From assembly GCA_019187185.1 (NCBI GenBank), contig JABAQU010000015.1, positions 105,665 through 169,664 of the forward strand: DNA of 64,000 nt, written 5' to 3'. Position numbers and translations under genes: made by a program. Below the pieces are notes generated by a model, which worked only from the letters and a program-made list of their open reading frames with translations, was not told the origin of the DNA and did no database searches. How positions within the stretch are numbered: position 1 is the first letter of the stretch; each line of letters begins with the position of its first letter. This DNA is from Steroidobacteraceae bacterium. Lineage in GTDB: Bacteria > Pseudomonadota > Gammaproteobacteria > Steroidobacterales > Steroidobacteraceae. Positions 1-64,000 of the stretch are shown here, in pieces.

Positions 1-1120
1 CGCGTCCGGCAGGCCGCTCGCGGAGGGCGATATCGTGCGGCTCTTCGACGCACAGGGCCCGGACCTGCGTGCAGTGCTGCACGCCGCCGACCGGCTGCGC
101 GCCGAAAGCGTCGGCGAGGGCGTGTCGCACGTCGTCAATTGCAACATCAACTACACGAACATCTGCAAGCACCGCTGCGGTTTCTGCGCCTTCGCGAAAG
201 GCCGCAGCGCCGCGAGCCTGCGCGGGCCGGCCTACAACTACTCGCCGGACGACGTGGCGAGGCGCGCGGTCGAAGCATGGCAGCGTGGCGCCACGGAAGT
301 GTGCCTGCAGGGTGGCATCCACCCGGAGTACACCGGCCGCACCTACCTCGATATCGTGGCGGCGGTGAAGCGTGCCGTGCCGCAGATGCACGTGCATGCG
401 TTCTCGCCGCTCGAGGTCCGCCATGGCGCACAGTCCCTCGGGCTGTCGCTGCACGAATACCTGCGCGAGCTGCAGGCGACCGGCCTCTCGACGCTGCCCG
501 GCACGGCCGCCGAGATCCTCGACGACGAGATCCGGGCCGTGATCTGCCCGGACAAGCTCACCACCGCGGAGTGGCTCGAAGTGATCCGCGAGGCCCACAC
601 GATCGGCCTCCGGACGACCGCCACGATCATGTTCGGTCACGTCGAGCGTCCCGTGCATTGGGCGCGCCACCTGCTCAGGGTGAGGAGACTGCAGGAGGAG
701 ACGGGCGGCTTCACCGAATTCGTGCCGCTGCCCTACGTGCACATGGAGTCACCGATGTGGCGTCGCGGCCGCAGCCGCTCGGGGCCCACGCTGCGCGAGG
801 CAGTTCTGATGCATGCGATTGCGCGACTCGTTCTGCACCCGGTGATCCGCAGCATCCAGGCGTCGTGGGTCAAGATGGGTCCGAAGGGCGTCGCGCTCTG
901 CCTGCAGGCGGGCGCGAACGATCTCGGCGGCACACTGATGTACGAATCGATCACGCGGGCGGCGGGTGGCGTCAACGGGCAGGAATTCGATGCGACCGCC
1001 ATGGCGGAGCTCGTGGCGGGCATCGGCCGGCCGCTCTGGCAGCGCACCACACTGTACGGCCGCGTCGAGGCCGGCGCGATGGCACGGCAGGCCGCGCCAC
1101 GCGAGTGCGCGGCAGGTTAG
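1..1120 (+). CDS. cofH: FO synthase (7,8-didemethyl-8-hydroxy-5-deazariboflavin synthase) CofH subunit, or the CofH half of a fused FbiC; 5' end lies outside the window
   Basis: The frame is open from base 2, with no stop upstream of the ORF-track start at 35. Radical-SAM motif CKHRCGFC is preceded by NCNINYTNIC, and the C-terminal region carries GANDLGGTLMYESI. cofE, cofD and npdG in the same window favour CofH over the homologous MqnC/MqnE enzymes. Confidence 0.85.
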   Translation, partial: ASGRPLAEGDIVRLFDAQGPDLRAVLHAADRLRAESVGEGVSHVVNCNINYTNICKHRCGFCAFAKGRSAASLRGPAYNYSPDDVARRAVEAWQRGATEVCLQGGIHPEYTGRTYLDIVAAVKRAVPQMHVHAFSPLEVRHGAQSLGLSLHEYLRELQATGLSTLPGTAAEILDDEIRAVICPDKLTTAEWLEVIREAHTIGLRTTATIMFGHVERPVHWARHLLRVRRLQEETGGFTEFVPLPYVHMESPMWRRGRSRSGPTLREAVLMHAIARLVLHPVIRSIQASWVKMGPKGVALCLQAGANDLGGTLMYESITRAAGGVNGQEFDATAMAELVAGIGRPLWQRTTLYGRVEAGAMARQAAPRECAAG

Positions 1121-1160
1121 GACGGCACACTGGAGCCGGCAACGGCGCGAAGGCGGGAAC

Positions 1161-1682
1161 ATGACGATTTCGATCGGGGAACTCGAACGGCAGGTGCGCG
1201 TGCTGCGCGACATCGAGGAGATCAAGCGCCTCAAGCACGCGTATTTCCGCTGCATCGACACGGCCAACCTCGCGGAGCTCGCGCAGCTCACACACCCGGA
1301 GGTCACGACCAGCTACGTGGGCGGCAGCTATCGCATCGAGCTCAGGAACCGGGAAGAGTTCCTCGAGATGATCGGCAGTTCGTTCCACGCCGAGTGCGTC
1401 GCGCGACACAACGGCCACCACCCCGAGATCGAGGTGACGAGCGAAACGGAAGCGACCGGAACCTGGTACCTGCACGACGATTTCCTGAACCTGCGGGAAA
1501 TGATCCGGACCGAGGGCACGGCCATCTATCGGGACCGTTACCTGAAGGTGGATGGTCGCTGGGTGATCAGCCACCAGAGCTACGAGCGCATTTACGAGCG
1601 GGTCGAACCGATCACGACGGTGCCTACGCTCACCGTCAACACGCTGGCCCGCGTCGGGCGCCGGCTGCCGAAGAAGGGTTGA
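1161..1682 (+). CDS. SnoaL-like / NTF2-fold protein (SnoaL_4, BaiE-type fold)
   Basis: 173 aa from ATG 1161, with AAGGCGGGA just upstream. Pattern LRDIEEIKRLKHAYFRCIDT ... YRDRYLKVDGRWVISH is typical of SnoaL_4. The ORF-track start at 966 adds an Arg/Ala-rich stretch overlapping cofH and was not used. Confidence 0.75.
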   Translation: MTISIGELERQVRVLRDIEEIKRLKHAYFRCIDTANLAELAQLTHPEVTTSYVGGSYRIELRNREEFLEMIGSSFHAECVARHNGHHPEIEVTSETEATGTWYLHDDFLNLREMIRTEGTAIYRDRYLKVDGRWVISHQSYERIYERVEPITTVPTLTVNTLARVGRRLPKKG

Positions 1683-1691
1683 GGAGTACAG

Positions 1692-2573
1692 ATGCAATTC
1701 TGGCAATCATCGTTCCTGTGCGAGGGTGAACACCTGTTCGACATGGTGAAGCACTGCGAGTCCGCGGGGTTTCACGGCATTCTCGTGTCGGATCATCTCC
1801 TGCATCCCGAGAAGCAGGATTCGAAGTACCTGTACTCGACCGACCACAAGCCGCCGCAGTTCGAGGCGGACACCCTGTGGCCCGAGGCGTGGTCGTTCAT
1901 CGGCGCGCTCGCCGCCGTGACGAAGAAGCTGCACTTCTGCACGAACGTCTTCATCCTGCCGCTGCGCCACCCGCTCGAAGTCGCGAAGGCCACGGGCAGC
2001 GTCGGCTACTTCTCCGGGGGGCGCGTGCACCTCGGTGTCGGCGCCGGGTGGATGAAGGAAGAGTTCGAGATGCTGGGCATCGACTTCCACACCCGCGGCA
2101 AGCGCTACGACGAATGCATCGAGGTCATCCGCAAGGTGCAGACGGGAAAATTCGTGGAGCACCACGGGCAGTTCTTCAATTTCCCGCGCATCATCATGAC
2201 GCCGGCGCCGCCGGCACCGGTGCCGATCCTGATCGGTGGCACGAGCGACGTGGCGCTGCGTCGCGCGGCACGCATCGGCGACGGCTGGGTGTCGCCGGGA
2301 CAGCCGCTCGAGGATGAAATCGCCACGCTGAAGAAACTCGATGCGCTGCGTCGCGAGTACGGCACGCACGGCAAGCCGTTCAACTCGATCGTGGCGATCA
2401 TGCGGGGAGAGGACAAGCCGGTCACGCCGGCCGACATCCGTCGCCTGGAAGATGCGGGCGCCACCGGCTTCACGATCCTGCCGTTCCGGTTCACGATCGG
2501 CCGCGGCACGACGCTCGCGCAGAAACGGGCGGAAATCGACCGGGTCGCCACGGAGTTGATCGCGAAGGTCTGA
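1692..2573 (+). CDS. LLM-class (luciferase-like) oxidoreductase, probably F420-dependent
   Basis: 293 aa. Motifs GFHGILVSDHL, VHLGVGAGW, PILIGGTSDVALRRAARIGDGWVS. Paralogue of 8511..9377. Starts 9 nt after the preceding gene. Confidence 0.8.
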   Translation: MQFWQSSFLCEGEHLFDMVKHCESAGFHGILVSDHLLHPEKQDSKYLYSTDHKPPQFEADTLWPEAWSFIGALAAVTKKLHFCTNVFILPLRHPLEVAKATGSVGYFSGGRVHLGVGAGWMKEEFEMLGIDFHTRGKRYDECIEVIRKVQTGKFVEHHGQFFNFPRIIMTPAPPAPVPILIGGTSDVALRRAARIGDGWVSPGQPLEDEIATLKKLDALRREYGTHGKPFNSIVAIMRGEDKPVTPADIRRLEDAGATGFTILPFRFTIGRGTTLAQKRAEIDRVATELIAKV

Positions 2574-2597
2574 CTCGCGACACGCCGGGCGTGTCGC

Positions 2598-3644
2598 GTG
2601 CCGATGGAGTGGGGCTTCATGCAGGCGGCATCGGTGACCCGTGGAGCCATCGGCCTCGACGAGCTCGCCGCATGGGCGCACGCGCACGTTGCCGACGCGG
2701 CGTCGCCTCTCGCGGGCAGGCCTTACCTGCTGGTGCGCATCGGCGACTCCGGTCGCACGCCCGGTGCACAGGACGTGGCGGACATCGGTCGCTGGCTGCG
2801 TGCCCAACCGTGTCCCGTACTGGGAATCGCGGATGCGGGCGCACACGAGCTGTTGCAGCGCTCCTGCGACCTGGTGTCGGCGGACGAGGCCGCGCTCGAC
2901 GCTGCGATGGACAACATCCGTCACTCACCGCTCGCCGCCATGGTGCTCGTGCAGGTATTGCGTGTCACGGAGCAGATGCCGGTCGAGCACGCGCTCACGG
3001 TCGAGTCGCTCGCTTATGCCACGCTGCAGGGCGGCGAGGAGCATCGCCGCTGGCTGGCTGCACGCACACCCCGCAATCGGCCGGCCGCGCGCGACCCCGA
3101 CCCTGCCGTACTCGTGGAGAGGACCGGGAACGAAGTCGAGATCCGCTTGAATCGACCTTCGCGGCGCAACCCGCTGTCGATCGAAATGCGCGATGGATTG
3201 TGCGAGGCGCTGGAGCTCGTCGCCGCGGATCCGTCGATTGCGAGGGTGCGGATCGCCGGCAACGGTGACGCGTTCTGCTCGGGCGGGGACCTCGATGAGT
3301 TCGGGGCCACACCGGACACTGCGACAGCCCACGCCGTGCGCAGCCTGCGGTTGCCGGCGGCCACGCTGCAGAGGTGCGCGGATCGGGTCGAATTCCGCGT
3401 GCACGGTGCGTGCATCGGGGCCGGCATCGAATTGCCGGCCTTCGCGCCGACCGTTCGCGCGCGGCGCGATGCGTTCTTCCAGCTTCCCGAGATCCGCATG
3501 GGCCTGATTCCGGGCGCGGGTGGCTGCGCGAGCATTCCGCGCCGCATCGGACGGCAGCGTACGGCGCTCATGGCGCTGTCGGCCGCGCGCATCGATGCGC
3601 CGACGGCCCTCGCCTGGGGACTGATCGACGCGATCGAAGACTGA
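2598..3644 (+). CDS. crotonase-superfamily (enoyl-CoA hydratase/isomerase) protein with atypical domain order
   Basis: The C-terminal ~180 aa carry the crotonase core (EIRLNRPSRRNPLS, GDAFCSGGDL, HGACIGAGIEL, EIRMGLIPGAGG), and the protein ends right after GLIDAIED. The N-terminal ~165 aa resemble the C-terminal helices of a crotonase (RHSPLAAMVLVQVL...ESLAYATL). GTG start at 2598; ATG alternatives at 2604 and 2619. Confidence 0.75.
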   Translation: MPMEWGFMQAASVTRGAIGLDELAAWAHAHVADAASPLAGRPYLLVRIGDSGRTPGAQDVADIGRWLRAQPCPVLGIADAGAHELLQRSCDLVSADEAALDAAMDNIRHSPLAAMVLVQVLRVTEQMPVEHALTVESLAYATLQGGEEHRRWLAARTPRNRPAARDPDPAVLVERTGNEVEIRLNRPSRRNPLSIEMRDGLCEALELVAADPSIARVRIAGNGDAFCSGGDLDEFGATPDTATAHAVRSLRLPAATLQRCADRVEFRVHGACIGAGIELPAFAPTVRARRDAFFQLPEIRMGLIPGAGGCASIPRRIGRQRTALMALSAARIDAPTALAWGLIDAIED

Positions 3645-3690
3645 TGCCCGGCAACAGCGGCCGCTCTCTGCGAGTCGGGCTCGCTGCGGC

Positions 3691-5103
3691 TCAGCCGCGC
3701 TGCCAGATCAGCTGGCCGCCCCGAAGTGTCGCGATCACGCGTACGGCCGCAAGATCGCAACGTGCCGCAGACCATGGGCGGTCGAGCAGGCACAGATCCG
3801 CCGGCGTCCCCGGTGCGATGTGCATGGCCGCCGTGCCGGGCGCCAGCGGATCACCGCTGAAGAGTCCGAGCGCCTCTTCCGGCGTCAGGGCTTCGGCGCA
3901 GCCGAGCGTTTGGCCCGCCTGGGTGCGGCGATCCACTGCGGCCTGCATGGCGAGCCATGGATCGGGTTCGCCGAGCGGCGCATCGGTTCCTGCCGCGAGT
4001 GCAATGCCCGCGTCGAGGAAGGCGCGCCCGCGATAGAGCCACGGACAGTCGCGGGCGGCGACGTCCGCGAGGTAGGCGTCGCCGCGCTCGCGCACGAAAT
4101 TCGGCTGCGTCACGACCGTGACGCGCTGTTCGGCGATGAGCGCGAGCACTGCAGGCGGCGCGACGGAGGCATGCTCGATGCGATCACCGGGCCGGCTGCC
4201 GACCGCGGCGAGCGCCGCGAGCGCGAACACGATCTCCGCCTCCGTCACACAGTGCACGGCGATGGCGCGCCCGGCGTCGTGGCTGCCCGCGATCGCGGCG
4301 CACAGATCCTCGAGTGTGGGGAGCGAAGACTCGCGCAGGTAGATCTTGGTCGGGCCCCGCTTCACGGCCTCCGAGTCCCCGATGGCGTCGAGGCCGGCAT
4401 CGCCCATCACGCATACGCGCTGCAGGAGTTCCGCGCGCGCGGTCGCGTCGACGAAGTGGCGGAACTCCTGCCGCGAGTTGCGCGCGCTCGCGTCGGTGAT
4501 GCCGGTGACGCCGAAGCTCGCCAGCAGGGCGCTCGCGGCGTGCAATGCCGGTGGCGAGCCGCCGAGCCGTCGTCGCAGCCATGGATCGAGGTCGTAGAGC
4601 CTGCCGGTCGCGAGTGCGTCGTTTGCGCGCAGGGGCGCGAGCTCGTTGGCATCGGCGCCGGCAGCCAGCCGCTCGAGTCCGCGGGAATTCACGATCCAGA
4701 GACGACCGGAGCGATGCTGGATGCGCACCGGCCGATCGGCGACGATGCGATCGAGCCAGGCTCGATCGATGTCTCCGGCCACCGATTCGTGGTATGCAAT
4801 GCCGCGGATCCATGCGTCGTCGTTCGCCGGCAGGCTCGCTGCGTGTTCGCGCAGGCGGCACGCGAGTGCGTCCTCGGTCACGATCCCCGGGGGGCCGCAT
4901 CGCAGCGATGCGAGCGAGGTCGCGAGCGCGAGGACGTGCAGGTGATGGTCGTGCAGTCCGCGCACGAGCGCACCCCCGCGCGCATCGAGCACGGTTTCGC
5001 CGGACCGGGCAGGCAGGCGCTCGCCCAGCTGCGTCACGAATCCGCCGTCGATGCGCATGTCCGAGGTCCCGCACCGGCCGAGTTCCGCGTTGCGTATCAG
5101 CAT
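3691..5103 (-). CDS. metal-dependent amidohydrolase (Amidohydro_3 / YtcJ-like)
   Basis: 470 aa. N-terminal GLHDHHLH metal-binding HxH motif, AVHCV and GTDAP motifs. Overlaps the upstream gene by 7 nt. Confidence 0.8.
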   Translation of the reverse strand: MLIRNAELGRCGTSDMRIDGGFVTQLGERLPARSGETVLDARGGALVRGLHDHHLHVLALATSLASLRCGPPGIVTEDALACRLREHAASLPANDDAWIRGIAYHESVAGDIDRAWLDRIVADRPVRIQHRSGRLWIVNSRGLERLAAGADANELAPLRANDALATGRLYDLDPWLRRRLGGSPPALHAASALLASFGVTGITDASARNSRQEFRHFVDATARAELLQRVCVMGDAGLDAIGDSEAVKRGPTKIYLRESSLPTLEDLCAAIAGSHDAGRAIAVHCVTEAEIVFALAALAAVGSRPGDRIEHASVAPPAVLALIAEQRVTVVTQPNFVRERGDAYLADVAARDCPWLYRGRAFLDAGIALAAGTDAPLGEPDPWLAMQAAVDRRTQAGQTLGCAEALTPEEALGLFSGDPLAPGTAAMHIAPGTPADLCLLDRPWSAARCDLAAVRVIATLRGGQLIWQRG

Positions 5104-6524
5104 GCGCGACTCGGGCGGCGGAACACCGAGTCATTGTCGGCGCCGAGGGGGCACGCACGGCCGGTGACTGCACGGGCCGCCGGACGCACCGCATCGAGTC
5201 CGAGTGCGCGGGCCTCGGCAGTCCAGGCGCGCCAGCGCTCGCGCATCGCAGCCTCGGTACGAGGTTGGCCGAAGGCGATGCCGTGAGCCACGACATCGCG
5301 CAGCGTGATCTCGATGAGATGGCCGCCGCCGCCGCGATGGCTGGCAAGGCCGGCCAGCGCAGCGTGCATCCCGGCCAGCGGATCGGCGAGCGCATCGCCA
5401 CAGACGAGCGGCGCACCGGTCAGCTGCTGCATCAGCGAGGACAGGCCGGCAGCGACGGCGCCGTCGTCGCCGAAGGCTACCCAGTCGCTGCCCGGTTCGT
5501 CACGGCCGTAGCCGGTGAGGCTGACCCAGGTCAGCCCCGGGCGCCTTGCGACGCATTGCTCGGCGACGATTCCCCGCTCGCGCAGCGCGCGCGGTCGCGA
5601 GCCCTCGATCACGATGTCGGCCCAGTCGAGGAGGGCGTGCAGGCGCTCCATGCCGCGGCCATCGAACGGGATCGCCACGCTGCGCTTGCGGTGGTTCAGC
5701 AGGTCGAAGAAATCCGCAGGGCCTCTGCGGGCGCCGTCCGGCCGATCGGGACTTTCAACCTTGATGACCTCGCCGCCGAGTTGCTGGAGCAGGTGCGAGC
5801 ACAGAGGGCCCGCCCACAGCGACGACAGGTCGACGATGCGGGGCGGGCGCACGCGGGTCCCGATCGGCGCCGTCGGGCCGTGCCGTGCCGCGGAGAACCA
5901 GGGCCGCGGCACTGCTGCCGGCGGGGCTGATACGCACGCGGCGAGCCCCAGCAAACGTGCTCGCTCGACGAGCGGCTCGACGGCGCGCGCAGCGACTGTG
6001 CTGGCGAGCGCGTCCCACGATTCGATGCGACCGGACTCGAGCCACGCAGGCACATCCGCCCAGTCGGCGGCACGCGGCAGGCTGACGGCGAACCATCCAT
6101 CCGCGCCTGCGAGCAGGCGGCAGCTGCCCCCGGGCGACATGAGACCTTTTCGATGCAACCGCGCGATCGCAGCCCGCTCACCGAGCAGGGCGCGTCCTGC
6201 CGGCAGGCTGCCGACGGCATCGAGCGGTGCGAGGCAGGAGAGCGCCCGCACCGCGCCGTCCGCACAGCTCGCGAGCGGTGCAGGGCACATCTGTGCGGGG
6301 CCGTCGGCGAGCCCCGTCAGTGACATGAGGCCGCTCTGCGCCCAGGCGATCGCGGCGGACAGGTCCTCCGGGCCGGCGACCGTGGTCACGCGTGCACCGA
6401 GCGATTCGAGCAGTGCGTGCGCGTAATCGCTCGCGATGCCGTGCCCCGCGAGGCGGAGCGGCGGCAGCGCGGACAGGAGACCGGCGTCGGAAGCTGGGGG
6501 CACGTGCATCGGCTGATTGTTCAA
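5097..6524 (-). CDS. family III (CaiB/BaiF) CoA-transferase-like protein with ~200-aa N-terminal extension
   Basis: 475 aa. Canonical N-terminal CaiB motif appears only at residue ~225 (IVDLSSLWAGPLCSHLLQQLGGEVIKVESP), followed by LTGYGRDEP. The extension contains CaiB-like fragments (SGLMSLTGLADGP, ADGWFAVSL). Confidence 0.75.
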   Translation of the reverse strand: MNNQPMHVPPASDAGLLSALPPLRLAGHGIASDYAHALLESLGARVTTVAGPEDLSAAIAWAQSGLMSLTGLADGPAQMCPAPLASCADGAVRALSCLAPLDAVGSLPAGRALLGERAAIARLHRKGLMSPGGSCRLLAGADGWFAVSLPRAADWADVPAWLESGRIESWDALASTVAARAVEPLVERARLLGLAACVSAPPAAVPRPWFSAARHGPTAPIGTRVRPPRIVDLSSLWAGPLCSHLLQQLGGEVIKVESPDRPDGARRGPADFFDLLNHRKRSVAIPFDGRGMERLHALLDWADIVIEGSRPRALRERGIVAEQCVARRPGLTWVSLTGYGRDEPGSDWVAFGDDGAVAAGLSSLMQQLTGAPLVCGDALADPLAGMHAALAGLASHRGGGGHLIEITLRDVVAHGIAFGQPRTEAAMRERWRAWTAEARALGLDAVRPAARAVTGRACPLGADNDSVFRRPSRAC

Positions 6525-6680
6525 TGGATGCCCGGTCGCGACAAAGGGCGTAGTGTTCGGCTAGTCCAGGTGGACGATGATCCATGGCAGCCCGACGACG
6601 AGACTTGGACGCGCGTCCCGGGGGGGCATGCGGGCGCGTCGTCCGAATCAGCTTTGCCCGGAAATACGGCGGATATCGTC

Positions 6681-6992
6681 ATGAGGTTACTGAAGGCCGG
6701 TACGCGTGCCAAGTGCGCGGTGTGCGATACGGAAGTCATGGTCGTTCGCGCGGCGCCCGTGGAGGTGCAGGTCACCTGCGGCGGCGTCGAGCTGATCGCG
6801 ATGGATGGCGCGAAGGCGCCGGGTGCGCATGTGGATGCGGCGGCAGGCCAGTCTGCGCTCGTCGGCAAGCGCTACGTGAATGCGGCAGATGTCGTCGAAC
6901 TGCTGTGCACGAAAGGCGGCAAAGGGCAGCTGGCGGTGGGCGGCGAGCCGCTCTCGGTCAAGCAGGCAAAACCGCTGCCGTCTTCGGACTAG
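6681..6992 (+). CDS. small Cys-containing hypothetical protein, internally duplicated zinc-ribbon-like
   Basis: 103 aa from ATG 6681. Stop lies 3 nt before the acyl-CoA synthetase start. Contains CAVCDTEV...TCGG in the first half and GKRYV...LLCTKGGKG...KPLPSSD in the second. The longer 6417 start would add an Arg-rich leader. Confidence 0.5.
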   Translation: MRLLKAGTRAKCAVCDTEVMVVRAAPVEVQVTCGGVELIAMDGAKAPGAHVDAAAGQSALVGKRYVNAADVVELLCTKGGKGQLAVGGEPLSVKQAKPLPSSD

Positions 6993-6995
6993 TCC

Positions 6996-8504
6996 GTGAA
7001 CCTGGTCATGACGCTCGAGATGGCGGCCGAGTGCCATCCGCAGCGCATCGCCGTCACCTCGACCGACACTCGGCTCACGTGTGCGGAGCTGCTGGCGGCC
7101 GCGCGTGCCGCGGCGCTGGGCATTCGGGAAGCGGGCGTGAAATACGTCGGCATGCTCGACATCAACAGCCCGGCCGTACCGATTGCGCTGTTTGCCTCCG
7201 CGTATGCGGGTGTGCCCTACGTGCCGCTCAACTATCGGCTCACCCGGGGCGAGATCGAGGCGCTGCTCGCGCGCATCGCACCGGCGCTGCTCATCACCGA
7301 CGAGCCGGTGGTCGCGCCACTGACGCTTCCGCCCGGCATCACCGTGATGCTGCGCAGCGAGTTCCAGCGTCGCGCCCTGTCGGCTGCGCCCACGGAGATC
7401 TCCGCGCCGGGTGAACCGCGTGATGCCGCGATCCAGCTGTTCACGAGCGGGACGACGGGCAAGCCCAAGGCGGCCGTGCTGCGGCACGAAAACCTGATGT
7501 CCTACGTGCTCGGCACCGTGGAGTTCGCCTCCGCCGCCGAGGATGACGCGATCCTGATTTCCGTCCCCCCGTACCACATCGCGGGGATTTCGGCGGTCCT
7601 GAGCTCGATCTATGCCGGCCGGCGCATGGTGCAGCTGCCGAACTTCGATGCGGCCACGTGGCTGCAACTGTGCCGCGACCAGAAGGTCACCAATGCGTTC
7701 GTCGTGCCGACGATGCTGTCGAGGATCGTCGATCACCTGCAGCTGCACCCGGGAGACGCCCGCATGCCGTCACTGCGGGCAATCGCCTACGGCGGCGGCA
7801 AGATGCCGCTCGCGGTGATCGAACAGGCGATGCGGCTCCTCCCCGGCGTCGATTTCACCAATGCCTATGGCCTGACGGAGACGAGTTCGACGATCTGTCT
7901 CCTCGGGCCCGACGACCATCGCAGCGGCTTCGGAAGCGCGGATCCGCTGGTGCGTCGCCGCCTGTCGTCGGTCGGCAAGCCCGTGCCGACGATCGAGCTC
8001 GAGGTGCGCGGCGAGGCCGGCGAGGTGCTCGGACCCGGCCAGTCCGGCGAGGTCTTCGTGCGCGGCGGACAGGTCGCCGGCGAATACCTGGAGCAGGGCA
8101 GTCTGCTCGACACGGATGGCTGGTTCCCGACGCGCGATCGCGGCCACGTCGATGAATACGGCTACGTGTATCTCGAAGGCCGCGCCGACGACGTCATCGT
8201 CCGCGGCGGGGAGAACATCTCGCCGGGCGAAGTCGAGGATGTCCTGCTGGAGCACCCCGCGGTGTCCGATGCCGCCGTCGTCGCCGTGCCGGACCGGCAA
8301 TGGGGCGAGTCGGTCGGGGCCGTGATCGTGCTGCGCGAAAACGCGCAGGCCACGGATGCCGAGTTGCAGGACTGGGTCAGGCAGCGACTGCGTTCATCCC
8401 GTGTGCCGACCGCCATTCGCTATGTCGATCAATTGCCGTTCAACGAAATGGGCAAGGTGCTGCGACGCGTCCTGAAGCAGCAATTCGCCGATCTGAAATC
8501 GTAG
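6996..8504 (+). CDS. AMP-dependent acyl-CoA synthetase/ligase
   Basis: 502 aa. AMP-binding signature LFTSGTTGKPKAAVL, YGLTETSS, GWFPTRDRG, and a C-terminal MGKVLRR lysine motif. Confidence 0.9.
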   Translation: MNLVMTLEMAAECHPQRIAVTSTDTRLTCAELLAAARAAALGIREAGVKYVGMLDINSPAVPIALFASAYAGVPYVPLNYRLTRGEIEALLARIAPALLITDEPVVAPLTLPPGITVMLRSEFQRRALSAAPTEISAPGEPRDAAIQLFTSGTTGKPKAAVLRHENLMSYVLGTVEFASAAEDDAILISVPPYHIAGISAVLSSIYAGRRMVQLPNFDAATWLQLCRDQKVTNAFVVPTMLSRIVDHLQLHPGDARMPSLRAIAYGGGKMPLAVIEQAMRLLPGVDFTNAYGLTETSSTICLLGPDDHRSGFGSADPLVRRRLSSVGKPVPTIELEVRGEAGEVLGPGQSGEVFVRGGQVAGEYLEQGSLLDTDGWFPTRDRGHVDEYGYVYLEGRADDVIVRGGENISPGEVEDVLLEHPAVSDAAVVAVPDRQWGESVGAVIVLRENAQATDAELQDWVRQRLRSSRVPTAIRYVDQLPFNEMGKVLRRVLKQQFADLKS

Positions 8505-8510
8505 GTCGCC

Positions 8511-9377
8511 ATGAAGTTCGCACTGCTGCTCGGGTTCAGCCACCATCGTGATTTCCCGGCGCTCGCGCAGGCCGCCGAAGCAGCGGGCTTCAACTCGGTG
8601 TGCATCCCCGACAGCCTCTTTTACCCGAAGGCGACGGAATCGGAGTATCCGTACAACGATACGGAAACCATCCGCGGCTACATCAGCGCGACGGAATTCA
8701 TCGAACCGTTCATCGCGATGGCCACGATGGCGGCCGTCACTTCCCGCGTGCGCTTCTACCCGAGCGTGCTGAAGGTGCCGGTGCGCCAGCCGCTCGTGCT
8801 CGCCAAGCTGCTCACCTCGCTCGCCGTCGTCAGCGATGGCCGCGTCGCGCTCGGCGCGGGCTTGAGCCCGTGGAAGGAAGACTTCACGTACAACGGCGTG
8901 CGCTACGAGCGTCGCGGCGCGCTGATGGACGAGTGCATCCAGATCATCCGCGGTGTCATGTCGGGCGACTATTACGAACACCACACCGAGAACTACGATT
9001 TCGGACCGCTCAAGATGAACCCGGTGCCCGCGCGGCCCATCCCGATCCTGATCGGCGGACACGCGGCGCCGGCACTGAAACGTGCCGCGCGGGTCGGAGA
9101 CGGCTGGATATCCGCGAACAGCGACTACGAATCGCTGGCGAAGCTGATCGCCCAGCTGAACGGCTATCGGCGGGAGTACGGCACGCTGGACCGCAAGGAT
9201 TTCGAGATCCACGTGATCGATTCCAATGCGCAGACCGTCGCCGATTTCCAGCGTCTCGAGGCGCTCGGCGCCACCGAAGCAGCGCTCATCGCCTGGCCGC
9301 CGCAGGTACGCGATGGCCGCCAGCAGATCGAGGCGATCAAGCGCTTCGGCGACACGGTCGTCGCGAAGTTCCGCTAG
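8511..9377 (+). CDS. LLM-class (luciferase-like) oxidoreductase, probably F420-dependent
   Basis: 288 aa. GFNSVCIPDSL, VALGAGLSPW, PILIGGHAAPALKRAARVGDGWIS. Paralogue of 1692..2573. Starts 6 nt after the ligase gene. Confidence 0.85.
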   Translation: MKFALLLGFSHHRDFPALAQAAEAAGFNSVCIPDSLFYPKATESEYPYNDTETIRGYISATEFIEPFIAMATMAAVTSRVRFYPSVLKVPVRQPLVLAKLLTSLAVVSDGRVALGAGLSPWKEDFTYNGVRYERRGALMDECIQIIRGVMSGDYYEHHTENYDFGPLKMNPVPARPIPILIGGHAAPALKRAARVGDGWISANSDYESLAKLIAQLNGYRREYGTLDRKDFEIHVIDSNAQTVADFQRLEALGATEAALIAWPPQVRDGRQQIEAIKRFGDTVVAKFR

Positions 9378-9491
9378 ACCGGGTCGCGTTCGACACGCGC
9401 CGTCGATGGTGATGCTTCGACGCCGGAGCGCTCGAACGACTCGAAGAAATGGCCCTAACTAACTGTAAACGCTCGTATTGAGCATCTGCCC

Positions 9492-11912
9492 CTACCGGGC
9501 CGCGCCGACTTCCTTCAACCGCATCCACACGCGCTGCGCCGTGGCCGGCGTCTCGGTCATCTCGATGCCGAGCGGCGCGAGGGCGTCGTTGATCGCGCAG
9601 GTGATCGCCGCGGGCGTCGTGTGCATCGCCCCTTCGCCGCAGCCTTTCGCGCCGAGCGGCGTGACGGGCGAGGGGGTCACGATGTGGTCTCGCCGGGTGA
9701 TCGGCACCTCGTGGATCGACGGCATCAGGTAGTCGACGAATGTCGTGACGAGGGGATTGGCACCGTCGTCGTACACGTACTCTTCGAGGAGCGCCGCGCC
9801 GACGCCTTGTGCGACGGCTCCCTGGAGCTGCCCTTCGACGCTCGCGGGATTCAGCCGGGTGCCGCAGTCGTCGACGATGAAGTACTTCAGGATCGACGTG
9901 TGGCCCGTGCCGCGGTCGACCTCGACCATCACGACGTGGGTCGCCGTGGCCGCCGTCAGATAGCTGCGGCACCGACCTTCCTCGTCGGGCATGTTGCGCC
10001 CGGGGGCCGTCCACACCGAGGTGGCCGTCGGGTTCGGCTCCATGCCGGGCGGGAGCAGGTCGCTGCGGCCGAGCATCGTGCCCGCGACTTCGGCGACCGT
10101 CATGCCCATGGCCGGATTGGCCTTGACTCGCAACCGCCCGTCCATCAGTTCGATTGCATCGGGTGGCAGGCCGCCCATGATGTGGCCCACCACGCGCTTG
10201 AAGTCGGCCTCGAGCTTCTGGCAGGCGCCGAGCACGGCGCCCGTGATGGCGACGCCGACCCGGCTGCCGCCCTGGCCGAAGTGCGGCGGCGTGGCATCCG
10301 TCGCGGCGGTCGTGACCTTCACCGATGTGATGTCCACGCCGAAATAGTCGGCGGCGACCTGGGCCGCGACCGTGAACTGGCCCTGTCCCTGCAGGTTGAA
10401 GCCCACGACTATCGTGATGTTGCCGAGGACGTCGAAGGACACCCGCGCGCCCTCGGGCACGCCGACGCCCTGCACGCCGACCGTGGCGTAGGCATTCCAG
10501 TCGAAGACGCCCGGCTCGACCGTGTTCACGACGCTGATGCCGACGAGCCGGCCCTCGGCCCGCGCCGCCGCCTGCTCCTTGCGCAGGGCCGCGTAGTCCG
10601 CGAGCTTCAGCACTTTGTCGAGCACGGCTTCGTAGTCGCCGCTGTCGTACTCGTTGCCGCTCGGGATGGTGTACGGGAATTGCTCGGGCCGTATGTAGTT
10701 GCGGCGCCGGATGTCGGCCGGATCGAGCGCGAGCTTGCGCGCCGCCATGTCGACGAGGTTCTCGAGCACGAGAAAATGCGGCGGCGGACCGTAGCCGCGA
10801 TAGGGCGCGACCGGGGCACGGTTGGTCACGACGAGCGTCGTGTCGTAGCGGGCCGCCTCGATCCGGTAATTGCCGGTGAAGGCGGCGAGCGGCTTGGCGA
10901 CCGAGATCGTGCCGTAGGTTTCCGTCGTCGCGCCCTGGTCGTCGAGCAGCTTCACGTCGAAACCCGTGATCGTGCCGTCAGCCTTGAGCGCGAGTGACGC
11001 CTCGTAGCGACGGTCCCACGACTGGCTGCCGCCCGCGAGGAGACACTCCATGCGGTCCTCGATGTACTTGACCGGCAGGCCGCCCGCCTTGCGCGACAGG
11101 AGCGCGGCGATGTCGGTGCCGCGCGCGCCGCCCTTGCCGCCGAAGCCGCCACCCATGGGATGGCTCACGACTTTCACCTTGTTGGCGGGCAGGTTCAGCG
11201 AGAACGAGCGCGCGAGGCCCCAGAAGCCCGGCACCTGGTACGAACCGTGGCACACGAGACTGTTGTCGGTCAGGTCCCACTGGCACACGCAGCCGAAGGT
11301 CTCGGTGGGGTTCGCGCCGCAGCGGTTCCAGCGAAAGCTGGCGGTCACGACATGATCGGCCTCGCGAAAGACACGATCGACCTCGCCCCACGTGTAGACG
11401 CGCTTCTGGATGACGTTGGTCCCGTGCTCCTCGAACAGCACGGGCGCATCGGGCGCGATGGCGGCAGGCGCCGATGCGACCGCCGGGAGCACTTCGTAGT
11501 CGACATCGATCAGTTCGATCGCGTCCTCGGCGACGTGGCGGCTCGTCGCGGCCACGGCGGCCACGGGCTCGCCGACATAGATGACCTTGTCGATCGCAAT
11601 GCAATGCGTGCCCCAGCCCGGCGGGCTCGTGACATGCGCATTGGCCCAGCGCTTGACGTCATCCGGCGTGAGGACCGCAACGACTCCCTCGAGCGCTTCC
11701 GCCGCGCTCGCATCGACCTTGAGCACGCGCGCGTGCGCATGCGGGCTGCGCAGGATCGCGCAGTGCAGCATGCCCGGCAGCTGCAGGTTGTCGATGAAAG
11801 GCGCCGAGCCCGACACGAGCGCGGGGTCCTCGACGCGCCGGACTTCCTTGCCCACGTAGCGCACCGCGCTGGTCGGCAATTCTTCTGGCAGGCGGGGAAA
11901 CTCTCTGGCCAT
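9492..11912 (-). CDS. xanthine-dehydrogenase-family molybdopterin-binding large subunit (CoxL-like, not a bona fide CO dehydrogenase)
   Basis: 806 aa from ATG 11912, with GGAGGAG upstream. Starts MAREFPRLPEE...YVGKEVRRVEDPALVSG. Contains GGGFGGKG. The active-site loop reads APYRGYGPP rather than AYxCSFR. The ORF-track start at 12134 overlaps coxS-like and was rejected. Confidence 0.9.
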   Translation of the reverse strand: MAREFPRLPEELPTSAVRYVGKEVRRVEDPALVSGSAPFIDNLQLPGMLHCAILRSPHAHARVLKVDASAAEALEGVVAVLTPDDVKRWANAHVTSPPGWGTHCIAIDKVIYVGEPVAAVAATSRHVAEDAIELIDVDYEVLPAVASAPAAIAPDAPVLFEEHGTNVIQKRVYTWGEVDRVFREADHVVTASFRWNRCGANPTETFGCVCQWDLTDNSLVCHGSYQVPGFWGLARSFSLNLPANKVKVVSHPMGGGFGGKGGARGTDIAALLSRKAGGLPVKYIEDRMECLLAGGSQSWDRRYEASLALKADGTITGFDVKLLDDQGATTETYGTISVAKPLAAFTGNYRIEAARYDTTLVVTNRAPVAPYRGYGPPPHFLVLENLVDMAARKLALDPADIRRRNYIRPEQFPYTIPSGNEYDSGDYEAVLDKVLKLADYAALRKEQAAARAEGRLVGISVVNTVEPGVFDWNAYATVGVQGVGVPEGARVSFDVLGNITIVVGFNLQGQGQFTVAAQVAADYFGVDITSVKVTTAATDATPPHFGQGGSRVGVAITGAVLGACQKLEADFKRVVGHIMGGLPPDAIELMDGRLRVKANPAMGMTVAEVAGTMLGRSDLLPPGMEPNPTATSVWTAPGRNMPDEEGRCRSYLTAATATHVVMVEVDRGTGHTSILKYFIVDDCGTRLNPASVEGQLQGAVAQGVGAALLEEYVYDDGANPLVTTFVDYLMPSIHEVPITRRDHIVTPSPVTPLGAKGCGEGAMHTTPAAITCAINDALAPLGIEMTETPATAQRVWMRLKEVGAAR

Positions 11913-11944
11913 GCTGGATCTCCTCCGTCCGGGTTGGCGCCGAC

Positions 11945-12442
11945 TCAGGCGGGCCCTGATTGTTCGCGCAGGCGCCGGGCCGCGAGCCGCACCGACGCGA
12001 TGATGGTCTCGTACCCCGTGCAGCGGCACAGGTTCCCGCCCAGTGCTTCCTTGATGGCCTCGTCGTCGGGATCGGGGTTGTCGCGCAGCAGTTCGACCGT
12101 CGACATGATGAAGGCGGGGGTGCAGAACCCGCATTGCAGGCCGTGCGCGTCGACGAACGCCTGCTGCACCGGGTGCAGCTTGCCGGTCTCCGGGTCGCGC
12201 AGTCCTTCGATCGTCGTCACCTCCATGCCGTCGGCCTGCACGGCGAGCGTGAGGCAGGAGCGCGCCGGCAAGCCGTCGATGAGCACCGTGCAGACGCCGC
12301 AGATGCCGTGTTCGCAGCCGACGTGAGTGCCGCCCAGATGCAGGTCGTGACGCAGGAAGTCCGCGAGCGTGACGCGTGGCTCGACTTCCCGCTCGTAGAC
12401 GCGGCCGTTGACCGTCACCCGCGTGCGCTGTCTCGTTGTCAT
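11945..12442 (-). CDS. (2Fe-2S)-binding small subunit of the Mo hydroxylase (CoxS-like)
   Basis: 165 aa from ATG 12442. Both 2Fe-2S motifs are present: CEHGICGVCTV and CGFCTP...CRCTGY. Confidence 0.9.
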   Translation of the reverse strand: MTTRQRTRVTVNGRVYEREVEPRVTLADFLRHDLHLGGTHVGCEHGICGVCTVLIDGLPARSCLTLAVQADGMEVTTIEGLRDPETGKLHPVQQAFVDAHGLQCGFCTPAFIMSTVELLRDNPDPDDEAIKEALGGNLCRCTGYETIIASVRLAARRLREQSGPA

Positions 12443-12461
12443 GATCTCGTGCCTGCTCCTG

Positions 12462-13337
12462 TCACGCCGCGCGCGCCGCGGCTTCTGCGAGGCAGCGTTC
12501 CGTGAGTACCTTGACCAGCTGGCGGCGGTAGTCCGGCGTCGCGTGCACGTCGCCGAGCGGTTCGGCGACGGACTCGCCGGCCACGGCCGCCGCACGCGCA
12601 AAATTCTCCGTCGTCGCCGACTGGCCGTTGAGTGCCGCTTCGGCCGCCGGCAAGCGCACCGCGGTGGCATTGACGCCAAAGGCGCCGATGCGCACGTCTT
12701 CGCATCGGCCATTGGCCTTGCGCAGCGTGACGGCGATGCCCGCGAGCGCGAGGTCGCCGTGGCGTTTCGCGAATTCCTGGATCGCCCAGCCGGTGCCGGG
12801 CCGAAACGGTGGCAACCGCACCTCGACAAGTATCTCGGTCGCTTCGAGGCTGGTCGTCATGAAGGTCACGAAGAAATCGCTCGCCGCGATCTCGCGCACG
12901 CCGTTCGGCCCCTGCGCCCGCATCCGGATGTCCTGGACCAGCGCAACCGCCGGGTACTCGGCCGCCGGATCGGCGTGCGCGAACGAGCCGCCGACGGTGC
13001 CGCGATTGCGGATCTGGCGGTGGCCGATCAGCAGCGTTGCCGCGTGGAAGAGGGGTTGTTGTTCGCGGAGCAGCGGCGAGTCCTCCGCCGCGCGCTTGCT
13101 CGCCATCGAGCCGATCGCGATCGCCTCGCCCTCCGCGCGGATGTAATCGAGCGCCTCGATCTTGCCGAGATCGACCAGCACCTGCGGGCGTGCGATGCGC
13201 ATGTTGAGCATCGGCATCAGGCTCTGGCCACCCGCCAGCAGCTTCGTGTCGAGGCCCTCGCCCTCGAAGCGCTGCAGCAGCGCGATCGCCGATTCGACCG
13301 TCGGCGGCGCATGGTAATCAAAAGAGGCGGCTTTCAC
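12462..13337 (-). CDS. FAD-binding medium subunit of the Mo hydroxylase (CoxM-like)
   Basis: 291 aa from GTG 13337 (VKAASFDYHAP). LLAGGQSLMPMLNMR and RNRGTVGGS motifs. Gene order M-S-L is as in cox/xdh-type operons. Confidence 0.85.
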   Translation of the reverse strand: MKAASFDYHAPPTVESAIALLQRFEGEGLDTKLLAGGQSLMPMLNMRIARPQVLVDLGKIEALDYIRAEGEAIAIGSMASKRAAEDSPLLREQQPLFHAATLLIGHRQIRNRGTVGGSFAHADPAAEYPAVALVQDIRMRAQGPNGVREIAASDFFVTFMTTSLEATEILVEVRLPPFRPGTGWAIQEFAKRHGDLALAGIAVTLRKANGRCEDVRIGAFGVNATAVRLPAAEAALNGQSATTENFARAAAVAGESVAEPLGDVHATPDYRRQLVKVLTERCLAEAAARAA

Positions 13338-13481
13338 GTGCGTGTCCCGATCCGGATCCTCTGGTACATCCCGTGCGCCGCAGCTTGCAGCCGGGCCGCG
13401 TACGAGGTCAACCGCGCTGCCGCAAGTGGCGGTGGCTGCATTTGACCACGCGTGAACACTGGGGCATCGTCCGATTGGAGG

Positions 13482-13506
13482 TATCGGCCGCGTGCAGCGG
13501 CCGATA
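13482..13506. promoter_or_regulatory. perfect 10-bp inverted repeat (TATCGGCCGC-N5-GCGGCCGATA) in a divergent promoter region; candidate operator
   Basis: Read directly from the sequence. Lies 59 nt upstream of the NMO-like gene start (13565) and 145 nt upstream of the coxM-like start (13337) on the other strand. Confidence 0.4.
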
Positions 13507-13564
13507 ATTTGCATTCAGCATCGGGGTCGGTGCGCGGTCAAATCCAGTTCGGCAGGTAACGTCC

Positions 13565-14662
13565 ATGAGCGGACCCTTACATACACCTCTGTGCGACAAG
13601 CTCGGCATCGAGTATCCCGTCGTTGCCTTCACGCATTGCAAGGACGTCGCGGTTGCCGTGATCAACGCGGGCGGCTTTTCCGTGCTCGGCGAAGCCCTGC
13701 ATTCGCCCGATCACATTGCTGCGGACATCAAATGGATCCGCGATCGGGTCGGCGGCAAACCGTTCGGCATCGATCTCGTGCTGCCGGCGTCGGTTCCGGA
13801 GGAGCGCACTGTCGAGCAGCTGCTCGCGGAGATTCCGCAGACGCACCGCGATTTCGAGCAGCAGATCAAGCGCAAGTACAACGTGCCCGACCCGAAGGAA
13901 GCGCCGAACATCCACATCTGGGGCGGCCTCGACCAGAAGCGCGCACTCGCGCAGGTGGAGGTCGTGTTCGACGAACGCGTCCCGGTATTCGCCTCGGGCC
14001 TCGGCTCGCCGGCATTCCTGCTGAAGCGCGCCCACCAGCTCGGCATGCAGGTGTGGGGGCTGGTCGGCAAGCCGCGCCAGGCGAAGAAGCAGATCGACGC
14101 GGGCACGGACGTGATCATTGCGCAGGGGTACGACGCGGCGGGTCACACGGGCAACATCGGCACGTTCTCGATCGTCCCGCAGATCGCCGACGCGGCACGC
14201 GCGGCCGGCGTTCCCGTGCTCGCGGCCGGTGGCGTGACCACGGGGCGGCATCTCGCGGCCGCGCTCGCGCTCGGCGCGGACGGCGTATGGACCGGTTCAT
14301 TGTGGCTGGCCTCGCGCGAGTCCGACGTCAATCTGCCGCTGAAGGAGCGGCTGCTCGAGGCCGAGACCGACGACACGGTGTACTCGGACTGCATCTCGGG
14401 CTACACGATGCGCACGACGCGCAGCCCCTGGCACGACGAATGGCTGAGCCCGGAAGCGCCGCCGGTCCTGAAGCCGCCGCTGCAGATGATGCTGTCGGCC
14501 AACTACATCCAGGGGTCGCTCGACTACCAGCGGAAGGACCTGATGACCGAAGCGGCGGGGCAGGGCATCCACTACGTGACCGAGATGAAGCCGGCGCGCC
14601 AGATCCTCTCCGATCTGGTCGATGAGGCACTCGATGTCTTCGAACGCTTCGCCTCCGCCTGA
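13565..14662 (+). CDS. nitronate monooxygenase / FabK-family FMN-dependent oxidoreductase
   Basis: 365 aa. LGIEYPVVAFTH, GIDLVLP, IIAQGYDAAGHTG, LAAGGVTTGRHLAAALALGADGVWTGS. Confidence 0.85.
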   Translation: MSGPLHTPLCDKLGIEYPVVAFTHCKDVAVAVINAGGFSVLGEALHSPDHIAADIKWIRDRVGGKPFGIDLVLPASVPEERTVEQLLAEIPQTHRDFEQQIKRKYNVPDPKEAPNIHIWGGLDQKRALAQVEVVFDERVPVFASGLGSPAFLLKRAHQLGMQVWGLVGKPRQAKKQIDAGTDVIIAQGYDAAGHTGNIGTFSIVPQIADAARAAGVPVLAAGGVTTGRHLAAALALGADGVWTGSLWLASRESDVNLPLKERLLEAETDDTVYSDCISGYTMRTTRSPWHDEWLSPEAPPVLKPPLQMMLSANYIQGSLDYQRKDLMTEAAGQGIHYVTEMKPARQILSDLVDEALDVFERFASA

Positions 14663-14933
14663 GCGGGCCGCACCGGATTTCCGGACCCGGGACGGCTTCG
14701 ACGCCGCAATGCAGGGTCGCCGGGCCGAGTGCGACGGTGGCAAGGCCATCGAGGGCACGCATTTCGCGGGTCGCCAGCAGTTCGCGGGCACCCTGACGGG
14801 GCAATATCGCGATTTCGGTGACTACCCGTGGCGCTGGTATCTCATGACGGATCTCACGCACAAGCCGGAAGGCTATGCGCACGAGGCTGTCTGGTGCGAC
14901 GCCGGCAGCCTGGATTTCGAAGGCAAAGAATGA
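14622..14933 (+). CDS. small hypothetical protein (74-103 aa depending on start)
   Basis: Third-codon positions are mostly G/C, as in neighbouring genes. Amino-acid composition is normal (DYPWRWYLMTDLTHKPEGYAHEAVWCD). Stop lies 4 nt before etfB. Alternative starts at 14634 and 14709. I recognise no family. Confidence 0.4.
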   Translation: MRHSMSSNASPPPERAAPDFRTRDGFDAAMQGRRAECDGGKAIEGTHFAGRQQFAGTLTGQYRDFGDYPWRWYLMTDLTHKPEGYAHEAVWCDAGSLDFEGKE

Positions 14934-14937
14934 ACCC

Positions 14938-15735
14938 ATGCGCATCGTAGTCTGTGTAAAGGAAGTGCTCGACCCGAACGCCGTCAACAACCTGGCGCTC
15001 GCGGGCAAGCTGAGGATCGGCGCCGACGGGCGCACGCTCGACGTGGCGAGTGTGCCGCGGCTGATCAATGGCTATGACGAGCAGGGCATGGAAGTCGCGC
15101 TGCGCATCCGTGATGCGGGGGTCGAGTGCCGGATCGCCGTCGTGTCGATCGGCGGGGACCAGCAGGCCGTGCTGCGGCATTGCGCGGCGCTCGGCGCGGA
15201 CGAAATCGTCGCGATCGATCCGGCCGGGGCCGAACTCGACTGCGAAGCGGTGGCGAAGCTGCTCGCGGCCTGGATCAAGGGCAGTGGCGGCGCAGATCTC
15301 GTCCTCTGCGGGCGCCAGGCGTCCGACGACGACCAGGGCGTCGTGCCGGTGTTGCTCGCGGAAAAACTCGGCCTGCCCGCCGTGCTGTTTGCGCGCGCGG
15401 TCGAAGTGTCGGGCACGAGCCTGCGCGTGACGCGCGTGACGAGCGACGGCGACGAGGTCGTGCAGGGCGCGATGCCCGCGCTCGTGACCGTGAGCAACGA
15501 AGTGGGTGTGCCGCGTTTCCCGACGGCCAAGTCCAAGATGGCCGCGCGCAAGATGGCGCCGGTTGCGGTCACGGCCGCCTCGCTCGGCCTCTCGGCGGGA
15601 GATCTCGCGCCGACGGTCGCGCTGGTGAAGCAGCAACTCCCGGTGGTCGCCGGCAACTGCGAGTTCCTGCAGGGCTCGGCGCCCGAGGTGGCGCAAACGC
15701 TGATTGCGCGCCTGCGCGCCGACGGCGTGATCTGA
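14938..15735 (+). CDS. etfB: electron transfer flavoprotein beta subunit
   Basis: 265 aa from ATG 14938. MRIVVCVKEVLDP, LVLCGRQASDDDQGVVPVLLAEKLGLP. Confidence 0.9.
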   Translation: MRIVVCVKEVLDPNAVNNLALAGKLRIGADGRTLDVASVPRLINGYDEQGMEVALRIRDAGVECRIAVVSIGGDQQAVLRHCAALGADEIVAIDPAGAELDCEAVAKLLAAWIKGSGGADLVLCGRQASDDDQGVVPVLLAEKLGLPAVLFARAVEVSGTSLRVTRVTSDGDEVVQGAMPALVTVSNEVGVPRFPTAKSKMAARKMAPVAVTAASLGLSAGDLAPTVALVKQQLPVVAGNCEFLQGSAPEVAQTLIARLRADGVI

Positions 15736-15742
15736 GGCCCGC

Positions 15743-16363
15743 ATGGCGATCGAGCTCAGGCAGACCTTCGAAGTGCGGGCGCCGATCGATGCGGTCTGGG
15801 CATTCATGCTGAATCCCGAGAACGTCGTCGCCTGCATGCCAGGGGCATCGCTGACGCAAATCGTCGACGAGCGGAGCTTTGTCGGCGCGGTGAAGGTCAA
15901 GGTCGGTGCGGTCAGCGCGCAGTACCAGGGGACGATCACCTACGCGGAGACGGACCGCGCGGCCGGCATCGTGAAATTGCTGGCCGAAGGCAAGGAACGG
16001 GGTGGCGGGACCGTGCGGGGCACGATCACGAGCCGGCTCACGAGCATCGCAGGCGGAGCGGCCACGAGCGTCGAGACGAGCTCGAGCATCGACCTCACCG
16101 GCAAGATCGCGCAGGTCGGTCGCGGGATGATCGAAGGTGTCTCGGGCCAGATCATCAAGATGTACGTCAACAACGTGCGCGCGATGCTCGAACCTGCGGC
16201 GAGCGCTGCGGCCGGCGCGGGCACGGCTCCGGGCAGCGTGCCTGGCGCGTCGCCTGCACCGCCACCGGCCCGCCAGGAATCGATCAACATCGTTGCCGTC
16301 GTCCTGAAGACGCTGTGGGAGGGCCTCAAGGGCTTTTTCAGGCGCCTCTTCGGTCGCGCGTAG
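15743..16363 (+). CDS. CoxG-like SRPBCC-fold protein with Ala/Pro-rich linker and C-terminal amphipathic helix
   Basis: 206 aa. FEVRAPIDAVWAFMLNPENVVACMPG...GKIAQVGRGMIEGVSGQIIKMYVNNV is CoxG-like. The tail reads AAAGAGTAPGSVPGASPAPPPA followed by INIVAVVLKTLWEGLKGFFRRLFGRA. Confidence 0.8.
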   Translation: MAIELRQTFEVRAPIDAVWAFMLNPENVVACMPGASLTQIVDERSFVGAVKVKVGAVSAQYQGTITYAETDRAAGIVKLLAEGKERGGGTVRGTITSRLTSIAGGAATSVETSSSIDLTGKIAQVGRGMIEGVSGQIIKMYVNNVRAMLEPAASAAAGAGTAPGSVPGASPAPPPARQESINIVAVVLKTLWEGLKGFFRRLFGRA

Positions 16364-16372
16364 AGGGGCTTC

Positions 16373-17332
16373 ATGAGCGTAGTCGTCTGCAGTTGGGGAA
16401 ACACGGTCGAACGCGGCACCGAGGAAGTGCTCACGGCGGCGCGCGCCTACAGTGTCGCCGCGGGGCTGCCATTGCGATGGGTGGTCGCGGGAACCGACTG
16501 CGAGGCCGTGCGTGGGTTGGCTGCGCGCTACGGGGTTGCGGCGGTGGACCTCATCAGCCACCCGAAGCTGGCCGGCTATGGCCCCGACGCGCTGACAGAG
16601 GCGCTTGCCCGTTATTTCGCGCAGGTGCAGGCGGCTGCCGTCCTCCTGAACCAGACGGCGGAATCGCGCCTCGTGGCGCCGCGTCTCGCGACGCGACTGG
16701 GCGGCGCCGTGGTGACGAACGTGTTTGCGCTGCGACACGAGGGGGGGGCTCTGCACGTGTCGGCGACGGCCTATGGCGGCGATACTCATGCAACCTACCG
16801 CATGCCTGCGAAGAACAGCATCGTGTGCGTCGCCACGACGACGCTCGCAGCCGAGCATGCCGCCGCGCCGACCGAGCCGCAGTGCAACCCGGTCGATGTC
16901 GACCTGGGTGCCGTCGAGGAGCGCTTCAAGGTCACCGCTGCGCCCAAGGCGGAGGGGCCGCGCCTCGAGGATGCGGAAATCATCGTCGGCGGCGGTCGCG
17001 GCCTCGGCAAGGCGGACAATCTCGGCCTGATCAGGGACCTCGCCGCGGCCCTCGGCGGCATGTGGGGCGGCTCCCGCCTGCTCGTCGACGACGGCTGGAT
17101 CGACGCGTCGCGACAGATCGGCCTCACGGGCAAGATCACGCGGCCGCGCCTGTACGTCGCGGCCGGCATTTCCGGCGCGAGCCAGCACATGGCCGGTTGC
17201 TCGGCCGCGAAAACGATCGTTGCGATCAACAAGGACCGGGACGCGGCCATTTTCCGCTACGCGCGCTTTGGCATCGTCGGTGATTGCCTCGAAGTGATAC
17301 CGGAACTCATCAAGGCAGCCCGTGGTGGCTGA
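16373..17332 (+). CDS. etfA: electron transfer flavoprotein alpha subunit
   Basis: 319 aa. C-terminal FAD-binding signature YVAAGISGASQHMAGCSAAKTIVAINKDRDAAIFRYARFGIVGD. Confidence 0.9.
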   Translation: MSVVVCSWGNTVERGTEEVLTAARAYSVAAGLPLRWVVAGTDCEAVRGLAARYGVAAVDLISHPKLAGYGPDALTEALARYFAQVQAAAVLLNQTAESRLVAPRLATRLGGAVVTNVFALRHEGGALHVSATAYGGDTHATYRMPAKNSIVCVATTTLAAEHAAAPTEPQCNPVDVDLGAVEERFKVTAAPKAEGPRLEDAEIIVGGGRGLGKADNLGLIRDLAAALGGMWGGSRLLVDDGWIDASRQIGLTGKITRPRLYVAAGISGASQHMAGCSAAKTIVAINKDRDAAIFRYARFGIVGDCLEVIPELIKAARGG

Positions 17333-17759
17333 CGGAGAAACGCCAGTGGTCGAATCCTCCCAACCGTGTGTACCGGGCCTGTTCGCCGCCGACGGTGGCG
17401 CGCGGGTCCTCGGGTCGCGCTGCACTGCCTGCGGCACACCGTATTTCCCGAAGGCGGCGAGTTGTCACAACCCGAAATGCCCGGGCTCGAAGATGGAGCC
17501 CTGCGAATTCGGCGGCCGGGGCAAGGTGTGGAGCTATTCGGTCGCGGATTTCCCGCCGCCGCCGCCCCACAAGCACGACAAGCCGTTCAAGCCGTATGCG
17601 ATCGCCGTGGTCGATCTCGACAGCGGCCTGCGGCTCGTCGGGCAGATGGTCGATCCGCCGTCGGCCATGAGCGTCGGCGCGGCGGTCGAACTGGTCGTCG
17701 ACACGCTCTACCACGAGGAAGGCAAGGCCTTCACGACGTGGAAATTCAAGCTGGCCTGA
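17322..17759 (+). CDS. DUF35 OB-fold / zinc-ribbon protein (thiolase partner)
   Basis: Zinc-ribbon Cys pairs CTACGTPYFP...CHNPKC, followed by the OB fold (KVWSYSV...YAIAVVDLDSGLRLVG). An alternative GTG at 17346 has GGAG 8 nt upstream and would give 137 aa. Confidence 0.85.
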   Translation: MVADGETPVVESSQPCVPGLFAADGGARVLGSRCTACGTPYFPKAASCHNPKCPGSKMEPCEFGGRGKVWSYSVADFPPPPPHKHDKPFKPYAIAVVDLDSGLRLVGQMVDPPSAMSVGAAVELVVDTLYHEEGKAFTTWKFKLA

Positions 17760-17779
17760 GCCGCGGGGAGTAAGCAGTC

Positions 17780-18973
17780 ATGCAGGATGTCGCAGTACTG
17801 GGCGTGGGACTCCACCGTTTCGGCAAGACCGGCGACGATGTCGTCGGCAACAAGTCCGTGACGGAACTGTGCCGGCACGCGGTGGACAAGGCGCTCGAGG
17901 ACGCCGGCGTGTCCTGGCGTCAGATCGAGGCTGTTGCCGCCGCGAGCTCGCGCTTCTCGGGCGGCAAGGGCTGGGGACTGAACGGCAACGACGTCGTCGA
18001 GGACATCGGGTCGACGGGCATCCCGGTCTTCAACATGTCCGCGGGCTGCGCCGCCGGCGGGAACGCATTCAATGTCGGCTATTCGCTGGTGGCGGGCGGG
18101 ATGTACGACCTCGTGCTCGTCGTCGGGGGCGAGGTGATGCCGAAGGGCATGATCCAGACCTCGGGCGTCGAGGAAGCCACGGACCCGGAATTCCTGCGCC
18201 AGCGCTGCATCGGCTTTCCCGGGCCGTCATTCTGGGCAACGCTCGCGCGCCGCCGCATGCACGATTACGGCACCACCGAGGAGCAGTTCGCGAGCGTCAC
18301 GGTGAAGGCCCGCAAGTGCTCCGTCGGCAATCCGTATGCACGCTTCCAGAAGGAGATCACGCTCGCCGACGTGCTGGCGTCCCCCTACGTCAGCAATCCG
18401 TTGCGCCTGTTCGAGATCTGTCCGGTGTCGAACGGTGCGGCTGCGGCGGTCATCTGCTCCAAGCGCAAGGCCCGCGAGTTCACGAAGAAGCCCGTCTGGG
18501 TCGCTTCGAGCGCCGTGGCGACGTTGACCTTCGAGGATTCGCTGCCGCGCGGCCTCGCGGGCCCGGTCCCGAGCGGCCCGAGTTTTCACACGGAGGTGAA
18601 GGGTGCAGTCACGCGTGCGTTCGAGCGGGCCGGCATCGGTCCGAAGGACGTGAGCTTCACGGAGCTGCAGGACAACACCTGCTACTACGAGCTCGCATTT
18701 CCGGAGGAATGGGGGCTCTGCGAACCCGGGGAGTCCGAGCGGCTGGTTGCGGCCGGCGAGACGACCCCGACCGGGCGCATGCCGATCAATCCGTCGGGCG
18801 GCTTCGTGTCGTTCGGTGAAGCGACGACCGCCATGGGCGTGTTCCAGATCGCGGAAGTCACCTGGCAGCTGCGAGGCCAGTCGGGTGCCCGGCAGGTACC
18901 CGGCGCGAAGGTCGGTCTCGCACAGACGAATGGACTGGGCGGCAACGCGACGGCAGCCATCCTGAAACGCTGA
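17780..18973 (+). CDS. SCP-x-type thiolase-like protein (DUF35-associated)
   Basis: 397 aa. The nucleophile-position Cys is present (FNMSAGCAAGGNAF, compare INVNNNCATGSTAL of SCP2 thiolases). C-terminal INPSGGFVSFGEATTAMG. Confidence 0.85.
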   Translation: MQDVAVLGVGLHRFGKTGDDVVGNKSVTELCRHAVDKALEDAGVSWRQIEAVAAASSRFSGGKGWGLNGNDVVEDIGSTGIPVFNMSAGCAAGGNAFNVGYSLVAGGMYDLVLVVGGEVMPKGMIQTSGVEEATDPEFLRQRCIGFPGPSFWATLARRRMHDYGTTEEQFASVTVKARKCSVGNPYARFQKEITLADVLASPYVSNPLRLFEICPVSNGAAAAVICSKRKAREFTKKPVWVASSAVATLTFEDSLPRGLAGPVPSGPSFHTEVKGAVTRAFERAGIGPKDVSFTELQDNTCYYELAFPEEWGLCEPGESERLVAAGETTPTGRMPINPSGGFVSFGEATTAMGVFQIAEVTWQLRGQSGARQVPGAKVGLAQTNGLGGNATAAILKR

Positions 18974-19023
18974 TCGCCCCACGCGCCGGGAACGGCGCGG
19001 CGGCGCTCGCTGGGGCAACGATC

Positions 19024-20967
19024 GTGTACGACATCGGCGCGGTGAACTACGGCCTCCTCGCGATCCTGCTGTGCGGCGCAGGCGCCGCGCTCGTGCTCGG
19101 CCTGCGCGACATCTGGCGGCGCGCCTCGGCCGAAGGCTCGCCGTTCGCCGGTGCCACGGCGCTCGGCGACATCGTCGGGCGCATCAACTGGCGCTCGTTC
19201 CTGACGCGCGGCGTGCTGCTTTCGCGCCTCTACAAGCGGCCGGCATCGGGCATCGCGCACGCGCTGCTCTTCTACGGCGCGCTGCTCGAGATCTTCGGGC
19301 ATGGCGTCTACGCGCTGAGTTTCGTCGGCGTTCCCGTCTATTCGGGCCGGTTCGGCTACCTCGTCATGGAACTCGGGCGTGACGTGGGCGGGCTCGCGAT
19401 GCTGCTCGGTGTCGTGTTCTTCCTGCTGCGGCGCTCGAAGCCGCCGGAGCGGCTGACCGTCGGCAAGGCCCGCCGTGGCTTCGTCGTCATGGAAACGCTC
19501 CTCCTCCTCGTCATCGTCGCGGGCTTCGTCGCCGAGTCGGTCCGCCTCGCGCAACCGGGGATCACGAGTGCCGGGGAATTTGTCGGCCTCGCGGCGGCCC
19601 GATGGGTGGGGCAGATCGGCGCGGTGATGCACGAGCACAGCTATCTTGTGCTGTGGTGGTTCCACGGACTGCTCGGTCTCGCGTTCATCGTGCTGATCAC
19701 CCGCACGCCGATGTCACACATGCTGCTCGGCCCGATCAACACGGCGCTCGCCAAGAGGCGCCCGGGCGTGACGATACCGGCGATCGATTTCGACGCCGAG
19801 GAGCCGGTCCTCGGTGTCGAGAAGCTCGCCGACCTGCCGTTCAAGAACCGCTTCGACTTCGAGGCGTGCCTGTGGTGCGGCCGTTGCCACGAGGTGTGCC
19901 CGGCCGCGCAGACCGGCAAACCGCTCTCGCCGAAAAAGATCATGCTGACCTGCGCCGAGTACCAGGCGCAGGGGCGGACCGACGACGCGTCGCTGATCGA
20001 TACGCTCGGCGTCGATGCGCTCTTCAGTTGCACGAGTTGCGGGGCCTGCGTGGAGGAGTGCCCCGTGACCAACGACCCGGCCGAGGTGATCCTGCACTTC
20101 AGGCGCCAGCTCGTCATGGGCCGCTCCGAGATGCCGGACGTCATGGCGAGTGCGAACCGCAACCTCGAATCGCGCTGCCACCCGTTCGTCGGCACCGCGG
20201 CCAACCGCGACGACTGGCATCGCGGCCTCGAGGTGCCGCGCTTTGTCCCGGGGCAGACCGAGTACCTGCTCTGGATCGGGTGCTCCGTCGCCTACGAAGA
20301 GCGTGCGCAGAAGATCGCGCGTGCGATGGTGCGGATCCTCGATGCCGCGGGTCTTTCGTGGGGCATCCTCGAGGAGACCCGCTGCACGGGCGATCCGGCC
20401 AAGATGATGGGCAACGAGCTGCTGTTCGTCGAACTGGCGCAGGCCAACATCGAGGAGTTCCAGGAGGCGAAGGTCACGAAGGTGATCACGATGTGCCCGC
20501 ACAGCTTCAACAGCTTCAGCAGGTACTATCCGCAGCTCGGCGCGCAGTGGGAAACGGTCATGCACTCGGTGCTGATCGACCGGCTGATCAAGGGCGGCAA
20601 GCTCGCGGTCAAGCGCGATGCGCTGCAGAAAATCGTGTTCCACGATCCGTGCTATCTCGCGCGGCACAATGGCATCGAAGCCGAGCCCCGGGGTGTCGTC
20701 GCGTCGGTCGGCGAACTCGTCGAGATGCCGCGCAACCGCGAGAACAGCTTCTGCTGCGGTGGCGGCGGGGGCAAGTACTGGTCGCGCGAGACGGGCACGG
20801 CGCGCATCAGCGACGTGCGGATCACGGAGGCCCTCGGCACGGGCGCGAACAAGGTCGCGACCTCCTGTCCGATCTGCCTCCTGATGCTGAGTTCGAGCGC
20901 GGCGAAGCACTCGGAGGAGCCGCGGGTCTTCGACCTCGCGGAACTCGTCTCCGAGGCGCTGCAATAA
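19024..20967 (+). CDS. membrane-bound Fe-S oxidoreductase: NarI/DsrM-like multi-helix N-terminus fused to an HdrD/GlpC-like 2x[4Fe-4S] plus CCG domain
   Basis: 647 aa, GTG start. About 5-6 hydrophobic helices with conserved His (IAHALLFYGALLEIFGHG, WWFHGLLG). Two ferredoxin motifs, CLWCGRCHEVCP and CTSCGACVEECP. Cys-rich CCG-type motifs (CTGDP, CPHSFN, DPCYL, FCCGGGGG, CPICL). Confidence 0.85.
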   Translation: MYDIGAVNYGLLAILLCGAGAALVLGLRDIWRRASAEGSPFAGATALGDIVGRINWRSFLTRGVLLSRLYKRPASGIAHALLFYGALLEIFGHGVYALSFVGVPVYSGRFGYLVMELGRDVGGLAMLLGVVFFLLRRSKPPERLTVGKARRGFVVMETLLLLVIVAGFVAESVRLAQPGITSAGEFVGLAAARWVGQIGAVMHEHSYLVLWWFHGLLGLAFIVLITRTPMSHMLLGPINTALAKRRPGVTIPAIDFDAEEPVLGVEKLADLPFKNRFDFEACLWCGRCHEVCPAAQTGKPLSPKKIMLTCAEYQAQGRTDDASLIDTLGVDALFSCTSCGACVEECPVTNDPAEVILHFRRQLVMGRSEMPDVMASANRNLESRCHPFVGTAANRDDWHRGLEVPRFVPGQTEYLLWIGCSVAYEERAQKIARAMVRILDAAGLSWGILEETRCTGDPAKMMGNELLFVELAQANIEEFQEAKVTKVITMCPHSFNSFSRYYPQLGAQWETVMHSVLIDRLIKGGKLAVKRDALQKIVFHDPCYLARHNGIEAEPRGVVASVGELVEMPRNRENSFCCGGGGGKYWSRETGTARISDVRITEALGTGANKVATSCPICLLMLSSSAAKHSEEPRVFDLAELVSEALQ

Positions 20968-20983
20968 ACGACAGAGTGAGGCC

Positions 20984-21763
20984 ATGGCACTGAATCTTCC
21001 CGAGACGTTCACTTACGAGAAGCGCGGCCGCATTGCGGTGATGACGCTGAACCGGCCGCAGGCGGCCAATGCGATGACCCGCGAAATGATCGTGGGCATG
21101 GACGCGGCGTTCGACGATTTCAACGCCGACCCCGCGCTGCACGTCGCGATCCTCACCGGCGCGGGCAATCGATCGTTCTGCACGGGGATGGACATGAAGT
21201 CTGCGCTCCCCGCGATCGCGGCCGGCGACTCGATGGGCTACGAGGACCCGGTGAAGCGGCCGTTCCAGACGATCTACAAGCCGATCATCGCGGCGGTGAA
21301 CGGCATGTGCATGGCCGGCGGCATGGAGTTCATGCTGGGCACCGATATCCGCCTCGCCGCGGAGAACGCGACCTTCGGCCTGAGCGAAGTGCGCTGGGCG
21401 GTGATCCCGGTCGGTGGCAGCCACATCCGCCTGCCGCAGCAGATCCCGTGGGCCGTCGCGATGGAGATGCTGCTGACGGGCGCCAGCATCGACGCGCAGC
21501 GGGCCTACGAGGTGGGGCTCGTGAACCGCATCGTGCCGGCCGAGCGGCTGCTCGACGAGGCGCTGGCGCTGGCGGAGAAGATCTGCGACAACGGTCCGCT
21601 CGCGGTGCGCACGGCGAAGGAGATCGCGGTGCGGGCGCTCAACAACGAACCGAATTTCGTCCTCGAGAAGGCGATCGGCGCGCGGGTGTTCTCGTCCGCG
21701 GACGCGCGTGAAGGACCGAAGGCCTTCGCCGAAAAGCGCAAGCCCGACTACAAGGGGCGCTGA
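20984..21763 (+). CDS. enoyl-CoA hydratase/isomerase (crotonase)
   Basis: 259 aa. AVMTLNRPQAANAM, FCTGMDM, IIAAVNGMCMAGGMEF, EGPKAFAEKRKPDYKG. Confidence 0.9.
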   Translation: MALNLPETFTYEKRGRIAVMTLNRPQAANAMTREMIVGMDAAFDDFNADPALHVAILTGAGNRSFCTGMDMKSALPAIAAGDSMGYEDPVKRPFQTIYKPIIAAVNGMCMAGGMEFMLGTDIRLAAENATFGLSEVRWAVIPVGGSHIRLPQQIPWAVAMEMLLTGASIDAQRAYEVGLVNRIVPAERLLDEALALAEKICDNGPLAVRTAKEIAVRALNNEPNFVLEKAIGARVFSSADAREGPKAFAEKRKPDYKGR

Positions 21764-21813
21764 GGGCCCGATAGTCCGATTGGACGTCGCCTCGCAGGGG
21801 GGCGGGCAGTACG

Positions 21814-21852
21814 TTGCGGGCATATTCGACGGCGGCGCGGCATTGCCCGCAA
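21814..21852 (+). promoter_or_regulatory. 9-bp stem (TTGCGGGCA / TGCCCGCAA) with 21-nt loop in the 131-nt gap before the acyl-CoA dehydrogenase gene
   Basis: Read directly from the sequence. This is the largest intergenic gap inside the long + strand gene array. Confidence 0.3.
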
Positions 21853-21894
21853 TACACGCCGCACGGCGGCTCGGCCACGTTCCGGAGTCAATGC

Positions 21895-23076
21895 ATGGAC
21901 TTTGAATTCAGCGACAAAGAGCGCGCCTTCCTGCGCGAAGTGGACGAGTTCCTGACGGCCAACCACGACCCGAAGGTCATGGACGTCACGCGCGAGAACA
22001 TGGCGCAGGTGTGCGATACGCCGGAGAGGCGTGCCTTCATGGGCAAGCTCGCGAAGAAGGGCTGGCTCGGCATCACCTGGCCCCGCGAGGTCGGCGGCCA
22101 GGACGGCGAGGGCTTCTACGAGTACCTGCTGAACGAGAAGCTGTCGTCGGTCGGCGCGCCGCAGATCGGCAAGGGCATCGGCATCATCGGCAAGACGCTG
22201 ATCCGCGTCGGCTCCGAGAAACTCAAGAAGGAGTTCCTGCCGCAGATCCTCGCGGCGAAGATCGAGTTCGCGGTCGGCTACTCCGAGCCGAGCGCCGGCT
22301 CCGACGCCGCGGCGATGCGCCTGAAGGCCGAGCGCAAGGGTGATGGCTGGGTGCTGAACGGCCAGAAGATCTTCACGACTTCGGCCCACTTCGCCGACTG
22401 GTACTGGGTCGGTGCGCGCACGAATCCCGAGGCACCGAAGCACCATGGCATCTCGCTGTTCCTCGTGCGCATGGATGACCCGGGCCTCACGATCCAGCCC
22501 ATGTACACGATGGGCAACGAACGCACCAACGCCGTCTTTTTCGACAATGTGTTCGTGCACGACGACTACCGGGTCGGCGAACTCGGCAAGGGCTTCCAGT
22601 ACATCGCCGAGGCGCTCGACATCGAGCGCTTCACGATGTTCACGTTCTCGCCGATACGCGGGCGCGTCGAGCTGCTGTGCAATTTCGTGCGCGACACCGT
22701 GCGCGACGGCAAGCGCCTCCGGGACGATCCGGTCATTCGCCAGCGCATCGCGCAGCTCGTGACCGAGTGCGAGGTGGCGCGCCTCCTCGGCGTGCGCTTC
22801 GTCGATGCGGCGCTGTATTCGACCAAGACACCGACGATCGAGGCCTCCGAGTACAAGCTCTATGCGACGGAGCTGTCGCGGCGCGTGGCCGACGCGACCA
22901 TGGATATCGTGGGCCCGGGGGCGCAGCTCGCGCTCGGTACCGAGGACGCGCCGCTCAAGGGACGCCCGGAAAGCTGCTACACCTACACGGTGATCGACAC
23001 GATCGGCGGCGGGTCTTCCGAGGTCCAGAAGAACATCATCGCCAAGCGCAAGTTCGACCTGCCGAAGAACTTCTGA
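21895..23076 (+). CDS. acyl-CoA dehydrogenase
   Basis: 393 aa from ATG 21895 (MDFEFSDKERAFLREV). FAVGYSEPSAGSDAAAM, GWVLNGQKIFTT, C-terminal IGGGSSEVQKNIIA. Confidence 0.9.
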   Translation: MDFEFSDKERAFLREVDEFLTANHDPKVMDVTRENMAQVCDTPERRAFMGKLAKKGWLGITWPREVGGQDGEGFYEYLLNEKLSSVGAPQIGKGIGIIGKTLIRVGSEKLKKEFLPQILAAKIEFAVGYSEPSAGSDAAAMRLKAERKGDGWVLNGQKIFTTSAHFADWYWVGARTNPEAPKHHGISLFLVRMDDPGLTIQPMYTMGNERTNAVFFDNVFVHDDYRVGELGKGFQYIAEALDIERFTMFTFSPIRGRVELLCNFVRDTVRDGKRLRDDPVIRQRIAQLVTECEVARLLGVRFVDAALYSTKTPTIEASEYKLYATELSRRVADATMDIVGPGAQLALGTEDAPLKGRPESCYTYTVIDTIGGGSSEVQKNIIAKRKFDLPKNF

Positions 23077-23084
23077 CACCCGCC

Positions 23085-24245
23085 ATGTCGCTGCTGCACG
23101 GCCTCACCGCTCTCGATCTCGCCGCCGTCGGCCCGGCCGCACGCGCGTCGCGGATCCTCGCGGACTATGGCATGCGCGTGATCAAGGTGGCGCCGGTGGC
23201 GGGCGCGGGCGTCGAGGCGATCGAGCCGGTGTTCCACGCCTACGGCGGCGGGCGGGGCATGCAGAAGATCCGCGTCAACCTGAAGACGGAGGCCGGCCGC
23301 AACGTGATCGTGCGACTCGCGAGCCGCGCCGATGCGCTGATCGAGAGCTATCGGCCGGGTGTCGCGAGCCGGCTCGGCATCGGTTACGAGCAGTTGAAGG
23401 CGCACAATCCACGGCTCATCTATTGTTCGACGACCGGCTACGGCCAGGCGGGTCCCTATGCGCAGTGGGCGGGCCACGACATCGATTACCTCGCGGTCGG
23501 CGGCTTCCTCGCGTGCAGCGGCCGCGACGCCGAAGGCCGACCGGCGCTGCCCGGCGCCACGGTGGCCGACAGTGCCGGCGGCGGCATGCATGCGGCGATG
23601 GCGATCATGGCCGCGCTCGTCGGGCGCGCGCAGTCGGGAGTCGGCACGCACCTCGACGTGTCGGTCGTGGACGGGGTACTGAACCTGATGTCGTTGTACC
23701 TCGACCAGTACCTCGCCACCGGCGAGGAGACGCAGCCGGGGTCCGCCCTGCTCACGGGCAAGTTCGCATGCTACGGCGTGTACACGGCGGGCGACGGCAG
23801 GCATCTCGCGGTCGGCGCGATCGAGGGGAAGTTCTTCCGCAATCTCTGCCGGTTGCTCGGAGTCGAGCACTACGCCGATGCGCAGTACGACCCGTCGCGG
23901 CAGGATGAGATCCGGCAGGGGCTGCAGGAACGGTTTCGCACGCGCTCCCGTGACGAATGGACCGCGCTGCTGGCCGACAAGGACACCTGCGTCGCACCGG
24001 TACTGGCGATCTCCGAAGTGGCGGCGAATGCGCATTTGCGTTCGCAGGGCGCGTTCATGACCGCGAACCACCCAAAGCACGGCACGTTCGGGCAACTCGC
24101 GCCCAACCTTGCGGGTGCCGAGCGCGATCAACCGACCTTCAACCTGCCGCCCGCCGGTCAACTCGATACCGATGCGGTGCTCGGCGGCGCCGGCTACTCG
24201 GCCGACGAGATCCGCGAGCTGCGCGGCCAGGGGAGCGTGCAATGA
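23085..24245 (+). CDS. alpha-methylacyl-CoA racemase-like family III CoA-transferase superfamily protein
   Basis: 386 aa from ATG 23085. AGHDIDYLAVGG, VADSAGGG, HLAVGAIEGKFF and DTCVAPVLAISEV line up with the MCR/AMACR motifs AGHDINYISLNG, VGDFGGG, YVAVGAIEPQFY and DACVTPVLAFGEV as I recall them. Confidence 0.8.
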   Translation: MSLLHGLTALDLAAVGPAARASRILADYGMRVIKVAPVAGAGVEAIEPVFHAYGGGRGMQKIRVNLKTEAGRNVIVRLASRADALIESYRPGVASRLGIGYEQLKAHNPRLIYCSTTGYGQAGPYAQWAGHDIDYLAVGGFLACSGRDAEGRPALPGATVADSAGGGMHAAMAIMAALVGRAQSGVGTHLDVSVVDGVLNLMSLYLDQYLATGEETQPGSALLTGKFACYGVYTAGDGRHLAVGAIEGKFFRNLCRLLGVEHYADAQYDPSRQDEIRQGLQERFRTRSRDEWTALLADKDTCVAPVLAISEVAANAHLRSQGAFMTANHPKHGTFGQLAPNLAGAERDQPTFNLPPAGQLDTDAVLGGAGYSADEIRELRGQGSVQ

Positions 24246-24766
24246 CGTCGACCGACCTGCCGCCGGCGGTCCAGGCGCTCATCGGCGTGCCGCAGTACGA
24301 GGAGCGCTCGGAGTTCCCGATCGAGATCGGCTACGTCTACAACACCTGCGCCGCGACCGCCAACGGCAATGCGCTGTTCTGGGACGAGGCCGTCGCGCGC
24401 GAACTCACCGGCGGCCGCATCGCCCCGCCCACCATGCTGTCGGTGTGGATGCGGCCGCACTACTGGGCGCCCGGGGCGCCCGGCGAGCGCAAGGCGCTGA
24501 TGGCGCACTTCGACCTGAAGGAGCTGTGCGGCCTGCCGGAGGCTGTCGTGGTCAGCAACGAGGCGAGCTTCGGTGAACCGGTGCGCATGGGCGACGTGCT
24601 GACCGCGACGCAGATCGTGCGCTCGGTCGGCCCGCTCAAGCAGACAAAGCTCGGTACCGGGCGCTTCTGGGTCATCGACGTGGAGACGCGCAACCAGCGT
24701 GGCGAGTGGGTGGGCACCGAGACCTACAATTTCCTCGGCTACCGGCGCCCGGGAGCGGAGGCATGA
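24242..24766 (+). CDS. MaoC-like hotdog-fold protein, non-catalytic partner subunit (HadA/ChsH-type)
   Basis: 174 aa. ATGA overlap with the upstream stop. Hotdog-fold pattern (GTGRFWVIDVETRNQRGEWVGT) but no hydratase D-x4-H motif. Confidence 0.8.
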   Translation: MTSTDLPPAVQALIGVPQYEERSEFPIEIGYVYNTCAATANGNALFWDEAVARELTGGRIAPPTMLSVWMRPHYWAPGAPGERKALMAHFDLKELCGLPEAVVVSNEASFGEPVRMGDVLTATQIVRSVGPLKQTKLGTGRFWVIDVETRNQRGEWVGTETYNFLGYRRPGAEA

Positions 24767-25245
24767 GCGCCGTGCGCCGATTGCTCGCGAGCGACGTCGC
24801 GCCGGGGCAGGAACTGCCGTCGCTGCGGGTCGCGGTGAGCGCCACGACCATCGTGCTCGGGGCGCTCGCGAGCCGCGACTGGCGACCGATGCACCACGAC
24901 AAGGCTTTCGCGATCGAGCGCAACGGCGTGCAGGACATTTTCATCAACACGCCGAACTTCCAGGCGTGGTTCGAGCGCTACCTCACCGACTGGACGGGCC
25001 CGACCGGACGGCTCGGACGAATGACGTTCAAGATGAAGAGGTCCGTGTTCCCCGGCGATGAAATGGCATTCTCGGGGCGCGTGACCGGCACATCCGGCGA
25101 CGCGACCGGCTGCCGGTGGGTGGACGTGGATTTTGGCGTGTCGGTGGCCGGCATGCTGACGACCGAGGGTCACGCGAAGCTCGCGCTGCCCGCGCACGAC
25201 GGCGACAACCCGTGGGCCCGCCGGGGCCCGGACTGGAAACCCTGA
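24763..25245 (+). CDS. MaoC-like (R)-specific enoyl-CoA hydratase, catalytic subunit
   Basis: 160 aa. ATGA overlap with the partner gene. Hydratase-2-like motif SRDWRPMHHDKAFA, in which the Asp and His are retained. Confidence 0.8.
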   Translation: MSAVRRLLASDVAPGQELPSLRVAVSATTIVLGALASRDWRPMHHDKAFAIERNGVQDIFINTPNFQAWFERYLTDWTGPTGRLGRMTFKMKRSVFPGDEMAFSGRVTGTSGDATGCRWVDVDFGVSVAGMLTTEGHAKLALPAHDGDNPWARRGPDWKP

Positions 25246-25291
25246 GCCGGCGCGCTGCGCCGGTTCGATCGACTGCACTGAGAGCAAGCCC

Positions 25292-26455
25292 ATGGACCTG
25301 AAATTTACCGACGAACAACGGATGTTGCGGGAAACCACCCGCGATCTGTGCGTGGCCAGCTGCGGCATGGACGTGGTCCGCAAGGTGGAGAACGATCCAT
25401 CCGGAGTGCCGCAAGCGCTCTGGCAGAACATGAAGGAAATGGGTCTCACCGGGATCCTCGTGCCGCAGGAGTTCGACGGCATGGGGCTCGCGATGCTGGA
25501 CTGCGCCGTCATCTACGAGGAATTCGGTCGCGCGCTCGTGCCGGGGCCGCATTTCCCGAGTGCCGTCGTCAGCGTCCTCGCGATCCGCCGGGCGGGCGAC
25601 GCCGCGCAGCAGAAGGCGCTCCTGCCCGGCATCGGCAGCGGCGAGCACATCGTCGTCCCGGCCTGGCTCGAACCGGACGGCGGCTACGGGCCGCAGGGTG
25701 TGCAGCTCACGGCAACTGCCGTGAAGGGCGGCTTCAGCCTGCGCGGCGTGAAGCGCCATGTATTCTGCGCGAAGGCGGCACAGCAGCTGCTCGTCCTCGC
25801 ACGCACCGGTACGGGGGCCGAGGATGTCGACCTGTTCCTCGTCGATACGACGGCGAAGGGCGTGACGCTCGAGCAGCAGAAGTCGATGGCGTCGGATACG
25901 CAGTATCGCGTCACGTTCGACGACGTCGTCGTGCCGCAGGCACAGCGCCTCGGTGCCGCGGGCAGCGGCTGGAAGCACTGGTCGGATGCGATGCACGAAG
26001 CCATCATCCTGCTCGGTGCCTATGCGGCCGGCGGGGCGGAGCGCGCGCTCGAGATCACGGTGCAGTATTCCAAGGACCGCCAGCAGTTCGGCAAGCCGAT
26101 CGGCGCGTTCCAGGCGCTGGCGCACTACATGGCCGATGCGGCGCCGGTCGTGGAAGGTGCGAAGGTGCTGGTGTACGAGGCGGCCTGGGCGCACGCCAAC
26201 GGGCGCGACATCCGCCGGCTCGCCCCGATGGCGAAACTCTTCGGCTGCAAGACCTTTCGCGATGTCACGCACATGGCGCAGCAGGTGCACGGCGGCATCG
26301 GCTTCACGCTCGACTACGACATCCAGCTCTACTACCGGCGCGCCAAGCAGCTGCAGCTGAACTGGTGGGATTCCCGCTATCTCGAGGGTCTGATCGCGAT
26401 CGACGTGCTGGACCGGGGGCTGCCGCGGACGATCCCGGATCCGTTTGCGCCATGA
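25292..26455 (+). CDS. acyl-CoA dehydrogenase
   Basis: 387 aa. MDLKFTDEQRMLRE, QFGKPIGAFQALAH, HGGIGFTLDYDIQLYYRRAK. Confidence 0.9.
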   Translation: MDLKFTDEQRMLRETTRDLCVASCGMDVVRKVENDPSGVPQALWQNMKEMGLTGILVPQEFDGMGLAMLDCAVIYEEFGRALVPGPHFPSAVVSVLAIRRAGDAAQQKALLPGIGSGEHIVVPAWLEPDGGYGPQGVQLTATAVKGGFSLRGVKRHVFCAKAAQQLLVLARTGTGAEDVDLFLVDTTAKGVTLEQQKSMASDTQYRVTFDDVVVPQAQRLGAAGSGWKHWSDAMHEAIILLGAYAAGGAERALEITVQYSKDRQQFGKPIGAFQALAHYMADAAPVVEGAKVLVYEAAWAHANGRDIRRLAPMAKLFGCKTFRDVTHMAQQVHGGIGFTLDYDIQLYYRRAKQLQLNWWDSRYLEGLIAIDVLDRGLPRTIPDPFAP

Positions 26456-27669
26456 CGCCACCCGGCGCCGGCGCCCTGGCCGGCATCAAGGTGCTCGATT
26501 TCGGTCAGATGGTGTCGGGGCCCTTCTGCGCGAAGCTCTTCGGCGACTTCGGTGCCGACGTGATCAAGGTGGAGCCGCCGGCGGGCGATGCGGCGCGACG
26601 CGCGGGTCCGTTCCCGGGTGACATCGCGCATCCCGAAAAGAGTGGCCTGTTCTTCGTCAACAACACCAACAAGCGCGGGGTGACCTGCGACGTGACGACC
26701 GCGGACGGGCGGGCACGCTTCCTGCAGCTGCTGCGCTGGGCCGACGTGCTGATCGAGAACAACCTGCCGCAGCAGATGCGGGTATGGAACCTCGAGTACG
26801 AGCAGCTGAGGGCGGTGAATCCGGACCTCGTGATGATCTCCATCACGCCGTTCGGCCAGACCGGACCCTACAGCGGCTGGAACGGCTACGACCTGAACGC
26901 TTTCCACCTCTCCGGCGCGAGTTCGCGCTACTGCGGCCGGCCGGGCGAGATGCCGCTCGAGCACGGCACGTTCTCGGCCGACTACTTCGGCGCGGCCGCG
27001 GGTGCGGCCTGGGGGCTCGCTGCAGTGTACGGTCGTGCGATCGCCGGGGGTCAGCAGGTCGATGTCTCCTGCGCCGAGGCGATCGCGGCCGCGTTCGTCG
27101 GCGGCCAGAACATCGGGCTCGTGGCGCAGGAGGGCCGCTTCGACAAGCGCACCGGTGTCGGCATGCCGCTCGGTGCGCCGGCGACCATCGTGGCGTGCAA
27201 GGACGGTCACGTGTGGATGCTCGCGCTCGAGCGTGGCCAGTGGGAGGGACTCTGCAGGGTGATGGGTGATCCCGAGTGGGCGCGCCTCGAGATGTTCAAC
27301 GACATGTACGTGCGCGCGCAGAACGCCGACATCATGTATTCCTTCATCGAGGAATGGACCGCGCAGCACACGAAGATGGAAATCATGGAGAAGTGCCAGG
27401 CGGCGGGCTGCCCGATCACCGCCGTGTTCACCATTGCGGAAGTGGCGGCGCAGCCGCACCTCGCGGCGCGCGACTATTTCGTCGACATCGAGCATCCGGA
27501 TCTCGGGCGCCTGCGCAATCTCGGGGCGCCTTTCAGGTTGCCGGCGAGTCCCGGAGGACCGGCGCGTCCGGCGCCCCGCCTCGGCGAGCACAATGCCGAG
27601 GTGTTCGCGGCGCTGCCGACCCCGGTCCCGACCCGACCGGCGGCGTCGCAGTGCGGTGCCGGCCACTGA
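26452..27669 (+). CDS. family III (CaiB/BaiF) CoA-transferase
   Basis: 405 aa from ATG 26452, with ATGA overlap. IKVLDFGQMVSGPFCAKLFGDFGADVIKVEPP, FGQTGPYSGWNGYD. Confidence 0.9.
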   Translation: MTPPGAGALAGIKVLDFGQMVSGPFCAKLFGDFGADVIKVEPPAGDAARRAGPFPGDIAHPEKSGLFFVNNTNKRGVTCDVTTADGRARFLQLLRWADVLIENNLPQQMRVWNLEYEQLRAVNPDLVMISITPFGQTGPYSGWNGYDLNAFHLSGASSRYCGRPGEMPLEHGTFSADYFGAAAGAAWGLAAVYGRAIAGGQQVDVSCAEAIAAAFVGGQNIGLVAQEGRFDKRTGVGMPLGAPATIVACKDGHVWMLALERGQWEGLCRVMGDPEWARLEMFNDMYVRAQNADIMYSFIEEWTAQHTKMEIMEKCQAAGCPITAVFTIAEVAAQPHLAARDYFVDIEHPDLGRLRNLGAPFRLPASPGGPARPAPRLGEHNAEVFAALPTPVPTRPAASQCGAGH

Positions 27670-27694
27670 GCCGTCTGCGAAGGATCACGATCAC

Positions 27695-28915
27695 ATGAGC
27701 AAGGCGCGGCCGCTCACGGGCATCAGGGTCATCAACCTCGGCTGGGTCTGGGCCGGGCCGGTCGTCGGCCAGACGCTCGCGTTCCTCGGCGCAGATGTCC
27801 TGAAGGTCGAATCGCGCCAGCGGATCGACATGCTGCGCACGCTGCCGCCGTTTGCCGAAGGCATTCCGGGTCCCGACCGCAGCCTGTCGAACCACGCCTG
27901 CTGGGCGGGCAACGGCTCCATTTCCCTGAACCTGAAGGAGCGCGAGGCGCGTCAACTCGTGCTCGAACTGATCGCGCAATCGGATGTCGTCGTCGAGAAC
28001 TTCGGCCCGGGCGTGCTCGACAAGATGGATCTCGGCTACGCGGAGCTGTGCCGCGCGAAGCCCGACATCGTCCTGCTGTCGATGCCCGCCGCAGGGCTCA
28101 CGGGCCCGCTCGCGCATGTGCGTACCTATGGCCTCAGCCTCACCTCGCTCACCGGACTCGACAGCCTGGTCGGCTACAAGGGCGGCGGTCCGGTTCCGTT
28201 CGAGAACGCCTTCGCCGACCCGATGGCAGGCATCTTCGCTGCATTCGCGGTCATCGTCGCGCTGCATCACCGGCGCAATACCGGCGTCGGTCAGCATGTG
28301 GATTTCTCGCAGCAGGAAGCGGTCCTGCAGATGCTCGGACCGGCCTACATGGACTACGTGCTGAACGGTCGTGTCGGCGGGCCGAAGAGCAATGAACATC
28401 CGGTGGCGATGTGCGCGCCGCATTCGGTCTTCCCGTGTCTCGGCGACGATCGCTGGATCAGCATCGCGGTGCAGACGGAGGAGGAGTGGGCGGGACTGGT
28501 GCGCGCGATGGGCGAACCGTCGTGGGCGCTCGCGGGCGAATTCTCCGGTATGGCCGCGCGCGTCGCGAACATCGATGCGTTGCACGCGCGCATCGCCGCA
28601 TGGACCGCGCAGTTCGACGACCGGGCGCTCGCGGAGACGCTGCAGCGCCATGGAGTGGCGGCGGCGCCGGTGCTGAACGTGGGCGACCTGCTTCACGATC
28701 CGCATTTCGCCGCGCGCGGGACATTCGTCGAAGTCGAACATCCGCTCGGCTTCCGCGAAACGATCTACGGGCCCTACGTCAAGCTGAGCGGCACGCCGGC
28801 GCAGGTGCGCACCGGCCCGATGATCGGGCAGGACAACGAGCGGGCCTTCCGCGGTATTCTCGGTCTGAGTGAGGAGCGCTATCGTGACCTCATCGACCGC
28901 AAAGTCATCTATTGA
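27695..28915 (+). CDS. family III CoA-transferase paralogue with Gly at the conserved catalytic-Asp position
   Basis: 406 aa from ATG 27695. IRVINLGWVWAGPVVGQTLAFLGADVLKVES. The segment aligned to ...GYD... reads VRTYGLSLTSLTG. Confidence 0.85.
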   Translation: MSKARPLTGIRVINLGWVWAGPVVGQTLAFLGADVLKVESRQRIDMLRTLPPFAEGIPGPDRSLSNHACWAGNGSISLNLKEREARQLVLELIAQSDVVVENFGPGVLDKMDLGYAELCRAKPDIVLLSMPAAGLTGPLAHVRTYGLSLTSLTGLDSLVGYKGGGPVPFENAFADPMAGIFAAFAVIVALHHRRNTGVGQHVDFSQQEAVLQMLGPAYMDYVLNGRVGGPKSNEHPVAMCAPHSVFPCLGDDRWISIAVQTEEEWAGLVRAMGEPSWALAGEFSGMAARVANIDALHARIAAWTAQFDDRALAETLQRHGVAAAPVLNVGDLLHDPHFAARGTFVEVEHPLGFRETIYGPYVKLSGTPAQVRTGPMIGQDNERAFRGILGLSEERYRDLIDRKVIY

Positions 28916-28957
28916 GCCAGGCGCCGACCGGCGCGCGCGACCAACGAGTGAGCTGCC

Positions 28958-29788
28958 ATGACCGACGAACTCAAGACCCTGCGTTACGCCCTCGAGGACA
29001 ACGTCGGGATCATCACGCTGAATCGTCCGGAGAAGCTGAATGCCGCGAGCTGGCAGCTGGCTGAGGAGCTGTCTGGGCTGCTGTACCGGCTGCGCTTCGA
29101 CGACTCGGTGCGTGCGATCGTGCTCACCGGCGCGGGCCGCGCCTTCTGCGCGGGGGGCGACGTGGAGTTCATTTCGGGCGAGGGTGAGCACGCGATGCCC
29201 GGTACGTCGGATGCGTCGCGTCCGATTCCGCGCTGGCAGAGGAAGACGCCGGGCGGCTACTTCTTCGACGTGGCGCGGCAGCTGATCGCGGTCGACAAGC
29301 CGGTGATCGCGGCGATCCACGGCCACGCGGTCGGCGCCGGCCTCGCCTTTGCGCTCGCCTGCGACCGGCGCTTCGGCGACACGACGACAAAAATGAGCGC
29401 GATCTTCACGAGCATCGGCGTGGCGCCCGACTGCGGCCTGTCGTATTTCCTGCCGCGCATCGTCGGCATCCCGAAGGCGCTGATGATGGTCGAGACGGCA
29501 CGGATCTTCAAGGCGGAGGAGTGCCGCGAACTCGGACTGATCGACGAACTCGTGCCGGAAGGCAAGAGCCTCGAGACGGCGCTCGAGTACGCGAAGATGA
29601 TCGCGAAGCGGGCGAGCACCGCGGTGGAGATGGGACGTCGGCTGATCCACATGTCGCTGCAGCACAACCTCGAGCAGATGCTCGATTACGAAGGACACTA
29701 TGGCGTGGCAGTGGCCTCCACGGCCGACGCCAAGGAAGGCACGATGGCCTTCCTCGAGAAGCGCAAGCCCCAGTTCCGGGGCACCTGA
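28958..29788 (+). CDS. enoyl-CoA hydratase/isomerase (crotonase)
   Basis: 276 aa. GIITLNRPEKLNA, FCAGGDV, VIAAIHGHAVGAGLAFALACD, EGTMAFLEKRKPQFRG. Confidence 0.9.
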   Translation: MTDELKTLRYALEDNVGIITLNRPEKLNAASWQLAEELSGLLYRLRFDDSVRAIVLTGAGRAFCAGGDVEFISGEGEHAMPGTSDASRPIPRWQRKTPGGYFFDVARQLIAVDKPVIAAIHGHAVGAGLAFALACDRRFGDTTTKMSAIFTSIGVAPDCGLSYFLPRIVGIPKALMMVETARIFKAEECRELGLIDELVPEGKSLETALEYAKMIAKRASTAVEMGRRLIHMSLQHNLEQMLDYEGHYGVAVASTADAKEGTMAFLEKRKPQFRGT

Positions 29789-29811
29789 GCCGAGCCGGCC
29801 GGAGCAATCAC

Positions 29812-31074
29812 ATGCCTGCGAGAAAAGCACCTGCCACGCCGCTCGAGGGTCTGCGCGTCCTCGACGTGTCGACGATGCTGGCGGGACCCTATGGAGCGAC
29901 GCTGCTCGGCGATCTCGGCGCGGACGTCATCAAGGTCGAATCGCACCTGGGCGACGACAGCCGCCGGCTCGGTGCAATGCGGGATGGCGAATGCGGACCG
30001 TTCCTCAGCCTGAATCGCAACAAGCGCGCGGTCGTGATCGACATGCAGCAGCCGCAGGGCCAGGACGTCTTCGCACGCCTCGTGGCGACGACCGACGTGC
30101 TGATCACGAACGTGCGCGAGCCGGCGCTCAGCAAGCTCGGGCTGAACTACGATCAGGTGCGCGCACACCGCCCGGACATCGTGTGGATCGGCGTCACGGC
30201 CTTCGGGCCCGACGGGCCCTACGCAGGACGACCCGGAATCGACTTCCTGACGCAGGGCTACTGCGGGGTGCTCGGGTTGAACGGCGATCCCAAGGGCGGG
30301 CCCGTGCGCACCGGCTTCCCGGCCGTCGACGTGATCACCTCGCTCCTCGTCAGCAATGCCGCGCTCGCGGCGCTGCGGGTCCGCGACCGCACGGGCGAGG
30401 GCCAGCGCATCGAGGTATCGCTGCTGGATGCGCTGATGCACGCGCAGGCGAGCTCCATCGGCAGCTATCTCGCGACCGGCGAGCCCCCGAAGCGGACCGG
30501 CAACCGCAGCCAGTATTTCGCGCCATCGGGCGTCTATCCGACGAAGGATGGCCGCTTCGTGATCATCACGACGCCGAGCGAGAAATTCTTCGGCCATGTC
30601 TGCCGCGCGCTCGATGCCGACTGGGACCGCGATCCGCGGTTCCACGACATCGCGTCACGCCTCGCGAATCACGACGAGCTGGATCGCGTGATGTCCGAAC
30701 GCACGCGCCAGTTCGACCGGGACGAACTCGTCGAGCGCCTGATCGCCGCCGACGTGCTCACCGCGCCGATCAACGACGTCGAAGACGTCGTGAAGGACCC
30801 GCAGATCCGGCACAACCGGATGATCGTGCGCCTCGAGCATCCGTTGCTCGGCCATGTCGACGTCACGGGCGTGCCGATCCGTTTCTACGGCACGCCGTGC
30901 AGTGTCACGAAGCATCCGCCGATGCAGGGCGAGCACACGCGCGAACTGCTCGCGAGCCTCGGCTACGGCGAAGCGGAAGTCGAGCGGTTGATCACGGCCG
31001 GCGTGACAGCCGACCGGCCGGAGATGTTGCGCCGGCGCGCGGAGAAAAAGGCGCGCCGACAGCCCGCCGGGTAG
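29812..31074 (+). CDS. family III (CaiB/BaiF) CoA-transferase
   Basis: 420 aa from ATG 29812. LRVLDVSTMLAGPYGATLLGDLGADVIKVES, FGPDGPYAGRPGID. Confidence 0.9.
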   Translation: MPARKAPATPLEGLRVLDVSTMLAGPYGATLLGDLGADVIKVESHLGDDSRRLGAMRDGECGPFLSLNRNKRAVVIDMQQPQGQDVFARLVATTDVLITNVREPALSKLGLNYDQVRAHRPDIVWIGVTAFGPDGPYAGRPGIDFLTQGYCGVLGLNGDPKGGPVRTGFPAVDVITSLLVSNAALAALRVRDRTGEGQRIEVSLLDALMHAQASSIGSYLATGEPPKRTGNRSQYFAPSGVYPTKDGRFVIITTPSEKFFGHVCRALDADWDRDPRFHDIASRLANHDELDRVMSERTRQFDRDELVERLIAADVLTAPINDVEDVVKDPQIRHNRMIVRLEHPLLGHVDVTGVPIRFYGTPCSVTKHPPMQGEHTRELLASLGYGEAEVERLITAGVTADRPEMLRRRAEKKARRQPAG

Positions 31075-31183
31075 TCCGGATGCAGGATGGCGAAATGCAC
31101 CCGGTCGGAGATCATTCCGCTGACGCTGCTACGATGCGTCCCGGCCGACAGGCCTGAATCGTTCGAACGCGCGAGGCACCGAG

Positions 31184-32368
31184 ATGGGTCGCATCCTCCA
31201 TGACGTGACAGTGCTCGATCTGACCCGGCAATTCTGCACCGCGCTGTCTGGTGCGTTCCTGGCGGACTTCGGCGCACGCGTCATTCGTGTCGATCTGCTG
31301 CCGAGCGCCGGGCCCGAGCCGACCGGCCGCTGGAACCACGAAGCGGACCTGATCCACCGCAACAAGCTGTCGGTCGCGATCAACGCGAGCACCCCACGAG
31401 GTCGCGAGGTGTTCGCGGCGCTCGCGGCCAAGGTCGACGTGATCCTCACCGACTGGCAGCGCGATGAACTCGCCGCACTCGGAGTCGACTACGCCAAAGT
31501 GAGCGGCACGCGCCCCGATGTCATCTTCGCGCGCCTCTCGGGCTTCGGGCCCAAGGGTCCGGACCAGGACCTGCCGGTCATCGACGAACTCGCGGCAGCG
31601 CGCACGGGCGCAATGCCCATCCTGCCGCAACCAGGCCAGCCCCCCGTGTACACCGGCGCCGGCGCGATGCACGCCACCGGGATGCTGGCGTTCGGCATTC
31701 TCACCGCGCTCCTGCACCGGATGCAGAGCGGCGAGGGGCAGGAGGTCGATGTCTCGCTCTTTGGCGCGAACATGTACAGCTCGGCGCTCGACCTGCAGGC
31801 ATTCCTGGCCATAGGCCACGGCGATCGCCTGCTGAATCCGATCTCGCGGCTCGATGTGTCGAACCCGATGTCGGGTTCCGTCTACCGCAGCGCCGACGGC
31901 CGCTGGGTCACGCTGACGATGCCCGACACCGATCGCTGGTGGCCGGCCTTTTCCGCGATGGTCGGCCTCGATGCGAACGACGCCCGGTTCGATACGCACG
32001 AGAAGCGCACGGCCGTGAATCGCCTGGCGCTCATCGGCGAGCTCGAGGAGCGCTTCAGCCGCCGGCCCGCCGGCGAGTGGCGCCGGATGTTCCAGGAAAA
32101 GCAGCTCTCGGCCGACATCATCGAGCAGTTCGACTATCCGGCGCACGATCCGGCCGCGTATGCCAACCGCTATATCATGGAGCTCGATCATCCGAGCTTC
32201 GGCAAGGTGAAGACCCTCGGCTTCCCGATCTGGGCGAGTGACAGCCCGGCCCGGCTCGAGAGTCTCGCGCCGTGCGCCGGGCAGCACACGGACCAGGTAC
32301 TGCACGAGCTGCTCGGCTATTCGCGCGAGACGCTGCACGAACTCGTCGATGCGGGAGTACTGGCATGA
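31184..32368 (+). CDS. family III (CaiB/BaiF) CoA-transferase
   Basis: 394 aa. VTVLDLTRQFCTALSGAFLADFGARVIRVD, SGFGPKGPDQDLPVID. Confidence 0.85.
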   Translation: MGRILHDVTVLDLTRQFCTALSGAFLADFGARVIRVDLLPSAGPEPTGRWNHEADLIHRNKLSVAINASTPRGREVFAALAAKVDVILTDWQRDELAALGVDYAKVSGTRPDVIFARLSGFGPKGPDQDLPVIDELAAARTGAMPILPQPGQPPVYTGAGAMHATGMLAFGILTALLHRMQSGEGQEVDVSLFGANMYSSALDLQAFLAIGHGDRLLNPISRLDVSNPMSGSVYRSADGRWVTLTMPDTDRWWPAFSAMVGLDANDARFDTHEKRTAVNRLALIGELEERFSRRPAGEWRRMFQEKQLSADIIEQFDYPAHDPAAYANRYIMELDHPSFGKVKTLGFPIWASDSPARLESLAPCAGQHTDQVLHELLGYSRETLHELVDAGVLA

Positions 32369-33573
32369 GCAAGGCGCTCGAGGGCGTTCGCGTCATCGAT
32401 CTCACGGTGTGGTTCCAGGGGCCGGTATCCGCCCAGTACCTCGCGGACTTCGGCGCCGACGTCATCAAGGTGGAGCGGCCGCAGGGCGGGGACCAGGCGC
32501 GGGGAGTGCGCAGCATCAAGTCGCTCGAGATCGGCGACTGGAATCAGTACTTCCTCGTCATCAACCGCAACAAGAAGAGCATCGCGATCGACCTGAAGAA
32601 GCCGGAGGGGCAGGAGATCCTGTACCGGCTCGTCGAGAAATCGGATGTCTTCCTGAGCAACCTCGCGCCGGAGATGCTCGCGGCCTGGAACCTGACGTAC
32701 GAGAAGCTGTCCTCGATCAATCCGAAGCTCGTGTACGCGACGAACACGGGCTACGGCCGGTTCAGCAAGGTCTCGAAGCCCTCGTTCGACATGACGGTGC
32801 AGGCACTCACCGGGATCATGGCGCGCCTCGGCGAGCCGGGGCAGCCGCCGATCTACCTGGGCATGGGTTCGGGCGACGCGTACGGTGGCATCATGTCGGC
32901 GCTCGGCATACTGCTCGCGCTGTACGAGTGCCGGCGCACCGGCAAGGGACAGAGCATCGACGCGTCGCTTTATGGCGCGCAGCTGTATCTCGCCGCGCCG
33001 CATCTGCAGGCCTACCTCGCCGGCCACGAATCGAGCGCGCTGCAGCACTCGCGCCGGCAGGTGGAGAATCCGCTGTGGAACCTGTACCCGACGAGCGGCA
33101 AATGGGTCTTTCTCTGCGAACGCAATGAGGACGCGCGGTTTGCGGCGCTGTGCCGCGCGCTGCGCAATCCCGCGGCACTGGCTGATCCACGCTTCGGCAG
33201 CACGGCGCGCCGCCGCGAGAACAACGAGGCACTGATCGCCGCGATCGAGGGCGAGACGCTGAAGTACGGTCACGCGGAACTGATGAAGGCGCTGCAGGGC
33301 GCGGGCATCACCGCGAGTCCCGTGAACAATTTCGCCGACGTCATACGCGACGAGCAGGCGTGGCAGAACGCGTACTTCATGAAGACCTGGTGCGAGGAAG
33401 TGCAGCGCGAGGTCGAGATCCGCGGCCTGCCCGTCACGCTGTCGAAGTCGCCGGGCGAGGTACACAGCCTCGGACCGCAGCTCGGCCAGGACACCGAAAT
33501 CCTGATGATGGATCTGCTCGGCTACGAATGGGAGCAGATCGAGGCGCTCAAGGCGAAGGGCGCGATTCCCTGA
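32365..33573 (+). CDS. family III (CaiB/BaiF) CoA-transferase
   Basis: 402 aa from ATG 32365, with ATGA overlap. VRVIDLTVWFQGPVSAQYLADFGADVIKVERP, TGYGRFSKVSKPSFD. Confidence 0.9.
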   Translation: MSKALEGVRVIDLTVWFQGPVSAQYLADFGADVIKVERPQGGDQARGVRSIKSLEIGDWNQYFLVINRNKKSIAIDLKKPEGQEILYRLVEKSDVFLSNLAPEMLAAWNLTYEKLSSINPKLVYATNTGYGRFSKVSKPSFDMTVQALTGIMARLGEPGQPPIYLGMGSGDAYGGIMSALGILLALYECRRTGKGQSIDASLYGAQLYLAAPHLQAYLAGHESSALQHSRRQVENPLWNLYPTSGKWVFLCERNEDARFAALCRALRNPAALADPRFGSTARRRENNEALIAAIEGETLKYGHAELMKALQGAGITASPVNNFADVIRDEQAWQNAYFMKTWCEEVQREVEIRGLPVTLSKSPGEVHSLGPQLGQDTEILMMDLLGYEWEQIEALKAKGAIP

Positions 33574-33595
33574 GCCGATGCAAGAGGTGAAACCC

Positions 33596-34507
33596 ATGAG
33601 TCAATCCAGGTTCAGCGACTGGAGCGCCGTCAGCGGCGACGGTCTCGACGACTTCAAGGAAATCGTCTACGAGAAGCGCCATCACAGGACGCTCGGCGGC
33701 GGTGTTGCGCGCATCGCGATCGACAAGCCCGACAAGATGAACGCGATGACGCTCGCGACGGTGGACGAGATGTTTCGCGCGTTCTATGACGCGAGCCACG
33801 ACCCGTCGATCGGCGTCATCGTGGTCGCGGGCCGCGGCAAGCACTTCGGCGCCGGCGGCGACGTCGTCTGGGAACGTTGGGGCCTGCGCGAGGGCTTCTA
33901 CAACCGCTATCCGCACAACCGGCTGGTCCGCATGTCCCGCAAGCCCGTGATCGCGCAGGTGCAGGGCTACTGCGTCGGCGGCCACAACCACATGGCCTAC
34001 TGCTGTGATTTCACGATCGCGGCCGACAACGCCGTGTTCGCGCAGGCCGGCCCGCGCGTGTCCTCGCCGGCCGACGGCTACTTCGTGCCCTACCTGACCA
34101 AGGTGGTGGGCGCCAAGAGGGCGCGCGAGATCTGGATGCTGTGCCGCAAGTACAAGGCCGCGGATGCGCTCGCGATGGGGCTCGTCAATGCCGTGGTGCC
34201 GCTCGCCGATCTCGAGGCTGAAGTCGAGAAGTGGTGCGAGGAGCTGCTCGAGAAGAGCCCCGGGTGCCTCGAGATCCTGAAGGCCGCATTCGACCAGGAA
34301 CTCGACGGCTACAAGGAGCCGTGCGCCATTTCGGCGGCGCTGTACCCGGACTGGTTCGACATGCCGGAGGGCAAGGAGGGTGGCGCGGCGTTCGTCGAGA
34401 AGCGCCCGGCCCGCTTCTGGGATATCCGCTTGCGCGAGGCACAGATGCGCCAGACGCTGCTCGAGGAATACGAAGCCCTGCAGCAGTCGGGCAAGGCGGC
34501 CGGGTAA
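33596..34507 (+). CDS. MenB/BadI-like crotonase-fold protein (candidate C-C bond-cleaving or ring-cleaving acyl-CoA hydrolase)
   Basis: 303 aa from ATG 33596, with GAGGTG 7 nt upstream; the ORF-track start is 33578. [56 protein letters not shown] closely parallels MenB [56 protein letters not shown] as I recall it. Confidence 0.85.
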   Translation: [303 protein letters not shown]

Positions 34508-34525
34508 TCGGGGAGCGCGCCTGCT

Positions 34526-35707
34526 GTGAACACCTTGATGGACGCAGCCTGCATCGTCGGCATCGGCCAGACGGCGGTCTGCCGCAAACCGGGGTCGGGC
34601 CTCAGCCAGATGGCGCTGCAGCTGAAGGCGGTGGCGGCCGCGCTCGAAGACGCCGGCCTCACGGCCCGCGACATCGACGGCATCATGCCGTTTCCCAATC
34701 TCGGCCGCGCCGAGGCTTTCGCCGCGAGTCTCGGTTGCGAGAACCTGCGTTTCGCCGCGACGCTGAACCTCGGCGGCGCGGCGCCGGTGGCGGCGCTGCG
34801 CGTGGCGGCGATGGCGGTCGCGACCGGCAGCGCGAACCATGTGCTCGTGCCCGGCGGCTGGAACGGCTATTCCGGGGCACGGACGCGCGAGATTGCCGCC
34901 ACCGACTCCGAGTCGATCCCCGGCGCCGCGATCGCGCGCGACTACTACCTGCCCTACGGCCTGTCGGCGCCCCCGCAATGGTACGCATTGATGGCGCAGC
35001 GGCACATGCAGGAGTACGGCACGCGCAGCGAGCAGCTCGGAGCGGTGGCGATCGCGATGCGAAGACACGCACAGCTGAATCCCGACGCATTGATGCACGG
35101 CAAGCCGATGACGATGGATGACTACCTCGACTCGCCGATGATCAGCGCGCCGTACCGCCTGCTCGACTGCTGCCTCGAGACCGACGGCGCGGCCGCCTTC
35201 ATCGTCACCTCGACCGAGCGGGCACGCGACCTGCGCGGGCGGGCGGTGTCGATCATGGGCGCCGCATCGGGCCAGCCCTATCCGGCCGACGACATCTTCA
35301 ATCGCAAGGACTTCCATCGCATCGGCCTCACGACCGCGGCGCCGGAGGCCTTCGCGATGGCAGGCGTGACACCGGCCGAGGTGGACTTCGCACAGATCTA
35401 CGACTGCTTTACGTTCGAGGTGATCCAGCAGATCGAGGAGGCCGGCTTCTGCCGGCGCGGAGAGGGCGGGGCGTTCGTCGAGAACGGCGGCATCGAACTC
35501 GGCGGCCGGCTGCCCGTCAACACGCACGGTGGCCTCCTGTCCCAGGCTCATCTCCTCGGGCTCGGTCACGTGGTGGAGGCCGTGCGCCAGTTGCGCGGCG
35601 AGGCGGGCGAACGCCAGGTGAAGAACGCGCAGATCGGCGTCGTCACGGGCTGGGGCGATTTCGGTGACGGCAGCATCGCGATCCTCTGCCGCGGAGAGCA
35701 ACGATGA
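34526..35707 (+). CDS. thiolase-fold protein lacking the nucleophile Cys (Ltp2/aldolase-like), DUF35-associated
   Basis: 393 aa. GTG start, with ATG alternative at 34538. The nucleophile position reads TLNLGGAAPVAAL, with Gly where thiolases have Cys. C-terminal VNTHGGLLSQAHLLGLGH. Confidence 0.8.
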   Translation: MNTLMDAACIVGIGQTAVCRKPGSGLSQMALQLKAVAAALEDAGLTARDIDGIMPFPNLGRAEAFAASLGCENLRFAATLNLGGAAPVAALRVAAMAVATGSANHVLVPGGWNGYSGARTREIAATDSESIPGAAIARDYYLPYGLSAPPQWYALMAQRHMQEYGTRSEQLGAVAIAMRRHAQLNPDALMHGKPMTMDDYLDSPMISAPYRLLDCCLETDGAAAFIVTSTERARDLRGRAVSIMGAASGQPYPADDIFNRKDFHRIGLTTAAPEAFAMAGVTPAEVDFAQIYDCFTFEVIQQIEEAGFCRRGEGGAFVENGGIELGGRLPVNTHGGLLSQAHLLGLGHVVEAVRQLRGEAGERQVKNAQIGVVTGWGDFGDGSIAILCRGEQR

Positions 35708-36111
35708 CGCGTCCCCTGCCGGCGATGACCGGCCTGACGGCACAGTTCTATGAATGGTGCAGCCGCGGCGAACTGCGCTTCCAGCGCTGCAGCCGCTGCG
35801 CCACGTTCCGCCATGTGCCGCGCGACCTGTGTGCCGAGTGCGGCTCGTTCGACTGGGAATGGGCGCGCTCGAGTGGCAACGGCACGGTGTTCACGTACAC
35901 CATCGTCGCCCGCGCACTGCATCCGGGCTTTGCCGACGCGGTTCCGTATGCGGCCGCCGTCATCGAACTCGCCGAGGGGGTGCGCATCCTCGGGAACATC
36001 GTCGACTGCCCACCCGGGGAACTGCGCATCGGCATGCCCGTGCGCGTCGATTTCGAGCGTCAATCCGACGCGGTCACGCTGCCGGTCTTTCGCCGCGCCC
36101 TCACCACCTGA
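35704..36111 (+). CDS. DUF35 OB-fold / zinc-ribbon protein
   Basis: 135 aa. ATGA overlap with the thiolase-like gene. CSRCATFRHVPRDLCAECGS zinc ribbon followed by the OB fold (GTVFTYTIV...YAAAVIELAEGVRILG). Confidence 0.85.
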   Translation: MTRPLPAMTGLTAQFYEWCSRGELRFQRCSRCATFRHVPRDLCAECGSFDWEWARSSGNGTVFTYTIVARALHPGFADAVPYAAAVIELAEGVRILGNIVDCPPGELRIGMPVRVDFERQSDAVTLPVFRRALTT

Positions 36112-36955
36112 AATCGTGCGGCGGCCGTTCGTCGAAGTGCGGCAGGTCGTCTTCGGCATCGATCCAGCCGGCCCGCGAGCCGAAGTAGATATGGCAGCGC
36201 GTGCGCACGCCGGGATCGGCGTCGAGTGACCCTGCCGTGATGAACGCGACATCTCCGATGACGGACGGCACCGACGCGCCGCACTCGCCGCAGAAGGTGA
36301 CGAGGTAGCGCGCAGCCTCCGGCAGCTGCCAGCGACGGATCGATGCTGCGCCGCTCAGGAACGTGAGTCCGGAGGCTGCACAGGCGAGCGCCACGAGATA
36401 ACTGCTGCCGGAGCGGCGCCTGCAGCGCGAACAATGGCAGGCGCGCATGGCGTAGAGCCGCGCGCCGATCTCGTAGCGCACCGCGCCACACAGGCAGTGG
36501 CCCGTGACCGTTGACGACACGGCGAGAGGCGCCGCAGGTTCGAGCCTGCTGACCGCCGGTGTCGACGCCGCATGTCGCGATCCGGGATGGCACGGCAGGC
36601 TGGCCATGGCCGGCATCCAGGACCCGCGCCCCGCGACGTGTGCGTGCCAGGCCGGTCTCAGGCCCCCGACGTCGTCGAGCCCGCCGGCCGGCAGCAGCGC
36701 GGCGCTGCCGTCACGGCGTTCCGCGGGCAGCTGGCTCGCGCAATTAGCGCAGAACGAGCGCACGAGCGGTCCCGCGCCGGCGATGCGAACGCGGCGATGC
36801 GTGCCGGCCTCCCAGTGCACGCCGGTGGCTTCAATCCATGTGCCGAAGCCGACGCCGCTCGCCCTCGCGCACGAAGCGCAATGGCAGTACCACATGTCGC
36901 CGGCAGGACCGGACGCCGCGTATCGAACCTCGCCGCACAGGCAATGGCCGCGCAT
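36101..36955 (-). CDS. tandem GFA-domain protein (two glutathione-dependent formaldehyde-activating / CENP-V-like domains)
   Basis: 284 aa. Two copies of the GFA Cys pattern: GHCLCGEVRY...YCHCASCARASG and GHCLCGAVRY...ACHCSRCRRRSG. The 3' end overlaps the convergent DUF35 gene by 11 nt. Confidence 0.8.
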   Translation of the reverse strand: MRGHCLCGEVRYAASGPAGDMWYCHCASCARASGVGFGTWIEATGVHWEAGTHRRVRIAGAGPLVRSFCANCASQLPAERRDGSAALLPAGGLDDVGGLRPAWHAHVAGRGSWMPAMASLPCHPGSRHAASTPAVSRLEPAAPLAVSSTVTGHCLCGAVRYEIGARLYAMRACHCSRCRRRSGSSYLVALACAASGLTFLSGAASIRRWQLPEAARYLVTFCGECGASVPSVIGDVAFITAGSLDADPGVRTRCHIYFGSRAGWIDAEDDLPHFDERPPHDFRW

Positions 36956-37704
36956 CAGCCCTCGAAGCGCAGCAAGGCGTCGGGACTGGCCGTGAAATCG
37001 CGCCGGTATCCTTCGATCCGTTCTGCACGCTGCACGACCGGCGTGCTGTAGGAGTAGCAGACGCCATCGGGCATGCCGTCGCCGATGGCCGGGTGTTCCC
37101 TGACAGGGGTGACGATGAAGCGGCGCGTCTGGGCGACGAGGTACCCGCGCTGCAGCAGCAATGCCGCCTCGAGGTCACTGTCCGTGAAGACTTCGCTGGC
37201 CCAGCCGTGAAATCCCTGCATGACCGATCGCCCGACGAGTTCCCGCGGCTCGACGAGCAGGTGGCGCGCAACGGCCCACTCGTGCACGGTCCGACCGTCG
37301 CAGGTGATCCGCGCCCGCGTGCGGCCGTCACGTTCGTCGTCCACCGCGATGTCGTAGAGGCGCGTGAGTCCCGCCGCATCGACATGCGCCAGTGCGAGCG
37401 CCGTCATGTCCGTCACGTGCGTGCAACTGTGGCGCCTCGCGAGCGCGCGGCGCAGGTCGGGCACGGCGCCGAGCGACTGGCCGACGAACGCGAGCAGGAA
37501 CCTCGCCGACTCGGGGCAGGTCGTGAACGGATGCCGGACATACACCGGTTCGATCGCGGTGATGCACTGGCCGTCGTGCCGCAGCACCACGCGGAAAGCG
37601 TGCACGCTGTCCTCGAGATCGACATGCACCGCACGCGCCGCGACGCGCAGTCGCACCCGGCGCCGGAAGATGCCGCTGCCGTAATCCGGATTCGGCGGCA
37701 GCAT
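36955..37704 (-). CDS. hypothetical protein, DUF2889-like
   Basis: 249 aa. Good coding-like composition. TGATG stop/start overlap with the downstream GFA gene. The DUF2889 assignment is from memory of the family pattern only. Confidence 0.55.
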   Translation of the reverse strand: MLPPNPDYGSGIFRRRVRLRVAARAVHVDLEDSVHAFRVVLRHDGQCITAIEPVYVRHPFTTCPESARFLLAFVGQSLGAVPDLRRALARRHSCTHVTDMTALALAHVDAAGLTRLYDIAVDDERDGRTRARITCDGRTVHEWAVARHLLVEPRELVGRSVMQGFHGWASEVFTDSDLEAALLLQRGYLVAQTRRFIVTPVREHPAIGDGMPDGVCYSYSTPVVQRAERIEGYRRDFTASPDALLRFEG

Positions 37705-37707
37705 GCG

Positions 37708-38961
37708 TCAGCCGAGTGCGCCGGCCGCCTTCAGATCGGCACAGCGCTGTGCGTCGTAACCGAGGACTTCGCGCAGTACCTGGCCCGTATGTTCGCCGAC
37801 GGTCGGCGCGATGGCGGGTGCGGGCAACTGCTCACCGACGAACTGCACCGGGAAACCGAGCATGTCCGCGCCGTGGGTTTCGTGCGGCAGGATCTGGAAC
37901 CGGGCCTTGAACTGCGGGTCGTCGACGATGTTCTGCGGGGTGTTCACGGGCGCAATCGGCGTGTTGGCCTCGGCGCTGAACTTGAGCCACTGCTGGCTGG
38001 TCCTCGTCTTGAAGATGTCGCGCAGCTCGGCCTGCAGCGCACGGTTGCCGCGTGCATGGTCGGCGTACTTCGAGCCGGGCCACTTTTCGAACAGGTCCAT
38101 GCGCCCGACGCCCGCACAGAAGTTCTTCCAGAACGCCTGCTCGGAGGCCATGAACAGCACGTGGCCATCGCTGGATTCGTAGAGCTGATAGCGCACGCCT
38201 TCACGCATGCCGGCCGTCGCGACCGGGCGGCGCTGGTAGCCGTCGGCCTTGTTGCCGGTGACGACGTCTTCGGGCCGCGCATACGCCATGTGGCTTTCGC
38301 TGCGGTACCAGTCGAACGCGGCGGCTGCATCGCTCTGGGCGAGTTCCATGAAGCAGCCGACGCCCGTGGCGCGGGCCCGTATGACGCCCGCCAGCACGGC
38401 GAGGCCGCCGAAGAGCGGTGCGGCATTGATGCCGATGCCGACATGTTCCGGGATGTAGCAGAAGCCCTCGTCATCGTAGGCCGGCTTGCAGGTGCCCGAC
38501 CAGGTGTCGTACGCGATGCCGTGCGAAGGCATGTCCTTGTAGGGCCCGGTCATGCCATAGCCCGAGACCGTGCAGAACACGATGCGGGGATTGATCTTGC
38601 GCAGGTCCTCGTAGCCGAGCTTGTTCCGCGCGAGCGCACCCGGCTTCGAGGCCTCGATGACGACGTCCGCACCCTTGACGAGTTCCCGATAGACCTCGCG
38701 CGCGGCCTCGACCTTGAGGTCGAGCGTGATGCTCTTCTTGCCGCGGTTCAGGTGATAGTGCATCAGCGAGATGCCCTGGATGATCGGCCAGGTCATCTCG
38801 CGGATGTAATCACCGGCGGGCGTTTCGACCTTGATGACGTCGGCACCGAGGTCCGCGAACGCCGTCGTGATCGCGGCGGGCCCGAGGATCGAGCTTTCGA
38901 TGACGCGCACACCCGCCAGCGGGGCGGGTGTGGTGGCCACCTCACTTGGCCGGCTTGACAC
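37708..38961 (-). CDS. family III (CaiB/BaiF) CoA-transferase
   Basis: 417 aa. VRVIESSILGPAAITTAFADLGADVIKVETP, SGYGMTGPYKDMPSHGIAYD. Confidence 0.9.
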   Translation of the reverse strand: MSSRPSEVATTPAPLAGVRVIESSILGPAAITTAFADLGADVIKVETPAGDYIREMTWPIIQGISLMHYHLNRGKKSITLDLKVEAAREVYRELVKGADVVIEASKPGALARNKLGYEDLRKINPRIVFCTVSGYGMTGPYKDMPSHGIAYDTWSGTCKPAYDDEGFCYIPEHVGIGINAAPLFGGLAVLAGVIRARATGVGCFMELAQSDAAAAFDWYRSESHMAYARPEDVVTGNKADGYQRRPVATAGMREGVRYQLYESSDGHVLFMASEQAFWKNFCAGVGRMDLFEKWPGSKYADHARGNRALQAELRDIFKTRTSQQWLKFSAEANTPIAPVNTPQNIVDDPQFKARFQILPHETHGADMLGFPVQFVGEQLPAPAIAPTVGEHTGQVLREVLGYDAQRCADLKAAGALG

Positions 38962-39922
38962 GCTTCACCGGGTCGATGCCCGTCAGCTTCGCGAGGTTGA
39001 GGCCGAGGATCTTGGCCTTGTCCTCGTCGGTAATCTGCGCGTAGCCCCACTTCTCCTGCAGCTCTTCCGGCATGTCGAGATTGCGGATGTAGTCGGTGAC
39101 CCGCGGCAGATCGTCGAAGGGCAGGTCGAAGCCGAGCACGATCTTGTCCGCCGGCACCCACTGCAGCGCGGTGCCGATCACGTGATAGCCGCGGTAGGGC
39201 GAGCGCTGATACCAGCCGAATACGCCCGAGAGGCTCATGTAGAGGTTCTTGTGCTTGCCGCAGAGCCCGATCAGCTCTTCCGTGTACGGCCAGCCCGCGT
39301 GGTAGGCGATCATCTTGAGTTCGGGGAACGAGAGTGCCACGTCATCGAGCTGCGACGGATGGCAATGGCTGTTCGGCTGCGGGCACACATAGCTGACCCC
39401 GGTGTGCAGCGTGAGCGGAATGCCGAGTTCCTGCGCCTTTTCGTAGAAGGGCCACAGCCGCTTGTCGTTGATCGGGCCGTCGTCCTCCGGCTGGTAGACC
39501 TTGCAGAGCTTCGCGCCCTTTTCCTTTACCAGGTACTCGAGTTCCCAGTTCGCGTGCTTGATGCCGCGACGGATGACGGGCCCGACATTTGCCTCGAGGT
39601 ACATCCGGTTCGGGTACGGCTCGATCTGCTGCAGCATGAAGCCGTTGGTCGAGAACGACACGACACCGCCCGTGATGTCCATCATCGGCTCGCGCAGGCA
39701 GAATGCGACGTCGACACCGGCCTTGTCCATGTAGGGCGCCAGCTCGCTCGCGAGCGGCGCGGGCCACGGGTCGTCCATGCTGCGCCCTGACCACGCACGC
39801 AGTACCCCGCTCACGCTCGAGTGGAAGTGGTGCATGCCGGGGTAGTAGCCGATTTCACTCAGGGTCTGCGTGTTCATGAAGTGAAATTCGGTCATCGCGA
39901 CGAAGAAATCTTTCTTGCTCAT
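38942..39922 (-). CDS. amidohydrolase_2 family protein (ACMSD/LigW/LigJ-type decarboxylase, hydratase or lactonase fold)
   Basis: 326 aa. IPLTLHTG, KMIAYHAGWPY, LGFDLPF motifs. Its 3' end overlaps the downstream CoA-transferase start by 20 nt. Confidence 0.8.
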   Translation of the reverse strand: MSKKDFFVAMTEFHFMNTQTLSEIGYYPGMHHFHSSVSGVLRAWSGRSMDDPWPAPLASELAPYMDKAGVDVAFCLREPMMDITGGVVSFSTNGFMLQQIEPYPNRMYLEANVGPVIRRGIKHANWELEYLVKEKGAKLCKVYQPEDDGPINDKRLWPFYEKAQELGIPLTLHTGVSYVCPQPNSHCHPSQLDDVALSFPELKMIAYHAGWPYTEELIGLCGKHKNLYMSLSGVFGWYQRSPYRGYHVIGTALQWVPADKIVLGFDLPFDDLPRVTDYIRNLDMPEELQEKWGYAQITDEDKAKILGLNLAKLTGIDPVKRVKPAK

Positions 39923-40067
39923 GTGCCGGATCCTGCGTTGGAAGACTGGGCCGAAAGGGGAAGGAATGCGATCGACGGGGGCGGCGGGCAGGCCGGCCGA
40001 GTATCGGCAACGACCCTTGCAGCCACCACGTCCGATAGGACTACCAGATTCGAGGCTCGTTCCGCCA

Positions 40068-40745
40068 CTAATTCTGCTTCGGCACGCCCGTGATGCGGAT
40101 GCCGGAGGCGGGCACCTTGTAGCGCTGGTTGATGGCGATCAGGACCGACGTCAGCGCTTCCGCCACGACGGAATTGGCGAGCACGCCGGCGTACCAGGCG
40201 CCGAGCCCGATCGCGCTGGCGAGCCCGATCACCGTGTCGGCCGACGCCCGGTCGTTGCTGCAGACGAGCACCTCGCACTCGATCTTGTGGTTCAGGTCCT
40301 TCAGGTGATGGGCGGAAATGTTCTGGAACGCCGAGACGACCTTGACCTCGTCACCGAGCAGGTCCTGCATCGCCTCGACGGCGGAGCGGCCCCCGGGCAG
40401 CTGGACGCGGCTCACCTTCGGCGGCACGAGCGGTACCGTGACATCGACGAGGATCTTGCCGGCGAGGGCGTGGCGCACGTCCTCCACGGTCTGCCGCTGT
40501 GCGGCAAAGGGGACCGTCAGCACGACGATGCTGGCGGCCGCCGCGGCGGCCGGGTTGTCGAGGCCGCGGGCCCCATCGCGCCCGAGCAGCTCGTTGATTT
40601 CGCGGGCGGCCTGTTCGGCCTTTTCGGCCGTGCGACTGCCGATGATCACGGGGAAGCCGGCGTGCGCCCACCGGAACGCGAGCCCGCTGCCTTCCTTGCC
40701 CGAGCCGCCGAGGACTGCGATGACCGGGCGCGATTCGTCGTGCAT
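40068..40745 (-). CDS. npdG: NADPH-dependent F420 reductase (F420H2:NADP+ oxidoreductase)
   Basis: 225 aa from ATG 40745, with AGGAGA upstream. VIAVLGGSGKEGSGLAFRWAHAGFPVIIGSRTAEKAEQAA and NSVVAEALTSVLIAIN are typical of Fno/NpdG. The ORF-track extension to 41240 was rejected. Confidence 0.85.
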   Translation of the reverse strand: MHDESRPVIAVLGGSGKEGSGLAFRWAHAGFPVIIGSRTAEKAEQAAREINELLGRDGARGLDNPAAAAAASIVVLTVPFAAQRQTVEDVRHALAGKILVDVTVPLVPPKVSRVQLPGGRSAVEAMQDLLGDEVKVVSAFQNISAHHLKDLNHKIECEVLVCSNDRASADTVIGLASAIGLGAWYAGVLANSVVAEALTSVLIAINQRYKVPASGIRITGVPKQN

Positions 40746-40908
40746 CTGGGGTTCTCCTGATTTTCCCGACGGTATAGCAACCCGGCCGCCGGGCGTCCTA
40801 CCCCATTGGGACGACACGGGTTTCTGGTCCGAGTGGACGAGGCCAAGGGCACGTAATCCTGTCAGCCTCCTCGCCGGCCGGACGACGGATACCGTGAGGA
40901 GCCGCTCG

Positions 40909-41736
40909 ATGAGGTATGCGAACAAGGTGGCCGTGGTGACCGGCGCGGGGCAGGGCATGGGCCGCGCCATCGCGCAGCGGCTCATGCGCGAGGGCGCCCG
41001 GGTCGTCGCGGTCGACGTCAACGAGGCGAACGCGCGCGAGACGATCGCGCAGGCGGGCGGCGACAGCGCCGGCATGGCGCGCGTCTGCAACATCGCCGAC
41101 AGCGCGGCGGTGAAGCAGCTGTTCGCTGCGGTCGATGAAAAGTACGGCCGGCTCGATGCGCTCGTGAACAATGCCGGCATCGGCAGCGCGCGCGGCGACG
41201 GCTTCGCCAAGCTGATGGCCCGCATGAGCGAGCGCGGCAAGCAGTTGGCACGCGGCGAGACGCCGACCGTCTATCCCGACATCACGATCGACATGGAGGA
41301 CGAGGGCTGGCACGGCGTGCTCAACGTGAACCTTCACGGCACCTTCTACTGCACGCGCGAGGCGGTGCGTCTCATGGTGAAGCACGGCATCAAGGGCGCG
41401 ATCGTCAACCTGTCGAGCACCTCGGCGCTGTCGGGCGAGGGTGCGCCGCACTACGCCGCGTCGAAAGCGGCCCTCGTCGGCATGGTGCGCAGCATGGCGC
41501 GGGAGCTCGGGCCGCGCGGCATCCGGATCAACAACGTGATGCCCGGGGCGGTCGAGACGCCGATCCTGAAGGGCGTCTCGCAGGAGTGGAAGAACCAGAT
41601 GATCGCGGCGATACCGCTCGGGCGCATCGCCGAGCCCGACGATATCGCCTCCGTCGTCGCCTTCCTCGCCTCGGACGAGGCGGCGATGATCACGGGCGCG
41701 GACATCGTCGCGAACGGCGGCTCGTATTTCAAGTGA
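40909..41736 (+). CDS. short-chain dehydrogenase/reductase (SDR)
   Basis: 275 aa from ATG 40909, with GTGAGGAG upstream. VAVVTGAGQGMGRA, NNAGI, YAASKAA. Carries an insertion of about 30 aa after NNAGI. Confidence 0.9.
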   Translation: MRYANKVAVVTGAGQGMGRAIAQRLMREGARVVAVDVNEANARETIAQAGGDSAGMARVCNIADSAAVKQLFAAVDEKYGRLDALVNNAGIGSARGDGFAKLMARMSERGKQLARGETPTVYPDITIDMEDEGWHGVLNVNLHGTFYCTREAVRLMVKHGIKGAIVNLSSTSALSGEGAPHYAASKAALVGMVRSMARELGPRGIRINNVMPGAVETPILKGVSQEWKNQMIAAIPLGRIAEPDDIASVVAFLASDEAAMITGADIVANGGSYFK

Positions 41737-41746
41737 GGAGAGCGGC

Positions 41747-42529
41747 ATGACGGGTCGGCTCGAAGGAAAAGTGGCATTCATCACCGGGGGCGGTTCCGGG
41801 ATCGGGGAGGCGACCGCACACCGCTTCACCGAAGAAGGCGCCACGGTCGTCATCTGCGGCCGGCGCAAGGAGCTGCTCGACGGCGTCGTCGCGGCGATCC
41901 GCGCCAGGGGCGGCAGGGCGGAAGCCGTCCAGGTCGATGTGGGCAACGAGGAACAGTATGTCGCGGCCCTCGACGATGCGGCGAAGCGCCACGGCAGGCT
42001 CGACATCCTCGTCAACAATGCGATGGCGTACTCGGTCGGGCCGATCGAGCGCACGTCGACAAACGACTGGCACGGAAATTTTTCGACGACCGTCGATGGC
42101 ACGTTCTGGGGCACCCGCGCGGCGTTGCGGCTCATGCGCAAGCAGGGCAAGGGCGGGGCGATCGTCAACGTCTCCTCGATCTGCGGCCTGTTCGGCGCGG
42201 CGTACATGGCCGGCTACAGCGCTGCGAAGGCCGCGATCATCAACTTCTCGCGCGCGGTGGCCGCCGAGGGGGGTGCACTCAACATCCGCTGCAATGTCGT
42301 GATCCCGGGCACGATCGAGACGCCGCCGATGGCCGAGATGCTGGCGGACGAGGAAGCGCGCAAGAAGACAGGCAAGCTGATACCGATGCGGCGTGTGGGC
42401 AGGCCGGAGGAGGTCGCGAACGCCATCCTGTTCCTCGCCTCGGACGAAGCGTCGTACGTGAACGGCGCCGCGCTGTCGGTCGATGGCGGGCAGGCATCGA
42501 CCCTGGTCATTGCCGCCGCGCTCGACTGA
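41747..42529 (+). CDS. short-chain dehydrogenase/reductase (SDR)
   Basis: 260 aa. VAFITGGGSGIGEA, NNAM, YSAAKAA. Confidence 0.9.
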   Translation: MTGRLEGKVAFITGGGSGIGEATAHRFTEEGATVVICGRRKELLDGVVAAIRARGGRAEAVQVDVGNEEQYVAALDDAAKRHGRLDILVNNAMAYSVGPIERTSTNDWHGNFSTTVDGTFWGTRAALRLMRKQGKGGAIVNVSSICGLFGAAYMAGYSAAKAAIINFSRAVAAEGGALNIRCNVVIPGTIETPPMAEMLADEEARKKTGKLIPMRRVGRPEEVANAILFLASDEASYVNGAALSVDGGQASTLVIAAALD

Positions 42530-42534
42530 CGCCG

Positions 42535-43164
42535 ATGGACGATCAGCAGATTCTCGCGCGGCTCGACCGCCTCGAATCGATCGAAGCGATCCGCGGTCTC
42601 GCCGCGAGATACTCGCTGTCGCTCGACATGCGAGACCTCGACGCGCACGTGAACCTCTTCGCGCCCGACATCCGCGTCAGTCGCGAGAAGGTCGGCCGCG
42701 CCCACCTGAAGTCGTGGCTGGACGAGACGCTGAGGGAGCAGTTCACGGGCACGTCGCATCACCTCGGCCAGCACATCATCGAGTTCAGCGACCCGGACCA
42801 CGCGATCGGGGTCGTGTACTCGAAGAACGAACACGAGTGCGGACCGGAATGGGTCATCATGCAGATGATCTACTGGGACGACTACGAGCGCATCGAGGGC
42901 CGCTGGTATTTTCGCCGCCGGCTGCCGTGCTACTGGTACGCGACCGACCTCAACAAGCCGCCGATCGGCGGGATGAAGATGCGCTGGCCGGGGCGCGAAC
43001 CCTACGACGGGGCCTACCACGATCTTTTCCCGTCCTGGAAGACGTTCTGGGCCGCGCGTCCGGACAAGGACAAGCTTCCGGAAGTCGCGCCACCCGCGCC
43101 GCTCGAACACTTCCTCGAAACGATGCGCCGGGGTGCACCCGTCCCGAAGATCCGGGTGCGCTGA
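42535..43164 (+). CDS. SnoaL-like / NTF2-fold protein (SnoaL_4) with C-terminal extension
   Basis: 209 aa. LDRLESIEAIRGLAARYSLSLDMRD...WDDYERIEGRWYFRRR. Second member of this fold in the window. Confidence 0.75.
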   Translation: MDDQQILARLDRLESIEAIRGLAARYSLSLDMRDLDAHVNLFAPDIRVSREKVGRAHLKSWLDETLREQFTGTSHHLGQHIIEFSDPDHAIGVVYSKNEHECGPEWVIMQMIYWDDYERIEGRWYFRRRLPCYWYATDLNKPPIGGMKMRWPGREPYDGAYHDLFPSWKTFWAARPDKDKLPEVAPPAPLEHFLETMRRGAPVPKIRVR

Positions 43165-43165
43165 C

Positions 43166-44242
43166 ATGGCGGGACTTTTCGATCCGCTGCAACTCGGCGA
43201 CATTGCGCTCGCCAACCGCGTGATCATGGCACCTATGACGCGATCGCGGGCGAGTGCCGACGCGGTACCGACCCCGATCATGGTGGAGTACTACCGGCAG
43301 CGCGCGAGCGCCGGGCTCATCGTCTCCGAAGGCATCGCGCCGTCGCGCCACGGGATCGGCTACTGCCGCACGCCGGGCATCTACAACGATGCGCAGGTCG
43401 CCGTCTGGCGCCAGGTCACCGATGCGGTGCACGCGGCAGGCGGACGCATCGTTGCGCAGCTGATGCACTGTGGCCGCGTGGGGTCTCATTTCAACAAGGC
43501 GCCCGATGCGGAAACGGTGGCGCCGTCCGCGGTGCGCGCCGCGGGCAGCATCTTCACCGATGTGGCCGGCATGCAGGAGCAGGACATGCCGCGCGCCCTG
43601 GCACTCGGGGAGATCCCGGATGTGGTCGGTGAGTACGCCACCGCGACACGCCTCGCGATCCAGGCGGGCTTCGATGGCGTGGAACTGCATTGCACGAGCG
43701 GCTACCTGCCGATGCAGTTCATGGCGACGAACAGCAACCTGCGCACGGATGGCTATGGCGGCTCGGCGCGGAACCGTGTCCGCTTCGTGATCGAGACGCT
43801 CGAAGCGATGACGCAGGAGGCCCGCGGACGGGTCGGCATGCGCATCTGCCCCGGCAACCCGTTCAACGACGTCCTCGATCCGGATCCGGCGGCGACCTAT
43901 CAGGCGCTGCTGTCCGGCAGCGCCGGGCTGCAGCTCGCCTACCTGCACGTGATTCGCTCGCCGCTGCGCAGCCTCGATGCGTTCGCACTTGCGCGCGAGC
44001 ACTTCGGCGGTGCACTCATCCTCAACGACGGCTTCGATGGTGCCAGGGCATCGAAGGCGCTCGCCGAGGGCCGGGGCGCGGCGGTCTCGTTCGCGCGTCA
44101 TTACATCGGCAATCCGGATCTCGTGCACCGGTTGCGCGAGGGCCTGCCGCTCGCGGCCTTCGACCCGAAGTCGCTCTATACGCCGGGGCAGGCCGGCTAC
44201 ACCGACTATCCGCGCGCCGACACAGCCACCGCCCCGTCGTGA
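43166..44242 (+). CDS. Old Yellow Enzyme family alkene reductase (NADH:flavin oxidoreductase)
   Basis: 358 aa from ATG 43166. LANRVIMAPMTRSRA, GFDGVELHCTSGYL, RTDGYGGS. Confidence 0.9.
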   Translation: MAGLFDPLQLGDIALANRVIMAPMTRSRASADAVPTPIMVEYYRQRASAGLIVSEGIAPSRHGIGYCRTPGIYNDAQVAVWRQVTDAVHAAGGRIVAQLMHCGRVGSHFNKAPDAETVAPSAVRAAGSIFTDVAGMQEQDMPRALALGEIPDVVGEYATATRLAIQAGFDGVELHCTSGYLPMQFMATNSNLRTDGYGGSARNRVRFVIETLEAMTQEARGRVGMRICPGNPFNDVLDPDPAATYQALLSGSAGLQLAYLHVIRSPLRSLDAFALAREHFGGALILNDGFDGARASKALAEGRGAAVSFARHYIGNPDLVHRLREGLPLAAFDPKSLYTPGQAGYTDYPRADTATAPS

Positions 44243-44381
44243 GTTCGACGGCAAGGCGCGTCTCCACGGGCGGATCGCCGAGGGTTGCCGGGTCCCGATA
44301 CCGGGCGGTGCGCCCCGGGCTCGCGCCAGGGGACCAGCGCGGCCTCTGGCCCGGTCTATCTCGTGGGTCTTTTCCGGGCTG

Positions 44382-44936
44382 ATGGCAATGCGTTGCAACG
44401 AGACCACGCGCAAGCGGCTGGCCTCCTGGTTCGGCCAGTGGGCGAAGCCCCTGCGCCAGCATCTCGCGCTGCGCGGCAGGCTGTCGCCCGCCGACGCCGA
44501 TGATGTCGCGCAGGAGGTGTTCCTGCGCCTGCTGCGGTATGAGCGGTCGGAACTCGTGAGTCACCCGCAGGCCTACCTGTTCAAGATCGCCGCAAATGTG
44601 CTGGCGGAATGGTCGACACGTGCACGCTGGAAGCAACCACACGCATCGGAATGGCTGGGTGACCTCACGGACGAGCGGGACCCGGCACATGAATTTGCCC
44701 GAACGGACGAGCACTCCACCATGAGGAGTGCCATAGCGGGCCTGCCGGGGCGCGCGCGGGAGATCCTGCGCCTGCATTACGAAGAGGGGTTGACACACGA
44801 GTCGATTGCACGGCAGCTGGGCATCACGCGGCGGATCGTGAAACGGGATCTCATTCGGGCCTATGCAGAACTGCGCGCCTCGATCGGCGCGCCGACCGCC
44901 GCCGCAGCCTCTGCGGTGTCGAGGAGCACAGCGTGA
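44382..44936 (+). CDS. ECF-type RNA polymerase sigma factor (FecI-like)
   Basis: About 184 aa. Region 2 DADDVAQEVFLRLL and region 4 LTHESIARQLGITRRIVKRDLIRA. Directly followed by a FecR-like gene. Confidence 0.85.
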   Translation: MAMRCNETTRKRLASWFGQWAKPLRQHLALRGRLSPADADDVAQEVFLRLLRYERSELVSHPQAYLFKIAANVLAEWSTRARWKQPHASEWLGDLTDERDPAHEFARTDEHSTMRSAIAGLPGRAREILRLHYEEGLTHESIARQLGITRRIVKRDLIRAYAELRASIGAPTAAAASAVSRSTA

Positions 44937-45988
44937 TGAACACAGGCACGCCGAATGCGGAAGAGCGCCGCCGCGTCGCAGCCGAGCAGGCAGCCGCCTG
45001 GCTCGTGGCACTGCGCGAGGACCGGTTGTCCGCGCACGAGCGCGGCGAGTTCGTCGACTGGCTGCGCGAGTCGCCTGTCCATGTGGCCGAGATGCTGCGG
45101 ATCAGCCAGTTGGATCAGGCACTGGCGGAGTTCGGTGACTGGACGGCACTGCCGGCAGCGACACCAACGCCCGACAATGTCGTGCAGTTGCTGCCGGGCC
45201 CGTCGCGACCGGCGGCGCGTCGCCCGCGGTTTGCGGGATTGACCCGTGCGATTGCGGCGGGACTGGCCATCGTGGTTGTCGCCGGCGGCGGCTGGCTTGC
45301 ACTGAGGGAACAGGGCACGGTCGTGCGCACCCAGCTCGCGGAGCGACGCGAGATGATCCTCGCCGACGGCAGCGCCGTGAGCATTGCCCCGCTGAGCGAA
45401 TTGCGCATCCGGTACACGGCCGACCGACGCTCGATCGAACTGCGCAAGGGGCATGCGCACTTCGACGTGACCCATGACGCGCGACGCCCGTTCGTCGTCG
45501 ATGCGGGCACCGCCACGGTGCAGGCTGTCGGCACGTCGTTCGATGTCGAGCGCGCTCCCGGGAGCGTGCGGGTCACTGTCGTCGAGGGGCGTGTGGCCGT
45601 CACGCAGCAGGAGAAGGGGGCGACGGGCAGTGTGCCTTCACCCGCGACCGTGCCCGCCCGCGTGATGCTCGGGGCGAATGAGGAAATCGTGGTGCCGTCC
45701 CAGGCCCCCATGACTGCAGTGGTGCACCAGGTGAACGCACCGGCACAGGCGGCCTGGACGACAGGGTCACTCGTGTTCGAAGACGAAACCGTGGCCGAAG
45801 TCGTGCGGCGCTTCAATCTGCACAACCAGGCGCAGATCCGGATCCTCGACCCCGAACTCGCCGCTCGCCGCATCAGTGGAACCTTCAGGGCGTCGGATCC
45901 CGAGTCCTTCATCGCATTCATCCACGCGACAAGCGCGTCCCCCGCCGGCGACCGATCCGTTATCCTCGTGGAGCCTCACTCCCGATAA
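44933..45988 (+). CDS. FecR-family transmembrane anti-sigma / signal-transducing protein
   Basis: 351 aa. N-terminal AAEQAAAWLVALRED...FVDWLRESPVHVAEM, one TM segment (AIAAGLAIVVVAGGGWLAL), and a periplasmic FecR domain. Overlaps the sigma-factor stop. Confidence 0.85.
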   Translation: MMNTGTPNAEERRRVAAEQAAAWLVALREDRLSAHERGEFVDWLRESPVHVAEMLRISQLDQALAEFGDWTALPAATPTPDNVVQLLPGPSRPAARRPRFAGLTRAIAAGLAIVVVAGGGWLALREQGTVVRTQLAERREMILADGSAVSIAPLSELRIRYTADRRSIELRKGHAHFDVTHDARRPFVVDAGTATVQAVGTSFDVERAPGSVRVTVVEGRVAVTQQEKGATGSVPSPATVPARVMLGANEEIVVPSQAPMTAVVHQVNAPAQAAWTTGSLVFEDETVAEVVRRFNLHNQAQIRILDPELAARRISGTFRASDPESFIAFIHATSASPAGDRSVILVEPHSR

Positions 45989-46008
45989 GGCCTGGGTCCT
46001 GGGGGACC

Positions 46009-48555
46009 ATGCAGATACGTCGACCGGTCCTATGTTCGTTGCTGAAGCAACTTGCATGGGGATTTCTCGTGATTACAACGTTCGATTCGCCGGCCGCAGC
46101 CGGCTCCGACATGTCCGCTCCCGCATCCCGGATCGTCCATCAGTTCGACGTCCCGGCCGGCGCGCTGGACACGGCCCTGCGCGAACTCGCGCTGCAGGCG
46201 GGCATACAGCTCGCTCATTTCTCGACCGCGATACCGCGCTCGATGCGCACGCCCCGGCTGCAGGGTGCCTATACGCTGGAACAGGCCCTGACGCGGCTGC
46301 TGGATGGAACGGGTCTCGCCTATCGGTTCGCGAACGAGCGAACCGTCGTCATCGTTGCGGCCCGTACACCGGCATCGTCCGCGTTTCCGGCACCATCCCC
46401 GGTGGCCGCGGCACGCGACCAGACGCCACCCGGGAGCCGTACACGCCATTGGCTCGCGCGGCTCGCGGCCTTCTTCGCGGTGTGTGCGCCGGCAACCGGT
46501 ACCGTCTGCGCGCAGGAGAACGGCCCCGCGGCTCTCGAGGAGGTCACGGTGACCGCCCAGCGGCGCGAGGAATCGATGCAGGAGACGCCGATCGCGATCA
46601 CGGCCTTCACCGCCCGTGATCTCGAGACCCAGCGGATCAACAACGTGATGGACTTCGTGAACAAGGCGCCGTCGGTCAATCTCGCGCCCTTCGCCGGCAC
46701 CCGCGTCGCGCCGAACCTCTTCATCCGCGGCATGGGCAACCTCGCCGCGCAGATCACCAAGGACAATGCCACGGGCATCTACATCGACGGCGTGCCCGTC
46801 GGACGCGGCATCGGGCTCGCGGTGGACATCGCCGATCTCGAGCGCGTGGAGTTGCTGCGCGGTCCGCAGGGGACCCTCTGGGGTCGCAACACGACAGCCG
46901 GTGCCATCAACTTCATCACCAAGAAGCCGGAAGACGACCTGTCGTTCGCGGCGCAGCTGACTGCGGGCAGCTGGGATCAGCTGTCCGGCCGCGCGCGAGT
47001 CAACGTGCCGATCACCGACCGCCTGTTCGCGCGCGTCGCCTACATGCGGATGGAGAACGACGGCTGGGTGAAAAACACCAACACGACGCTGCCGAACCAG
47101 ATCAACTTCAACGAAGATCGGGTGAAGGAGGCCTACAAGGCGGCACTGCGCTTCGAGCCGACGGACGCGATCGTCGTCGACTACAGCTTCGACAGTTCGC
47201 GCATGGTCTACGGCAATCACTTCTACCAGATCCTGCAGGGCCCCAACGCGGTCCCGGGCCGGCAGGAATCCGCCAACCGCGTGCGGGGGCTCTACCCGAG
47301 CCGCACGGAGGTTTCCGGGCACAATCTGACCGCGAGCTGGGATCTCGGTGACGTCACGCTGAAGTCGATCAGCGCCTACCGTGATCTCGACAGCTCGACG
47401 AACATGAACTACGTCGACATCTTCACGCAGGACAACAACCAGGGTCAGCACCAGTTCTCGCAGGAACTGCAACTGATCGGTGATGCGCTGGGCCGGGTCA
47501 GCTATGTGCTGGGCCTCTTCTACTTCGAGGAGGGCGCCCACGAAGCGCTCGCGTCGAACTTTGCCGGCGGCGCACTGGTCGATTACTGGCGCGTGAAGGC
47601 CAAGGGCACGTCGGCTGCCGTGTACGGGCAGGCCAAGTGGACCCCGCCGGTGCTCGACGATCGCCTCGGCGTCACGCTCGGCATGCGCTATACGGAAGAT
47701 TCGCGCAAGGCCACCAAGGACTACGTGAACCCGGGCTTCACGCCGGCCATCACCGGGCTCGTGGTCTCGGGCGATCGCGATTTCAGCTCGTTCGATCCCG
47801 CGGTGAGCCTCGAGTACGCATTCACCGGCACGATCAACGGCTACGCGAAGTATTCCACGGGCTACCGCGCCGGCGGATTCAGCACGCAGAGCACGCCGGC
47901 CTATTTCGGGCCCGGCTTCAACGAGGAGAACGTCAAGGCCTGGGAAGTCGGCCTCAAGTCCGACCTGCTCGCGCGGCGCCTGCGCGTCAATGTCGCGGCC
48001 TTCCGCAGCAAGTACAGCGACCTGCAGGTCGACCAGGCCCGCACGCCGCCGATCTTCGTCGATACGCTCAACGCGGGCAGTGCGACGGTGAAGGGCGTGG
48101 AACTCGAGACCACGGCAGTGCTCGCGCGCGGCCTGACCGCGAATCTCTTCTACTCCTGGCTCGACGGCGAGTACCAGTCGTATGTCGACAACGGCGTGGA
48201 ACTCGCGGCCGTGCGGCACATGCAGAACGCGCCGCGCTACCAGGTCGGCGCGGGCGTCGAGTACGCGTTCCCGCCGCTGCCGATCGGCAACTTCATCCTG
48301 AATGTCGATTACCACAAGCAGGACGAGTTCTACGCGGGCCCGATCGCCAATACGCTCTCGCCGGGTTACGACGTGTGGAACGCGCGCCTCGAGCTCGCCG
48401 ACATCCCCGTGCCGCACGGCTCATTGCGCGTGGCGGCCTGGGGCAAGAACCTCGCCGACGAGATCTATCGATACTCGACGACGAACCTCGGCGTGATCAG
48501 CGCGCAGTTCGCGCCGCCGCGCTCGGCGGGCGTGGATCTCGTCTATGAGTTCTGA
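46009..48555 (+). CDS. TonB-dependent receptor with N-terminal STN signalling domain (FecA-type transducer)
   Basis: 848 aa. STN domain (FDVPAGALDTALRELALQAGIQL...LLDGTGLAYRF), plug (EEVTVTAQRREESMQETPIAITAF), and C-terminal GVDLVYEF. Confidence 0.9.
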   Translation: MQIRRPVLCSLLKQLAWGFLVITTFDSPAAAGSDMSAPASRIVHQFDVPAGALDTALRELALQAGIQLAHFSTAIPRSMRTPRLQGAYTLEQALTRLLDGTGLAYRFANERTVVIVAARTPASSAFPAPSPVAAARDQTPPGSRTRHWLARLAAFFAVCAPATGTVCAQENGPAALEEVTVTAQRREESMQETPIAITAFTARDLETQRINNVMDFVNKAPSVNLAPFAGTRVAPNLFIRGMGNLAAQITKDNATGIYIDGVPVGRGIGLAVDIADLERVELLRGPQGTLWGRNTTAGAINFITKKPEDDLSFAAQLTAGSWDQLSGRARVNVPITDRLFARVAYMRMENDGWVKNTNTTLPNQINFNEDRVKEAYKAALRFEPTDAIVVDYSFDSSRMVYGNHFYQILQGPNAVPGRQESANRVRGLYPSRTEVSGHNLTASWDLGDVTLKSISAYRDLDSSTNMNYVDIFTQDNNQGQHQFSQELQLIGDALGRVSYVLGLFYFEEGAHEALASNFAGGALVDYWRVKAKGTSAAVYGQAKWTPPVLDDRLGVTLGMRYTEDSRKATKDYVNPGFTPAITGLVVSGDRDFSSFDPAVSLEYAFTGTINGYAKYSTGYRAGGFSTQSTPAYFGPGFNEENVKAWEVGLKSDLLARRLRVNVAAFRSKYSDLQVDQARTPPIFVDTLNAGSATVKGVELETTAVLARGLTANLFYSWLDGEYQSYVDNGVELAAVRHMQNAPRYQVGAGVEYAFPPLPIGNFILNVDYHKQDEFYAGPIANTLSPGYDVWNARLELADIPVPHGSLRVAAWGKNLADEIYRYSTTNLGVISAQFAPPRSAGVDLVYEF

Positions 48556-49863
48556 GTGAGCGCCGGGGGCGAACCCGGCAGCGCGGCGCCCGCAAGGGCG
48601 CCTGCGCAGGCAATCTCCGGGGGCTACGCCGGCTATGTGCTGGCGTTGCTCACGCTCGTGTACGTGGTGAGCTTCATCGATCGGCAGATCCTCGCGATGC
48701 TGATCGAGCCCATCAAGCGCGAGTTCGGTGTCTCGGACACCGCGATGGGCCTGCTGACCGGGTTCGCCTTCGTCCTTTTCTATACCCTCGCAGGCATTCC
48801 GATTGCGCGGCTCGCCGATCGCGCCTCGCGCAAGGGTATCATCACGCTGTCGCTCGCGGCATGGAGCATCATGACCGCGGCATCCGGACTGGTCAGGAGC
48901 TTCGCGCAGCTCGCGACCATCCGGGTGTTCGTCGGCGTCGGCGAAGCGGGGTGCAACCCTTCCGCGCATTCGCTGATCTCGGACTATTTTCCGCCGCAGC
49001 GGCGGGCGACGGCGTTGTCCGTGTACGCCTGCGGCGTGTTCATCGGCTCCGCCATCGCGTTTCTCGCGGGCGGCTGGCTCCTGACGAGGTACGACTGGCG
49101 GACAGCGTTCTTCGTGGCCGGCCTGCCGGGGCTCCTGCTGGCCATCCTCGTCGGGCTCACCGTGCGCGAGCTGCCGCGCGGGCACGCCGAGGGGCGTGCC
49201 GGGGCCGTCGCACCGGCACCATTGCGCGAGGTCGTGCGTTTCCTGCTCGCACGCCGCGCCTTCGTGCTGATCGTGATCGGCACCGCGATCCAGTCGCTGT
49301 CAGGCTATGCCGTCATCAACTGGGGGCCTGCTTTCCTGGCACGCGTCTACGGGATGTCGTGGAGCGAAATTGGCGCGGGCCTCGGCTGGGTCATCGGCAT
49401 CGGCGGCACGTTCGGTGCGCTCGCCGGCGGCCGGCTCGCGGATTACATGGGTCGGCGTGATGCGCGCTGGTACATGCGGCTGCCGGCGCTGCAGTGCCTG
49501 CTCGCGGTACCGTTCGTCGTCGGCTTCACGATTCTCGAGGAGCCCTCGCTCGCGCTCGTCTCCTTCATCCCGTTCTATACGCTGACGGCGATGTATGTCG
49601 GCCCGATGTTCGCGATGGTGCAGGGGCTCGTCGAGCTGCGGATGCGGGCCACCGCGGCGGCGATCATGCTGTTCATCACCAACATGGTCGGGCTGGGTCT
49701 GGGACCGCTGGTGGTGGGTCTGCTGAACGACCACGTATTCGGTGCGGTGTACGGCGTGGCCGGGATCCGCTATTCGCTCCTGACAGTGGGGCTCCTCGGC
49801 GGGACCTCGAGTGTCTTCTTTTGGGCGGCTTCACGCCGCCTGCGCGACGAACTCCTGACCTGA
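48556..49863 (+). CDS. MFS transporter (Spinster-like MFS_1)
   Basis: 435 aa. GTG start immediately after the receptor stop. VSFIDRQILAMLIEPIKREFGVSDTAMGLL, RVFVGVGEAGCNPSAHSLISDYFP. About 12 hydrophobic segments. Confidence 0.85.
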   Translation: MSAGGEPGSAAPARAPAQAISGGYAGYVLALLTLVYVVSFIDRQILAMLIEPIKREFGVSDTAMGLLTGFAFVLFYTLAGIPIARLADRASRKGIITLSLAAWSIMTAASGLVRSFAQLATIRVFVGVGEAGCNPSAHSLISDYFPPQRRATALSVYACGVFIGSAIAFLAGGWLLTRYDWRTAFFVAGLPGLLLAILVGLTVRELPRGHAEGRAGAVAPAPLREVVRFLLARRAFVLIVIGTAIQSLSGYAVINWGPAFLARVYGMSWSEIGAGLGWVIGIGGTFGALAGGRLADYMGRRDARWYMRLPALQCLLAVPFVVGFTILEEPSLALVSFIPFYTLTAMYVGPMFAMVQGLVELRMRATAAAIMLFITNMVGLGLGPLVVGLLNDHVFGAVYGVAGIRYSLLTVGLLGGTSSVFFWAASRRLRDELLT

Positions 49864-49890
49864 TCCCACCCCGCGATCGGGGTGGGATCA
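49861..49890. terminator. perfect 12-13 bp GC-rich hairpin between convergent genes (TGATCCCACCCC-GCGATC-GGGGTGGGATCA)
   Basis: Read directly from the sequence. Begins at the MFS stop codon and ends 10 nt before the stop of the convergent receptor gene. Followed by GTCTTTGTG on the + strand. Confidence 0.6.
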
Positions 49891-49900
49891 GTCTTTGTGC

Positions 49901-52150
49901 CTACCAGCGATACGTGAAGGTGGCCCCGTACGTCCGCGGTTCCTGGAAGTACGCCAGCGTGTAGTTCGAGAAGAACCCCGGCCCGAAGTCGATGAAGTTC
50001 ACCGGCTGCTGCTCGTCGGTCACGTTGCGCGACCAGAGCGAGAGCTCGCCTTGCCCGTTGCCGAGCGGCATGTCCGCCAGCAGGAGCTTCACGTTGAGGA
50101 GGCCCATGCCCTCGACACGGGTGTTGCCCGCCGTGGCGCGCGTCGGGTCGATCGTGACCAGCTGGTACGGGTACGCGTAGAAGGACGACGTGTAGCCATA
50201 GTCCGCGATGCCACGCAGCTCGCCCCACGACGTCTGCGCAAACTTCGCATCGGCGAGCAGGCTGATCGTGTGTTCGGGTGCGTGCGGGTACGAGCGGTTG
50301 TCCGCGACGTTCGTGATAGGCTGGCCCGGCGTCGGCGCTTCCATGAACTCGATCCACTTGGCATCGAGATAGCCATAGCTCAGCTGCAGGCGCAGTGCCT
50401 CGACGGGCAGCCACGTCGCTTCGAGCTCGGCACCCTGCGTGCGCGCCTCGCCCGCGTTGCGGATCACGGACACGCCCGGCAGTCCGGTGAAGCGGTTGAC
50501 GTGCATGTTCTCGATGTCGTTCCTGAACACCGCCGCATTGATCTGCAGGTGACCGTCGTCCGAGGCGAACTTCGCCCCGAGTTCCCAGGTCTTCTGCTCC
50601 TCGGGCTGGTACGGAATCACCGCCTCCGCCGCCGTGCCGGCCTCACCCTGGAACCCGCCGCTCTTGAAGCCCTCGGCATACCTGGCGTACACGTTCAGGT
50701 TGTCGAGCACCTTGTAGGACAGGCTGGCCATCGGGGTCGTGTCCGAAAACGACTTGCTGGCCGTGACTCGCGGGATCGGCGTGCCAAAGCCCGTCACGGT
50801 CTTGTAGCGCAGCGTGTGCTTGTCCTCGTCGGTCCAGCGCAGGCCGGCCGAGAGCGTCAGGGCCGGCGTGATCTCGAAATCGAGCTGCGAGTAGGCAGCC
50901 ACGGCTTCGGCGCCGAAGCCATATTCGGAGCTGTCCGTACCGAAGAAGAACACGTGCGGGTTGATCGTGTAACCGTCATCCTTGTAGTAGTAGAGGCCGA
51001 GCACGTAATTCAGCCGGTCCGTGCTGCCGATCCACTGCAGTTCCTGCGACTTCTGGTTGAAGCGGGAGATGCGATTCGCCGTCGCGATCGTCAGCGGCAC
51101 ACCGTCGAGATCGACGGAGTCGTCGTTCTCGAGGTCGCGGTACGAGCTGATCGACTTCACGGTGTTGCGGTCGTTGATGGTCCATTCGAGCGTGAGCGCG
51201 TGGCCCGTCAGCGTGAGTTGCTCGTAGCCCGGCCAGTTGGTGCTCACGGTGCCGAGGCGATCCGTCGATGCGTAGGCGGCCGCGGCGGTGAACAACGGGT
51301 TCGTCGACGCCGAGACGCGATACAGCTGGCTGTGAGGCGGCTCCTGGTCGATGTCCGTGTAATCGAACCGGTAGTCGGCGACGAAGTTGTCGCTGAAATC
51401 GAGGGCGAGCGCGAATCGGGCACCGAGCTTGTTGCGGCTGTCGAGATCGGTGCCGGGGCTGCCCGGCGTCAGCTTCACGAGCCCGTCCCGATCTTCGGAG
51501 CGCACACCGAACGACATGCGGGCGATACCGAGCCGCGGCAGGTCGATCGACAGCTTCTCGACGTGATGGCCGTAGTTGCCGACCTCTGCGGACGCATGAC
51601 CCTGGAATTCGCCGCTCGGCGCGTGCGTGATGAAATTGACCGCGCCGGCCATCGTGTTGCGACCGTACAGCGTTCCCTGCGGTCCGCGCAGCACTTCGAT
51701 GCGTTCGATGTCGACCACGTCGAACACCGATCCGACGGCCTTGCCGAGGTACACGCCGTCGAGGTACAGGCCGGTGCTCGGCTCCCAGTACATCGCGCCG
51801 TTGACGGTCACGCCGCCGCGGATCGCGATCTGGGACACGACATTGCTGTTCGGATACCGGCTCACCATCAGGTTCGGCACCATCGCCTTCAGGTCGAGCA
51901 GCGTGTTGACGCCACGGGCCTCGATCTGGTCGGTCGAGATGGCGCTGATCGCGATCGGCACGTCCTGCAGAGCCTGCTCGCGCTTCTGCGCCGTGACCAT
52001 CACTTCCTCGAGCACACCCTCCGTGGAGTCGGCGGCGGCTTGCTGGGTCGCTTCCTGCGCGAGCGCCGGCGCGGCGCCCCATGCGACAACGCCCGCAAGG
52101 AGCGCAGCGGCAGTCGCCGGCGCGCGAGCGTCAACTCTGAACTCGGACAT
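49901..52150 (-). CDS. TonB-dependent receptor (no STN domain)
   Basis: 749 aa from ATG 52150. Signal peptide ending AAPALAQE, plug EEVMVTAQKREQALQDVPIAISAI, C-terminal GATFTYRW. Confidence 0.9.
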   Translation of the reverse strand: MSEFRVDARAPATAAALLAGVVAWGAAPALAQEATQQAAADSTEGVLEEVMVTAQKREQALQDVPIAISAISTDQIEARGVNTLLDLKAMVPNLMVSRYPNSNVVSQIAIRGGVTVNGAMYWEPSTGLYLDGVYLGKAVGSVFDVVDIERIEVLRGPQGTLYGRNTMAGAVNFITHAPSGEFQGHASAEVGNYGHHVEKLSIDLPRLGIARMSFGVRSEDRDGLVKLTPGSPGTDLDSRNKLGARFALALDFSDNFVADYRFDYTDIDQEPPHSQLYRVSASTNPLFTAAAAYASTDRLGTVSTNWPGYEQLTLTGHALTLEWTINDRNTVKSISSYRDLENDDSVDLDGVPLTIATANRISRFNQKSQELQWIGSTDRLNYVLGLYYYKDDGYTINPHVFFFGTDSSEYGFGAEAVAAYSQLDFEITPALTLSAGLRWTDEDKHTLRYKTVTGFGTPIPRVTASKSFSDTTPMASLSYKVLDNLNVYARYAEGFKSGGFQGEAGTAAEAVIPYQPEEQKTWELGAKFASDDGHLQINAAVFRNDIENMHVNRFTGLPGVSVIRNAGEARTQGAELEATWLPVEALRLQLSYGYLDAKWIEFMEAPTPGQPITNVADNRSYPHAPEHTISLLADAKFAQTSWGELRGIADYGYTSSFYAYPYQLVTIDPTRATAGNTRVEGMGLLNVKLLLADMPLGNGQGELSLWSRNVTDEQQPVNFIDFGPGFFSNYTLAYFQEPRTYGATFTYRW

Positions 52151-52269
52151 CTGGAGGCCTCTCGTCGGTGGGTATGGACGGCAGCGGACTCTACAGGGGG
52201 TCACCCACCGGGCGATATCATCCAAATGGACGAATGCGGTGCATCAGCCTCCCGCGGGCGGGGCAAGAG

Positions 52270-53019
52270 TCAATTCGCGGTCTGGCCCCCGTCGACAGGC
52301 AGTGCGATGCCGGTAATGCGCCGGGCCTCGTCGCAGGCGAGGAAGGCGACGGCGTCGGCGATGTCCGGCGGCTCGCAGGGCTCGCCGCCGTTCAGCCACG
52401 GTGCCGATCGCGTGAGGAGCGCGTAGTCCACGCCCTCGGGCGGTGGGCCCATGACCATCGGGGTCTGCACCTTGGTCGGGCAGATCGCATTGACACGCAC
52501 GCCAGCCGCAGCAAATTCCAGTGCGAGCGCGCGGGTGAGACCCACGACCCCGTGCTTCGAGGCGACATAGGGCGCACCGTAGGGTACCCCGACGAGGCCG
52601 GCCGACGAGGCGAGATTGACGATGCAGCCTTTCGTCTCGACGAGTTTCGGCAGCGCGGCCTGGCACATGAAAAACGTGCCGCTCAGGTTGATGCGCAGGA
52701 TGCGATTCCACTCCTCCGGCGTGATCGCGGCGACCGGCGCGAGGCGCAGCACGCCTGCAACATTGCAAAGGACGTCGACACGGCCGGTCGACTCGACTGC
52801 CAGCCGCACGATTGCCGCGCAGTCTGCCGGGTTCGAGACGTCGAAGGCGTGCGCGAGCGCGACATCACCGAGTTCGGCCTTGACGTTCGTCAAGCCGGCG
52901 GCATTGATGTCTCCCAGCACGACCCGGGCACCTTCGCGCGCAAAGCGCACCGCCACCGCATGGCCGATGCCCGAAGCGGCACCCGTGACAATCACTGTCC
53001 TGCCCTGAAACCGCGACAT
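52270..53019 (-). CDS. short-chain dehydrogenase/reductase (SDR)
   Basis: 249 aa from ATG 53019; alternative start at 53034. VIVTGAASGIGHA, NVAG, YVASKHG. Confidence 0.85.
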   Translation of the reverse strand: MSRFQGRTVIVTGAASGIGHAVAVRFAREGARVVLGDINAAGLTNVKAELGDVALAHAFDVSNPADCAAIVRLAVESTGRVDVLCNVAGVLRLAPVAAITPEEWNRILRINLSGTFFMCQAALPKLVETKGCIVNLASSAGLVGVPYGAPYVASKHGVVGLTRALALEFAAAGVRVNAICPTKVQTPMVMGPPPEGVDYALLTRSAPWLNGGEPCEPPDIADAVAFLACDEARRITGIALPVDGGQTAN

Positions 53020-53156
53020 GCCACGCTGCTCCATTGCGCGGCCGGCGCCGCATCTGCGCAGCATTACGCAGCCGCGAGCACCGCCTGTCAATCGCGTACG
53101 ATTGTGCTGTCGAAGCGGCCGTGCCAGTCTGCACGTGCGAACCGAGGAGGGGATGT

Positions 53157-53924
53157 ATGGGATTGGTGGACGGACGACTCGCGATTGTCACCGGCGCCGG
53201 CCAGGGTGTGGGGCGCGGAACGGCGCTCGCGCTCGCCACGGACGGTGCGGCGGTGGCCGTACTCGGGAGAACGGCATCGAGCGTCGAGGAAACCTGCGAG
53301 GAGATCCGTCGCCGGGGCGGCAAGGGCTACCCGGTGATCGGCAATGCGCACGATCGGGATGACATCGCGCGCATGGTCGCGGAAGCCGTCAGGGCCCTCG
53401 GCGGCGTCGACATCCTGGTGAACAACGCGAATTTCTCCGCGAGCAGCATGGGACCGCTGCTGTCGATCTCCGACGACGATCTCGTGCTCGGCTTCATGGC
53501 GGGCCCCGTGTCCACGATGCGCTTCATGAAGGCCTGCTACCCGCACATGAAGGCGCGCGGTCGTGGCGACATCATCAACATGGTGACGTCGGCGATGGTG
53601 CGCTGGGATGCGCGGAATTTCGGCCTGTACGCGGCCTACAAGCAGGCCGTGCGCTCGCTGACCCGTGCGGTGGCGCACGAGTGGGCGCCGGACGGGATCC
53701 GCGCGCTCAACATCGCGCCGCATGCGACGTCGCCGGCGCTGAAGAACTGGACCCGCGAGAAGCCGGAGGAAGCCGCCGAGTTCACGAAGTCGATTCCCGC
53801 AGGGCGGATCGGCGATTGCGAACTCGATATCGGGCGCGGCATCGTCGCGCTGCTGAACAAGGATCTGTCTTACCTGACCGGCGCGACGATTCCGCTCGAC
53901 GGCGGCCAGGCTTACTTCGGTTAG
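53157..53924 (+). CDS. short-chain dehydrogenase/reductase (SDR), atypical
   Basis: 255 aa from ATG 53157, with GAGGAGGGG upstream. LAIVTGAGQGVGRG, NNAN, YAAYKQA. Confidence 0.85.
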   Translation: MGLVDGRLAIVTGAGQGVGRGTALALATDGAAVAVLGRTASSVEETCEEIRRRGGKGYPVIGNAHDRDDIARMVAEAVRALGGVDILVNNANFSASSMGPLLSISDDDLVLGFMAGPVSTMRFMKACYPHMKARGRGDIINMVTSAMVRWDARNFGLYAAYKQAVRSLTRAVAHEWAPDGIRALNIAPHATSPALKNWTREKPEEAAEFTKSIPAGRIGDCELDIGRGIVALLNKDLSYLTGATIPLDGGQAYFG

Positions 53925-53934
53925 GAGAACCGGC

Positions 53935-56073
53935 ATGGGCCGAGGAAGCTATTCTCATCTGTTGTCTCCCGGCCGCATCGGCGGGATGCAACTGAAGAAC
54001 CGCATCGTCGTGACGGCGATGGGAGTGAGTCTCGCCGAGGCGGATGGCACCGTCGGGGAGCGCCTGCTCGCCTACCACGAAGAACAGGCGAAGGGCGGCG
54101 CCGGGCTCATCATCAGCGGCGTCTGCGGCGTCGCGTGGCCGGTCGGTGCGGTCATCAGGAACCAGATCGCACTGTCGGAAGATCGGTTCATTCCGGGCCT
54201 CACGCGGCTCGCCGATGCGGTCCATGCGCACGGCGCGAAATTTGCCGTTCAGCTCCACCATGGCGGCCTCGTGGCCGCCTACGCTCTCGGCCATGGCGAG
54301 CCGATGTGGTGTCCGTCGCTGCCGACGCACGATCCGGATGCGGAGGACGTGACTGATGCGCTCGTCGAGAGCGAATTGCCGATCTTCGCCGGCGGACCGC
54401 AGATCGGGCCGGACAGCTTCAAGGTCGTGAGCACGGACGACATCCAACTCGCGGTGCGGCAGTATGCGGCGGCGGCGGTGCGCGCGCGGGAAGCCGGCGT
54501 CGACGGTGCGGAGATCCACGCCGGTCACGGATACCTGCTCTCGAGCTTCATTTCGCCGCGCAGCAACCATCGCACCGACGAGTACGGCGGCCCGCTCGAA
54601 AACCGGGTGCGCTTCGTGCTCGAAGTCATTCGTGCCGTCCGTGCGGCGACGGGCCCTGATTTCGCGCTCTGGGTGAAGATCGACTCGCAGCAGTTCGGCG
54701 CCGCAGATGGCATCCAGCTGCCGGACGCCGTACGCACAGCGCAGATGATCGAAGCGGCCGGCGCCGATGGCGTGACCGTCTCCTCCTACCACGATGTCGG
54801 CCGGCTCAAGCTGCATTCGGAATCGAACATCCCGCACATTCCCGGCTGGAACCTGCCGGCGGCCGCCGAAATCAGGCGCGCGATCGGCATTCCGGTCATC
54901 GCTTCGGGCCGTGTCGAACCCGACGTCGCCGATGGGAAGATCGCGGCAGGCGCGTTCGATTTCCTCGGCATGGGACGCAAGCTGCTGGCCGACCCGCACC
55001 TGCCGCGCAAGCTCGCCGAAGGCGCTCCCGGGACGATCCGGCCCTGCATCTACTGCTACACCTGTGTCAGTGCGATATACCTGCTCGACTCGGTGCGCTG
55101 CGCGGTCAATGCCGATCTCGCATTCGAGTACCTGCATCGGGGCGGTCGCAGTGCTGCGCCGAAGCGCTACGTCGTCGTCGGGGGCGGGCCCGGAGGCATG
55201 GAGGCCGCGCTGCGCCTCGATGCGCAAGGACACAAGGTCACGCTGCTCGAGCGCACGGCACGTCTCGGTGGCACATTGCAGATCGCCGCGCTGCCGTATG
55301 AGCCGAATGAACGGCTGCTCGACTGGTTGCGCGCACGGATTGCGGCATCGGGCGTCGAGGTCAGGCTCGGGACACCAGCCACACCCGAGCTCGTGGCGGC
55401 GCTTGCGCCGCATGCCGTGCTGGTCGCCACCGGTGCGCGGCGCGACCTGCCGCCCATTCCCGGCGCCGATCTGCCGCAGGTATTGAGCGGGGACGACCTG
55501 CGCCGGATGTTGCTGGGTCAGTCGAATCCCGAACTCGCGAGGAAGCTGCCGCTCGCGGCCCGCATGGCAACGAGGGCCGGCGCTGCGCTCGGCCTGACCG
55601 CGGACCCCGCGTTCGTCCGCAAGGCAACCCGGCAGTGGATGCCGCTCGGCAAGCGGATCGTCATCATCGGCGGCGAACTGGTCGGCATCGAGCTCGCCGA
55701 GTTCCTGGTCGAACGGGGGCGCAGTGTCGCCGTCGTGGAGGAAGGGGCGCGCATGGGCGCCGGCCTGCAGCTCGTGCGGCGCATGCGGATCCTCGCGGAA
55801 CTGCGCGAGCACGGCGTGTCGCTGATGACCGGTGCACGGGACATCCGCATCGAGGCGGCAGGCGTCCGCTTCGTCGACGGGGGCGGAATGGAGAAAGTGT
55901 TGGGCGCAGACCACGTGATCGTGGCGCGCGGCGCTGCCGGCGATACGGCGACGGCCGAGGCCCTGCGCGCGGCCGGACTCGACGTGCACGCATTCGGCGA
56001 CTGCACCGGCGTCGGCTACATCGAGGGTGCCATTCGGGGTGCCGCGAATCTCGTCGCCGAACTCACGCAGTGA
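53935..56073 (+). CDS. FadH-like 2,4-dienoyl-CoA reductase type enzyme (OYE TIM barrel + 4Fe-4S + FAD/NAD(P)-binding domains)
   Basis: 712 aa. LKNRIVVTAMG, QLHHGG, RTDEYGG, Cys cluster RPCIYCYTCVS...RCAVN, dinucleotide folds VVVGGGPGGMEAA and IVIIGGELVGIELAEFL. Confidence 0.9.
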   Translation: MGRGSYSHLLSPGRIGGMQLKNRIVVTAMGVSLAEADGTVGERLLAYHEEQAKGGAGLIISGVCGVAWPVGAVIRNQIALSEDRFIPGLTRLADAVHAHGAKFAVQLHHGGLVAAYALGHGEPMWCPSLPTHDPDAEDVTDALVESELPIFAGGPQIGPDSFKVVSTDDIQLAVRQYAAAAVRAREAGVDGAEIHAGHGYLLSSFISPRSNHRTDEYGGPLENRVRFVLEVIRAVRAATGPDFALWVKIDSQQFGAADGIQLPDAVRTAQMIEAAGADGVTVSSYHDVGRLKLHSESNIPHIPGWNLPAAAEIRRAIGIPVIASGRVEPDVADGKIAAGAFDFLGMGRKLLADPHLPRKLAEGAPGTIRPCIYCYTCVSAIYLLDSVRCAVNADLAFEYLHRGGRSAAPKRYVVVGGGPGGMEAALRLDAQGHKVTLLERTARLGGTLQIAALPYEPNERLLDWLRARIAASGVEVRLGTPATPELVAALAPHAVLVATGARRDLPPIPGADLPQVLSGDDLRRMLLGQSNPELARKLPLAARMATRAGAALGLTADPAFVRKATRQWMPLGKRIVIIGGELVGIELAEFLVERGRSVAVVEEGARMGAGLQLVRRMRILAELREHGVSLMTGARDIRIEAAGVRFVDGGGMEKVLGADHVIVARGAAGDTATAEALRAAGLDVHAFGDCTGVGYIEGAIRGAANLVAELTQ

Positions 56074-56837
56074 CGACCGGACTGCAACTCATCGCGGTAC
56101 CGGACATGCCGCTGGTGCAGGCCGGGGACGACCTGGCCGGGCTCATCATCGAGAGGCTGGCCGCGGCTGGTCAAGTCCCGAGGGACGATGATGTCATCGT
56201 CATTGCACAGAAAATCGTCTCGAAGGCGGAAGGCCGCATCGTCGACCTGACATCGGTCGAGCCCTCGGCCCGCGCCGAGGAACTGGCGATCGTGCTCGCC
56301 AAGGATCCACGACTTGTCGAACTCATCCTGTCCGAATCACGGCGCGTCGTGCGCGCCGTGAGGAATGTGCTCATCGTCGAGCATCGACTCGGCCTGATCA
56401 TGGCCAACGCGGGTGTCGACCAGTCGAATGTCGCCGATCCGGACGGTCCTCCGCTTGCGCTGCTGCTGCCGAAGGATCCGGATGCCAGCGCGTCGCGACT
56501 CCGGGAGGATATTCATCGCCGGCTCGGCTGCCGTGTCGGCGTCGTCATCAACGACAGCTTCGGCCGTCCGTGGCGGGTGGGTACCGTGGGCGTGGCGATC
56601 GGCTGTGCGGGCCTGCCGGCAGTCGTCGACCGGCGCGGCGATCCCGACCTCTTCGGCCGGACACTGCAGACGACGGTCGTCGCATATGCCGACGAGATCG
56701 CGGCGGCCGCGTCCCTGCTCATGGGCCAGGCGGAGGAGTCGCGCCCGGTGATCCTCGTGCGCGGACTGCGGTCGGACAAGCCGCATCAGGCGGCGACCGC
56801 GCTGCTGCGTCCGCGGGGCGAGGATCTGTTCCAGTGA
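56070..56837 (+). CDS. cofE: coenzyme F420-0:L-glutamate ligase, single-domain CofE type
   Basis: 255 aa from GTG 56070, with GTGA overlap on the FadH-like stop. [49 protein letters not shown]. There is no C-terminal nitroreductase-like domain as in FbiB. Confidence 0.85.
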
Positions 56838-57781
56838 GCGGCAAGGTTCTCGCGCTGGCCGGGGGCATCGGCGGCGCCAAGCTCGTGCTCGGCCTGGCGC
56901 GTGTGCTCGGTGACGGTGAGCTCGTCGTCGTCGGCAACACCGGCGATGACTTCAATCACCTCGGCTTCAGTATTTCGCCGGACCTCGACACGCTGCTCTA
57001 CACGCTCGCCGGCCTCGCGGACCGCTCGCGCGGCTGGGGTCGCCGGCGCGAAACATGGAAGTTCATGGCGGCGCTCGAGCAACTCGGCGGCCCTAGCTGG
57101 TTTCGCCTCGGAGACGCCGATCTCGCCCTGCACGTCGAGCGGACTCGGCGACTGGCGTCAGGCGAGAGCCTGACATCCGTGATGGATCACTTGCGTCGCG
57201 AACTCGGTGTGGCCACGCGCCTCGTGCCGATGACCGACGATCCGGTACGTACGCGGCTGCGCTCCGGCCGCGAATGGCTGGACTTCCAGGATTATTTCGT
57301 GCGCCTGCGCTGCGAGCCCGCCGTGGAGGAAATTGCCTATGTCGGCGCCGAATCCGCACGGCCGCAGCCCGAGATCCTGGCGCTCCTCGGCGGCAAGGAC
57401 CTGCGAGCGGTCGTCATCTGCCCATCCAATCCGTTCCTCAGCATCGAGCCCATCCTCGCGATTCCGGGCATGCGGTCCGCGATCGCGCAATGCGCTGCGC
57501 CGGTCGTGGCGGTGTCGCCGATCATCGCCGGCCGGGCCGTCAAGGGTCCGACGGCCAAGATGATGCGCGAATTCGGCATCGAGGTGACGGCGACCGCGGT
57601 CGCGCGCCATTACGCCCGGCTGATCGATGTGTTCGTGGTCGACGAAGCAGATGTCGATGCCGAGGTTCCGGGCGAGGTCGAATGCGTTACCGCGAGCACA
57701 CTCATGGTCACGCTCGCCGACCGCAAACGGCTGGCACGTTCGGTGCTCGCCGCGGCCGACGCCATCTCACGCTCCCGGTAA
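56834..57781 (+). CDS. cofD: 2-phospho-L-lactate transferase (LPPG:FO transferase)
   Basis: 315 aa from GTG 56834, with GTGA overlap on the cofE stop. VLALAGGIGGAKLVLGL, VVGNTGDDFNHLGFSISPDLDTLLYTLAG, VICPSNPFLSIEPIL. Confidence 0.9.
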   Translation: MSGKVLALAGGIGGAKLVLGLARVLGDGELVVVGNTGDDFNHLGFSISPDLDTLLYTLAGLADRSRGWGRRRETWKFMAALEQLGGPSWFRLGDADLALHVERTRRLASGESLTSVMDHLRRELGVATRLVPMTDDPVRTRLRSGREWLDFQDYFVRLRCEPAVEEIAYVGAESARPQPEILALLGGKDLRAVVICPSNPFLSIEPILAIPGMRSAIAQCAAPVVAVSPIIAGRAVKGPTAKMMREFGIEVTATAVARHYARLIDVFVVDEADVDAEVPGEVECVTASTLMVTLADRKRLARSVLAAADAISRSR

Positions 57782-58126
57782 CCACCGGGCGCCTGGACTA
57801 GCGGTCGCCCGAGATCTGGTGACGGACCATCGAGACCACCTGGGCAACCAGCAGGCCGAGGGTGGCGATGCATTGAAAGGCGACGAATTCCATGGAGGCG
57901 CTCCGGCAAGGTAGCAGGGTCAAGTGCAGGGGCGCGCATGATAGGGACGCCGCGCGGCGGCCGCCGGACATGCCGCACGAATCCGGGAGATTGTGGCGTT
58001 CCGGCCGCCCGACGCCCGCGCGCCTGTGCCGGGCTGGCCGATGCGCGGTGACATAACGCGCCCTTGCTTGCCGGGCTATTGCACGGGCCGCTACATTCGG
58101 CCGCTCACTTGCTGGAGGATCATGGC

Positions 58127-59026
58127 ATGACGACAGCGACATCGGCCCCGGCCGCGGGACTCGGGCGGCTCGCCGCCCCGCCATTCGTGGGTATCCTGGC
58201 GTTCGTGGCCGTACTCGGCATCGTGCCGCTGATGCACAGTGTCCTGCAGCTCGTGCTGGATGAATTCCCCGAGGGCTACGACACGCCGGTCAGTCTCGGC
58301 ATCGGTGCCGTCGCGGTCGGCCTGATGATCTACGGCTCCCTGAGCCGGAGCGAGGCCGTCGGCACGTGGCTCGGCTTCATCGCCGCGCACCTCGTCTGGT
58401 CGGGCTGGATCGAGCTGTCGTTCCGTTTCAACCCGGTCTACATGGGCATGGGCCCGTTGATCGTCGACGGCGAGCATGTCCTGTCGGCCAGCCTGCTGTT
58501 CGTCGAGGCGACCGTCGGCCTGCTGATGGCGACGCTGCCGTTTTTCGTGTTCAACAAGGATACGCGTTGCAATGCCTTCATGTGGATCCAGCGCATGTGC
58601 CGTTACGACGCGGGCAAGCCGTCGGCGGCGAGCGAGCGCAATTTCGCGCGGATCACGTTCCTCGAGGTCCTGTACGTGGTCTGGTTCTGCTATGCCGTGT
58701 CGCTGTTCCTCGTCGATTCGCGGTTCTTCGGCCTGCATCACCCGGTGACCTATGTCGCGACTTTCCTGCTCGCGATCTGGGCCTTCTACCTCCTGATGCG
58801 GCTCGCGCGCTTCACCCGCATCCTGGCCGCGGTGCGCTACTCGATCCCGACCGCGGGCGTCATGTGGATCACGATCGAGATCACGCAGGAGTGGGGCCTC
58901 TACGAGGAGTTCTGGACGAAGCCGCGGGAATACGCCCTCGAGATGAGCCTGCTGCTCGGCGCCTTCGTCGTCGCATTGGTGCTCGCCGTCGTGATGCCGC
59001 GCCGGCGCACGGTCAGGCCCGATTGA
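58127..59026 (+). CDS. integral membrane protein of unknown function
   Basis: 299 aa from ATG 58127, with GGAGGA upstream. About 7 hydrophobic segments. I recognise no family. Confidence 0.7.
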   Translation: MTTATSAPAAGLGRLAAPPFVGILAFVAVLGIVPLMHSVLQLVLDEFPEGYDTPVSLGIGAVAVGLMIYGSLSRSEAVGTWLGFIAAHLVWSGWIELSFRFNPVYMGMGPLIVDGEHVLSASLLFVEATVGLLMATLPFFVFNKDTRCNAFMWIQRMCRYDAGKPSAASERNFARITFLEVLYVVWFCYAVSLFLVDSRFFGLHHPVTYVATFLLAIWAFYLLMRLARFTRILAAVRYSIPTAGVMWITIEITQEWGLYEEFWTKPREYALEMSLLLGAFVVALVLAVVMPRRRTVRPD

Positions 59027-59480
59027 CGCGGCACGCGTAGCAGCCGTGGCGGGCGTTGTGCACGTGCAGGTAGCGGACTGAGGGCGCGCCGAAGAAGCGT
59101 TCGATCAGCGCTTCGAGTCCCGTCCCCGGGGTGACATCGGCGTCGAGCAGATCGTCACGTTCGTTGTATGCGCGCACCGAAAGCAGGCGGCGGCGCTGCT
59201 GTTCGGGCACTTCGCCCACGGCAAGCCGCGCCGCCGTGGCATGCCGGCGCACGAAGATCGGCCCCGACGATGCATACGGCCCGGTCGTCTGCTGATGCGG
59301 CCACGACAGCAGCAGCAGTTCCTCGCCGGCCTGCGCATCCTCGAGCGAGACGCGACAGGGATAGGCGTGCGGCGCGTCGGCGATGCGGGTCGCGATCCCG
59401 CGCGCGGCAAGCGCATTTGAATCGAGCGCGAACAACGGCGCGAAGGGTTCGGCGGGGAGTCCGACGATCTGGAATTTCAT
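59013..59480 (-). CDS. DUF1203 family protein
   Basis: 155 aa from ATG 59480. MKFQIVGLPAEPFAPLF...YPCRVSLEDAQAGEELLLLS...YASSGPIFVR...YLHVHNARHGCYACRV matches my memory of DUF1203. The 3' end overlaps the convergent membrane-protein gene by 14 nt. Confidence 0.75.
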   Translation of the reverse strand: MKFQIVGLPAEPFAPLFALDSNALAARGIATRIADAPHAYPCRVSLEDAQAGEELLLLSWPHQQTTGPYASSGPIFVRRHATAARLAVGEVPEQQRRRLLSVRAYNERDDLLDADVTPGTGLEALIERFFGAPSVRYLHVHNARHGCYACRVNRA

Positions 59481-59482
59481 GT

Positions 59483-59502
59483 ATGCAGGATGCGTCCTGC
59501 AT
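59483..59502 (-). promoter_or_regulatory. 8-bp perfect hairpin (ATGCAGGA-TGCG-TCCTGCAT) 2 nt upstream of the DUF1203 start codon, containing its AGGA Shine-Dalgarno
   Basis: Read directly from the sequence. On the minus strand the sequence is ATGCAGGACGCATCCTGCAT-AC-ATG. Confidence 0.35.
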
Positions 59503-59559
59503 TGCCGCGGCACACTCCGGATCCTGCGCCCGAATCCGTACTTTGAGATGCGTCAAGCT

Positions 59560-59574
59560 ACAACGAATCGTTGT
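59560..59574. promoter_or_regulatory. 15-nt palindrome ACAACGA-A-TCGTTGT about 95 nt upstream of a TonB-dependent receptor gene; candidate operator
   Basis: Read directly from the sequence. Relatively AT-rich for this genome. Confidence 0.3.
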
Positions 59575-59668
59575 GGCCCATCCCCGGATGGTTGTTGGAC
59601 AGCATTTCGCGGGCATCGCTAGGCTCGGCGAGCGAGCAAGTCGCACGTGTTCGCGCCAGGGGAGCTGC

Positions 59669-62191
59669 ATGAAACCGTTCGTTCGCGTCTGCATTGCAAT
59701 GTCGTCGATTCTCGGCGCCGCCACCGCCCTTGCGCAGGAGGCCGCCCAGAACGCCGTCACGCTCGACGAAATCGTCGTCACGGCGCGGCGTGCCGAGGAG
59801 AACCTGCAGAAGGTGCCGCTGTCGATCACCGCGATCGGCGAGTCGGACATCCAGGCGATGGGCCTCTCGCGCGTGGAGGACATCGCGGCCATGACGCCGG
59901 GCTTCTCGTTCCGCCAGGGCTTCGGGCGCGGCTTCGAACGCCCCGTGATCCGCGGCATGTCGAACATACAGGGTGCGGCCAACGCGGCGTTCTTCATCGA
60001 CGGTGTGTTCGTCAACGGCGCCATCACGGGCTACAACCTCGACAATGTCGAGCGCATCGAGGTGATCCGGGGTCCGCAGTCCGCACTGTTCGGCCGCAGC
60101 ACCTTTGCGGGTGCGATCAATTACGTGACGCGCAAGCCGACGGACGATTACGAAGGCAGCGTCAAGGTCTCCGCCGGCGAGTTCAATTACCAGGACATGA
60201 GCGCCTGGCTCAGCGGTCCGATCATCGACGGGCAGCTGAGGTTCCAGCTGAATGGCCGCTATTACAACAAGGACGGCCAGTACACGAATCTCGTGTCCGG
60301 AACGAAGGATATCGGTGGCCAGCGCACGAAGTCGGTGGGTGCCGTGCTCGACTGGACGCCGACGGGATGGTTCGACGCCACGCTGCGCGCGAATTATTCG
60401 GTCGACGCGGACGGACTGGCCCAGCTCGTCCGCCTCGGGGGCCCGGGGACGGGCCTGACCGCGGCCGACGTGCGCAATTGCTACCCGCCGCTGCCGGGGA
60501 CACGGCGTCGCGGCTACTTCTGCGGCGTCGTGCCGGTATTCGACTTCCTCTCCGCCAACACGACGAACTACCGCGATGCCGGGCTCCAGCCGGGCCGGCA
60601 GGTGAACACGTTCCGTTCGAGCCTCGTGATGAGCGCCACCTGGCGCGACTACGTGTTCACGTCGACGACCAGTCTCGATCGCATCAGCAACTACGGGGCA
60701 GCCGACCAGGACTACAGTTCGCTGCGCGGCTTCGGCGGCGCATTCGAGTCCGTCGGCTTCTCGAACACCGACTACTGGAGCCAGGAGCTGCGCGCCGCGT
60801 CGCCGCGCACGGGGCGTCTGCGCTGGCAGGCGGGTCTCTACACGTACGAAGTGAATCCGGACAAGACCGCCTGGTCGGGCAGCCTCGTCGCCAATCCCAT
60901 GGCGGGCCTGCCGGACCTGCCGGCCGTGATCACGCCGCAGGCCGTGGATTCGAGCACGAAGAACGAAGCGGTATTCGCCATGCTCGAGTTCGATCTGCTC
61001 GACGATCTGACACTGACCGCCGAAGGCCGATACGCGGAGGACAAGATCCACACGGGTGGGCGCTCCAGATTCTCGAAGTCGAGCAACAGCGGGTTCGTAC
61101 CGGGCAGCTATTCGAGCGGCTGCACGGTCGCCAGCACGCCGATTGCCGGCAGCCCGAACCGCCAGACCCTGACTTGCTCGAATGCCTACGTGAACGACTC
61201 CTCGTTCAAGAATTTTCTGCCGCGCCTCACGGCAACCTGGCTCGTGTCGGACACGATGACGCTCTACGCACAGTATGCGAAGGGCAACAAGCCCGGTGGC
61301 TTCAATGCGGACGCCGAGAATGCGCGCACGGTACCGGCGGATCGCAGTGCGCTCGCGACGCTCGGCCTGCTGTCGTTCGACGAGGAGGAGGCGGACAGCT
61401 ACGAAGTGGGGTTCAAGAGCCGCCTGTTCGACCGGCGCGTGCAGTTCAACACGGCGCTGTATTTCATCGACTGGACCAATCAGCAGCTGACGCAGACGAG
61501 CCCCGTGCGCGAAGAGGGCACGCCCGTGGGGGCGCCGGCGACGCCGCAGTTCACCACGTCGTATACGTCGAATCTCGGCAAGTCCGAGATCCGTGGCCTC
61601 GAAATCGAAATGCTCGCCGCGCTCAACCGGAACTGGGATCTGCGCATGACATATGCGCTGCAGGATGCCGAGATCAAGGAGTACCTGAGCTCGGACCAGT
61701 CCGATCTCGTCTTCGCGGGCCCGTACACCGGCTGCATCGCGGGTTCACAGTGCTATGCGGACTACCTTGCGGCCGGCGACCTGCGAGGCAACAAGCTGCC
61801 GCGCGTGCCGAAGCACCTGGCGTCGGCCTCGCTCGCGGCACACTACCCGATCGGCAACTGGGGTACGTTCAACTGGCGGGCCGATTACAGCTACGAGGCG
61901 AGCCGCTACGCGCAGGTACACAACCTCGCGGAGACCGGCGACTCGAACGTGGTCAACATGCGCGTCGGAATCGAGCGGGACGCATGGACGGCCACGCTCT
62001 GGGTCAACAATCTCACCGACGACAAGACTGCGATCGACATCATGCGCACCGTGGATCCGGCACTGTTCATCATCGTGCCCGTGCAGCCTCCGCTGCCGGG
62101 CACGGTGAGCGCGACGAATGCGCGTGATTTCGCGGTGACGCTGCCGGATCGGCGCATGTACGGGCTAACCCTGACGTACCGCTTCCGCTGA
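59669..62191 (+). CDS. TonB-dependent receptor (no STN domain)
   Basis: 840 aa from ATG 59669, with GGGGAG upstream. Signal peptide ending ATALAQE, plug DEIVVTARRAEENLQKVPLSITAI, C-terminal GLTLTYRFR. The ORF-track start at 59168 was rejected. Confidence 0.9.
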   Translation: MKPFVRVCIAMSSILGAATALAQEAAQNAVTLDEIVVTARRAEENLQKVPLSITAIGESDIQAMGLSRVEDIAAMTPGFSFRQGFGRGFERPVIRGMSNIQGAANAAFFIDGVFVNGAITGYNLDNVERIEVIRGPQSALFGRSTFAGAINYVTRKPTDDYEGSVKVSAGEFNYQDMSAWLSGPIIDGQLRFQLNGRYYNKDGQYTNLVSGTKDIGGQRTKSVGAVLDWTPTGWFDATLRANYSVDADGLAQLVRLGGPGTGLTAADVRNCYPPLPGTRRRGYFCGVVPVFDFLSANTTNYRDAGLQPGRQVNTFRSSLVMSATWRDYVFTSTTSLDRISNYGAADQDYSSLRGFGGAFESVGFSNTDYWSQELRAASPRTGRLRWQAGLYTYEVNPDKTAWSGSLVANPMAGLPDLPAVITPQAVDSSTKNEAVFAMLEFDLLDDLTLTAEGRYAEDKIHTGGRSRFSKSSNSGFVPGSYSSGCTVASTPIAGSPNRQTLTCSNAYVNDSSFKNFLPRLTATWLVSDTMTLYAQYAKGNKPGGFNADAENARTVPADRSALATLGLLSFDEEEADSYEVGFKSRLFDRRVQFNTALYFIDWTNQQLTQTSPVREEGTPVGAPATPQFTTSYTSNLGKSEIRGLEIEMLAALNRNWDLRMTYALQDAEIKEYLSSDQSDLVFAGPYTGCIAGSQCYADYLAAGDLRGNKLPRVPKHLASASLAAHYPIGNWGTFNWRADYSYEASRYAQVHNLAETGDSNVVNMRVGIERDAWTATLWVNNLTDDKTAIDIMRTVDPALFIIVPVQPPLPGTVSATNARDFAVTLPDRRMYGLTLTYRFR

Positions 62192-62208
62192 TTCCGTAGA
62201 CTCGCGCG

Positions 62209-63651
62209 ATGACGATCTCACGCCGCGACTTCATGTTGGCTTCCGGTGCCGTGATGGCGACCGCCGCCGCCGCGCGCCCCGCGCACGCCGCGACGGTCCG
62301 CGACCTCGATGTGCTCGTCATCGGCGCAGGCCTGTCGGGCCTCGGCACGGCGCTCGCGCTCGAGGAGGCGGGACTGCGCGTGCGGGTGCTCGAAGGCCGC
62401 GACCGTGTGGGCGGACGGCTCTATACGCTGGACGACGTACCGGGCCATCCCGAGGCGGGAGGGAATTCCGTCGCCGCGGCCTATGGGCGCGTGATCGCGG
62501 CCGGCAAGCGTTACGGTGTCGAACTCGACGACATCGCGATGCGCGCCTTCGGCGGCGGACCGCCGGGCCTCTACATCGACGGTGCGGCGGTGGCGCCCGA
62601 TGCCTGGGCGCAGCATCCGCGCAATCCGTTCTCCGGCGAGATGAAGGCGGTGCCGCCGGGTGCGTGGGCCGATGCGCTGCTGAAGCGCCACATGCCGGTG
62701 AAGGATCTCGGCCGGTGGTGGGATGCCGCGAATGCGCAGTACGACATTTCCGTCCATGACTTCCTGACATCACTCGGCGCGTCCGATGCGGCAATCCAGC
62801 TCGGGTTCGATGCGAACATCTCGTACGGCACGACCGCGCACGATGTCTCGCTGCTGATGCTCGCGTCCGTCGAGCAATGGCAGGTTCTGAATCGCAATGC
62901 CAATGCGCGCTTCATCGGTGCATTTCGCGGCGGCAATCAGCGCCTGCCAGAGGCGATGGCCCGGCAACTGAAGGGTGACCTGTTGCGGGGCCGGCGAGTC
63001 GTCGCGATTGCGACGGGCGCCGATGGCGCCGAAGTGTACTGCGACGACGGATCGCGCCATCGCGCGAAGGCCGTGGTGTGCTCCATGCCGTTCGCCACGC
63101 TGCGCCACGTCGCGATCGATCCGCTGCCGCCGGCGGCGCAGAACGCGGCCATCCGCACGATCGGTTACGTACCGATCACGCAGGTGCACATCGTCCCGAA
63201 GAAGAAGTTCTGGGAGAGCGACGGGCAGAACCCGTCGATGTGGACCGACGGCATCGCGGGTACGGTGTTTGCGCAGCGCTTCGGTTCCGATCCGAAGGAA
63301 GTGATGAGCCTCACCTGCTGGGCGCGCGGCCTCAAGGCACAGTATCTCGACCTGCTCGGCCCGGAAGCCGCGGGTCGCGCGGTCGTGGCCGAACTCGAGC
63401 GGCTCCGTCCTGCAGCGAGGGGCGCGCTCGAAGTGGCCAAGGTGCGCTCCTGGGCGACCGATCCGTTTGCGGCGGGCGTGTGGTCATACTACCGGCCAAG
63501 GCAGGTTGCGGCATTCGCGAACGAGCTGGCGAAGCCGCACCAGCGGCTGTTCTTCTGCGGCGAACACACGGCGCTCGGCAGTCGCGGCATGGAAGCGGCG
63601 CTCGAGTCGGCGGAACGCGCTGCGGTCGAAGTGCAGCTCGCGCTCGGCTGA
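62209..63651 (+). CDS. Tat-exported flavin-containing amine oxidase family oxidoreductase
   Basis: 480 aa. Twin-arginine signal MTISRRDFMLASGAVMATAAAARPAHA, FAD fold DVLVIGAGLSGLGTALALEEAGLRVRVLEGRDRVGGR, C-terminal FFCGEHT. Confidence 0.85.
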   Translation: MTISRRDFMLASGAVMATAAAARPAHAATVRDLDVLVIGAGLSGLGTALALEEAGLRVRVLEGRDRVGGRLYTLDDVPGHPEAGGNSVAAAYGRVIAAGKRYGVELDDIAMRAFGGGPPGLYIDGAAVAPDAWAQHPRNPFSGEMKAVPPGAWADALLKRHMPVKDLGRWWDAANAQYDISVHDFLTSLGASDAAIQLGFDANISYGTTAHDVSLLMLASVEQWQVLNRNANARFIGAFRGGNQRLPEAMARQLKGDLLRGRRVVAIATGADGAEVYCDDGSRHRAKAVVCSMPFATLRHVAIDPLPPAAQNAAIRTIGYVPITQVHIVPKKKFWESDGQNPSMWTDGIAGTVFAQRFGSDPKEVMSLTCWARGLKAQYLDLLGPEAAGRAVVAELERLRPAARGALEVAKVRSWATDPFAAGVWSYYRPRQVAAFANELAKPHQRLFFCGEHTALGSRGMEAALESAERAAVEVQLALG

Positions 63652-63660
63652 CGCGCAGCG

Positions 63661-64000
63661 TCAGTCGGGGCGCGTGAGGGCACGCACTTCTTCGTCCCGT
63701 CCCGTCAGCTGCCAGCGGATCAGCGAAACGGGGATCAGTCCCGCCGAATTAACTTCCTCGAACCAGCGCGACGTGGTGAAGGCGTCGCCCAGCTGCCTCG
63801 ATCGCTCCTGCAGCAGCTGCTCGAGGAGGAATTTCCCCGTCAGGTAGCTCGTGCCGTACCCCGGCTGGCGCAGGTAGAGACCCTGCTCGAAGCCGAGGAG
63901 ATCGAGGTCCTCACGCATCCACCCGCGCGGTGTCCAGGCGACGTGGAAGTCGGCCGCCTCCTTCATCGTGAAGAGGTTCGCGTGCGCGTAGAGGGAGCCG
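63661..64000 (-). CDS. C-terminal part of a DUF885-like protein; 5' end lies outside the window
   Basis: The frame stays open to base 64000. PGYGTSYLTGKFLLEQLLQERSRQLGDAFTTSRWFEEVNSAGLIPVSLI resembles the DUF885 C-terminus (PGQALSYKIG...FH...G..PL). Confidence 0.55.
   Translation of the reverse strand, partial: GSLYAHANLFTMKEAADFHVAWTPRGWMREDLDLLGFEQGLYLRQPGYGTSYLTGKFLLEQLLQERSRQLGDAFTTSRWFEEVNSAGLIPVSLIRWQLTGRDEEVRALTRPD

Follow-up and report, generated by a model that had tools for sequence, protein, structure and literature searches.

[quoted passage not shown] In Proteobacteria, fno-cofE-cofD-cofC operons with fbiC nearby have been described, and F420 has been shown in Paracoccus denitrificans and Oligotropha carboxidovorans (Ney et al. 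2017, via PMC8498797). Hasan et al. (2022, PMC8764529) attribute the 3PG-F420 of Mycetohabitans (Paraburkholderia) rhizoxinica to a CofC that activates 3-phosphoglycerate (3-PG) and is marked by Ser162, with M91, C95, and H145 as supporting residues. The same source has CofD selecting among the intermediates LPPG, EPPG, and GPPG, and treats F420 as established in Gram-negative bacteria while describing its physiological role there as unknown.

Here, we analyzed a 64,000-nt stretch of DNA (the window) on contig C3 of the genome of an uncultured Steroidobacteraceae bacterium. As in the proteobacterial operons, the genes found encode a single-domain CofE without the FbiB C-terminal domain, a CofD, a CofC of the 2-phospholactate/PEP type, a fused CofG-CofH (FbiC), and Fno, and cofE and cofD are adjacent and co-directional. 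Unlike in these operons, fno lies 12 kb away at the head of a different operon, a relocated cofC is joined to fbiC, and the position upstream of cofE is occupied by genes for a short-chain dehydrogenase/reductase (SDR) and an Fe-S flavoenzyme (RED). The F420 pathway is rearranged but complete, and the locus ties its final two genes to a catabolic SDR/ene-reductase cassette, offering a concrete setting for the role of F420.

cofE and cofD close a tight four-gene unit

SDR, RED, cofE, and cofD form one tight, co-directional unit on the plus strand (Table 1). The original prediction placed the SDR gene first and linked the last three genes by GTGA overlaps, and both readings hold: the gene upstream of SDR is on the opposite strand, the RED stop overlaps the cofE start in the GTGA at 56070-56073, and the cofE stop overlaps the cofD start in the GTGA at 56834-56837. 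With 10 nt between SDR and RED and overlapping stop and start codons at both later junctions, the geometry is that of an operon and, as predicted, of translational coupling. The overlaps are real, yet in themselves not unusual, as four-base stop/start overlaps are the commonest junction in bacterial operons. The ATG start of SDR is preceded by GAGGAGG, and GAGGA lies upstream of the cofD start. No Shine-Dalgarno sequence was found upstream of cofE, the GTG start of which agrees in position with the ATG start of an orthologue in a related species (L030). Given this lack and a start within the stop codon of RED, translation of cofE would probably depend on ribosomes completing RED.

Table 1. Features of the F420 locus, in window positions.
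Feature	Position	Strand	Description
CofC-CofG-CofH fusion, 3' end (CofH part)	1..1120	+	gene C3:103806-106784, 992 aa
LLM-class oxidoreductase	1692..2573	+	predicted F420-dependent; TIGR03619 207 bits (cut-off 166.9)
Second LLM-class oxidoreductase	8511..9377	+	predicted F420-dependent; TIGR03619 176.9 bits (cut-off 166.9)
fno/npdG	40071..40760	-	NADPH-dependent F420 reductase; TIGR01915 196 bits (cut-off 149.8); PF03807
Second SDR	52273..53019	-	divergent; 5' boundary of the unit; adh_short_C2 8.8e-60
Divergent intergenic region	53020..53156		137 nt, between minus-strand SDR and SDR-RED-cofE-cofD
SDR	53157..53924	+	classical short-chain dehydrogenase/reductase, 255 aa; first in the unit
RED	53935..56073	+	three-domain Fe-S flavoenzyme, OYE/FadH/2-enoate reductase superfamily, 712 aa
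cofE	56070..56837	+	single-domain F420-0:gamma-glutamyl ligase, 255 aa; GTG start
cofD	56834..57781	+	FbiA-type 2-phospho-L-lactate/enolpyruvyl transferase, 315 aa; GTG start

The divergent region presumably holds the promoter of the unit. It contains an inverted repeat (CAATCG-N4-CGATTG, 53089-53104), and the block TGTCAATCG.GTACG.TTGTGC...CCGTGCCAGTCTGC is kept in two genomes of the same genus (G001 and G002). A sigma-70 consensus scan of positions 52800-58300 gave no plus-strand match and one promoter-like match on the minus strand, a weak test in a genome of 67% GC; a consensus scan of the same interval returned no terminator-like sites, which says little at this GC content.

We consider it likely that cofE and cofD are co-expressed with the catabolic module inside an accessory, F420-using island, on a single SDR-RED-cofE-cofD transcript begun in the divergent region. 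The final two steps of F420 biosynthesis, in which CofD would couple the activated C3 acid to FO and CofE would attach the gamma-glutamyl tail, would then ride on expression of two catabolic oxidoreductases, and induction of the catabolic module would also govern cofactor supply.

The F420 pathway is complete on the same contig

The predicted gene identities within the unit were correct, with both biosynthetic proteins exceeding curated cut-offs. CofE is full-length (TIGR01916, 277.9 bits, cut-off 180.65), and PF01996 (1.9e-80, residues 13-232) is its sole domain; it is thus, as predicted, a single-domain ligase rather than a bifunctional FbiB, lacking the nitroreductase-like domain TIGR03553. 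CofD is a full-length CofD/FbiA (TIGR01819, 299.8 bits, cut-off 257.45; PF01933). A search of the whole genome with TIGR03553, which covers both FbiB-C and stand-alone FbiE, found nothing at E<=0.1, and no homologue was found in any of the 4 F420-capable relatives checked (G002, G005, G012, and G039). The sole nitroreductase-fold protein of the genome, encoded on another contig (C10:28846-29172), was considered as FbiE and rejected, as it belongs to the Acg/Rv3131 family (281 bits, cut-off 199) and is not FbiB-C-like.

No cofC/fbiD had been seen near the unit, and the window indeed contains no CofC domain. The gene is present on the same contig, however, fused to fbiC in a frame that straddles the left edge of the window, 52 kb upstream of the unit. 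Its apparent lack was therefore an artefact of the window boundary: the fusion gene starts 1,859 nt ahead of window base 1, and its CofC domain ends about 1.3 kb before that base. The check proposed with the prediction, to locate cofC/fbiD and cofG elsewhere in the genome, is answered for both by this single protein, which carries an N-terminal CofC domain (PF01983/TIGR03552, 164.2 bits, cut-off 105, residues 5-193) followed by a CofGH part (NF006687, 1104 bits, cut-off 1018). The fusion is a single open frame without stops, is also called as a 992-aa protein in a public collection (P0001), and recurs in the 4 cofE-bearing genomes of the same genus. A search of the accessible literature returned nothing relevant on a CofC-FbiC fusion or on F420 in Steroidobacter. 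The rare fusion and compact gene set are of modest practical value and could ease heterologous F420 production.

Together with cofE, cofD, and npdG, the fusion makes the F420 set of contig C3 complete, alongside at least 7 predicted F420-dependent enzymes (5 LLM-class enzymes matching TIGR03619, and one each matching TIGR00026 and TIGR03618). The rest of the pathway lies in the same island of about 60 kb as the unit: both FO and the C3 acid in guanylylated form would come from the fusion, Fno would reduce F420 with NADPH, and enzymes of the LLM, DDN, and PPOX classes would consume F420H2. The island also carries many CoA-ester genes, with acyl-CoA ligase, crotonase, CoA-transferase, and SnoaL_4 genes in the window. 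Of 41 relatives, 11 carry cofE, and precisely these 11 also have a cofC above cut-off; 5 of them are among the 12 genomes of the genus. The island is therefore accessory. A second FadH-like gene (C3:91467-93752) directly follows a gene of the DDN deazaflavin-dependent class.

CofC residues argue against a 3-phosphoglycerate head group

The original prediction allowed for 2-phospholactate, a PEP-derived group, or 3-PG as the C3 head group. Among solved structures, the CofC domain scores best against the 3-PG-activating MycB3 CofC (7P97, 79.7 bits), for which the numbering offset was verified on K20, K26, R28, D116, T147, N148, and S165. In the alignment, M91, C95, H145, and S162 of this enzyme stand opposite L, L, T, and G, so that the Ser/Thr expected at position 162 of a 3-PG-activating CofC is replaced by Gly. 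Although a Gram-negative host and a single-domain CofE are shared with M. rhizoxinica, these residues make 3PG-F420 of the Paraburkholderia type unlikely. The domain instead shares the diagnostic residues of mycobacterial FbiD (the equivalents of L92, T, G163, and S166). The first two candidates remain, and within our overall reading, the C3 acid is probably 2-phospholactate or PEP, which predicts classical F420 or dehydro-F420 over 3PG-F420. As no FbiB-C/FbiE was found in this genome or in the 4 F420-capable relatives checked, either acid may be used; this result bears on the source of 2-phospholactate, or the saturation of dehydro-F420, in Proteobacteria whose CofE has one domain. If PEP were the substrate, a further reductase would be needed, and the reductases of the operon itself would be the obvious candidates.

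SDR and RED resemble catabolic oxidoreductases

The SDR matches adh_short_C2 (2.7e-40) and adh_short (1.8e-37) and contains the TGxxxGxG and YxxxK motifs; no NCBIfam equivalog reached its cut-off. RED combines an OYE-type FMN domain (PF00724 Oxidored_FMN, 2.8e-61, residues 9-364), a four-cysteine 4Fe-4S motif (C-IY-C-YT-C-x11-C, that is, C-x2-C-x2-C-x11-C), and a FAD/NADPH-type domain (PF07992 Pyr_redox_2, 4.5e-22, residues 411-683). An FMN TIM barrel, a four-cysteine cluster motif, and Rossmann domains are likewise found in E. coli FadH, 2-naphthoyl-CoA reductase (6QKG), BaiCD/BaiH, and the 2-enoate reductases. The prediction of a FadH-like dienoyl-CoA reductase stands at the level of this superfamily only: the best PDB match is 6QKG (253 bits), which outscores E. 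coli FadH (1PS9, 209 bits). The top NCBIfam models were BaiCD (404 bits, cut-off 825), a mycofactocin OYE_2, and bilirubin reductase, all far under their cut-offs, so RED has no equivalog-level match among OYE-type Fe-S flavoenzymes, and no FadH model was among the top matches. Its cysteine spacing (CxxCxxC) also differs from that of 6QKG (CxxCxxxC) in the aligned sequence, and its second dinucleotide-fold motif is GGELVG rather than GxGxxG. As part of the same favored explanation, SDR and RED are likely catabolic enzymes with no part in F420 synthesis.

The arrangement is confined to one clade

The physical link of cofE and cofD to catabolic-type reductase genes, in a contiguous SDR-RED-cofE-cofD order, was correctly predicted. 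In 8 Steroidobacteraceae species, RED and/or SDR precede cofE and cofD, with 4 variant layouts. Two species (G005 and G006) have SDR-cofE-cofD without RED, with cofE overlapping the SDR stop, and 2 others (L031 and L036) have RED without SDR. RED and cofE are 59 nt apart in L030 and have extra genes between them in L031 and L036, so cofE is not strictly coupled to RED throughout. The SDR orthologue was found only in the 5 cofE-bearing genomes of the same genus, every time in the cofE operon. At 17 other gammaproteobacterial cofE loci, RED was never found upstream of cofE, whereas fno was directly upstream and co-directional at 8. The claim that cofactor biosynthesis is wired to a catabolic reductase thus applies here but is not general: the link occurs in a single Steroidobacteraceae clade, where it varies between species. 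Again within the favored explanation, the order seen here is probably a clade-specific reshuffling of fno-cofE-cofD-cofC, the operon usual in Gammaproteobacteria.

Such plasticity could also mean that the juxtaposition is functionally meaningless, with cofE and cofD expressed independently from a promoter in the 3' end of RED and the overlaps left by neutral rearrangement. The fluid gene order, including the gap in L030, is consistent with this, as is the varied rearrangement and fusion of F420 genes in the family, such as CofC-FbiC here and fbiC followed by cofE in one 993-aa open frame in G452. (This frame was considered as a RED-CofE fusion and rejected, as it contains no RED.) We regard this alternative as rather unlikely, however, as in 8 of 8 species cofE and cofD form the 3' end of a catabolic cassette running in the same direction, cofE, here after RED and in G005 and G006 after SDR, has no Shine-Dalgarno sequence and shares bases with the stop codon before it, and, by the weak promoter scan, no plus-strand site was present.

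RED is statistically associated with cofE

Of 58 RED-bearing genomes, 35 had cofE, compared with 5% to 8% of background samples, a roughly tenfold excess, as did 9 of 9 genomes of two RED clades spanning Beta- and Gammaproteobacteria and Myxococcota. The idea that sphingomonad RED orthologues belong to F420-less genomes was rejected, as cofE was found in 3 of 5 and then in 29 of 50 RED-bearing genomes.

This excess raises the question of whether RED or SDR is a non-orthologous replacement of FbiB-C/FbiE that reduces dehydro-F420-0 (or PEP/EPPG), making the operon truly biosynthetic. The chemistry required is known from the RED superfamily: its clostridial 2-enoate reductases saturate the C=C bond of alpha,beta-unsaturated carboxylates in free form. 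The missing FbiE, with only an Acg/Rv3131-type protein of this fold in the genome, the 2-phospholactate/PEP-type CofC, the tight coupling of RED, cofE, and cofD, and the exact tracking of cofE by the SDR orthologue within the genus all fit such a role. Near-identical REDs nevertheless occur with and without cofE (L041/L042, L043/L047, and L081/L060), suggesting that RED is probably not an enzyme of F420 biosynthesis; on the RED tree, the F420 label changes 15 times, compared with 18.3 in shuffles. One genome (L032) has the cofED-linked type of RED, yet no cofE was found in it. Neither RED nor SDR is a constant partner of cofE and cofD, given G005 and G006 without the former and L031 and L036 without the latter, and three F420-capable relatives (G012, G021, and G039) lack FbiE as well as any close RED or SDR. 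The 17 gammaproteobacterial loci without an upstream RED point the same way, and when the Sphingobium order was sampled evenly, cofE was present in 2 of 9 genomes with RED and 16 of 241 without, which is not significant. A replacement at this locus is thus very unlikely, and it is hardly probable that RED or SDR supplies the missing saturating step in Proteobacteria without FbiB-C/FbiE generally; if true, this would explain both the tight cofE-cofD coupling and the excess of cofE. The RED-cofE association is statistical, not obligate.

A third possibility, which would account for the tie to cofactor supply, is that RED draws electrons from F420H2 rather than NAD(P)H. The enrichment of cofE among RED-bearing genomes, the GGELVG motif, and the FadH-like gene behind the DDN-class gene would agree with this, but near-identical REDs occur in isolate genomes without detected cofE, and we know of no member of the OYE/FadH/2-enoate reductase superfamily that uses F420. 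We judge it highly improbable, and favor co-expression of cofE and cofD with a catabolic module. LLM genes beside RED were considered as a marker of F420 use and rejected, as they occur near RED with and without cofE alike. The contexts of RED orthologues vary, and include genes for a BVMO, a KstD-like flavoprotein, an acyl-CoA ligase, a thiolase, and SnoaL proteins.

Organization of the SDR-RED-cofE-cofD unit

The source genome comprises 3.55 Mb in 45 contigs (~67% GC), and MAGs carrying near-identical loci are labelled Steroidobacteraceae. Genes of the unit were identified with Pfam and NCBIfam profiles, which agree with the original prediction on the positions and identities of an SDR, a 712-aa OYE/4Fe-4S/FAD reductase (hereafter RED), cofE, and cofD. 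The four genes are co-directional, the predicted GTGA stop/start overlaps at 56070 and 56834 are readable in the sequence, and CofE indeed consists of the ligase domain alone. Such overlaps are an ordinary operon signature, and independent expression of cofE and cofD (cofED) from an internal promoter is unlikely. On the best-supported reading, the unit is probably an operon that expresses cofE and cofD together with two catabolic oxidoreductases. Supply of mature F420 would then be coupled to the induction of a catabolic module within an F420-using island.

As the upstream gene, a second SDR, lies on the opposite strand, the unit begins in the 137-nt region between the two. An inverted repeat in this divergent promoter region (CAATCG-N4-CGATTG) lies in a block conserved in the same-genus genomes G001 and G002, and is a candidate operator. 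A hydrophobic 31-codon ORF converges on cofD, and Pfam gives no match for the next plus-strand ORF (300 aa). A single-domain OYE gene lies shortly upstream of the operon. After it come genes of a cell-surface signalling set, namely an ECF sigma factor, a FecR anti-sigma factor, and a TonB-dependent transducer carrying an STN domain, and then those of an MFS transporter and further TonB-dependent receptors.

Coordinates of the features discussed (window positions, unless prefixed with a contig or locus; C3 is contig JABAQU010000015.1)
Feature	Position	Strand	Remarks
CofC domain	C3:103821-104396		sole CofC domain above cut-off in a whole-genome search
CofG	C3:104541-105512
CofH	C3:105687-106730
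Fusion gene, part outside window	C3:103806-105664		GTG start at C3:103806
Fusion gene, part in window	1-1120		last 1120 nt
LLM protein	1692-2573		TIGR03619
LLM protein	8511-9377		TIGR03619
fno/npdG	40071-40760	-	TIGR01915, 196 bits (cut-off 150)
OYE and signalling genes	42977-48552
Second SDR	52273-53019	-	bounds 5' side of unit
Start region of unit	53020-53156
Inverted repeat	53089-53104
SDR	53157-53924	+	ATG behind GAGGAGG; adh_short_C2, 2.7e-40
RED, 712 aa	53935-56073	+	Oxidored_FMN, residues 9-364; Pyr_redox_2, residues 411-683
cofE	56070-56837	+	TIGR01916, 278 bits (cut-off 181)
cofD	56834-57781	+	TIGR01819, 300 bits (cut-off 257)
31-codon ORF	57799-57894	-
300-aa ORF	58124-59023	+
DDN-class/flavoenzyme pair	C3:91467-93752		~14 kb before window
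Second RED	C14:38783-41676		source genome
fbiC-cofE	L128:5879-9051		MAG STL-PRO118

In tblastn searches, cofE, cofD, cofC, and fbiC each gave one strong match in the genome. Besides fno, contig C3 encodes five TIGR03619 F420-dependent LLM proteins, two of them in the window, one TIGR00026 deazaflavin-dependent protein, and one TIGR03618 PPOX-class protein. Ahead of the window, a TIGR00026 DDN-class gene is immediately followed by a gene for a FadH/OYE-like Fe-S flavoenzyme (27% identical to RED), the second case on the contig in which a gene of this enzyme class adjoins an F420-related one. The F420 island is accessory: of 12 species in the genus, five have both cofE and cofC, as do 11 of 41 relatives, and an SDR orthologue was found only in the five congeners carrying both.

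Assignment of RED and the absence of FbiE

RED contains four cluster cysteines (CIYCYTC-x11-C) and the OYE motif HAGHGY. Among solved structures, RED scores best against 2-naphthoyl-CoA reductase (6QKG, 253 bits) and next against E. coli FadH (1PS9, 209 bits), while the top NCBIfam models (BaiCD, mycofactocin OYE_2, and long bilirubin reductase) each reached less than half their cut-off; the original label "FadH-like" is therefore right only at the superfamily level. Many Sphingomonadales carry orthologues with 57-67% identity, and others are found in Beta- and Gammaproteobacteria and Myxococcota. The varied neighborhoods of these orthologues, which include SDRs, a Baeyer-Villiger-type monooxygenase, a KstD-like flavoprotein, acyl-CoA ligase, thiolase, SnoaL-like proteins, and LuxR regulators, look catabolic by gene content. 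Five sphingomonad loci encode SDRs 52-55% identical to that of the unit within a few kb of RED. Another RED of the source genome (61% identity) sits next to an SDR of 39% identity and is not linked to F420 genes.

No homolog of the FbiB C-terminal domain or FbiE was found in the source genome (TIGR03553, E<=0.1; estimated 100% complete). The only nitroreductase-fold protein of the genome, on contig C10, was ruled out as FbiE, being of the Acg/Rv3131 type. FbiE is also absent from four other cofE-positive genomes (G002, G005, G012, and G039) and a fifth (G021) has only a weak 33-bit match, so that other proteobacterial F420 loci are alike in this respect, with 0/5 relatives checked above the cut-off. 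A role for RED or the SDR as the missing dehydro-F420 reductase would fit this absence and is chemically attractive, as 2-enoate reductases belong to the superfamily of RED. However, both genes are variably present, and there are RED carriers without F420 genes as well as F420 carriers without RED, which makes this role improbable.

A clade-specific arrangement

In only five of the top 80 RED-orthologue loci does cofE-cofD lie downstream of RED (L028 and L029, from G002 and G001, and L030, L031, and L036); the REDs of these five are 73-86% identical to that of the source genome. Four of these records are labelled Steroidobacteraceae and L030 only "Proteobacteria bacterium". The order SDR-RED-cofE-cofD is shared by the source genome, G001, G002, and L030, the last with a 59-nt gap before cofE. 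L031 reads RED-SnoaL-cofE-cofD, and L036 has an additional EthD-like gene after RED, called by sequence reading rather than by profile. Two further congeners (G005 and G006) have SDR-cofE-cofD without RED, the SDR stop overlapping the cofE start, and carry a 62-63% identical RED elsewhere; at L032, a RED of the cofED-linked type stands alone in a genome without cofE. Although the catabolic cassette varies, cofED remain at its 3' end.

Of 400 sampled Gammaproteobacteria, 18 carry cofE, usually as fno-cofE-cofD-cofC. Among 17 of these loci, 8 have fno immediately upstream of cofE and in the same direction, 11 have it within 1.5 kb, and none has a RED-like gene upstream. Around cofED in cofE-positive genomes of the order are fbiC, fgd- or fno-like, and LLM genes. 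Given these layouts, the arrangement is a derived, clade-specific reshuffle. The proposed wiring of cofactor biosynthesis to a catabolic reductase thus holds in the source genome, but is confined to one clade, in which RED or the SDR is missing from some layouts.

RED outside cofE-bearing genomes

Our expectation that RED-bearing sphingomonads lack F420 was wrong, as cofE is present in 35/58 RED-bearing genomes, against background rates of 5-8% (18 of 400 genomes in the class sample; 19 of 251 in an even sample taken from the order to which Sphingobium vermicomposti belongs). All 9 genomes of two well-supported RED clades, spanning Betaproteobacteria, Gammaproteobacteria, and Myxococcota, carry cofE. 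RED and cofE lie far from each other wherever their positions could be compared. Three findings qualify the association: on the RED tree, the F420 label switches 15 times (18.3 in shuffles), cofE status differs between near-identical REDs (L041/L042, L043/L047, and L081/L060), and in the even sample cofE occurs in 2/9 RED-positive versus 16/241 RED-negative genomes. Together, these distributions indicate that RED works without F420; dependence of RED on F420H2 is highly improbable. Isolates with RED and no cofE include Sphingobium sp. ZW T5_29, Novosphingobium lindaniclasticum LE124, Cupriavidus sp. YAF13, Pseudomonas sp. Au-Pse12, and Chakrabartia godavariana. The cofE excess more likely reflects a shared accessory catabolic repertoire, or a bias of the top-80 list towards relatives of the F420-positive query.

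Head group

The original prediction left the head group open among derivatives of 2-phospholactate (2-PL), PEP, and 3-phosphoglycerate (3-PG). According to Hasan et al. 2022 (PMC8764529), S162 of Mycetohabitans CofC is diagnostic for 3-PG activation, with contributions from M91, C95, and H145, while G163 and L92 are found in 2-PL/PEP enzymes such as Mtb FbiD. We aligned the CofC domain to 7P97 and 6BWG, checking offsets on K20, K26, R28, D116, T147, N148, and S165. The four positions hold L, L, T, and G, the 2-PL/PEP pattern as described there, which makes 3PG-F420 unlikely. Sequence does not separate 2-PL from PEP; the same study states that CofC assays cannot tell the two apart in vivo and that the outcome also depends on CofD. 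If FbiE is lacking, either 2-PL comes from some source, or dehydro-F420 is reduced by another enzyme, or dehydro-F420 is the end product.

A CofC-CofG-CofH fusion

Both cofC and cofG, sought in the rest of the genome as proposed, were located in one gene on C3. The CofC domain shares a 1023-codon open frame with CofG and CofH; the 992-aa product matches TIGR03552 (CofC; 164 bits, cut-off 105, residues 5-193) and NF006687 (bifunctional CofGH; 1104 bits, cut-off 1018), and an identical protein exists in a public collection (P0001). As the window holds only the end of this gene, only the CofH part is visible from it. The CofC domain does lie outside the window, but the predicted lack of a nearby cofC needs amending, as the gene is on the same contig, 52 kb upstream of cofED.

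The fusion occurs in all four same-genus cofE-positive genomes (open frames of 899-1023 aa), and CofC stands alone in other genera of the order. A collection of 5.8 billion proteins holds only 17 clusters of CofC-domain proteins of this size; 15 belong to this clade (59-100% identity) and are publicly named only CofH or FO synthase, so public annotation has missed their CofC function. F420 biosynthesis genes are known in Proteobacteria (PMC8498797), and the components of the locus are of known families; its organization is new, with cofED within a catabolic SDR/ene-reductase operon, fno detached from cofED, and cofC fused to fbiC. In another Steroidobacteraceae MAG (STL-PRO118), fbiC is directly followed by cofE, with cofC downstream; this cofE falls within a 993-aa open frame, which may be an FbiC-CofE fusion or mere same-frame adjacency.
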